A stretch of DNA of 63,285 nucleotides, filler included, from Collodictyon triciliatum (lineage: Eukaryota): the NCBI GenBank assembly GCA_043381765.1. It is 6 parts of 6 records of this genome, joined end to end, with 100 filler letters (N's around TTAATTAATTAA, not from the genome) between each part and the next. Parts side by side here need not be neighbours in the genome. Positions count along the whole stretch, not along the records: positions 1 to 13,321 come from JBHJMP010002008.1; 5 more parts are not named here. One strand, 5' to 3'. The notes below the pieces were generated by a model. The model saw nothing but the letters and a program-made list of their open reading frames with translations, was not told the DNA's origin and made no database searches. Numbering within the stretch: position 1 is the stretch's first letter; the number at the start of each line of letters is the position of its first letter. A program made the translations under genes and the position numbers. This document shows positions 1-63,285 of the stretch, one piece after another.

Positions 1-75
1 CGCAAATCTTACGGGCCTGTCACAGAGCGTGTCTTTGGAACACCTATTAAGAATCTTTCACAGGCTATTTATTAA
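1..75 (+). CDS. 3' end of an upstream viral ORF (partial, RKSYGPVTERVFGTPIKNLSQAIY*)
   Basis: Frame 1 is open from base 1 to TAA at 73-75 and converges on the 904-aa ORF through a palindrome. Identity unknown. Confidence 0.45.
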   Translation, partial: RKSYGPVTERVFGTPIKNLSQAIY

Positions 76-104
76 ACAATTGTTATTATAATAAAAATTG
101 TTTA
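73..104. terminator. AT-rich palindromic hairpin between convergent viral genes
   Basis: TAAACAATT-G-TTATT-AT-AATAA-A-AATTGTTTA is a 32-bp palindrome with one mismatch. Its two ends are the two stop codons. Confidence 0.6.
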
Positions 105-2816
105 TGTGTCGGCATTTGCTAATATGGTTAAAGGCGTACCTCCAGTAGGAACGACCCATTGTCTAGCACGCAAAAACCAGCGATTTATATTTTGTGGAAC
201 AGTATTGTTTGATGTTCTCATATTAATTGCCGTAAACCAAGTTCCTTCCGCTACCTCGTAATTTGTACTATGTACTGCCATCATATTCTGATTTGATGCG
301 CCTATTACAAACGCACTCGTAGTAGTGAATCTGATTCGTTTATATCCCGTGCCGTTTTTACTTGGCAGATTCCACACAATTACTTCGATTTCTAAACCAG
401 TAGGTACAGCAGTAGGATCAGGGAAAATTATATTAGTAGTCAAACTTCCCGATGGTTGTTTGGTTAAAATAAGTGTTTTAGGACCGTTTCGGTCTACATT
501 ATGCGTTTCAAAGTCTACAACGAGAAAATCAGATAATGGCGCCTTAAACAATCGAAGCGAGTTTTGAATTTCGGTATCGTCTTGGGTAAATCTAGTAGCT
601 AAGTTCCCATTAAGAACCATACTCACACTAGAGGCTGCTCCTGAGTTTACCCCTTGTATTCTAGCATTACTACCTGATGTACCAAAATCTATATTTGTAT
701 TAACTACGAACGGTTCGGACACAGTTGTCGCTGCCAGCCCATCAATCCATACATACCAGATTCCTTGAAGTACGCCTGCAGTTGTAGTTATGTGATGCCA
801 CACACAAGTGTATACCCCACCCTCAATTAATGGATATGTGCTGCTACCTGTGACAACAGTTTTTGTTGAATTATGCATAACGTGAATTGCGTGTCCCGTT
901 ACGCCACCAGTCCACATAGCTAACGTGCCTGTACTGGCTGCATCTTTATAGGGAATAATAACGTGAGTTTGGCCAGTTAATGTTGCTCCTAAATTAGGTA
1001 AATCAAATGTACTTGGTACATTGTCAGATATCAACGCTCGTATCATCATAGGGCTTGTTGCACCTATAAGAATACTAGTATGATTTCGAGACGCAATAGG
1101 ACATCTTACAGCTTTTTTCATTATAACTGCTTCTTCCATACTGGCTACACCTACACCAGACACATTGGTACAATCTATTATATTTAATCCATTGCAATGT
1201 ATACGTACATTGGAATTAGTGTCTTGAAATCGAATGCCTGAATTCGTATTTGATGTTGAATACAGTCCGGCGGTATTACCTATACCTGCTACGACACCAA
1301 CACCTCCCAGTGTACCGAGTCCAGTCACACTAAGAGCCCCTCCGACACTAACATCAGAGGGTAATGCACAAGCACTAATGGGATGCCCTGAGACTACATA
1401 CCACGCTCCGCTGCTAAATAAACACTCGTAAAACGTGCCAGGCAAAACAAAAAAGCCATTTGTTCCTAAGGGAGCACTGTTCCCATTTCCGGTAACTACA
1501 TTTCTACTCCCTCCACTATACATATACATATTTACATTGTTAAAAGGTCTAAACGACAATGTTGCCACCGTTTGACTACGAAACGGTATTATTCTGTAAA
1601 ACGTGCCTTCTGCTAAAGCCGGGAATCTAAGTATTGTATTAATCTCTCCCATTTCCATTCTGACATTTGATTTCGTAGATTGTGAAAGTGTAAAATCGCT
1701 AACTCCTCCCGTTCCTCCTGTGCTCGTGAATACATCAAATGGATAAACGACGTCGGGGATCGTGCACCGCCCGGTGACACTCAGGTCGCCTGTTATGCTC
1801 ATACCTGAATTGTTAATTTCAACCCTCTGAACTCTTGCCGGCAAATTAGCTCCCGTGTTTGTTGCCCCGAGAAATCTAAAGTACGTGTTACCGTGCTCTG
1901 TTGCAAATATTTCATTCGTCCCAGTGCCTCCGACCAATTTGCTCATCACCGTTTCAGTAGCTGGCCAGTTTGTGCCATTACCCAACCTGTAAGTTGCTGA
2001 GGTTCCTGAAGTAGAATCACTAAATGACGACTGTATATACCCCGTTGCGCCCCCTGTACTTCCAACAAACTGTATATTAGAACTTGGAATACCTACGTTG
2101 TTTCGAATACTTGCACCTCCGCTCAATCTAATATTACCACCTACTACAGAGCACACTTGTGATCCATTAGCTACAAAACCGATCCCACTATCAGTACCGA
2201 CCACTGTTCTTATTAAACCAGAGTTTGTAGAATTCTCGAAAGAATAAGAACAGGCTCCAGTAGAGCCATCAGGAACTGTTAGCCCGTCATTTCTTATTGT
2301 AACTCTTTCCACTCCATCCGTTCCAAAACGAATAACATTGTCTGAGCCCCAAATACCTGTTCGGCTCTCAACTGGTGTGTCTGTGTTGTCTCCAAATAAT
2401 AAAGTTGGTTCTGCTGCTGTACCAACTCGTGTAAGATTTAGTGTGCTAGGGCAACTCACAAAATCACCTGTTACTCCACTAACTAATAAATTGGGCGACC
2501 AAGCTGAATTATTTGCTTCACCATACAACACTCGACCCTGATTTGCTGTTCCACTACTGGGCACCTGTCTGACATTTGCCCAAGCACCATCACCTCGTAA
2601 CCAAGAGCTATTGCTATTATTATATGCCAGCCAGCTAGCTACTGTTCCGTCTGTTCGAAGAATGCCAGCGACTGTTTGCGGAGGCAGCTCAGCCGGTGTC
2701 GTCGTCTCCTGCAACCACTGTAAATATACCCCACTTGAATCTACTTTTAATACTTTACCACTATCTTGATTGCTAAATTCTGGTAACTCCTTTTCTTCTG
2801 TTATGAAAAACCCCAT
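102..2816 (-). CDS. Virion fibre / tail-fibre-like protein (904 aa)
   Basis: Rich in G/T/S/N beta-type sequence. N-terminal repeats LP..(G)xVL...W; phage-fibre-like repeats (GTAAEPTLLFGDNTDT..TGIW..IRFGTDGVERVTI; GSTGACSYSFENSTNSGL); three related distal modules. Lies next to the penton-like gene. Confidence 0.7.
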   Translation of the reverse strand: MGFFITEEKELPEFSNQDSGKVLKVDSSGVYLQWLQETTTPAELPPQTVAGILRTDGTVASWLAYNNSNSSWLRGDGAWANVRQVPSSGTANQGRVLYGEANNSAWSPNLLVSGVTGDFVSCPSTLNLTRVGTAAEPTLLFGDNTDTPVESRTGIWGSDNVIRFGTDGVERVTIRNDGLTVPDGSTGACSYSFENSTNSGLIRTVVGTDSGIGFVANGSQVCSVVGGNIRLSGGASIRNNVGIPSSNIQFVGSTGGATGYIQSSFSDSTSGTSATYRLGNGTNWPATETVMSKLVGGTGTNEIFATEHGNTYFRFLGATNTGANLPARVQRVEINNSGMSITGDLSVTGRCTIPDVVYPFDVFTSTGGTGGVSDFTLSQSTKSNVRMEMGEINTILRFPALAEGTFYRIIPFRSQTVATLSFRPFNNVNMYMYSGGSRNVVTGNGNSAPLGTNGFFVLPGTFYECLFSSGAWYVVSGHPISACALPSDVSVGGALSVTGLGTLGGVGVVAGIGNTAGLYSTSNTNSGIRFQDTNSNVRIHCNGLNIIDCTNVSGVGVASMEEAVIMKKAVRCPIASRNHTSILIGATSPMMIRALISDNVPSTFDLPNLGATLTGQTHVIIPYKDAASTGTLAMWTGGVTGHAIHVMHNSTKTVVTGSSTYPLIEGGVYTCVWHHITTTAGVLQGIWYVWIDGLAATTVSEPFVVNTNIDFGTSGSNARIQGVNSGAASSVSMVLNGNLATRFTQDDTEIQNSLRLFKAPLSDFLVVDFETHNVDRNGPKTLILTKQPSGSLTTNIIFPDPTAVPTGLEIEVIVWNLPSKNGTGYKRIRFTTTSAFVIGASNQNMMAVHSTNYEVAEGTWFTAINMRTSNNTVPQNINRWFLRARQWVVPTGGTPLTILANADT

Positions 2817-2832
2817 TACACTTGTAGAGAAT

Positions 2833-3600
2833 TTATTCTTCTGGAATTACACGCAGTGTGAAGCTGTAGTCTTGTAACAAATTAATTGTCCGTCCCAGTC
2901 TATCTACCAATCGGAAATTCCAGCTGAACGGGATATAACTACAGTCCATCAGATTCTCTAATATATTGTCATTGACCTCGTAATAGCTCGAATATCTCGC
3001 CCCAAGACTCAGCGGTATTTTTGCGATGATGCCATTGCCGCCAATATTTGATGCAAAGCTCGAACTCTGAATGTTCGGGCTGACCAAATACACATAATCA
3101 AAAGGTTTGACATTGACTGTATTCTGAAGCTCGACAAACGACGTGTTGAATGTGAGATTCGCTGTCAGTCCTATGATCTCTCTACATGTACTAGAATTCA
3201 CAAACAGTTGGATTGAAATATCTGGTCCCTCTCCTTTGATTGCTATTTTTTGCTTGCCGCTAAGATATGAAACAGAAACAGCTAATGCGGCTGACTGGGA
3301 CGCCGTAACTGCGTTCATCTTTGTTCTAATGTCACCGACGATTTCTTGGATTGTTAACAAGCCAGTTTCAAGTGACACATTGTATGAAACAGGGCTGTTT
3401 GCTCCGACCTGGCAAAGGAAGGATAACTCGTTGTTGGCGGATGTGACATTGTGCACAGCATTCGGGATTTGGATAGACTCTAGTCCGATTTTTGCTTTGC
3501 TCGACACATATCTGTTTTGCGTCGTTGCGAAATTAAAGTCTGCGATACTTCCGCTTTCTCGGTTGGCCGAATCGACGTAAATGTAAAACGCTTTGTCCAT
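2833..3600 (-). CDS. Putative minor capsid (penton) protein, PLV/virophage type (255 aa)
   Basis: N-terminal YIYVDSANR..G...DF.F, central IPN..HNV...NN, IIAKIP, and C-terminal FRLVDRLGRTINL.QDYSFTL match the pattern of single-jelly-roll minor capsid proteins. Confidence 0.72.
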   Translation of the reverse strand: MDKAFYIYVDSANRESGSIADFNFATTQNRYVSSKAKIGLESIQIPNAVHNVTSANNELSFLCQVGANSPVSYNVSLETGLLTIQEIVGDIRTKMNAVTASQSAALAVSVSYLSGKQKIAIKGEGPDISIQLFVNSSTCREIIGLTANLTFNTSFVELQNTVNVKPFDYVYLVSPNIQSSSFASNIGGNGIIAKIPLSLGARYSSYYEVNDNILENLMDCSYIPFSWNFRLVDRLGRTINLLQDYSFTLRVIPEE

Positions 3601-3662
3601 ATCTTAAACCCAGAAAAAGTTTTCTGTGTTTACCGTGCCAGAAATTATTTCTCTGCGATTGT

Positions 3663-3992
3663 ATGAGTGACCCCGAAAATATAGATACCATTGAGAAACC
3701 AAAAAAAAAACGCATAGTATCAGAAAAGCAAAGAGCCCACCTTGCCAAAATTCAACCCAAAGCTACAGCAGCTAAAAAGAAAAACAAGGAAATCGTTCAG
3801 ACGGTCAAAAAATACGAGGCCGTCAAAAAACCCATTCACGACTACACTGCAATGCAGCACGACTTGTCTTTAATTAAACAATACCTCACTAAGGAAGAGG
3901 CCCGCAAAATCGAGAAGCGCAGAATTAAGGAAACAGTAGACAAAGCTCAAGTCAGAGAACTTTCTTACGACAATGATCTTTTATTTCGTTAG
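3663..3992 (+). CDS. Small basic viral protein (109 aa)
   Basis: Lys-rich ORF with KPKKKRIVSEKQRAHL, tightly packed upstream of the ATPase. Confidence 0.7.
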   Translation: MSDPENIDTIEKPKKKRIVSEKQRAHLAKIQPKATAAKKKNKEIVQTVKKYEAVKKPIHDYTAMQHDLSLIKQYLTKEEARKIEKRRIKETVDKAQVRELSYDNDLLFR

Positions 3993-3999
3993 TTAATAT

Positions 4000-4722
4000 A
4001 TGGAGAGCAAGAAAGTAAGTAACGTTGAGGTCGCTCCGCTAAAGACCGTCAAAAAAAACAAGCGCGAAGTCATTCTAGAAATATTGCCGGACGCAAAGAG
4101 TGATAGACCCTTCTGGATGCTCATCTCTGCAAAAGTCGCTAGCGGCAAAACAACCTTGATCAGCAATTTGCTGGGCAAACGAGAAATGTATAATCAAATA
4201 TTCGATAAGGTATATTTTTGCTCCAGTAACATTTCCGGAGGAGAAATTCATGACTCGAGCTACGAGGGTGTCAAATTTCACAAAAGCCGCATGTATGAGG
4301 ACTTTAACGAGGACATCTTTGAACAAGTCACAAAAGACATCACCAGTGACCCCGAATTCAAAGACAACGCTTACCTTCTTGTGGTAGACGACCTGGGTAC
4401 TTCATTTGAAAGACCTAGTAAGACCCTACTCAAGAAAATGTTGCAGCACCGGCATTTCAGACTCTCTATGATAGTAGTGGGGCACGCCATTCGTTTATTC
4501 AACCCCAAGGTACGGCAAAACGCCTCCCACCTCGTTGCTTTCTATACCGACAACAAACACGAACGGGAAGCCCTTAACGAAATGACTAATCTCGATCAGA
4601 AACTCTTTGATGAAGTCTTTGATTTTGCCACCGCCGACCCCTATTGTTTCCTATACGTCAACTTGATGGTTCCTCGCAGAATCAAAGCTTATAAAAACTT
4701 CTCGGAAGAAATCCTATTTTAA
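4000..4722 (+). CDS. A32/FtsK-HerA-family DNA packaging ATPase (240 aa)
   Basis: Walker A-like AKVASGKTT, Walker B LLVVDD, RHFRLSMIVVGH and KVRQNASH (A32 motifs), C-terminal PYCFLYVN. Confidence 0.88.
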   Translation: MESKKVSNVEVAPLKTVKKNKREVILEILPDAKSDRPFWMLISAKVASGKTTLISNLLGKREMYNQIFDKVYFCSSNISGGEIHDSSYEGVKFHKSRMYEDFNEDIFEQVTKDITSDPEFKDNAYLLVVDDLGTSFERPSKTLLKKMLQHRHFRLSMIVVGHAIRLFNPKVRQNASHLVAFYTDNKHEREALNEMTNLDQKLFDEVFDFATADPYCFLYVNLMVPRRIKAYKNFSEEILF

Positions 4723-4738
4723 ATATCTAGTCTTAGAT

Positions 4739-4906
4739 ATGCTACGACTATATACCACGGACGGAGAACTGCTCTTTTCTACTTTTGAGGAACCGAAAGA
4801 ATACTTTGATAAGCTGGAGGCATCGAGAAAGAAGGGCAGAAAGAAGAAGGGGCCCGCAAAATTGTACGGTATCATTGAAGGGCCGGTCAAGGTCATTTTT
4901 GATTAA
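4739..4906 (+). CDS. Small viral protein (55 aa; below the ORF-track cutoff)
   Basis: ATG 4739 to TAA 4906: MLRLYTTDGELLFSTFEEPKEYFDKLEASRKKGRKKKGPAKLYGIIEGPVKVIFD. Co-oriented 16 bp after the ATPase, with a GATATG start context like other viral ORFs. Confidence 0.6.
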   Translation: MLRLYTTDGELLFSTFEEPKEYFDKLEASRKKGRKKKGPAKLYGIIEGPVKVIFD

Positions 4907-4944
4907 CGGGAACCCTGCACAACCCCTGTTCAACCCCTGCTCAT

Positions 4945-5196
4945 CCTCCAAGAGAAAATGGGCATTCGGGTATTCCCTTACTTCTTCTAGTCTCATAACT
5001 TTATGTTTATCCTATGTTTATCCTTACTTGTTCAACCCCCAAAATATAGAAAGTCGATAGAAAAATATACCCTACCCTACCCAATTTCATCTAGGGTAGG
5101 GTCAAATTAAAAGTAGTTTTGGAAGGGCCCTAAAAGGGGGGTTGAGCAGTAGGTAAAACACATAGATAGGACCTCATGCCCATTTTCTTCTGGAGG
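4945..5196. repeat. Nested imperfect inverted repeats (candidate origin/cruciform)
   Basis: Arms 4945-4965/5176-5196 (19/21), 5025-5040/5137-5151 (imperfect), and 5069-5079/5092-5102 (perfect 11 bp, ACCCTACCCTA/TAGGGTAGGGT). Confidence 0.75.
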
Positions 5197-5234
5197 TGCG
5201 CAAAATCTAGAGTTAAAGACATTTTGTCATAAGA

Positions 5235-7541
5235 ATGTATCTTAGTACTGCAATGGAACTAGTTGAGCACATCGACGCCAAGAAAGTGGAGCTTCTCTTG
5301 AAGCAACCAAGTGAAAAGATCGATAAGCCGACCAAAGGCATATTAGGCGTTATACGTCAGAAAAGTCTTTCGGCGCCAGACGACGACCTGTATCGTTTGA
5401 CTGTGAAATATGAGCACACCGAGTACTTGCAAAAGATTGGAATTGGAAGGGTGTATCATAAATCGGTTTCCGTGTTAAAGCTCCCAAAACCCGTGCGTCA
5501 ATTCTTGTTATGTGACACACACATTAACCTGGACATCAAGAATTGCCATTATAGCTTAAGCTTGGATTTGGCCAGGAAGTGGAATCTGCCCCACACTGCG
5601 ATAAAGACATATGTCGAGGACCGTGAGCAGATCATCCAGAAAACGATGAAGGATTTCAACATGTCACACAAAGAAGCCAAGAAGCTGTATTTGAGCATCG
5701 CATATGGCAACAAATGGGTTCAGGGTGGCGAGTTTACTAAGACTCTGGGAGAAGAGATGCTAGTATTGGCCGGTAACGTATACGAAAAGTGTAAGGAGTG
5801 GCACAATGTAAAGTTTAAAAAAGACGCCAACGCGCTATACGAACACGGCAATCGCATCTATAGCACGTTGAGTTACTACTTGCAGACAGAAGAATTAAAA
5901 GTGATGCAACTGGCCATCGATTTTTTGCGACAGAACAGTGTTCAAGTTGATGTCTATGTGTTTGACGGACTGCATGTCAACAAAAGTCAATACAGAACAG
6001 AACTGAATGTCAAGTTGTCCGAATACATACGCGAGCATACTGGGTACGCCCTGGAATTTGAGAGTAAAACTATTCAGTCGACTTTTGTGCCAATGCCTGA
6101 TAAAAAAGAAAAAGAATATGATGGCCTGTGTATCACAAAGTTTGCTCTTGAACACTTTATGATACTTGGAAAGTTGTATCATGAACATAAAGACAACACT
6201 CGCAAGGCCGACCCCATAGATAATCCAGGTCCTTACTGTGAGGAGTTTGGAGACAAGTACTGGAAACATGTACAGAAAAATTTACCATCCAACCGGCGCT
6301 ACAAGTATTTCGACTTTATGCCATACAACATGTTTACCAACTATTACGATCCCAAAGCTTACAATTATTTTAAAGGGTTCAAGTTCGAAGAGTATTTTCC
6401 AGAGTTAAATGCGATACAAAAAACTGACTGGTTGGGATACTGTAATCAAATTCGCAGCTCGGTGACAGCGGATGATTATGCTATCTGGAAACAGAGTATG
6501 AACTATAAGCAATTGTCCCAGTATCTGTGCGCTGGCAATCCTGCGTCACTGAAATATGTGATGCAGTATTTAGCCAAAATAATATTCAATCCGCATTATC
6601 GAATTGGCAAGATGATGATATTCCGAAACAACAAGGGAGGCACTGGTAAGACATCTTTTTTTCATAAGCTGTATATCCAGGGTGTTCTGGGCAAGCAATA
6701 CGGCGGCACACACTCATCTCTAAATGAGGTATTTGGTGAGAAGAACATGAATATGCAAAATAAGTTGTTGTTGATTCTGGAAGAGTCGGAAGTAGCGCAA
6801 ACAAAGGGTTTACAAGGGCAAATCAAGGAGGCCGTTGACCGGGATGAGACGCATCTACGCATGCTATATCACAACCCAAGCCCAGTAAAAAATACGTGCA
6901 ACTTTATACTCAACACAAACAAAGAAATTGGAATTGTGTTTGAAAAAGACAACATGAGACGATTCCCGGTGTTTGACGTACGAGAGCACCGACTTGACGA
7001 AGAAGAAATAGAGCAATTAACAAACGAAACAGGCGACCCCGACTTTGTCAAGGTTTTTGTTAAGGTCTTGTTAAATGAGTATGATGCGAAATTCAACTTT
7101 AACGTGTTTCCAAAAAGCGAGACATGCGAGACACTGGCAGAGAAATGTGCCGACCCTGTTGAACAGTTTATCAGGTTCATATTTGTCGAATGGAATGACT
7201 ATGCGGTGGACAGCTACGACCTCTTCTTCATAGGTAAGTGTAAGTGGCACAGTGGCGCTCCATTTGAACTTGCCATTGATCAAATATACGACATATACAA
7301 GCTGTTTAGCAACAAAAGATTGCCTAGTCGTAAAGTGCTTGAGTATAGGTCGTTTACTCACAGCGAACGATGGATAAGTTTTAAAACACAATACAAGGAC
7401 CATATAAAAATTAAACACGGCAAGTATGAGATTGATTACATGAAGGTCCGCAGTCTGATGACAGACGGAGCCAATTTACACGGGCACTTTTCTACTGATA
7501 CGATCGTCAGCAGCTGCAAGAGAGCACGCACAAAAGAATAA
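5235..7541 (+). CDS. PolA-like (TVpol) polymerase/primase fused to D5-like SF3 helicase (768 aa)
   Basis: N half: GRVY..S...LPKPVRQFL, motif A NLDIKNCH, motif B EAKKLYLSIAYG, motif C VYVFDG. C half: Walker A GGTGKT, Walker B LLILEESE, sensor NFILNTN. The true start may be the second Met at 5253. Confidence 0.82.
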   Translation: MYLSTAMELVEHIDAKKVELLLKQPSEKIDKPTKGILGVIRQKSLSAPDDDLYRLTVKYEHTEYLQKIGIGRVYHKSVSVLKLPKPVRQFLLCDTHINLDIKNCHYSLSLDLARKWNLPHTAIKTYVEDREQIIQKTMKDFNMSHKEAKKLYLSIAYGNKWVQGGEFTKTLGEEMLVLAGNVYEKCKEWHNVKFKKDANALYEHGNRIYSTLSYYLQTEELKVMQLAIDFLRQNSVQVDVYVFDGLHVNKSQYRTELNVKLSEYIREHTGYALEFESKTIQSTFVPMPDKKEKEYDGLCITKFALEHFMILGKLYHEHKDNTRKADPIDNPGPYCEEFGDKYWKHVQKNLPSNRRYKYFDFMPYNMFTNYYDPKAYNYFKGFKFEEYFPELNAIQKTDWLGYCNQIRSSVTADDYAIWKQSMNYKQLSQYLCAGNPASLKYVMQYLAKIIFNPHYRIGKMMIFRNNKGGTGKTSFFHKLYIQGVLGKQYGGTHSSLNEVFGEKNMNMQNKLLLILEESEVAQTKGLQGQIKEAVDRDETHLRMLYHNPSPVKNTCNFILNTNKEIGIVFEKDNMRRFPVFDVREHRLDEEEIEQLTNETGDPDFVKVFVKVLLNEYDAKFNFNVFPKSETCETLAEKCADPVEQFIRFIFVEWNDYAVDSYDLFFIGKCKWHSGAPFELAIDQIYDIYKLFSNKRLPSRKVLEYRSFTHSERWISFKTQYKDHIKIKHGKYEIDYMKVRSLMTDGANLHGHFSTDTIVSSCKRARTKE

Positions 7542-7554
7542 AGTGAAAGACATT

Positions 7555-8076
7555 TTATTCTTTGCATCTTATGAACTTACTGGACTGCATGCCTGTTGGC
7601 AATACTTCCATCATTTCAAAACCGCATGTAACAGGACTGGGGGTCGGTGTTGATTTGAGAGAGTAAGAAATTTTAGGGGGAGAGTCAGGAGGGGTCAGGG
7701 CTTTGCGAACACGTTCAGCGGCTTCACGGGGTGAACCGTCAGACGAACTAGATTTGATTGTCGATGCAGAGGCGCTTGAGTAATCGACAGCGGGGGTCAC
7801 AGCGTAATCAACCAAGGGCGTCATTGTATGCTGGACTCCGTCGGGGTCGACAAACACAAACTGTGAAGAAGACGCTTTCTTTTTCTCTTTTCTCTTCATG
7901 TAGCTTTTATGGGTGCTTTTACGTAAGCGCCTTGCTATTGCAACCATCTGTCGCACGCCGTCTAAGGGTTCTCCCCATTCGATGAAACACAGGTAGTTGA
8001 GTCTTGCTAGCTCTTCTCCGGTCAATGTGCGAGTTGTCATGTCGTCCTGTTCTTGTCTAGTTAACGTGCGTGCCAT
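7555..8076 (-). CDS. Hypothetical viral protein (173 aa from first ATG)
   Basis: ORF from ATG 8076 (MARTLTRQEQ...) with a basic patch and S/P-rich tail, packed between the helicase and integrase. Confidence 0.6.
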   Translation of the reverse strand: MARTLTRQEQDDMTTRTLTGEELARLNYLCFIEWGEPLDGVRQMVAIARRLRKSTHKSYMKRKEKKKASSSQFVFVDPDGVQHTMTPLVDYAVTPAVDYSSASASTIKSSSSDGSPREAAERVRKALTPPDSPPKISYSLKSTPTPSPVTCGFEMMEVLPTGMQSSKFIRCKE

Positions 8077-8166
8077 TGTGCGTGCTAATGCTTGTTTAGT
8101 TAACTTATGATTTTGAATAGTTTTTAAGCTGCGTTTTTTACACAAAAAAAAAGTATTGTAATTGTA

Positions 8167-9537
8167 ATGAGTAACCCAAGTACTAGTGACCAGTATAACG
8201 AGAAGCTACAGAAAAGGTTTAATGACCCAGGGCAAGTAAACAGCGTTGAAGCGATGTATCGCCACTTCAACAAGGAGATACCTCGCAGCTACATTGAGGC
8301 TTGGATGAAAAAGAATCCCTATCAGCAAATCAGCAAGCCAGCCTACAAAAGCAAGGACGTCACTTCCTTCAATGTCACTGATCCGTCGTACGCACAGATA
8401 GATTTGATATATACCAAGGGACTGTACCCAGAAGACCATGTTGGAGTGAAATACAATTATCTAATGACCTGCGTGGTGCTTTTAACACGCAAGGTGTTTC
8501 TGTACCCGCTGACCGACAAGACTCTGGCCGAAAGCAAAAAGGCTGTGCTTGAGTTCAAGAAAGATTACCCTGCGTTGAAAGTCATTCAAAGCGACAACGG
8601 CACAGAGTTCAAGTATGAAAAAAAATGGTTGCAAGACCACGGCCTCAAGCAAGTCAAGTCGAGTGCGTACAACCCTACGAGCCAGGCCTATGTGGAGCGC
8701 ATGAATTCTGTGGTAAAGAATAGTTTGTACAAGTACCACCAAAAGACAGGGGAAACCTTAACGAAAGAAGTGCTAGAGAAAACTGCAGACAGCATCAACG
8801 ATCAGCCGAACCGTGACACCGGGGCGATACATAACAATGCGGCTACGAAAGAAAATCTGACAAAGCTAATAGAAGCTAACCAGAAAAAATTAGACAAAGC
8901 CACCACATCAGTCAAAGACGACTTACTAGAGGTCGGGCAATTAGTGCGTGTGAACCTGAAGAAAACAAATTTGACAACGCAAGAGCGCAATAAATTCAAG
9001 ACCAATAAAAACTGGATCCCGAAATTCACTGTTGCGTTGTTTGAGATAGTAAGCCGCGAAGTCTCAAAGGACGGATTCAAAGCACCCACATATAAACTAA
9101 AGGCGCTGAAAGAAAGTGACTCGAATATATTGAAAGGGAAGAAATTTCTTCGCAGGGACCTGCAGCCTGTGGACAAGGACACAGACAAAGACTTTACGCC
9201 AAAGGTTGATTTGCTGAAGCGAGACGCTGCTAGTGTAAAAAAGAAGAGGGGGCCGTATTTGGCTTCGAACGTGCAGGATGCCCGCGCCGACTTTGATAAG
9301 AAAGTGTGGACAGCGGACACTAAAAATTTCACAAACCGCACTGGCAAGAATGCTCCGAGCAAGCCAGGGCGTCAAGCTGAGCTTGATAGGCTAGAACCAA
9401 AAGTCAAGGAAGCATATGAAGCGTTTGTTTCTAAGCACGGAGACAACCCTAAAATGACCACGCTTCAAACTAAAAACTTTAATAAGTTGAAAAGAATTTT
9501 GGGCGCTTTATTGCAGTTCAGCCTTCGGAAGAAGTAG
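8167..9537 (+). CDS. Retroviral-type (rve, DDE) integrase, Polinton/Maverick-like (456 aa)
   Basis: AQIDL (D), VIQSDNGTEF (D), AYVERMNSVVK (E). Polinton-like N-terminus (FNDPG..S...Y....I..W...NPYQQ) and C-terminal LEVGQLVRV. Confidence 0.93.
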   Translation: MSNPSTSDQYNEKLQKRFNDPGQVNSVEAMYRHFNKEIPRSYIEAWMKKNPYQQISKPAYKSKDVTSFNVTDPSYAQIDLIYTKGLYPEDHVGVKYNYLMTCVVLLTRKVFLYPLTDKTLAESKKAVLEFKKDYPALKVIQSDNGTEFKYEKKWLQDHGLKQVKSSAYNPTSQAYVERMNSVVKNSLYKYHQKTGETLTKEVLEKTADSINDQPNRDTGAIHNNAATKENLTKLIEANQKKLDKATTSVKDDLLEVGQLVRVNLKKTNLTTQERNKFKTNKNWIPKFTVALFEIVSREVSKDGFKAPTYKLKALKESDSNILKGKKFLRRDLQPVDKDTDKDFTPKVDLLKRDAASVKKKRGPYLASNVQDARADFDKKVWTADTKNFTNRTGKNAPSKPGRQAELDRLEPKVKEAYEAFVSKHGDNPKMTTLQTKNFNKLKRILGALLQFSLRKK

Positions 9538-9576
9538 CTGTAAGCAAACCGATAACCGTGGAGCGAATCAAAGCGA

Positions 9577-10161
9577 TCAAGCGTCGGAAGATGACCGTGG
9601 TTTCTTCGCAGGCCTCTTCTTAGATTTCTTTATCTCAGTACTGATCTCCTTGGCCAGGGCTACAAGTTCGTCTGGCTTTTTCTCTCTCTTCTGCGCTTCG
9701 TCCTTGTCTTCTTCTTGAAGCATCTTTTCAACCTTAGCTACAACCTTGCGTTTCTCTGCACGGGCAGGAGCATTCTCCATATGTTTTTTCAATCCTTTCT
9801 CTCGCTTGGCTTTGTTTGCTTCTTCGGACTGTCGGTAAATGTCGCCGATGTCCTTTGTGTTGTTTGTCCATATCTTGCCATAGTTTGTCATGCCCAAAAC
9901 TTTTCCGTCTTGGTCTTTCCAGAGAGCGTCTCCGACTTCATTCTGAATCAGAGACACAAACCCTTGGTTGACCTTGGCTGGGTATTCCTTGTCTTTGTAA
10001 GTGCGAGCTTTCATCTCGTACATAATGTAGTCACCTTTCTTGAGGTCACTGTATTGAACCTTTGTGTAATCTTTGTCGTCGGTAGGCAAGGCAGTCTTGG
10101 TCTTGGGTTTTTTCGCGTCATCTTCGCTGGGGGTTTTGCGGACATACTTACGGGGCGGCAT
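9577..10161 (-). CDS. Lys-rich hypothetical viral protein (194 aa from first plausible ATG)
   Basis: MPPRKYVRK... with a small beta-rich core (YSDLKKGDYIMYE) and basic termini. Confidence 0.7.
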   Translation of the reverse strand: MPPRKYVRKTPSEDDAKKPKTKTALPTDDKDYTKVQYSDLKKGDYIMYEMKARTYKDKEYPAKVNQGFVSLIQNEVGDALWKDQDGKVLGMTNYGKIWTNNTKDIGDIYRQSEEANKAKREKGLKKHMENAPARAEKRKVVAKVEKMLQEEDKDEAQKREKKPDELVALAKEISTEIKKSKKRPAKKPRSSSDA

Positions 10162-10251
10162 ATCAAATTGAAAGATAAGTTTTATACAAATCAAACGCAA
10201 AGGTTTTAAGTATGTAATTAACGTAGTACTAACTATATCAAATAGATTACA

Positions 10252-10497
10252 ATGAGCAGCCGTTCTTTCCATCGTATTCAAAATAAAGGATTCAGGCCGA
10301 TTGCCGGAATGTGCGTGACTGATTTGAACGTAGAGAACGTAATCGAACATCAGCATCCACAACTGCAAAACAAAGGTGCCGTGATAAAAGACGGAGACAA
10401 GGCTGCGCGTCGAGAATTGCTCAAGATAGCATTGGAAAAGAAGAAGATGGCAGAAGGGCAGAGACTGGTTGTCGCCGCGTCCAAGCTGAAGAAATAA
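10252..10497 (+). CDS. Small hypothetical viral protein (81 aa)
   Basis: Last ORF before the terminal repeats; divergent from 9577-10161. Confidence 0.55.
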   Translation: MSSRSFHRIQNKGFRPIAGMCVTDLNVENVIEHQHPQLQNKGAVIKDGDKAARRELLKIALEKKKMAEGQRLVVAASKLKK

Positions 10498-10515
10498 ACC
10501 GACAACACATACTAT

Positions 10516-10585
10516 ATATGGAAGGTGTAAGTTGATTAAGGGTGGAAGGCGGCTGCATATGGAAGGTATGCGTTAATTAAGGGTG
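10516..10585 (+). repeat. Two imperfect 29-bp direct repeats (period 41), subterminal
   Basis: ATATGGAAGGTGTAAGTTGATTAAGGGTG (10516) vs ATATGGAAGGTATGCGTTAATTAAGGGTG (10557). Confidence 0.8.
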
Positions 10586-10652
10586 TAATGTACTGTGGTC
10601 AAGGGCGGAAGACAGTATATAAAGGCCTAATTCGGCGGGTTGAGAAGAACGC

Positions 10653-10695
10653 TGTGGAAATTGAAACTCCATAATATATAGTTTCAATTTCCACA
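10653..10695. repeat. Perfect 16-bp inverted repeat at the putative element end
   Basis: TGTGGAAATTGAAACT (10653-10668), 11-nt loop, AGTTTCAATTTCCACA (10680-10695). Confidence 0.9.
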
Positions 10696-13321
10696 CAAAT
10701 ATCATTAAAATTGTATTTTATCCTTTGCTTGTCATATGTTTTATGATTTGATATGTACATAATTGGTTAATATTAAATCATATAACTCAACATCTGGAAT
10801 CCTTGAAGCACTGTGCCTTTGACCCACTCGAAAAGCCAAAAGACGAGCTAGTCTGTGACATGCACTTAACTTGCATCGCCGATAAGGCTCTATGCACGCT
10901 CATGAAATAGTCTGAAAAATAGCATTCGCAGTTTCAAACGGGAACATAATTGACTTGGTTAGGAAAATATATGTATTTATCTTTCACTCCAAAAAATGAC
11001 ACATCATTGAAATATCACCGCTTCAGAATATCTCCAGTGTTCTACGATATATTTTGAATCAATAAATAAGACAATAGGATGCCTCCGGAGGAAAGTTTGG
11101 CCTCGGATTGAATCCATGTCAGGGCCCTTGGTAGTTGCAGCCGTTTAGAGTTGTAATATTTCTCAACACTCTCGGATGCATAGTGATGAACCAAGAATCC
11201 AGCTCCCGTACCAAGCTGACCTTGACCCGAATTTGATGCGTTCATTGCGTTCAAACAAGATGCATACAACAACGGCGGACTGTAGAAAAATGCAAAAAAA
11301 AAACCCTTTCTTTGAATTGAACGAAGGATATAAAATTATTAAAAGTATTATTATTTGCAGTACACTGTTCTGTGTTTCATGAGCGAAAGGCATACATTTC
11401 ATCCTATGCAAAAATATTGTAAGGCTTGTTGATTTTGTTTGCACATTTTGTGTTCCTGGAAAATTTTGCTATTTTTTATTATTAAATTATATGTAAGAAA
11501 TTATAATATACACAACCTGTGTGGACGGTGTTCAACTCTTGCGCGTGTGTCACTTGCCCTCAATATAATAATTTTATTATTTTATATGAAATATATGTTA
11601 TTGTAATTTCTTCAAGATGCGGGCTTTGCGTGGCCTGTTCAACTTTGGTACTTTGAGCCTGTAAGGCACCGGCAGTGTTGTTCAACTATTAATGTAATAT
11701 TTTTTGTAAAATATTAAGTTGTTTTATATAAATGTATTGAAAGATTTTTAGCAAACGTGTTCATAAAGCTTCAGAGCGTGTAAGCACAGGATATTTATAG
11801 CTGTTGTTGCAGTAGAGAATGTTAAGGAATTTCGCATGACACTGTCCTTATTCTGTTTGTGAGGTCTCTATTTATCCACATCACTGGCACATTTGTGAGT
11901 GATGCGACTCCACATGCGGCTCCTCCATCTGTTCGCATACTTGTTAGCTACTGAAGCGAAAACAAACAAAAAAAATATGTAAAATTATATATGCACAAAT
12001 AATAATAAAAAAATTATGAATAATTCAAACTTGACTTAAACTTACTGGATTTGCATAAACACAAAGAGAAGTAAAACTGGTCAAGAAAGGTATTTATGGT
12101 GGTATCAAACAAGAATTATATAAAGAATAATTTTATCAAAACAAATATTCGAATAAGAAAAGCACTGAAAGGAGCAGTTTCAGATTATTTGCTTTTAAGA
12201 AACAGAAATACACACTCAAGCAAGGTGGAAATATCGTGAACATCAGTAAATGCTCTCTGCTCCTTTAGAAATGCAATTTTTTGAGGTATTACAGCGAATA
12301 ATAGCAAGTGTTTTCAATATATTCCTTAATGTGCAAGCAAATCGATAAGCTTGTGGTAATGCTTTGAAGGTTTTTTTATGATTTGCCAAACATCTTTTAT
12401 AGTAGATACAAAAATTTCGAAGACGATGTTTTTGTATATATGAGTTATGTTGCTTTTAATTGATTCAAGGTAGCAGTTTTTTTTATTTTTCCTTGGTTTC
12501 ATTTCAACTAATCACTAATAGAAAACAATGTCGAGCTGCTGCCTTCGCCTTTAGGACAAACACGAGATACGGATGAGACAGTGGAAAACTTGAACTTTAT
12601 GTATTTGGATTTTTTTGTTTAGATAAAATAAAATAAAAGATAGATAGAAAGAGATGAGTAGTAATGTAAGAAAAGATATACCGGTTGGTGAAATAGAAAG
12701 GCAGCAAGGTGTTTTTACACACAGACTTTTCTTCCTGAAGTGGGTTAAATCAAACATGGTCTTAAGATTGTAGGCACGGGCGCCAACATCTTATTCTGTT
12801 GTGAAAAAAAAAATTAAAAAAAAAAACTCCAACGCAGTTTCATATTGTGTTCGAGACTGACATAAGGGCGGATAAAATTGTCGGGTCGATAAAAGTACTC
12901 ACAAATCAGTTACCTTAAAAACAATTTCAAGGAATTTTATTACCTGTCTATTTCAGAGAGTTATTATATTATTCAACGCGAGTGTCATTTAAATAAAGAC
13001 TATGATATATAACAACAATAAGTGGTGCAGTTGAGCAAGGGGATTGAAAGGCAAATAACACAGGGATTTTTCTTATATTTGGTTATGTTGTGGTTGGTAC
13101 AATCTTACAAATATTCGAAATTATACCAGAAAAATATTCTGGAAGTTTAAGAAGTAATTTGTTTATGGTTATTTGTCGTGTGCAAGGTATTTCATTTGCG
13201 ATGATGTTTTGGTGGATTCCCTATTTATTTTTCTTTTGTTTACAGTTGTTATTTGTTACGATAACTATATCTAAAGTTTTCTCATTCCATTTTTATATAT
13301 ACGCTTGTACTTTATGAGATG

Positions 13322-13421
13322 NNNNNNNNNNNNNNNNNNNNNNNNNNNNNNNNNNNNNNNNNNNNTTAATTAATTAANNNNNNNNNNNNNNNNNNNNNNN
13401 NNNNNNNNNNNNNNNNNNNNN
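13322..13421. other. Synthetic contig linker
   Basis: N44-TTAATTAATTAA-N44 (six-frame stop spacer). Confidence 0.98.
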
Positions 13422-13632
13422 AAAAACAAAAAACAAAAAACAAAAAACAAAAAACAAAAAACAAAAAACAAAAAACAAAAAACAAAAAACAAAAAACAAA
13501 AAACAAAAAACAAAAAAACTAAAAAAAATAAAAAAAAAAAAACAGGCTTGCAATAAATTCAAGTTCACGGATTCTTTGATTGGGCTGGGCGGGTGATGCA
13601 GACCCGAGGGCAAATGCTTTATCAGAGCCTCT

Positions 13633-26530
<12,898 letters not shown>

Positions 26531-26719
26531 CCGTCGCAGCGCAGTCGGCTGTCCAGTACGATAGGGCGAAGCAAAGGACGGATTTCTGTTTTTTGTTTTT
26601 CTGTTTTTCTGTTTCTCTGTTTTTCTGTTTTTCTGTTTTTCTGTTTTTCTGTTTTTCTGTTTTTCTGTTTTTCTGTTTTTCTGTTTTTCTGTTTTTCTGT
26701 TTTTCTGTTTTTCTGTTTT

Positions 26720-26819
26720 NNNNNNNNNNNNNNNNNNNNNNNNNNNNNNNNNNNNNNNNNNNNTTAATTAATTAANNNNNNNNNNNNNNNNNNNNNNNNN
26801 NNNNNNNNNNNNNNNNNNN
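26720..26819. other. Synthetic contig linker, flanked by (TTTTTCTG)n and (TTTTTG)n repeats
   Basis: N44-TTAATTAATTAA-N44. Confidence 0.98.
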
Positions 26820-27188
26820 TTTTTGTTTTTGTTTTTGTTTTTGTTTTTGTTTTTGTTTTTGTTTTTGTTTTTGTTTTTGTTTTTGTTTTTGTTTTTGTTT
26901 TTGTTTTTGTTTTTGCTTGGCCTAAAGAAGCTCCTCACCCTTGCAACATACCGCTTAGACCCACTACAAATACAAGCCCGGTTCTCGTTTTCTCCTACCA
27001 TCGTTTCATACACGTTCTCTCTCAGCTGACTTCATCCCTGTGCGCATTAGTCCAATTTGAGCACCTAGCCGCTTTTGTCACTGTCTGGCTTTTTTTTTTT
27101 TTTTGTCGCAGAGCCACGCTAGCTGTGGCAGCTGTGCACTTTTTGCATTCTAATACTCACAGGGTTTCACTCAGATCTCCCTACTGCT

Positions 27189-30100
27189 ATGTCAGAGGAC
27201 GAGATCGTGGCAGAGAGTGAAGATTCACAGCACATTTCGTCCCAAGTATGAATTTTTACTATAAATATAGTCTTAATAGAAACTCATTAGCACTGTTCCC
27301 TCATTCCCCTCGGCCCAAGTCACCATAGTTAAAGACATGCTTCCTTTTTTTTTTTTATGAGGATTTTTTTCTTCTCGTTCCTTTGAATTGTGTTATTCGC
27401 GCGAGCACCTGCTCTGCGACCGAAAATGAAAATATGCCAAGTCAAGTCTAAGATAATATCATACATTCTCCATTCTCCTAAGGATGGACCGAATTTTGAT
27501 ATAAAACTAGTGTCGAAACGGAGGGTAAAACTCTATCAGCTGAATGACGACGGACAATGGGATGACAAGGGGACTGGTCACGTTGGAATTTTCTTTATTG
27601 CGGTATGCGTTGGAAATAGAATCTACATATACAATAATAGCAGAAAACGCAGCTTTTATTTGAGTTGTTCATATAATCTTTCTGTCTCTGGATAGGGAAA
27701 CCATGTCATCGTGATGAAATCTGAAGATGAACCCAATGAAATATTACTTCGAAATAAGATTTCTAACAGGGATTTTTATCAAAGGCAACAAGGTTTCCCT
27801 TTATTTACTATACAAATCTCGTTTTTTTCTAAAGAGGAGAAATTCTTATTCTCTGAAAAATACTGTACAAATTTGAATTTTTATTTTAATTGACACACGA
27901 ACCCTGCGTCTTCCACTGGCTCCACAGAAACTCTTATCGTATTCCAAGACCCCGACCGTTCCCTGGACTTGGCCCTGAGCTTCCAAGAGCCTGATGGTTG
28001 CAACGAAATATGGTTTGTTTTCTAAATGCGAATTGACCAAATGTTTTGTAGCTTGATGGGTTGTTTCTCGAAGAAAATATATGTACATATCAGTGTCCCA
28101 TTAGGATGTATTATGCAAACAATATGATTTTCCCACACTGCTATCTAAACCCATTGATTATGTTCAACTGCCACAGGGACGAAATTCAAGGATACTTGCT
28201 CGGAATTCAAGACGGTAATCACATAGGAAAAACAATTCATCACCACTTCTAATTTTTCCTTTCTAAATAGAACAATGTCTTGACCAAATGCTATTTTCAT
28301 GGCTCAATTTTAACCGAGAATCATGCGAATGTAAGGCACGAGTTCGGTTACGAAGGCTCACAGCACAATTTATTATAGATTCGCAGCAAAACTTACCCAC
28401 TCCAGAAACCGGAAATTTGAAGGACATATTAAACATACTTCACGATCCTATCGGAAGAGCAAAAGAAGCTATTTTGCGTCGAATAATCGATGATGTAAAT
28501 TTTATAATCTTACGTGTGCGCTATGTTATTTCCCTGGTTGATATATTACCGAATTTCCATTTGTCCGAAAACAGACCCATGGGTCTTGTACATTTATGAT
28601 AACACAATTAAATGCGTAGGATTACGTTCGAGCTTTGTTGAATTTTTTCCATGACTATGAAACCCAGCTGAATGAAGAGCAATTGACAGACCTTTTTAAA
28701 ATAGCAAAATCTCTAGGTGTGTTTCTTATCTAATGGAATAAACAACCAAATAAATACAATTGTGCTTCGTCATAACTCACATCATATTCCCTTGGTATAC
28801 GCATCTAGTCATGCTAAACGATTCTACAATCTTGGAAGCCCTATTTGATGACCGTAATATACTAGATATTCTTGGTATATTTGAATGTAAGACCCTGACA
28901 CAAACTTTTTGAACTACATCGCATATCATGTAATTTATATATTTAGCTTGAATTATATGATTTGAATGCCCTCTATTTCACACTGTTAAATATGCGATGA
29001 AATGATTCATGTTGTCTTTCTATGCCTCTTTTTTTTTTTATCTGTTTAGATGACTATGATATCCCCGTCCAATCAAGGATGAAACATAGATTGTTTATAA
29101 ACTCTCGCGTATCCTTTAAAGAGGTTTTTTTTTCCTCTTTCCCTTAAATCCTATTTCACTGCGAATTCATGAATCATACTATTATGGATATCAATCTTTT
29201 CTTTGTAAACTTCGATTGACGACCAAATGAATTATTCTTCCATTTCTTAAAAGGTCGTTCCGATCGACAACCCCGCCATCTTATCAAAAATCCATCAAAA
29301 TTTCCGTATAACCTACGTCAAAGATGTCGTTCTTCCCAGATACCTCGACGATGGTACATTCGGAACCCTCAATTCAATAATTTACTTTAATACCATGGAG
29401 ATAGCCACTTCTTTATCATCAGACTCTTCATTTCTTGAAAATCTGTAAGTTGATTCAACTCCCTTTCTTGAATACAACTACTATTCCTTCATCAAATCAC
29501 ATTATGCTTTTTTTCCATCAAAATTATTCGTGACTAACTTTTGGCTATTTGAGTGAGAAAAATAAAGGTATATTCTTTTAACAATCAACTGTCAAAAACA
29601 ATTATTCGCATACTAGATTTTCAAAACTCGGAAAGGCATATGAGGAAAATGAAAACGTGGTCGACCTGGTCACTTTTTTGCAAGAGCTTTGCAATATGTC
29701 GAAAACTTTGCAAATGCATATCCGACCTGGGATATACAAGTATTTGAAAATTTTATTTTCATAAGCTTTTGATTCCATTTGCCGTTTTTATCCATTCCAG
29801 AGGAACTGAACAAAAGTTTGATTGATTATGTAATAGATCACTGGCAGAAAATGGTATATATGATATGCTTCCAAAAATCATCACAGATTCCAATACATCA
29901 GTAAGAGTCATTGGGTAGGTTTACAAAGTATATATATATTATCAATCAATATATTGTTTAGTCGATCACCTGTACGATTTTTATTCAACGAGGTAGGCAC
30001 CAACGATTTTTCTCTTTCGTTTTACGTAAACAGCACGGATATTCTGTTATCCATGATTAACCAGGATGCCGGGGCTGTTCGGAAAAGTATATTGAAGCAA

Positions 30101-31976
30101 AAGCCTCATTTCAAATTATTCACCGCAATTGTTAATCAGTTGGTTGCTGACTCTGAAGTCGGTGTTCAGCTTCAGCTTAGTGAGATTCTAAAGTCTCTCC
30201 TCGATTTTACGGATGGACAGGTTTGGGAAAATTGTTACCCAGAACATATATATTTGTCATGATAGCGATTCTCTTTTTGTCAAATCATCTATCATAACTC
30301 ATTTATGGATAACACAGAGATTGCAATCGGAGAAAGACGAAATGTTGTCTACATTCTATGATAACCTCATAACAACCTTCTGTGAACCCATCATGGAAAA
30401 CCCAGAAGGTAACTCAATTCATAACAAAGTCTTTCCCCCTATTGTTACTATGTACTAGGATAGGGAGTGTCTGTTGTCGCCATTTTTGCATATTATTTTG
30501 TTTGAACCCGATTTCTTGTGCAGTTGGACCGGAAGTAGGCTTCGACCCTCGAGGTCAACTGAAAAATATTATATGCGACCTTTTGTGCTTCTTTCTCCAA
30601 AACCACACATATCGAATCAAATATCATATTCTCAGAGCGGGGGTTACCCAAAAAATCATGCAGCTTGCATATCATAAGGAAAAATACCTCGTATTATGTA
30701 AGTTTCGTAAAGCATCAACACATCTTTGAACCTCGATTCCATATTAAATAAACTTACAAGCTAAGTCGGTCTGTTGATTGTCTCATAAATATGTGATTTA
30801 TTGCATCCAGCCGCAATTCGCTTCTTCAAGGCCTTGATTGCTACGAAGGACGATTTTTACTTCCGTTCCATCATCAAGCTAAATCTCTTCAATATCATAT
30901 TCGAAGTATTTCTAAAGAACGGGTCCAAATACAATCTCATCAATTCTGCCATCTTGGAGCTTTTTGAGATAATACGGAAGGTAAAGCTAATAGGAGAGTA
31001 ATGTAATTGTTATTATTCTTATTGTAATAAAAAAAAATTCAAACCGCACTTGCGTACCGCAATCATTACGGTATGACAATGAGGGAATGAGTTTGTCTCG
31101 GATGCATACTATCTATTTCAAAGAACACTCCCAGCACAGTATCCACTGAAACATTTGGTTTGCATGACAGGAGAACATAAAGTCCCTCATCAACCACATC
31201 GTGGAGAACCATGAGGCATCCTTCGATGGAGTGACATACGTGGAAACATTCAAGATGTTGAAGCTGCGTTATGAACAGAATGGAGAGCACACAACCCGGC
31301 CCGAGCCACGAAAGTACATCAAAAATACATTTCTTTTATTCAGTTCTTGTGAAAGTAATCTGATAATAGAAACAAAATGTGGGTTATTGCCTTCTGTTCA
31401 TCAGTTCTTGTGTGATTATTTGGTTCTGGTCAATATCTACTAACTTTTAGACAATGCTGCATTAGAGCGGTCGTTGTCCCCACGCTGCAATCCAATTTCA
31501 AGGAGGAAGAAGAGGAGGAAGAGTATTTTAACCGCAGCGATGATGAGGATGATACCACCCCGTCAACCCCACCGATGAATCACCAGGCTGTTTCAGATGA
31601 CTCTGAAAACCAGCGGCCCGAATCAGCCGCAGCACAGGGTTCATCAGAAAGGAAGCAACAGGATGAAAATAGTAACGGGATTCGACTGGTGGATTATGAG
31701 GAGACCAACGAAAAGACCAGCGAGAAGACCGAGATTGAGACCGAGACCAAGGTGGAAGCGGAAGGTAGCGAGGTGGAAGGAGGTATCAAATCCCAGACGC
31801 AGCCCACAGAGCAGACAGCACACGAGGGCCTGGAGGCAGCAAGCTCGGTGGAAGGCCAACAATCCAACATGGATGAAGGAACAGTACGAGCCAGGGAGAA
31901 AGACACTTTGTTAGCTGCTGGCCCTGAGCCGGACAGTGAAACGCCACCGTCCAAGAGGCAAAAATCGGAGTCGTAA
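27189..31976 (+). CDS. PPP4R3: Protein phosphatase 4 regulatory subunit 3 (SMEK/Psy2-like), multi-exon
   Basis: EVH1-like RRVKLYQLNDDGQWDDKGTGHV, DLALSFQEPDGCNEIW, KIHQNFRITYVKDVVLPRYLDD, KYNLINSAILELFEIIRKENIK, and acidic tail ending PPSKRQKSES*. Confidence 0.92.
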
Positions 31977-32651
31977 TTTTGTGGTCTTTAGTCCTCTATT
32001 TTCTTTTGTTATGTTTCTTTTGTTTTCTTTTTTCTTTCTCTCTCTCTCCTTCTCCCTCTTCAAGCCCCTCCTCAATTCCTTCATTTCTATTCCCCTACGC
32101 TCTCCATTCCCTCTTGCCCTGGCCGCTGCAATCGGGGGATGGGCGGTACTAAAATACACGAGTTGCTTGGAAAAGTGCACCCATAAACACGAACGAGCTG
32201 ACAAACCCAGCTCTATCTTTGCGTTTCCTACGCACCTGCACCATCACCCTTTTCCCGATTCGCTGTGTCCTAAAATAAAGAACGGATTTGAATATTCAAA
32301 CATTTAAACCTATATGTTTTCAAAATTCAAATGCAAATGCCACCCTGGCACATATACCAAACCCAGAGTTGCGAGGACGGGGTTGTGTGAAAATGGTGGC
32401 CGGCGGGTTCTCCAACAACACTCAAGCAATCGAACTCTCCGCCGCACCAGTCCTCCAACTCTGGGCGAGATACACAAACATACTCACCAAAGCCCCTGGC
32501 TCTATCTCAACCGTGCTGATATTATACACCCGAACAACATTTTGTCTGTCTATACGGACAGAACTGATGTGGCCTCTTTCCTCGACAGCACGCACAAACA
32601 GAGGAAAGCGCACCATCAAGGAGACAATCCGTCTGGTGGGACGCATAGACA

Positions 32652-35124
32652 ATGGGCCGACCATCGAGCGAGTTGCAAACCAGCCAGGACACAGCATATT
32701 CGACAGCGAGTGTAGAGGGCCGGCGGTACAGAGCAAACGACGCCGCAGCAAGGGCGCACAAAGCCGACCTTCTAGAAGACACACAGTCGGCGGGCAGCGG
32801 TGGCTCTGAAACGCCAGCGTCCAGCCAACAGACACTCAGCCAGTCGGGCAGCCTGCGGGGTGGGTCGCGCAACCCGTGGACTCCGGAGGACGACCAGCGG
32901 CTTATCAAGGCGGTGGAGTACTACAAGGGGCGAGCGTGGAAGAAGATCGCAGAGCTCGTGCCGGGCAGGACGGACGTCCAATGCCTGCACCGGTGGCAGA
33001 AGGTGCTGAACCCGGAACTTGTCAAGGGCCCGTGGACCAAGGAAGTCTGAGTTGCACATGCGCATTTGTACCCGTTTCCCCACACAATTAGTCACCTGAT
33101 TCACTTTCTTCACTCAGCCACTCAGCCACTCAGTCACCCAGTCACTCAGCCACTCAGCCACTCAGCCCCCCTTGATTCACCCAACCACCCACCCACAGGA
33201 GGACGACCGGCTGAGCGAACTGGTCACGAAGCAGGGCCCGCGGCGGTGGTCCAACATCGCGGCGCAACTGAACGGGCGCATCGGCAAGCAGTGCCGCGAG
33301 CGATGGCACAACCACCTGAACCCGGACATCAACAAGAACCCGTGGACTGCGCAGGAGGAGCAGCTCATCAGCCACTGCCACCGTATCATGGGCAACCGCT
33401 GGGCGGAGATAGCAAAGCACCTGCCGGGCCGCACAGACAATGCCATCAAGAACCACTGGAACTCCACCCTGCGGCGCAGGGCCTGCCCGGAGGAGCATCC
33501 CGCCCTGGTGGTTGTCGACGCCGACATCGACGTTGGCAACGAGACCGACACGGACACGGACACGGACGCCCCGGCCCAGCATCCGCATCCGCATCCGCAT
33601 CCGCCCGCCGCAGGCAGACAACGCAAGCGGCCAAATGTGCGCACCCCCGCCGAGAACAGCGACCCCAACCAGAAGCGGGCAGCGGACGCAGGCAGACACC
33701 CGCCAAGACGCTCCGCACACGGCAGCATCGGCGGCACAAACAACCGCGACGGCCACGACGGCTACGACGGCGACGTCTCGTTTGCCGCGGATCCTGCAGC
33801 CGGCCCGGGCCTGTCGCTGCTGTCTGCGCTGCCGCGCCTTGCCACGCCCCAGAAGCTCCTCCCGCATGCCCCCGCCTCTGCCCCCGCCTCTGCCCCCGCT
33901 GCTACTGCTGCTGTCGTCAGCGACCCGCACGTGTCCCCTCCCCTCGACTACGACACGTCGGCCTCTCTTGTCGGAGGCTTCGGCCACGGATATGCGTCTG
34001 CATCCAGTGTCTCAAAGTCCTTCGCGTCGCCGCTCGACATCGCAACCCCGACAAAGCCACCCGCTCCGTCCGCCTCTGCCGCCCCCCACGACAGGCACGA
34101 CATCTTCCTGCAGTCTCCCTTCGACTCCTTTGCAAAGCGCGTCATCGAATTCGGCAGCCCCTCTGCCGCGTTCCCCCTCTTCAGCCCCTATCGCCCTCTC
34201 AGCAAGGTAGTAGATGTCCTCGCCAAACTCTGGTCTCTAACAACCTGCTTCTTTTCGACTGCCCCGCTTCCCTCTTTTTCATGCAAAGCTGTACTAGCAC
34301 ACATGCGCCTGTTTCCTCATCTCTTTTTCGTAACAAACCCAGCACGTCTTGTGCCCTTCTACTATACTACTTTCTTTAGATTAGGCGTTTTCTCACACAA
34401 TCTCTTACAGTACATGGAATCGCCATTGCCCTTGCGTGATTCAACCCCGCACGAGGCATCTACCCCTTACAGCCCCCGAATTACTACGAGCAATGGAGCT
34501 AGATGGCTTCTTGACCAACCCCAGTCAAAACCCTGGAATCACGCCCAACTCTCACCAATGACGTTCGACACAAAGACATGTCCCTATGACGGCCCGGGCT
34601 CACTCTTTTCTCCTCTGGCCTATACCAGCAGCCCACAGATTTACTCAAAGAGTGGTATCATTACGACACCAGTATTTTCAAGGTGAATTTCAAATACCCA
34701 AACTAACGCCTCGAACTTCCTTCCACACACACTTCTTCACTTGGAAAATATACAACATAAGCTTGTCTAATATTTCTTTTACTTCTCTCTTGCCCAACCA
34801 CCACCCATGATTTTACTGCACACCGTACGCGTTGCATTCCCCAGGAACAAGATTGAAACTACTCTCAAAAATCCATACACAAACCATGCCCAAAAACCTA
34901 ATGACGCTGTTGATCTATCTCCTATCAAAACGGAGCGAACAGCTGGTCCATATTTCGGTCGAGCGTCCCCTCAACCGAGGCATTTTGGGGCACGAGCGTT
35001 GGACTTTGTTAGTTCCTGTGATAGCTCAATTTATTCGCTGGCTGAGGAGATTATCAGACGTACCACGTCGTCTGATGAAGCCTCAAAGCAGAATCCTAAT
35101 CCTGACTCGTCAGATAATACCTAA
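32652..35124 (+). CDS. R1R2R3 (3R) MYB transcription factor, ~4 exons
   Basis: Three MYB repeats: [85 protein letters not shown]. 3' exons are inferred. Confidence 0.92.
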
Positions 35125-35899
35125 TCATGGCCCTTTCTTCGACAGTCTCGCCTTTTACCATTCAATTTTCACTTATTATATCCACAGCAATCTGCCCATG
35201 TTCTATTCCACCCGTGTTCTATTTTTATATCACCTCTTTAAATCCACCCGAATGTAAAGACCCCTCCTAAAATCGCTCCGCCCGCTTCACAGCCTCGAAC
35301 TAGCCACATAACCACCGCCACCCTAAGAGACTTTGCATGTAAATTCAGATAGTGCGAATTACGAAGCCCCATTCTCTATCTTCACCATAGCCAGCACCCA
35401 AAGTACATTAAGTTGCTTTCATCACCCGTTCTAGCCAGGGGCCTAGATGAGACAGCTTATATCTATGGGGTGCCTTATAAATACCCCAACTAGTGGACTT
35501 TTTCTAGATACATTGGTCCGAAATGAACGCTGGGAGATAGTGCCACAGGACAACTTGCAGTGTCGAAACATTGCTCATGAATAAAGCGGGTTAGGTCTGG
35601 TGCTTTCAGCCATGGTACCTTGGATTGATGCCACTCCCCTTGACCTCAAATATGCATTCCTACTGTAATGCCTGTTTCTGATATTTGTAATGCGGTCAGC
35701 TCGATGATGATAACGATGAAAACAACAGGTAGAGATTCCTCCTCTCATCCTTCGCCCCCAAAAACTTTTTTCTTTGATCTGGCGATATTGATTTATAGAA
35801 AGGTCTGCGCGTTTGAGCCGAGGACACTTTCGGATTCTCATCTTGTACTTTATTCACCGCGCGGTTCCATTCAGACATTCCTTTGAACCAAGGTTGTCA

Positions 35900-38825
35900 T
35901 CAAGCTTCGCTCTTCCACTTGTTTCGGGATGACAAATAGCTGCGCCGTCGTATCAAAGTTCGAAGAAATACCAACGAAGTTGGTCTCATTCCCCCGATGA
36001 CACTTGCATCTCCTAAAGTTCTTGGGTTAGCCAATATTAATTTTTCTTTTTCCTCGTTGGTGAGCGAAGGAAGATTGCGGAAGTCGAATCCTTGTGGAAA
36101 TCGCAGTCCATAATCTTCGCGAAGACGCTTGATTTCGTCTTCTTGTTGGTCCAAATACTATTTCACGATGGAAGATACTCAGTTATTTTATGATGTATTC
36201 TTTGGGTGCTCTGGCAAAATAAACAAGTCTAGATGATGGGATGTTTACGCGACAAGGAGGTACAGAACAAAGAAACAAAGAAACAAAGAAACAAAGAAAC
36301 AAAGAAACAAAGAAACAAAGAAACAAAGAAACAAAGAAACAAAGAAACAAAGAAACAAAGAAACAAAGAAACAAAGAAACAAAGAGTGAACCTCGCTGTA
36401 GCGACACTCGATTTCGATGCGGCTGTCGATAGTTGGGTCAATACTGGAAAGTTCATTCCCAAACACTTTTCGAAAGTTAGACATTGTGCAGTCATCCCGC
36501 CCGGATTCCAGCATATCGGCAATAGTTCTTTGGCGGCCGTCGGATGTAACATGAAACCCTTGGAGTCCCCATTCATGCGAACCTCGGCTGATGGACTTGA
36601 CTGTGGAAAGGCCGGATTCAAGTTTTTCTATTGTCTCTGCGTAAAGTCTGTAGCGGTCCTCTGGCACGCATCCAATATCATACCCTATATTGATTTGTAA
36701 ACTTTTTTTTCCTTTATTCGATTCAAAATATTGATTTGTAAACTTATTATCAATCGTATGAAAATATTTTATTTATAAAAGGAGCTCGAGTTGTCAGAAA
36801 ATTGCAGTAAATCAGAAATACATATTGATAAAGATATTTGCGTAAAGTGAGGTCGAAAATGTTGGGAATGGTAAGGGTTGAGTAAGGTGTTTTGTAATAT
36901 GATTGGTTTAAAATGATTTGGGTATGCCTTTACGGATTTGTTAGATGGTTATTTTGTGTGTTGTGGTAAAATGAGGATAATATGTCACCTTTCTTTGTCA
37001 GTCGAACATCTGCATTATCTGGACGTAGGCTGAGCCGAAACTCTGATCGAGATGTGAACATTCTGTATGGCTCATTGGCTCCGAATCGAGTCAAATCGTC
37101 AATCAAGACACCTGAGGTATGTTAATATTTTGAATATCAAAGGTCATACGCTTTGAAATGCCGGAGAAAATGTCGATAGGTCGCGTGCAAAAAATCAGAT
37201 TAGGTGCATCAACAAAAGTTAGAATAATGTTGCTCAATTATTTTTTTTTTTACATGGAATTATCGAATTTATGCACATAAAAATTATCATCATATTACAA
37301 TAATTAAGATAAGGACTCAATTTCAATAGATTATATTACCAATATATGCGTCTCCACGATCAAGTATGAAGGGCTCCCTATTCTGAGAGCTTAGAGCAGC
37401 ATTGATTCCTGCCATAATGCCCTTTTTTTTTTTTTTTTGGTACAGTTACTACAATAATTAAAAAAAAAAATTGAAAAAAATGACCGTTCAATCGACGAAT
37501 CATAAAGACCTGCGCTCCAGCCTCTTCATATCCTGTAGTCCCGTTGATTTGCCCGGCTAGGAACAAACCTCTGATTTTTTTTGTTTCTAGTGACTTGGAA
37601 ATCTCTCTTGGGTCGATGTAATCATACTCGACTGCATAACCTAATTAACCTTACTATAATGAAAACGCGAAATATTCCTTTGCAATAATGATAATGATAA
37701 ATATTGTGATAAGTAGGTTCTATACCCGAGCGCAAAACTTTGACATTTTCCAACCCCGGGATAGTTTTAAGAAAGCTTTCTTGAATATCAGCAGGTAATG
37801 CATTAGAGAGTCCATTTGGATATATAACATCAGTATTTAACCCTATATTTACCAGAAATTCCGTGATGTTTAAAAATTAATACCTTGTAGCGAGATATAT
37901 AAGGATATATGAGAAAAGCTAACCTTCAGGTTCAAGCCAAATCAAGTGACTGGAGCGATTGGCGAAGCGTGTAACTTTAAGTTCGATGGATGGGCAATAT
38001 CTGATTTATATTTATATATCTTTAATGACACAGGGCATATATGAGAATACATCCTCATACGATTTTAAAACTAGATTAATTGCACAGCTAGTAATTATTA
38101 CCTAGGGGCAATACCCTTTCCATCATTACCGTCAAATTCAGCACTAAGATGTGCATTTTCCCGAATAATATCATGTGTCAGTTTATTCGTGTAAGTGCCA
38201 TAGCAGGGTATAAGATTATTTCTCTGAAGAACCCCATCAGACATATAAGAGAATGGCATGGGGACCTCATCGCTGTGTTGGACAAGTAAATTGGAAAAGT
38301 TTATTGATCTTCCGTCTAATCGGGGTGGCGTTCCTGTTTTGTTTTTAAAGAAAAAAAAAAGAAGCTGGTGATAAGGGTTCATAAACTTAACATGCAGTCG
38401 TTTTTGATTTTGTTTTCGTCAAAGGGGTTATCTCAGTTTTAGTTGATTACAGGCGACGCCAGACTTTGAGAAAAGGAAAAAAAAAATGTACCGGTTTTAA
38501 GTCGGCCCATTTTGAAGCCGATGTTTTCCAAAGTGGCTGCAAGACCAATGGAAGGTCCTTCATCTATCCTACCTGCTGGTATTCTCGTCTTGCCTGAAAG
38601 AGTACGTATAATTTTTGCTTCTTATTCAATATATTTAAATTTCTAAACTGAATTTTCGAAATGCCGGTATATGAAAGCACAATTCAACGACGACAAATGA
38701 TTTATTGTTACTCTATCATAAAAAAATGGTATGGAAGGGGATTTGCGCAAAGACAATTTTTATACTGAAATAAAGTATTTTTGAATATACTCTTGCCCGT
38801 GTTGGCTGCTATTTAACTGAAATAT

Positions 38826-38897
<72 letters not shown>

Positions 38898-39791
38898 TAT
38901 TCATCAAGAGCATAAAAGCGAATAACAAATAGGTATATGGCCGGTTTAAAATATGGAGGTATACCAATATGAATGATTCCTCGCAAAAACGTTCCCGTGG
39001 TGATGACTACACATTTTGAGCGTATCTCTTCTCCATTTTCTTTCCCCACACCCCGACGTGAGAAAGACCGCGAATGGTTCCACAAACATACAAGTTACAT
39101 TTATTCACGAGAATGTACATACCATTCATCACATGAGGAAGAAAATAAAAGACCCTTGGGAGCATAAATATACGAAAGAACACGAAAATGAGCATAGACG
39201 AGGGGAACTGAAGAAGAAAAAAAGCGAAGAAAGGAATACCCATGACCACACCCTCGACCCTGAGCCCCGAGCTGTCGAGCAGAAGGTTGTGCGCCGTCCC
39301 ATACATGAGCGAGAGGTTCGGAACGGATGCCAGGGAGCGCTGCAGGTGCTGCTTGTAGAGGACCCGGTCGACCTGTGCACGGGGCCCGTGGACGGCGGGG
39401 CCCTTCTTGAGATTCAGGACGCGGAACTGGATTCCGGCGGCGTCGGTGATGCGAGCCATGAGGCCGCCCAGCGCGTCGATTTCGCGCACGAGGATTCCTG
39501 CAGACAGGGCGTGAGTCGGGTGCGTCGGGCGGGTTGGGCGCGGCTGGTGGGCCAGAAACCTTTGCCGATGCCGCCGACAGACGGGTTGCACGAGAGCTCG
39601 CCCAGGTTGTCGCGCCTCGGCGTCAGCAGCAGCGTGCGTGCGCCTGTGCGGGCCGAGGCAGCCGCAGCCTCCGTCCCAGCGTGGCCGCCCCCGATCACCA
39701 CCACGTCGGCCGCCGCGCTCTGTGCAGACGCCTGCCTGCAGTGGCCTCCGCTCCCCAGGAGAGGCCGGCCCCGCGCGCGGAACAGCTGCAT
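35900..39791 (-). CDS. MTO1: tRNA uridine 5-carboxymethylaminomethyl modification enzyme (MnmG/GidA/MTO1), multi-exon
   Basis: [103 protein letters not shown]. Arg-rich N-terminus resembles a mitochondrial presequence. Confidence 0.95.
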
Positions 39792-40093
39792 GCGGCGCGC
39801 GGATCTGCGGGGTTGTGTCTCGTCACGTCAGTCTCGGGTCGCGTCCGCCGCTGGGCTGCAGGCCGGCGCCCGAAGAACAAAAAACAAAAGCACAAAAAGG
39901 ACAAAAGACGAAAGACAAAAGACAAAAGACAAAAGACAAAAGACAAAAGACAAAACACAAAAAGGACAAAAGACAAAAGTCAAAAGTCAAAAGTCAAAAG
40001 ACAAAAGACAAAAGACAAAAGACAAAAGACAAAAGACAAAAGACAAAAGACAAAAGACAAAAGACAAAAGACAAAAGACAAAAGACAAAAGAC

Positions 40094-40193
40094 NNNNNNN
40101 NNNNNNNNNNNNNNNNNNNNNNNNNNNNNNNNNNNNNTTAATTAATTAANNNNNNNNNNNNNNNNNNNNNNNNNNNNNNNNNNNNNNNNNNNN
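40094..40193. other. Synthetic contig linker, flanked by (CAAAAGA)n and (TTTG)n repeats
   Basis: N44-TTAATTAATTAA-N44. Confidence 0.98.
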
Positions 40194-41006
40194 TTGTTTG
40201 TTTGTTTGTTTGTTTGTTTGTTTGTTTGTTTGTTTGTTTGTTTGTTTGTTTGTTTGTTTGTTTGTTTGTTTGTTTGTTTGTTTGTTTGTTTGTTTGTCTT
40301 TCGCCTATTGTATTTCACTTCCTCATAAAAAAAAAAAACAGAAAAGAAAAACCCCCCGAGGGAAAAAATTATCAAGAGTAGCCAAACAACCACACGATTT
40401 CGTTATTCTGCGCAGATCAGACGACAAACCATCAGAGACCGATCCCAGGCCCCTTGCGGCAGGGAGCGAGGCAGTTCGTGGAATGAGCACTCTGCCCAAC
40501 GAGCGCGCAGCAGAGCGGAGCATATCCGGGGCGGACAAGAAGATTTGCTGTCTGAAAGGAAGGGCTCAGCGGATTATATATAAGCCTTTCAATATAAAGG
40601 GAAATAAAGAAACCCTTCGGCATGGCCGACTATAATTGCAAACCCCTTTATTTACTTTTCTTTCTTTGTTCAGCCACTTGGGTTATTGGCCAGGCGGAAT
40701 GGTGTTGTGCGCGACTTTTCGCTCTCAGGAACACGAAAAGGTTCGAAATCTGCATATGGTATGTTTATCCAGGAGCCGCAGGTGTGATTTTTTTTTTTTT
40801 TTGGTCTGAAAAGAGAAAAGAAGAGAAAAAAAGAGAAAAAAGGCACGCGGACGCAGGGAGGATCAAACAGAGAAGAGTTCAGCAGGAGATAAAGAGGGAG
40901 TAGCAGGTGGGGCTGCGATTGGCAATGAATCCATGGGAACAGCTTCCGATTGCGCCCGACTCTGTCCTTTGCGCCGCTCTGTTTGGTTGCGCTCGGTGCG
41001 GGCGGC

Positions 41007-44842
<3,836 letters not shown>

Positions 44843-45356
44843 TTTCAGTGCGGACTCTAGGCAGTTGGGGGATACCTTGCTTTGAAAGAAAAAGAAAACC
44901 GAGTTATAGATATATTGAGCACATTGTAGGGTTCTGGGCGAAATTTTAGTGGCTTCTGCTGCAGGGATGATGGAAAAGGACTGGTTGGGGCTGAAGGAAT
45001 CTGCCGGTGGACGGCGCCAAGCCTCGCGCGCGGTCGGCCGCACGGGTTTCGTTTTCGCTGACGCATCTGATGTTCTGATTCATCTCCAAGCCAGATTCAT
45101 CTCCAAGCCCAATTGAGAATAATAAACGTGTGGCCGGTTCAATTATCTCGGCTCTCTAAAAAAATCATTATATTTGTATAGATTTGTGTAAATTTATATT
45201 TATAAACACGCTTATAAACATCAATAGTAGCTTAGTACAATATAGTATAATTTCCACAAATAGATATTTTGACTTTGCCTTTGTTCTTTTTTTCTTCTTG
45301 CTCCGCCTTTCTATCTTGTGAGCGCGAAGGTAAAACTGCTTGCGACCGAGCGAGGG

Positions 45357-48142
45357 ATGAGCGAGAGCCCGAACGGCCCAGCCAGCCAGCGGCAACTGCC
45401 CAACAAGGATGAAAACCCACCGAAGCGCGTGAGCGTGTCTGTTCCGCCCATTCCCTTCAAGCCGATCTCGCAATTGACAGCCTCAAAAACGCCCCCGGTC
45501 GACCGAAGTTTCCTCTTTCGAGCGCAGCAGCAGGCAAGAAAGGTTTCTACCGAGCAAAGTGGCGTTGAGTCTGGTAATCAACTATTTGTGTAATTAGTGC
45601 ATTCACTCCTAGGCTCATGCCATCTTTTGCATTTGAATAGTTTTCGTCTCTAAGGCACCTTCATTCCCTCAAAATCATAATCATAATCATAATCATAATC
45701 ATAATCATAATCATAATCATAATCATAATCATAATCATAATCATAATCATAATCATAATCATAATCATAATCATAATCATAATCATAATCATAATCATAA
45801 TCATAATCATAATCATAATCAAAAATTTTAAGTGCTTATTTACCAAGATAATCATCCAACATTAAAATTACAACTGTGTTCGATTCATCTGTCACATATT
45901 TAGGATATGTATATACTGAGACTTACCACAGCCCCATCTTAATCAATAGTATCATTTTGTGCTGCTCAAATTGATACAATAGATTCGACTGCAGAGAAGG
46001 TAGCGCCATCGAATGCCGACGAGAAGAGTAGAAAACTAGATGCAAACCAATCACCTTCGATTGAGTCTGTGGACAGCAGTGCGATACAAAAGGCTCCGGG
46101 AAACATCATAAATCCGCTTTTCAAGGGATTGGTAAAAGAAAAACAGCCAAATATCGACACTATGACTACACATGAATTATTGGGGCCTGAAACAGCATCT
46201 GCATCAGAATCAGAGTCACCCAACAAATCTGACAGAAAGGGGGTGGATAGGTAGGTCGACCATTTGATTAGATTCTCTGAATTCTGATGCTATATCTTTA
46301 TCACCTTTATTTGATTCAAAGTGAATTTTGATGATATATATTTTCTGATGTTAAGCTTATACACTTTTTTTTACCTTAGTATTTGTGTGTATGCGCAATT
46401 ATATTCCTTTTCATAATAAGATTTTTTTTTATCCTTGTAAAAACATGAATGTGATATTTAACAGCTCTGCAATTATAAATAATGTATATTTCATTCAGTG
46501 ATTTAGTTATGGTTGGAGATCCGAAGTTCATCCTTGTCAACCACAATCAAGTGATTGTCACATTGATTTCCGAAGCACCCATTTATATAAATGTGTTTTT
46601 TTTTTTTAAAAAAAAATCTCTTTATTTAACAACTTACTGCAAAATAGAATTCCAATCCCATTTTGAAGCATGTACGAAATGAGCGGTATAAATTTTCCAA
46701 CATATTGCCCGATTATCTCATAGGAGATACCAGTTGTATATTGTTTCTAAGGTATCAAAGTTATTCTGGCTATCGCGGTACACTCCTACCCCATATCTCC
46801 CATCCTTTACTTTACAGACAAATGACACAATTCTATTTTTTCTATATAGCTTGCGATTTCATTCCCTTCAGCCTGATTACATTTTTCAGAGGGTAAAGCA
46901 GCTAGGAAGAAATTATCGCCTTCGGGTTTTGTTATGCTTGGTAGACATGGTATATATATCCAATCTACTCAAATAATTGTCCCACAGTGTTCATATATTT
47001 AACGTTTTTCAATTATCATACCACATAATAGGACGACTGTGCAAATAAAATCGTGGACTTGAATAGAATAGCCATGTTTGGGGAAATGAGTCTCATACTT
47101 GCATGGAGGTTTTGTCTTTATTCTATTCTGAAAGGAATTGAGGGCAGCTCGGTTCCTATAGTTTTCATTTCATGGTTATATTTGCAATAATCGTGATTTT
47201 TCTCACTTGTTACTTTCTTTTCTTTTCCTATTTAATGAAAAATACATACGGCGGTGGGTATAAACTACATAATATTCTAAAATTTTATCACATGAAAACT
47301 ACGGTAGTCATTTGGAAGCTGCGCGGTACATAGAAACATTTAAGGCATATGAAAACAAAGGACCTGAGCTTATTCAAGGAAAAGCTTCATCTGATACTGT
47401 GTCAAAAGTGAGAATTAAGATTTTTATTTTCTATTTAAATCACACAATTTTGTGAAGATTCACACATTTTCTTCTATAATAATACGTAAATACATGTACA
47501 TTAAAATATAAATGACAGATAACTGAGTGTCTAACGGCAATCCGATCAGTGAATAAAAGCGACGCTATTACATTCATATCTACTTTTGGAGTATTTATTC
47601 TTTTATACCACTTTAAATCCATCAATATGAGCATTATTTAACTACATTTAGAGTTTGTATACTTTGTTCATGCTTTTGGACTATTTGGTAAGTTTACTTA
47701 TTACTGTGTAGTCAGCAGGCAAAATATTTCAAGCATCCAAGGACAAACTCATCAATTGCCCTGGTGTAGGGGAAAAAAAGGTTGGATGTACAATACAATA
47801 CAATACAATACAATACAATACAATACAATACAATACAATACAATACAATACAATACAATACAATACAATACAATACAATACAATACAATACAATACAATA
47901 GATGATTTAATATGCCCGAATGATTTCAAACTGATTTTTTCTTTCTTTGTGCACATTTATCTTGTTGCCAAATCATGTTCGCATGAATGACCTGAATTAC
48001 AACACAGTTATCTAGAATATACGACGCATTTCATCAACCCTTTCTTACCAGAAAGAGACCTTCTTGTGACCTGTCAATAGAAGAGACGGGTAATGCTTGC
48101 TCTGGAAATCACACTATTGATGTTGAAAGAGACACAGAATAA
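45357..48142 (+). CDS. ERCC1: DNA excision repair protein ERCC1/Rad10, multi-exon
   Basis: ILVNHNQNSNPILKHVRN, PDYLIG..CILFLSLRFHSLQPDYI, YRLRVLLCLVD, LILAWSHLEAARYIETFKAYENK, LTAIRSVNKSDA, CPGVGEKK..IYDAFHQPF. Confidence 0.92.
45673..45820 (+). repeat. (AATCAT)n intronic microsatellite
   Basis: Direct read. Confidence 0.95.
47789..47900 (+). repeat. (TACAA)n intronic microsatellite
   Basis: Direct read. Confidence 0.95.
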
Positions 48143-48798
48143 AAAAAAAAAAAAAATGAAGCTCCCCGTCTATTTTTTTTTTTTTTTATTACTCATTCAC
48201 CCATTCACTGGTAATTGTATTACGAGTAAAGTTTCGCTCCCTTTTTTTCTCCTTCCGTTTGATTTTAGCATACAAAATACCGTTCCTTGGAGTATATATT
48301 GAGTAGAAAAAAAAAACACATATTCATCTTTATATCTTTTTGCTAGCTTCAATGAAAAAAAAAAAAGGTCTCCTTTGGTCATATGAAAAGGCACTATACT
48401 TTGATGATTCCAACCCCTGTCACCTTCACATTTGGAAAATATTTTTCTGTTCTCGTGAAAGTAGTCTAATATTTTGTCAATAATCTTCGTTTCACCCTAT
48501 CGTCTTATATATTTCACTTTATTTTATTTTTCTCCCATTTTGAAGAGAAGGGGGAGGGGAAGGGGAAGATAAAGGGATAATCCGAGCTCTTTTTTATTTT
48601 TTTTGGGAAAAAAAAAAAGACAATAGCAAAGAAACAATGTGGTAAGACTGATATTGGGCTATATGGGGTTCTCATTATGAGAACTGTAGTTTTTTTTTTT
48701 TTAAAAAAAAAAGCATGCAATTTTCCTCACAGCACTCATGGAACCTGTTTATAGATTTAAATGTGGTACTTTGTTTGTTACTAGATTCCTGATAAAAA

Positions 48799-51700
48799 TT
48801 ACCCTTTGAGTTCTTCAATATATTCAAGTGTCTGATGCGTTTCTTCGTCCTCATCGCCGAGTTCATTGCGTTGTATTTGATAGGCTAGGCAAAAATACTC
48901 AAGTGATTTCTTATCTTGTTCTTGGTCGTAGTAAAGAACTCCGATGTTAAAGTAGGTGGTTGCCAAAGGAAGAGGTTCATCTGAAAAGTGCTCCTTTTGA
49001 ATCTCTGCCAGACGAATAAAGTGAGTAAGGGCTTCATCGACTTGCCCAATCTCATTCAGAGTGCACGCAACATATCGGAGTGATGATAGAAATGGGGGTG
49101 AGCATTCACCAAGTACTTTCTTTCGGATTCTCATAGAGTCTTGAAACTTTGTCAGAGCCTTTTCCACTTGTCTTTGTGCTAGGTAGAGAAGCCCCATATT
49201 GAATATGATTGATGCAATTGCTTCATTTTCCTCACTGGAGCGATTTCTTTCATTTTCAAGTGCGGAATGATAGTATTCTTCTGATTTTTGATATTTAGCC
49301 ATATCCTTAGATGCAATAGCCAAATTAACAAACACACCAGACAGGCATGGGTGACGGTGACCGTAAATTTCTTGATAGATGGATAAAGCCTTCAAGTGAT
49401 AATCAAAACTTTGGTGAGGCTTTCCGCTCCTTGTGCATATAACACCTAAATTATCCAAAATAGCTGCAACTTCGGGATGATTTTTTCCTCGCCTTGCCTC
49501 CAATACTTGAAGACACTGCCGATACGTCGCGTTGGCTTCCTCTACCTTTCCGTCTTTCAAAAGAGCTGATGCCAGATTTGACTGAACCAGAGCAATATCT
49601 GGATGTTCTTTGTGGAGCAACTGGGACAATATTTCTATCGATTTTTGATGAGCCTTGACTGATTCCTCATATTTGCCGCACCGAGTGAAATGAAGTCCCA
49701 GGTTATTGTAGGAATAACCTATGGATATATTTGATTCTCCATAGCTCTCTACCCTGATGTTCATTGATTTTTCAAGCACTTGGTATGATTCTGTGTGTCT
49801 TCCCAAGTTCCCTAAAGCCAGAGCATAATTGTCAAGGCAAGATGACTCATAATCGACCTGGTTTGGTAAATAGGCATTGGGGATTAATTCGAGGACTTTC
49901 TCATAATACCCGGTACACTTTTTATAGAGCTCCTGTTCAAGACATAACTTGGCTAATTCAGTTAAGGCATATACATGATCATCACTAGTTATAATAGTCT
50001 GGTCAGTGACAACTCTTTCGAGCAATTCCAAAGCAGCTTGGCGTTTGTGAAATGCCACATAAAGTCGAGCCACTTTTAATGCAAATACTGCATTCCAAGA
50101 AGTCTTCAATAGTTTACCATATTCATTCTCAATTTCATACCCATTTTCTTTCATCGTCCTCCACACTCTTAAGAGGAAAGTTTTTATTGGATATTCCAAT
50201 GTCTTCACACTTGCATCTTTATGAATTAAAATATCTCTGGCATAATGGAGCTGGTTATTTGTTATATGCACATCAATAATGTTCATGATTGAGCGAGAAT
50301 CCAGATAAGTTAGCAGAGGGAAAAAGTAATCTTGTATCTTGGAGCATATTTTTGTGACTTCGACAGAAGGGGTTCCATTCTTGCTGAATCCCCACGAATA
50401 AGCCGCATCGATTATTATTTGGTTGAGAAAAACATATTTGTCATCATTTTGACATAGTATCACACTTAAGGCGGAGAAGAACGGGCTCCAAATGCAATGT
50501 GGAACCTCGCACATATATTGTAGGTCTCGTTCTCGAAATCCACTTTTTGATACGCACAAAGCTGATATGGTTTCCAAAACAAACGTTTCGTATCCTGGTT
50601 TTGAAAATGACTTTTCATACTCATCCATAAGAGAGATTATTACGAACCTGATACTGCACTCTCCTTTGATTGATTCAAATATCTCTCTGATAGTATCAAG
50701 GGTTTCAGCTATCTGAAGCCTTCCTAACAGCACTTTAAGAAAAAGTGGATTACGGCATTTGGGATCTTGAATAAGTAACACCATAAATTCTGGGTCTAAA
50801 AATGTTTTAATAGACGGAATTAGGTCAGTACAAATTTTTTCGATATCTTCATCTTCCAAGAAAGTGGCGTCCAAATGGCGACAATGAGTCATTTTCAGCT
50901 CTCGAGAATTCGCAAATTCTTGGGAGCAGGATAATATTATTTTTAGATTATGTGGAAGAGGAGAGGGTATCCAGTTCATCCAGTCGGGTAATAATAGAGA
51001 CGTGTCCATCCTGTCCATATCATCAATAATGATGACAAAAGGATCCTCAGACTTGAAATGTGAGTTTATCAGGTCAGGAAAGTCTATCTGTATGTTTTGT
51101 TCTTCAGTGCAATACGGTATGCCCAAAGTGGCAAGAATCCGTAAAAGCATGACCTCGATATTTGTAGATTCGAGTGTTTGTCCTATGTAGTGAATGAAGG
51201 TTCTTCCTTTGTCGAGGAGTGAATGTAGCTTGGACATTAAAGCTGTTTTCCCAGACCCTGATGTTCCAGAATATACTAGCGGGACGCTTTCTACTGTGTT
51301 AATTAATGAAAGAACCTCCTGTAAAAGTCGTGCTCTGCCCCGATATAATTTAGATACATATTTACATATTTTGTCGTTTACATGGTCGAGTGAAGCGTCA
51401 AATTCAATAGGATTCGTATTTAAAGGAAAATGTGATCTTAAATCAAGCTTAAATGCCTCAGCAAAGGAATTTAAAAATCCAGGAGTGTAATTGAAATTTG
51501 ATACGACAATCGGATGTGGAGATGAGCCAGAAGATAAAAAGTCCTTTATGTCAGATATTTTCTCAACATCATAAGGCTCGCTGGATGGGGTATTAGACTC
51601 TTTAAAATATGCATATCCCTTTTTTATTGTGTGAGACTTCACAGTCAGGACTCGAATCTATATGTGACATTCAAATAATTAATCAAATGAAAAAAAGGGA

Positions 51701-53039
51701 AAGAAAAATTTGCACATATATCGACAAATACAATTATATTAACATGTCTGCATACACATATTAAAGAAAAGAAAAAAAGGTGACCTCATATTCGATATCA
51801 CTAGCATTAGAGAGGTTCGCAATGGATAAATATTTTGACTTGATAGCCGATAGGCCAGATTCATCATCTGATGATGAATCTGGAATCCAGCCATATTTCG
51901 ATCCAACGAAGAATAGAAAATAATCTGATTGCCTAGAATCCCTGAAAGTCGTTTCAAGATTGATTTGGGGCCGTGATGGTGACAAATCGATAAAAGCACG
52001 GCTATCTTGGATGGTAAGGCTTATTTTTCTCTCAATACAGTAACATTCCAAAAGAGTGAAAATTTTTCTAGCTTCTTTTCTCTCATCTATGACTCCAATT
52101 GCAGGAGCAACAACAGTTAGCCTTATTTTTGGCTCTGGGGCATTCTGCATCCGAACTCCAATTTTTTTTGTCTTAATTGGCTGTGATAATGAAAATCTGC
52201 GGAGGGAAGATAATATATCATCGATGCCCAATTCAAACAATTCTATTGGTATTTGATCATCTATCACACTTTTATTGATCTTTGAAAGGAAAGGTTCTAC
52301 TTTTTCTAAAGTACTTGACCTTCTTCTGGACGATAATGACTTTTTTCTATTACCGAATGACACGCTAGGGCGATGTGACAAAGAAAGTCTCTTCTGAGTC
52401 GTAGATGCGTTGGTACCATCAACGTTATCATCTCTGGTCAAAGTATATGTTGAATCTTCAACATTTTGGAATCTGGTGTGATTTTTCTCGTCCTTCTCGG
52501 AAATATTTACCGACCTTAGATTACACCTATTTGACTGTTGCTGTAACGCAAGCGCTGTATGACTCAGTTCTTCGGTACTCGTAAATAAGTTTGTCACATT
52601 CTGTGGTCTTCCTTTTGAGTCGATGTCCTATTTTGTGTATCCGATAAGATACCAAAATTAGTTGACGCTAATAAAAAAAATCATGGTGCGTGAGGGATAT
52701 GCACAACTCAAGTAGTCATATCAATAAAATTACGTAAGAATGAAGCGAAGATTCAAAAGATAGAGTCTTTTGGTTAGATTGGGGGAGGGGGAGGGGGAGG
52801 GGGACGGTCCCTGTATTCACAACCTCGGGAGATGGATCCACAAAAATCGAAGAATTGAGCAGGGGATCGCTTTTAAAAGGGACTGTAGTGTACAAACATA
52901 TTGAGTTTTTAAAATCTGTATGACATGAACGATGATTTATAATCATTTTTGCCGTATTAATAGCAGATTTATATAACCTATCTCCATCATGATATATTAT
53001 AGCATAAATGGATATTTCTTTCTTTCTAAAATAATTCAT
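48799..53039 (-). CDS. NPHP3-like DUF4062-NACHT/STAND-TPR protein, intron-poor (5' end uncertain)
   Basis: Exons 52627-51785 and 51657-48799 join in phase. Degenerate DUF4062 (FLFFVGSKYGWIP), Walker A SGTSGSGKT, Walker B FVIIIDDMD, NPLFL, and a kinesin-light-chain-type TPR array (HPDIALVQSNLA; HPEVAAILDNLG). Confidence 0.85.
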
Positions 53040-53379
53040 TCATTAAATGAATATATATGTGAGACTCCTGAAATATTGTCTGTAAAATCTCTACAGCGGT
53101 GTCATACAAAGTAATACTGACCAGTGTTGAGTGAAAAAGAATTTCCGGAAGGAGAGCTAGCATGTGGTACTATCGGAAGGGATTCCCTCTCTATCTCTTT
53201 TAGCGGAACGACGGATGTTCTTTTTCGTTGATTTGAGACAGAACAACCCATTCGAATACAATAAAACTTCGAAACTCTAGAAGTAAAATTTTTTATGAGG
53301 CTAACGTGTGTCTTTGACTTGTGACTAAGAGGGGAAAAAAATAAATCTGTATGAAATCGTAGCGAAAAGAAATGGAATT

Positions 53380-53448
<69 letters not shown>

Positions 53449-53474
53449 CAAAACAAAACAAAACAAAACAAAAC

Positions 53475-53574
53475 NNNNNNNNNNNNNNNNNNNNNNNNNN
53501 NNNNNNNNNNNNNNNNNNTTAATTAATTAANNNNNNNNNNNNNNNNNNNNNNNNNNNNNNNNNNNNNNNNNNNN
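53475..53574. other. Synthetic contig linker, flanked by (CA)n/(AAAAC)n and (AAAC)n repeats
   Basis: N44-TTAATTAATTAA-N44. Confidence 0.98.
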
Positions 53575-54237
53575 AAACAAACAAACAAACAAACAAACAA
53601 ACAAACAAACAAACAAACAAACAAACAAACAAACAAACAAACAAACAAACAAACAAACAAACAAACAAAAAGCGAAAAGTAGTAGAGTCCAAGCAGCGGA
53701 ATGACATAATATCGTGCCTGTTTCACAGCGCCAGGTAACAAACCCTTCTGCAGGCAACCTACTTTTGCCTCTGCTGTTTCGCTAAAGCTTGCACAATCTG
53801 ATTCATCCACCAAAAGCATGTTTCTTGAATTTTACACACATTTCAAAAAATGAAAAAAAAAAAATGGAGAAAAAGCCCTGGATATTACCCGGCCTTCCTT
53901 ATCCCTTCCTCTTCCCTGCCCTCCCTTTCCTCAGCAACGATCTGGGCGAAAGAAAGACGTCAGCACATCCCCTTTCTTTTTTCAGAATTATTATCAGCCT
54001 CCTTTTTTTCTTTCCTTTCCTTTCTTTTTTTCTTATTGTGGTTTACTCATAGGTGCACAAGCTGAAAGCAAGAGAGAAAGGGAATGAAAAAACAAAACAA
54101 AGCAAAAAGCTAACACGAAGTGTGCATTGCTTTTCTTTACCGTAACTCCACTTTAATATTTTTTCTGGGATGATAAAGCAATAAGTATACACATTACTAG
54201 AACTTCCTAGCTACCCAGGCTTTTGAAACAAGTCGAT

Positions 54238-55949
54238 ATGGAGCCCGAAGACTCTCCAACATTTACTGGGGACAATTTGCCACGAAAAACCACACAGAAG
54301 AGTAACTGAATTTTTCACTATCCTCTACATATTTAATTACTCATATGCGAGATAAAAAATTCAGCAAGTATAAAAAAAAAACGCGATATTTATTAAATAA
54401 ATATATAAAATTGAAAGATATACACGATAACATTATGTTTGTCACAATTATGAAAATGTTTTTAATGACACATAAAGAGTTTCTTATATGTACCCAATTA
54501 TTGGACTATGATAGTTTATTTCCATTAAATGTACCATATTTTCTTTGCACAACTTATCCTTGCTTACACCAACTAATACAATTTCAAATTTAGTGATTGT
54601 TTTCGATTTATACATTTTTTTTCTATATTCGATTCGGTTCGATTATATATATAATATAAAATAGAACCGAGACTTCATTCAGGGACGACGAGCCAGGTTC
54701 AAACGGATGAAAGACTTGAATTATGTGCAAAAGTAAGGACACGAGACCAAGGGAGACCTCTCGGTGTTAGCAGTTTAGACGATAATGAAAACACAGTTGC
54801 TGGAACATCGGAATCGACATCAATTATCCCAACGGTAGCATCGATTGCTTCGAATACAAGAAGTACATCATCAATAATTTGCTCAGCCCAAACTGTGGAT
54901 GCGAGCTCTAGGGACCCTTATGATCACCACATGCATGTATCAACCTCGGTAGATGATTATACACAATATAATGGACTTGGACAAGGTATAACAGTCAACA
55001 CAGACATCTCAATGGGAAGGCGTTGGAAAAAATCAGCTCCTGGGCAAGAGACATGCCATGCCGTTCCCATATCCGGATTTCAAAATATCAACAAGGATAT
55101 TGGTGAAAATCACATTGAGCAAACGTCTAATCCTCATACAATAATAAATGTTGGGACTGTAGTTCACCCAATTCAACAGTCTCTCAATCATACAGATTCA
55201 AATTCGTATAAACAACCAAGCTTTCAGAATCATACACACGGTCATATTCATGTTCAAAATCAAGTCCACAATCAATCCCAAAATCAACACCAACAACATA
55301 ATTACTCGAATTCTTCTCTTCCAATTTTTTACCAACAAAACGCCCCACTACCATCTCGATATCCCTCTGTTTCGAGTATGTTAGGAAGCCTAGATCAAGC
55401 ACGCCCAAACTCCTATGTGCCAACCAGAGGTGGTTAACTATTTTGTATTATAAAAAGAAAAAATTATATATTTGTATTATTGTTGATTGTCTTTTGATAT
55501 GATGTATTCTTTATAAGGTATATACACTGCTTTAAAACTAATATTTAACACCGTTTGTGTATGTAATTTTTTCATATTATTATTCGTCGAATAATGAAGT
55601 AAAGATGAATATTTGCCTAAAACATTATCTTATTGACAAAACAGAACATATTAATGCTTTATTATAGATATTGGTCCAGCTGATAATGATATCGTTCATC
55701 TACAACATCAAACTTTAAATGATTTGGCAGACTTAAAGCACCAGATAACTGCAGCTTTTAACGAAGGTATTGTCAGGTAGTCTTTAAAAAGAAATTTATA
55801 ATTTTGAATCATATAGAGATAGAAAAAAAGAAATTGTAAAACCTTCCAATGATGTTATATTTAAAATCCAACCGATAGTTTTGTCAAGAGTGCTTTTTTT
55901 TCTCTCTCTTTAAGATGTTATAATCATATTAGCACCACACAAGGGAATA

Positions 55950-56016
<67 letters not shown>

Positions 56017-56822
56017 GAGCAATGCCTAAAGACATCCAATACAAGAGTGTATGCAACTTAATTTCACAATTCCAGAAACGGTTGACAAAAAACAAATTCA
56101 TCGCTCTAGAATCCTTGATAAATTCACCGTCATTCAAAAAAACATGGAAAATCTTTCTGGGAGACTTGATCGCATCGAACTATTCTTGAGAATACCTCAC
56201 GAAGACATAAGACCGCAGTCTAAAACAGTGCAGTTCTCAAGGTCCATGGTAAGTATATTCTTTTATTTATCCCCTTTTCTTTGTGATTATTACCATTATG
56301 TATTCCATCACCTTTATTGTACAGAATAACTTGCATGATATGTGTAATCTCCAACTTAGTCTCCATCTTATATGCAATAGTGTCCAAACTTAGTGTTACT
56401 TTTAAAGATACTTACATATGAGAACCCCTTTATGAATGGAGGTGATTTCTTGATAAACTTTGGGACAGAATCGTGTCCTACTCAACAATGGTGTATGAAC
56501 CAAAAAACGATCGAAAATGCCCGAAAAGAAATTGATACATATCTATCGATCTACCGAGAGGATAATACAATGGCTCACGCATCAAGATTTACTAGGGTAC
56601 AATCAAACTTATTTAAGCTTGTGACGAATATTTGTTGATTTAAAGTTATATTTTCCCTATTTGCTTTTTCCTGTAGCCTCTTCTATCTCTCCAGTTTCCT
56701 TTCTAAATGTTATTAAACACAAATGTATCACTTCAAAGAACAACATTCAATTGCTAAGAACCCAAACAAAACAAAAACAAAACAAAAACAAAACAAAAAC
56801 AAAACAAAACAAAAACAAAACA

Positions 56823-56853
<31 letters not shown>

Positions 56854-57647
56854 CAAAACAAAACAAAACAAAACAAAACAAAACAAAACAAAACAAAACA
56901 AAACAAATTTGAATTAAAATTTTGGTGTTTTCGCACATACCAAGGTTTTGGTGCATTTAAATGAAATCAAAATTTCCTTATTAACACTGGTTAGATCAAT
57001 ACCATAGCCAATTCGATTCGCTCGAATACCAAACATGACGCAGGAAGAGCATTTGTAATTCATTTTCGTTCCATGGACGCGACCAATATATCCAGTATTA
57101 TTGATAATCATGCCGCTGACCCCTCTGGGGAAATTGATGGGGAAGATTTAAGCCAACTTCGAAAAGATATTGATGTAATCCAGCGCTCTCGAGGACCAGA
57201 ATTCTTGGATAATTGGTACAAGGAAGCGATTTACCTTCGGTGTTTTCAAACTTGGCTAGAATTTTCCAAGATGTCGTCCAGCCCAATGAGAGAAACTTCT
57301 TTCCGATTTTATGTAGGGACCCGAAATCACAAATATGAAAGATAAGATTTATGTGCCAGCCACTCCTTCCCCACTCCAAGGGGAAAACCAAAAAAAAAAA
57401 AAAAAAAATTACTAGGAAATCCACCTTTTGTTTTCTTGAACAAATGAAACTAAAGATGACATTACAAGAACCTTGCATAAGTAATATGCAGCCAAACTGA
57501 CTCGGTTACATTCAAAAATATCTAGGTAAAACTCCTCTTGATGCACCGAAACTTCAGCATCGACTCAGAGCCCCAAAAATCCTTGTTTCGAGATATATTG
57601 CAGAAAGTACAAAGTCAGGAATGAAGATACTACATTATCAAAAATGA
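54238..57647 (+). CDS. Hypothetical multi-exon protein with Q/H/N-rich low-complexity N-terminal half
   Basis: ATG 54238 (MEPEDSPTF..) splices in phase to the 54665-55431 exon. Further exon-like ORFs lie at ~55670, 56085, 56410, 57090 and 57526. No family recognised. Confidence 0.55.
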
Positions 57648-59203
57648 ATAGCGCAAAATGGTGTATCCTCAACTATATATCATGGAGTTAAGGATACAAC
57701 ACAATATATATTTTTACAATAATAAATTTCCAATGAATGTCTGTGGGTCTGTTTGTTTATTCGTTTGCGTATAATTTTTTTTTTTTTTCCAAAGGTTGAT
57801 CTATTCCATGCCTCACAATGCGAATAAATGGGATGATCACGCCGAGGGACAGAGGCGGTTGAGAGGAACAACAATAATAATAATAGTAATAATAATAAAA
57901 GCACAACGAATAAGAAGTCTTTTTTTTTTTTTTTTTGCTAGGAAATAATAAACACGGACAGAGACAAAAGATACATTCTCTGAAAAATAATATTACACTG
58001 GCGTTCTTTCCTCCTCCCAACACACCACATTCTGAAGCCGGAAAAAAATACGCAATCGATCGGAAAGAGTGATCCCGAGAAGGACGAGACTGCCTACCAT
58101 GATACCCGACGCCACAACCCTGCGCCAATGAATGCCTACTGATCGTATGCAAACCGAGAAGGCCGACAAAGCCGACCCAGAGAGCGAAAAGGTCACCTTA
58201 TCGCATCCCTTACACCACAAGCTATGTACCGAAACACACCGACAATCAAGACGCCAGCTGCCACCAACCCGTGAGTACAACAACCTGTGAATAAGACGGA
58301 GCGAGTTCTTTGAAACGAATAAATAATAATAATAAAGGGAATAAGAAAGTCGGACCGAGCTCAAGCCCTCGACCCACAGGCAGCAAGATCAGTATGAATA
58401 CAGTGCTCAGTATTAGTTGCTCTGATTCATTTATTCATTTATTATTTTTCCTTTCTTCTTTTTTCTTTTCTTTTTCTCTTCGGTCTCATCCAGCCTGTAA
58501 ATAGATTAACTTCATCGCAAAGGTGGTGACGAACTTGGTTTTATCCCTTTCAAGTCATAATACTTTTTATACAACGAAAGTGTACCCATATATAACAGTT
58601 TATTGCACAGACAACCATCGAATTAAATCTGGATTGAAAAAAGCAGGAGCTTTGATGAACCCAAGAAAGAACCTGAATAATATAACAGTGTGATTAGTAT
58701 ATATAATAAGGTTTAAACCACTTAATAATCGCATTCTATTCCTATAATCAATATATATTTTATTTTTCATTTATGTACTATTATCATTAAAATTAAAAAA
58801 ATGGCAATCAAGCGGTTGCGTTGGCCCAGACAGAACCCAGCCTATAAACCTGCCACCAAACATGAATTTCAAAAAAAGCATACCATCCACACTTGCGGCG
58901 ATAATCATGCTGTTTGGGGCCGATGTCTTGACTTTCAGTCGCAATGGCTATACGGCCGTCCTTTCGAACTCGCCGAATCGGCTCTCAGCGTTTTGTCTCA
59001 AATTACTTACAATTTTTTTTTTTTTTTGTGTGTGTGTGTGTGTTTGTCACAATGCGCACATTTTGAGAGTCTCGGTAGATGCTTAGTTTACATAAATTGA
59101 GTTTGTGCGTTTTTTAATATTAAATTGACTGATTGGCTAAAGGTTTATTAAAATTGAAAACCTGGTAGTTTCCTATAGGAAAAAGCAAAACAAAGACTTT
59201 CAG

Positions 59204-61045
59204 ATGAAGAAAAGAAAACGTCTTCAATTTGAGAATCTAAAGTCTGTAAAACCACACTATCGTAATGTGAAAGCATGCCTAAAGTCGATTGCAAAGAATC
59301 CGGATGACTATTACAAAATCAACAATACGGTTTTATTGTGTCATAATTTGGTTACCGACACTTATCTGTTTGCAAGATGTTACATATCGAAATAACAACT
59401 CCCAACAATCGATGAAATGTTTTTTGTACGCTTTAAAGACAATCGGAATAGTTTCACAAGATAGACCCACAAGTTAAAAAAAAAAAAAAAAAAACAGGAA
59501 TGAGCAATGTCATGATGACTTTTTATCTCAATCATTTTCGATTCCTTTTGTCCTGAGAAGAACGCTTTCCATCGGATGGACGGTCTCATGTATTACCGTA
59601 CTTGGCAAAGCAAACGTTAGCAGCTCATCATAATAACATTAAGGTACATTTTGTAGAGAGGTTACTGCGCTTTATAAACCAAACAGTTCCTAAAATGAGA
59701 ATATTACGGAAGCTATTAAAAAAAGCAGAGATACGAAAGTTAAAAAAAAGCCATCTTCAAGAAACTCGACATACCGGAGCAGTATAAAGAATGGGCTAAA
59801 ACGCATTTGCATCATATCATTCCCAGCGATATTGTAAAAGGTATCGAATATGACGCCAAAGTCAATCCAAATAAGTACGTTCCATGTCTGATTTACATGA
59901 ATCGCTTTTTTTGAGGACATTGGAACCACACTGTTTCAACCAATCCCTACAAAAACTATCAATATACCATGTCATATTACTCTAGTAGCTGCATGTTTGA
60001 TAGATCTATTAGTATCAACAGAAAAAACATCATTAATGAAGAATATATCAGGATGCAAAGAGACCCTAAGGGATAATTTCTTTGAAATGAAGAAGGTCTT
60101 TCATCAAAGAGACTACAATTTTTAAATGTATGATACAAACAGACGGCTTGGCGGTGTCATTATTGTTTGAAAGAAAGGGATTTGAAATTCAAAATCCAAA
60201 TATAATCGAAATACCCAAGAACATGTGTTTATAGATGAACTTTCCGAAGAGCAATTATCTTTATCAGCGACAAAATAAATAGCTGGGGTAGACGCAGGCA
60301 AGTTTAATTTGGTTTACATGGTGGATAGGACAGGCAAGAAATTACGTTACACGGCACACAAAAGAAGACTTGATAGCAAATCTCTTAAAAATCATAAAAT
60401 ACTCTTGTGCGAGAAAAAGAAAGTACAATTATTCAGGTATATGAATGGCAACAGATTTACCAAATGCTGTTCCTTTTGGTCACATGACTTTTGAAGAGAA
60501 TCAGCGGTTTGAGACATCAAGAGTATCTTTAATCGATTTAGAGACAGAGCTGAGTGAACGTAATACACGCTCGGTCGATTATAAATAATTTATAAAATAT
60601 GTATCTATGAAATTAAGATACCAGATGGAACTATCCAGATTTTATAAACACGTAACTTTTCGAAAGATGATTTGGAGACATCATGTCAATACAAAAAGAA
60701 ATGAACTGTTGTTTATGGACTGAATCGAAAAGATATTTGGCAAGGATGTTGTACTGGTGTATGGAGGCAGGAGCAGAAAATGTCCAATGAAACATTTTAT
60801 TGCAACAATCGGAAGAGGATTACGAAAAATAATATCCAAATGTTTTGAAACAGTTAGTGTAGATGAATTTAGAACCTACAAGATATGTTGCAACTGCGAA
60901 AAAGAACTGTAATATATGATACCGAAAGAAAATGCAAAAACGGTGTATAGATGTCTCATATGTAAAGAATACAATCGTTTAGAAAGCAAATAAACTGTAT
61001 TTTTGACAAGGAACTTTAACAGCGCTAATCATATACTCAACCAAG
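59204..61045 (+). pseudogene. Decayed Fanzor (eukaryotic TnpB-like RNA-guided nuclease), Fanzor1-like
   Basis: VKACLKSI, HNNIKVHFVERLLRFIN, RuvC-I AGVDAG (60282-60299), RuvC-II VSVDEFRT, Zn finger CCNC..CKEY, RuvC-III TRNFNSANHI. Multiple stops and frameshifts. Confidence 0.88.
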
Positions 61046-61084
61046 TTCTTTTAACCTTTCAAAAAAAAAAAAACATTCCTCTAA

Positions 61085-61200
61085 AAAACAGGCTGTTGGG
61101 TCTTTACAGGCAGCCTTTACCAATACACGACCCTTTGTGAAAGAAGAGGTGAGACCTTGGATACTAGCGCACCAGGTTTACCAATCGAAAGAATTGTATG
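61085..61200 (+). ncRNA. Candidate Fanzor omega-RNA scaffold
   Basis: GC-richer segment right after the RuvC-III region with hairpins AGGCTG/CAGCCT, AGACCT(T)GG/CCAGGTTT, CAATC-GAAA-GAATTG and GGGTC/GACCC complementarity. Confidence 0.5.
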
Positions 61201-61299
61201 CCCCTTCTAGTCCATAAATAAAGTATGGAACTCTATCCAATTTTCGTTTTCTTTATTTTTGACTTCATGGCCATCGTTATTATACCTCTAATTATTCAT

Positions 61300-61399
61300 N
61301 NNNNNNNNNNNNNNNNNNNNNNNNNNNNNNNNNNNNNNNNNNNTTAATTAATTAANNNNNNNNNNNNNNNNNNNNNNNNNNNNNNNNNNNNNNNNNNNN
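61300..61399. other. Synthetic contig linker
   Basis: N44-TTAATTAATTAA-N44. Confidence 0.98.
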
Positions 61400-61434
61400 T
61401 TCATAGCTAGGTTAATTTTCAAATAAAAATCTCA

Positions 61435-63077
61435 TATTACTTTTTTATTCGACTCAAAACGCATCGAGGGTTATGCACATACAAAGGGGCGAGATAGGTG
61501 CGATGGAGAGAAGGCGAACGGCGCAGGAAGGTGAATAAACCCTCCATGACCGTCGTGAGAGCTCGGTCCAGCCGAACTGGAAAAGAAGGTCACCAGCGCG
61601 ATCGCGAGTTGGCTCCTAACTGGTCTCAATTGAGGTTTTCCACACCAACTGGAGATGTGAGCTGGTTTGAACTAGGTGTGCGCGCGTAGTCCATTGGCAG
61701 CAACGACCTTCCCCAGAGCACCACTGTGCCATATGGAATGCACTCCTATCGAACAGCACATTTGCGAAGTGCTCCCTTAGCTTCGAGTAGCAGGGGTTAA
61801 GAAATATGCCATGGATGTGGAACGACATAGTAGCTCCTAGCCCACGACCAAACATCGCCACTAGCTCTTCCTCTGTCTTCGGCTCTTGCGTCAATGTGAG
61901 ATTGACGTCGCCAAAAGGAAAGCGAGCCAGTGTTCTCCAGCGCGTACGCAGTGCTTCTGTTCAGGACATCCTGGGATTTTGGGTATCTGCCCCGAAGGTC
62001 ATCTCCAGACACTGGAACACTAGATCTCGATTTCGATCTCTTCGGTTGTGAAACTGCATTAGAGCGAAGATAAGACTACTTGGCACGAGCACACGATCCA
62101 TCAACCAGGTGTAAAACCAACTCTCACAACATTAGTGGTCCCCTGTTGAGGAGCGTTGCCAGAGGTTATTCTTATGATCGTGGCGTCGGAATTTGGTGAT
62201 TGTGGCGCCAAATTGCAGTGATGTCATGACGGCGCTGTTGCATTATCTTCCCGCTCCTAATGTTTAGTGGTCACCGCGGAACAGCAAATTTCAATAGGTG
62301 TCCAGACGCTGACGATGCAGCAGGACGCTCTTCTCTGAGAACTCGGCCGCGTAAACCACCCCCCCGCCACGGGACTCGATGTTCCAAACCTTTGATAAGG
62401 GCAGACTCGCAAAATGGTGTCGATTACAGTGCCCATCCACTATGGCACATGGTTTGCATTCTGGAGGTCGTTGCTGCATGGGATACGCGCGCACCATTCA
62501 CAGCTTCTTGTTGGAGATATGAGAAGAGGGCGCGGTGTTTCGGAGTAGCTGAGGTTATACGGGCTTGCTTCCAGCTTTTGACTATCGGGGCGTCTATAAC
62601 TGCCTATAGTTTCGGACGGCCCCGCAACGAACTCATTTTCTCCGGTTTGTAAGAATTCAGTGATGATTTATATCGAAACAGCTTGGAATTGCCATGGCCA
62701 TCGGGAATTGCGGAGAATCAGTGTAATGGATCCGCCTTTGTTCTCACGCGAAGAAAAATGGCGACGGTGCTCCGTATAAGATGCGTTTCGTGAGCCGCCA
62801 TTCTCTTTTGGTTTCAGACGGCTGTGGTTGGTGGTTGCATTCGAGGAGTGAAATTATCGTTGCATTTTTCGGCGGTTTGTGAAGCTGCCTCCTTTGGGGG
62901 GGTTTGGAATGTGACTTGTTGCAGGATGAAGGCTGTTTCCTTCTCTCGACTTGATGAATACAGAAACCTTTTCTCTATCCAGCAAAGTTGGCCTGGTAAC
63001 AGCATGTAGTGGGTCTAGGATGAATTTCAACAGCTTTGCATACAGATCTTCCACCGCGCTATAGCGGCTCGGGTGTG
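61435..63077 (-). mobile_element. Decayed non-LTR retrotransposon (LINE ORF2 C-terminal part), tentative
   Basis: GC-richer intronless block with broken minus-strand ORFs, including a zf-RVT-like remnant (CKPC...HHF...PLSKVW) preceded by W..AR....PKHRALF. A-rich 3' end near 61440. No RT motif visible. Confidence 0.4.
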
Positions 63078-63285
63078 TTTGGTGAGGATGTTGTACTGGC
63101 GTATGGAGACTGGGGTAGAAAATCTCCGATGAAACATTTTATGCCAACAATCGGAAGAAGATTGCGAAAAATACTATCCAAACGTTTTGAAACAGTTATT
63201 GTAGGTGAATTTAGAACCTCCAAGGTGTATTGCAACTGCGAAAAAGAACTGGAATATATGAAACTGAAACGAAATTCAAAAAAAC
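63078..63285 (+). pseudogene. Second Fanzor copy (internal fragment running off the window)
   Basis: FGEDVVLAYGDWGRKSPMKHFMPTIGRRLRKILSKRFETVIVGEFRTSKVYCNCEKELEYM; clear nucleotide homology to ~60737-60940. Confidence 0.9.

What the first reader, a model, noticed from the sequence alone, without database searches (positions are those of the whole stretch)
1..10697. Apparently intact integrated Polinton-like virus pairing an rve integrase with a PolA-like polymerase-helicase instead of pPolB
Seen: uninterrupted ORFs for a fibre, penton-like protein, A32 ATPase, TVpol-SF3 helicase and DDE integrase, joined to host-like DNA on the same contig. Established: Polintons and Mavirus couple rve integrase with protein-primed PolB, while Sputnik-type virophages couple TVpol-helicase with a tyrosine recombinase. 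Inference: this is a mosaic element, possibly recently integrated and reactivatable, in a protist genome. The major capsid protein and any protease are not in the window, so the lineage is unresolved.
Basis: partly seen in the sequence, partly recalled or inferred. Interest (0 to 1): 0.82.

Follow-up and report, generated by a model that had tools for sequence, protein, structure and literature searches.

The report
Partial endogenous polinton-like virus, PolA-helicase plus integrase

Summary
The ORFs are real and mostly correctly named. Confirmed here are an A32 packaging ATPase, a single-jelly-roll penton, a family-A (TVpol) polymerase fused to an SF3 helicase, and a DDE (rve) integrase. There is also a mosaic 904-aa fibre-like protein. 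The element ends in a roughly 200-nt non-coding terminus with iterons and a 43-nt hairpin palindrome at 10653-10695.

Three corrections apply:
- The window is a concatenation of separate pieces joined by N/TTAATTAATTAA linkers. Only 10.7-13.3 kb is physically joined to the element.
- The piece starts at or within tens of bases of base 1. The capsid gene, left end and TSD are therefore simply not on this contig. Relatives sit on contigs of about 17 kb, so roughly 6.5 kb is probably missing.
- The rve + PolA-helicase pairing is not a one-off mosaic. A 55%-identical metagenomic relative carries the same pairing. Recent surveys already report non-pPolB replicases with RVE integrases and terminal palindromes.

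The genes are under purifying selection against a 90%-identical metagenomic relative (dN/dS 0.03-0.14). The junction at about 10.7 kb is not independently verified.

Verdict: new member of a known kind, of modest interest.

The parts
102..2816 (-). 904-aa fibre-like (host-recognition) protein, rich in G, S, T and N
   Evidence: It is an uninterrupted ORF. It has no Pfam or PHROG family. Atlas feature hits point to unnamed tailed-phage clusters and one 'phage tail fibre C-terminal' cluster, which are leads only. 18 homologues were found. They share residues 1-62 at 75-78% identity, while the central and C-terminal modules are shuffled.
2833..3600 (-). Penton (minor capsid protein), single jelly roll
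   Evidence: The AF2 model has pLDDT 65.2. By VIA, all 7 chains at Z>=8 are capsid chains of double-jelly-roll viruses. They include PBCV-1 (Z 13.6 and 13.5), a Sputnik chain (10.2) and the mavirus penton protein 6g41 (10.0). BFVD hits include TVS1 proteins, adomavirus LO5 and 'putative minor capsid protein' entries. Pfam DUF5901 is sub-threshold.
3663..3992 (+). 109-aa lysine-rich protein of unknown function, conserved in relatives
   Evidence: It is 93% identical in L001 and 52% in L002 by tblastn. dN/dS is 0.047. No credible family was found.
4000..4722 (+). A32/FtsK-type genome-packaging ATPase
   Evidence: Pfam Pox_A32 scores 34.5 bits, above the 22.8 cut-off. PHROG hits terminase large subunit. 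Walker A is SGKTT at residue 48 and Walker B is VVDD at residue 128. dN/dS is 0.032.
4748..4996 (-). 82-aa ORF in the 512-nt spacer; coding status doubtful
   Evidence: Only residues 2-49 are conserved in L001. The spacer varies among relatives (joint 5064>5136 and contig breaks at 4950 and 5176). A 21-nt inverted repeat lies at 4945-4965 / 5176-5196.
5235..6524 (+). N-terminal family-A (TVpol) polymerase domain of the 768-aa replicase
   Evidence: In the 25-sequence alignment the invariant residues are G71, R72, D100, I101, N103, C104, H105, K149, D244 and G245. A PolA motif-B-like R..AK......YG is also present. The AF2 model has pLDDT 74.8. All 47 Foldseek PDB rows listed are family-A polymerases, with Klenow at E 1.6e-6. 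Top named BFVD hits are the Zamilon 'DNA replication protein' (E 1.2e-18) and the Qinghai Lake virophage helicase/primase/polymerase.
6525..7541 (+). C-terminal superfamily-3 (D5/P4-type) helicase domain of the replicase
   Evidence: Pfam DUF5906 scores 47.1 and VapE-like 29.7, both above their cut-offs. PHROG hits DNA primase families. PDB sequence hits are to primase chains 6k9e and 6k9c. Walker A is GGTGKTS at 468, Walker B is ILEESE at 514 and motif C is LNTNKE at 559.
7555..8076 (-). 173-aa protein of unknown function
   Evidence: It is an ORF with no family. Only its C-terminal 28 residues are visible at the end of L001.
8167..9537 (+). rve-type DDE integrase
   Evidence: Pfam rve scores 27.9, below the 32.6 cut-off. 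PHROG hits transposase families. phmmer aligns residues 96-189 to PFV integrase with SDxG and VERxN matched. The inferred triad is D79, D143 and E177. It is 30% identical (E 3e-33) to the L002 integrase, which passes Pfam rve at 42.4 bits.
9577..10356 (-). Basic protein of unknown function (259-aa ORF; the conserved part suggests a start at M66, i.e. 9577-10161)
   Evidence: Residues 100-195 match an L002 ORF at 32% identity. No family was found, and there was no Atlas hit.
10252..10497 (+). 81-aa ORF next to the terminus; coding status unknown
   Evidence: It is an ORF. A 252-nt contig of run X7 covers 10242-10493.
10498..10695 (.). Non-coding terminal region: probable right terminal (inverted) repeat with iterons and a terminal hairpin palindrome
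   Evidence: There is a direct repeat at 10516-10547 / 10557-10588. The motif AAGGGYGKAA occurs three times, only here in the window, against 0.54 expected. The palindrome at 10653-10695 folds as a DNA hairpin at -15.1 kcal/mol, z -8.7, and 0 of 200 shuffles fold as well. Contigs of other runs switch context at 10513 (X1) and 10487 (X7), and one ends its match at 10721 (X4).
10696..13321 (.). AT-rich, ORF-poor flank on the same piece: presumed host DNA
   Evidence: GC is 0.33 against 0.43 in the element. The longest stop-to-stop frame is 101 aa. Tetranucleotide r is 0.90 to the other pieces. The median for 17 host chunks of 2.6 kb is 0.906, and element chunks give 0.50-0.85. Contigs of X2, X4 and X7 cover 10739-13213.
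13322..13421 (.). Artificial linker (44 N + TTAATTAATTAA + 44 N) that ends the element's piece
   Evidence: Identical linkers lie at 26720, 40094, 53475 and 61300.

Best explanation
Window 1-10695 is the right-hand two thirds or so of a polinton-like virus (PLV) genome. It belongs to a lineage that also occurs in freshwater metagenomes. Here it is joined at its terminus to 2.6 kb of host-like eukaryotic DNA, most likely as an integrated provirus.

Shown:
- A morphogenetic set consisting of a penton, an A32 packaging ATPase and a modular fibre-like protein.
- A PolA(TVpol)-SF3 helicase replicase.
- A DDE (rve) integrase with an intact D,D,E triad.
- A non-coding terminus with iterons and a 43-nt hairpin palindrome.
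- Purifying selection on the genes.

Inferred:
- The integrase inserted the linear genome by its termini into the host chromosome.
- Replication uses the PolA-helicase rather than protein priming, possibly primed from the terminal hairpin.
- The capsid genes allow virion formation, perhaps on co-infection by a giant virus.
- The major capsid gene, the left terminal repeat and about 6.5 kb lie on another contig, because the assembly broke just past the fibre gene.
For: Gene identities:
- ATPase above the Pfam cut-off.
- Penton fold matched to solved penton and vertex proteins; the 7 chains at Z>=8 are all capsid chains.
- PolA fold: all 47 PDB rows listed are family-A polymerases.
- Virophage replicases are the best named viral matches.
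- SF3 helicase above the Pfam cut-offs.
- Integrase aligned to PFV integrase, with a homologue passing the Pfam cut-off.

Lineage:
- 18 helicase homologues were found, 11 of them at 48-95% identity.
- L001 is 90% identical in DNA over window 2831-7693.
- L002 keeps o109, ATPase, replicase, the o259-like gene and an rve integrase.
- A single 5,337-nt contig of freshwater run X1 covers 5176-10474 with 269 differences.

Functionality: dN/dS is 0.032-0.143 for four genes against L001.

Terminus: palindrome and iterons. Context switches occur in independent contigs at 10487-10513, and one match ends at 10721.

Flank: host-like composition, no long ORFs, and its own contigs in X2, X4 and X7 from 10739 onwards.

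Expected full size: clusters holding homologues of the helicase, penton and fibre have longest contigs of 17175, 17173, 16905, 17215 and 16409 nt.

Literature, passages read: PolA-S3H is widespread in PLVs (PMC4642659, PMC12220804, PMC11161782). Terminal palindromes are associated with non-pPolB replicases and RVE integrases (preprint 10.64898/2026.07.28.741278).
Against: - No major capsid protein is visible, so assignment to PLVs rather than virophages or polintons rests on the penton and on gene content.
- The penton model is only moderately confident (pLDDT 65.2).
- The window's integrase and penton both fall below their Pfam cut-offs.
- 'Fibre' has no direct family or fold evidence.
- The left end is missing, so TIR and TSD, the formal proof of integration, cannot be shown.
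- The junction lies exactly at a palindrome, a place where assemblers and amplification can create chimeras.
- The linked flank is only 2.6 kb and carries no recognisable host gene.
- The contig lengths of about 17 kb are those of clusters' longest contigs. They were not inspected and may not be complete genomes.
Confidence: 0.75

Rival explanations
1. The element is the end of a free (non-integrated) PLV genome that the assembly joined falsely to unrelated host DNA at the terminal palindrome.
For: The join sits within a few bases of a perfect-stem hairpin palindrome. The source is a fragmented assembly of pieces of about 13 kb. Close relatives are assembled as separate contigs in freshwater metagenomes. 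A contig of X4 leaves the window's sequence at 10721 and goes on for 255 unlike letters.
Against: The element encodes an intact DDE integrase conserved in its relatives. Integrated PLVs with exactly this layout (terminal palindrome next to host DNA) are described in passages of preprint 10.64898/2026.07.28.741278. The X4 loose end is equally what a related copy at another insertion site would give. Run X7, labelled as a single organism, holds pieces of both the element's right part and the flank at similar likeness.
Confidence: 0.17
2. It is a virophage (virophage-type capsid) rather than a PLV, i.e. a Sputnik-like replicase module on a mavirus-like integrating genome.
For: The replicase's nearest named structural relatives are virophage proteins from Zamilon and Qinghai Lake virophage. 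A distant relative (24% identity) sits in L045, a contig with Sputnik-type MCP and V18/19 penton Pfam hits. The penton model also matches a Sputnik capsid chain and the mavirus penton at Z of about 10.
Against: The best penton matches are PBCV-1 chains (Z 13.5-13.6) together with PLV (TVS1), adomavirus and giant-virus minor capsid proteins. The only Pfam penton signal is DUF5901, not the virophage V18-19 family. No cysteine protease is present in the visible 10.7 kb. PolA-S3H is equally common in PLVs (PMC4642659 and PMC12220804, passages).
Confidence: 0.15
3. It is an ordinary Polinton/Maverick whose pPolB (and protease and MCP) lie in the unseen left part; the PolA-helicase is an additional replicase.
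For: About 6.5 kb is unseen if the full genome is about 17 kb. Elements with two replicases have been reported (preprint 10.64898/2026.07.28.741278, passage).
Against: 6.5 kb must already hold the MCP and other conserved genes. Replicase types were reported as mutually exclusive in Tetraselmis PLVs (PMC9356565, passage). None of the 8 element ORFs scanned hits a PolB family.
Confidence: 0.06
4. It is a truncated, dead fragment of a PLV (a partial insertion) with no left half anywhere in the genome.
For: Only part of the element is seen. Partial insertions are common in protist genomes (PMC10120064 and the Halocafeteria preprint, passages).
Against: All ORFs are open and dN/dS is 0.03-0.14. The piece begins about 100 nt past the fibre stop, and its length (13321) fits the series of neighbouring piece lengths (13298, 13274, 13281). 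This points to an assembly break rather than a biological truncation (inference).
Confidence: 0.1

Closest known systems
PgVV/Gezel-14T-type and PLV-YSL1/RED1-type polinton-like viruses
   Same: They share the TVpol(PolA)-S3H fusion replicase, the A32 ATPase, the penton and a long fibre-like protein as the largest ORF, with genomes of about 17-20 kb (passages of PMC4642659 and preprint 10.1101/2022.07.28.501842). The replicase fold and motifs were tested here.
   Different: Those viruses carry an OLV11-like tyrosine recombinase or no integrase, whereas this element carries an rve DDE integrase. The MCP could not be compared.
Endogenous PLV subtype 4 and virophage subtypes 1, 2, 5, 6 of Halocafeteria seosinensis (preprint 10.64898/2026.07.28.741278)
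   Same: They are integrated elements that combine non-pPolB replicases (D5 primase-helicase, PolA-S3H) with RVE integrases. They carry palindromes at the extremities of the terminal repeats next to host DNA. The window has a 43-nt palindrome at its terminus.
   Different: No sequence comparison was possible, because only passages were read and supplements are closed. The host and habitat differ (halophile there, relatives in freshwater runs here). The window's left end and TSD are unseen.
Polintons/Mavericks and mavirus
   Same: They share the rve integrase, the A32 ATPase, the penton and an integrated lifestyle with terminal repeats. The penton model matches the mavirus penton at Z 10.0.
   Different: No pPolB was found among the 8 element ORFs scanned, and the replicase is PolA-S3H. 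No protease is seen in the visible part.
Sputnik/Zamilon virophages
   Same: The replicase has the same domain fusion, and the Zamilon protein is the best named structural match (E 1.2e-18).
   Different: Per passages of PMC12220804, Sputnik-like virophages use a tyrosine recombinase. The penton's best matches are not the virophage family.
Tlr1 element of Tetrahymena
   Same: It is the precedent named in PMC11161782 (passage) for a PLV-type element with RVE integrase but no canonical pPolB.
   Different: The Tlr1 replicase is a pPolB-derived palm domain fused to an SF1 helicase, not PolA-S3H.

Membership tests
TVpol (PolA)-S3H fusion replicases of virophages and PLVs | N-terminal domain with the family-A DNA polymerase fold | tested here: met
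   The AF2 model has pLDDT 74.8, above 90 over most of residues 10-290. All 47 PDB rows listed are family-A polymerases at E 1.6e-6 to 2.6e-5.
TVpol (PolA)-S3H fusion replicases of virophages and PLVs | Conserved catalytic motifs: acidic motif A, R..AK...YG motif B and acidic motif C | tested here: met
   D100 (DIxNCH), K149 within R..AK......YG, and D244-G245 are invariant in 25 of 25 aligned sequences. The assignment of these to motifs A, B and C is my reading, recalled from PolA enzymology.
TVpol (PolA)-S3H fusion replicases of virophages and PLVs | C-terminal superfamily-3 helicase in the same polypeptide | tested here: met
   Pfam DUF5906 and VapE-like are above their cut-offs at residues 437-594. 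Walker A, Walker B and motif C were located.
TVpol (PolA)-S3H fusion replicases of virophages and PLVs | Relatedness to the virophage proteins that define the family | tested here: met
   BFVD matches the Zamilon DNA replication protein at E 1.2e-18 and the Qinghai Lake virophage protein at 2.5e-13. A tblastn relative lies in virophage contig L045.
rve (retroviral-type DDE) integrases | Catalytic core with a D, D, E triad | tested here: met
   The second D and the E align to PFV integrase (SDxG and VERxN). The triad is D79, D143 and E177. The first D is assigned from the QID/QMD match with L002, which is an inference.
rve (retroviral-type DDE) integrases | Pfam rve gathering score | tested here: not met
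   The window protein scores 27.9 bits against a cut-off of 32.6. Its 30%-identical homologue in L002 scores 42.4. Membership therefore rests on homology plus the triad.
Polinton-like viruses (PLV) | [quoted passage not shown] | not testable with these tools
   No MCP lies in 1-10695. The left part is not on this piece. Full-length relatives could not be fetched.
Polinton-like viruses (PLV) | Single-jelly-roll penton (mCP) | tested here: met
Polinton-like viruses (PLV) | A32/FtsK-type packaging ATPase | tested here: met
   (34.5 bits against 22.8).
Polintons/Mavericks | [quoted passage not shown] | tested here: inconclusive
   0 of 8 element ORFs hit a PolB family, and the replicase present is PolA-S3H. 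The unseen left part could still hold one.
Polintons/Mavericks | rve integrase | tested here: met
Polintons/Mavericks | Terminal inverted repeats flanked by 5-6-bp target-site duplications | not testable with these tools
   The left end is absent. Only indirect signs of a repeat of about 200 nt were seen, namely context switches at 10487-10513 in contigs of X1 and X7.
Virophages (Sputnik/mavirus-like) | Virophage-type MCP, V18/19-type penton and Ulp1-like protease | tested here: inconclusive
   The penton gives no V18-19 Pfam hit, but its fold matches a Sputnik chain and the mavirus penton at Z of about 10. The MCP and protease are not visible.

The most novel reading that the evidence does not exclude
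The PolA-S3H replicase, this divergent rve integrase and the hairpin-forming terminal palindrome may form one co-inherited replication-integration module. It would belong to a widespread freshwater PLV lineage with genomes of about 17 kb. In this reading the linear genome is replicated by hairpin (self-)priming rather than protein priming, and the same termini are then used by the DDE integrase. That would be a mechanistically distinct way of being a 'polinton', and this window holds an integrated, selectively maintained copy.
Probability: 0.3. Interest if true: 0.55.

Novelty: new member of a known kind. Interest (0 to 1): 0.3.

Why it matters
The finding adds an integrated, or at least host-joined, example of the less documented combination of a PolA-helicase replicase with a retroviral-type integrase. 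Its terminal hairpin fits a recently proposed alternative replication model for such elements. The lineage is well represented in freshwater metagenomes and shows a strongly mosaic fibre gene, so it could serve as a tractable case for host-range evolution in small protist viruses.

It does not change the picture of polinton, PLV and virophage evolution. Free exchange of replication and integration modules is already established.

Tried and rejected
- **Own genome:** none is held.
- **Rfam:** 0 matches in the window.
- **Getting the missing left part or a full-length relative:**
  - Viral contigs with the single helicase gave nothing.
  - Viral contigs with alignment A1 gave 5 loci, all at 29% identity or less.
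  - Viral contigs with the penton alignment gave 13 pattern matches and 0 relatives.
  - Genome contigs gave 104 pattern matches and 0 relatives.
  - Metagenome contigs gave 41 loci, but the close ones are only 2.8-6.2 kb.
  - The 'phages' collection matched only the helicase domain, to phage primases: 33 records, 0 covering 80% of the query.
- **Sequencing runs:** no listed run holds half of the words, and no RNA holder is listed.
- **Reads laid:**
  - No listed contig bridges 10600-10739, so the junction is neither confirmed nor refuted.
  - Run X1 showed no cover of 10657-13300 or of 1-1332. As contig data this is no evidence of absence.
  - The joints in X7 (9996>10073, 11688>11801) lack canonical intron ends, and I did not read them as splicing.
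- **Fibre:** self-BLAST found no internal repeats, so I dropped my impression of three repeated domains.
- **Promoters:** there is no shared upstream motif among 10 ORFs, and AAAATTGA does not occur in 1-10700. Giant-virus dependence therefore has no support from promoters.
- **Atlas:** no usable hit for the o259 protein.
- **Tyrannomonas regina as host:** rejected on composition. Its host GC is 51.7% with PLVs at 35% (PMC12747079, passage), the reverse of this window.
- **Paper PMC11426020:** not held.
- **Supplements:** supplementary tables that list gene content per element, for example those cited in PMC12220804 and in the Halocafeteria preprint, are closed. I could not see whether an explicit PolA-S3H + rve-INT element is tabulated there.
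Full report
**What is in the sequence**

Under the standard code, the first 10.7 kb holds densely packed, uninterrupted ORFs on both strands:
- 904 aa at 102-2816(-)
- 255 aa at 2833-3600(-)
- 109 aa at 3663-3992(+)
- 240 aa at 4000-4722(+)
- 768 aa at 5235-7541(+)
- 173 aa at 7555-8076(-)
- 456 aa at 8167-9537(+)
- 259 aa at 9577-10356(-)
- 81 aa at 10252-10497(+)

GC is 0.40-0.46 up to about 10 kb and falls to 0.31-0.36 in 11-14 kb.

**Gene identities**

*ATPase.* The 240-aa protein is an A32-type packaging ATPase. Pfam Pox_A32 scores 34.5 bits against a cut-off of 22.8, and Walker A and B were located.

*Replicase, helicase half.* The C-terminal half of the 768-aa protein is a D5/P4-type SF3 helicase. 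DUF5906 scores 47.1 and VapE-like 29.7, both above their cut-offs. PHROG primase families also hit.

*Replicase, polymerase half.*
- I aligned residues 1-430 with 24 homologues down to 20% identity. The invariant residues are G71, R72, D100, I101, N103, C104, H105, K149, D244 and G245. The consensus also reads R..AK......YG, like PolA motif B.
- The AlphaFold model has pLDDT 74.8.
- Foldseek against the PDB returned only family-A polymerases in all 47 rows listed: Klenow, Taq, Bst, T7 and the apicoplast polymerase, at E about 1e-6 to 1e-5.
- In BFVD the best named matches are the Zamilon virophage 'DNA replication protein' (E 1.2e-18) and the Qinghai Lake virophage helicase/primase/polymerase.

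*Penton.*
- The 255-aa protein gave only a sub-threshold DUF5901 hit.
- Its model has pLDDT 65.2 and was built from 11 sequences.
- By VIA, all 7 chains at Z>=8 are capsid chains of double-jelly-roll viruses. They are two PBCV-1 chains (13.6 and 13.5), a Sputnik chain (10.2), EhV-201 (10.1), the mavirus penton protein (10.0), a fowl adenovirus chain (8.5) and an SGIV chain (8.3).
- In BFVD it matches TVS1 proteins, adomavirus LO5 and several 'putative minor capsid proteins'.

*Integrase.*
- The 456-aa protein is below the Pfam rve cut-off (27.9 against 32.6).
- It aligns to PFV integrase over residues 96-189 with the SDxG and VERxN motifs matched. This gives a triad of D79, D143 and E177.
- It is 30% identical (E 3e-33) to an integrase in relative L002. 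That protein passes rve at 42.4 bits.

*Fibre-like protein.*
- The 904-aa protein has no family.
- Its composition is T, G, S, V and N rich.
- Atlas leads point to tailed-phage clusters, including a tail-fibre C-terminal cluster at a score of 0.90.
- Its homologues are mosaics. Residues 1-62 are kept at 75-78% identity in three otherwise diverged proteins, and the central and C-terminal blocks recombine freely.

This pattern fits a capsid-anchored receptor-binding fibre, but the name remains an inference.

**The window is not one contig**

N runs revealed five identical 100-nt linkers (44 N, TTAATTAATTAA, 44 N) at 13322, 26720, 40094, 53475 and 61300. The window is therefore a chain of separate pieces of 13321, 13298, 13274, 13281, 7725 and at least 1886 nt.

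The eukaryotic genes I found all lie on other pieces. They are an R2R3 Myb, a GidA/MTO1 exon, an actin-like exon and a NACHT-TPR protein.

Only 10696-13321 is physically joined to the element. That flank has these properties:
- No stop-to-stop frame is longer than 101 aa.
- GC is 0.33.
- Its tetranucleotide profile correlates at r = 0.90 with the other pieces. The median for 17 host chunks of the same size is 0.906, and the four element chunks give 0.50-0.85.

The flank is thus host-like by composition but carries no recognisable host gene.

The neighbouring pieces decrease in steps of about 20 nt. I infer from this that the first piece, at 13321 nt, starts at or within tens of bases of window base 1. 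The element is therefore cut by an assembly break 100 nt beyond the fibre stop, and there is probably nothing 'left of base 1' on this contig.

**The right end**

After the last ORF comes a non-coding stretch at 10498-10695 with these features:
- A 32-nt direct repeat at 10516-10547 / 10557-10588.
- Three copies of AAGGGYGKAA, found nowhere else in the window, against 0.54 expected.
- A palindrome at 10653-10695 that folds as a DNA hairpin at -15.1 kcal/mol, z -8.7, with 0 of 200 shuffles folding as well.

When contigs of four public runs were laid on 1-13300, three results bore on the terminus:
- A 669-nt contig of X1 matched only 10513-10599 and then continued with unlike sequence.
- A contig of X7 changed context at 10487.
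- A contig of X4 matched up to 10721 and then ran on for 255 unlike letters.

I read these as signs that about 10.49-10.72 kb is a repeated terminal unit found in other contexts, such as the other end of the genome or other insertion sites. This would make it the right terminal inverted repeat. That reading is an inference.

**Relatives**
- The replicase has 18 homologues at E<=0.001 among 7,999 candidates scored, 11 of them at 48-95% identity.
- Metagenome contig L001 (4,807 nt) is 90% identical in DNA to window 2831-7693.
- One 5,337-nt contig of freshwater run X1 covers 5176-10474 with 269 differences.
- L002 has 55% replicase identity and also carries the o109 homologue, the ATPase, an o259-like gene and an rve integrase. 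Its integrase/o259 pair is inverted relative to the window.

The rve + PolA-helicase pairing is thus a conserved property of a lineage, not a recent accident.

Against L001 the four comparable genes give dN/dS of 0.096 (penton), 0.047 (o109), 0.032 (ATPase) and 0.143 (replicase). This shows purifying selection since the two copies diverged. dS is very uneven, at 0.18 for the replicase against 0.80 for the ATPase. This suggests recombination between modules within the lineage.

Clusters of helicase, penton and fibre homologues have longest contigs of 17175, 17173, 16905, 17215 and 16409 nt. I could not fetch these contigs. If they are complete genomes, about 6.5 kb of the window's element is missing, which is enough for the major capsid protein.

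More distant relatives of the replicase sit in marine contigs next to an A32 ATPase. One sits in a virophage contig with Sputnik-type capsid genes (L045).

**How it most likely works**

Shown: a virion module, a PolA-helicase replicase, a DDE integrase with an intact triad, a structured terminus, and selection on the genes.

Inferred:
- The integrase joins the genome ends to host DNA.
- The PolA-S3H replicates the excised or incoming linear genome without a terminal protein, possibly from the terminal hairpin.
- The ATPase packages the genome into a capsid whose vertices carry the penton and the variable fibre.

Dependence on a giant virus is possible but unsupported. I found no shared promoter motif.

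**Comparison with what is known** (passages read, not whole papers)
[quoted passage not shown] It is called widespread in cryptophyte PLVs (PMC12220804).
- The review-level picture is that PLVs 'mostly lack' pPolB and RVE-INT, with Tlr1 as the named exception (PMC11161782).
- In Rhodomonas cluster C1, TVpol-S3H goes with a tyrosine recombinase, and only 2 of 298 elements have rve-INT (PMC12220804).
However, large surveys describe endogenous elements with 'pPolB or primase-helicase' and 'tyrosine recombinase or rve' in various combinations (PMC10120064, PMC7805220).
- T. regina PLVs combine a primase-helicase with an rve-type integrase (PMC12747079).
- A 2026 preprint on Halocafeteria reports terminal palindromes next to the TSDs. 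[quoted passage not shown]
- Another 2026 preprint shows that replicase classes are shuffled across capsid lineages (10.64898/2026.10.13.758929).

The window's element fits that description closely. I could not read supplementary tables, so I cannot say whether an explicit PolA-S3H + rve-INT element is tabulated there.

**Verdict**

This is a new member of a known kind. The junction with host DNA and the identity of the capsid lineage remain open.

Noticed in passing
window 13322-13421, 26720-26819, 40094-40193, 53475-53574, 61300-61399: Five identical artificial linkers (44 N + TTAATTAATTAA + 44 N) show that the record is a concatenation of separate pieces of 13321, 13298, 13274, 13281, 7725 and at least 1886 nt. 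Linkage between pieces must not be assumed.
   Followed up: yes
window piece ends, e.g. 13422-13540, 26700-26719, 26820-26900, 40060-40093, 40194-40300, 53440-53474, 53575-53600: Most pieces begin or end in short A/C- or G/T-rich microsatellites such as (AAAAAC)n, (TTTG)n and (CAAAAGA)n. The assembly apparently broke at simple repeats.
   Followed up: no
window 48799-52627 (-): A 952-aa intronless ORF has NACHT/AAA and many TPR repeats (NPHP3-like). Directly downstream of it lies a 288-aa frame with a near-threshold DUF4062 match. Together they may be one STAND/NLR-like gene of the eukaryote.
   Followed up: partly
window 32000-35000 and 39000-40000: Sharp GC islands (0.53-0.66 and 0.58) stand in an otherwise 0.31-0.44 GC background. 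They coincide with an R2R3 Myb gene and a GidA/MTO1 exon.
   Followed up: no
window 2831-7693 vs L001: Synonymous divergence differs more than four-fold between neighbouring genes (replicase dS 0.18, penton 0.51, o109 0.66, ATPase 0.80). This suggests recent recombination of the replicase module within the lineage.
   Followed up: partly
window 8167-10356 vs L002 4221-6037: The integrase/o259 gene pair is inverted as a block relative to the replicase in the 55%-identical relative L002.
   Followed up: partly
window 4723-5234: A 512-nt spacer upstream of the replicase holds a 21-nt inverted repeat (4945-4965 / 5176-5196, 90% complementary). It is a variable spot in relatives: X1 contigs break at 4950 and 5176, and an X4 contig skips 5064>5136.
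   Followed up: no
window 10616-10624 and L002 6143-6151: Both the window's terminus and the end of L002 carry short iterated repeats followed by a GTATATAAA (TATA-like) motif. This may be a conserved terminal promoter or binding site.
   Followed up: no
L042 6223-12420 (-): An IMG/VR contig with a distant replicase relative encodes a 2,065-aa ORF with no Pfam family.
   Followed up: no
window 9151-10493 and 10991-11919 in run X7: A small run labelled as one coded organism, guessed to be RNA, holds contigs 90-95% alike to both the element's right end and the flank. A related host may carry a related element.
   Followed up: no
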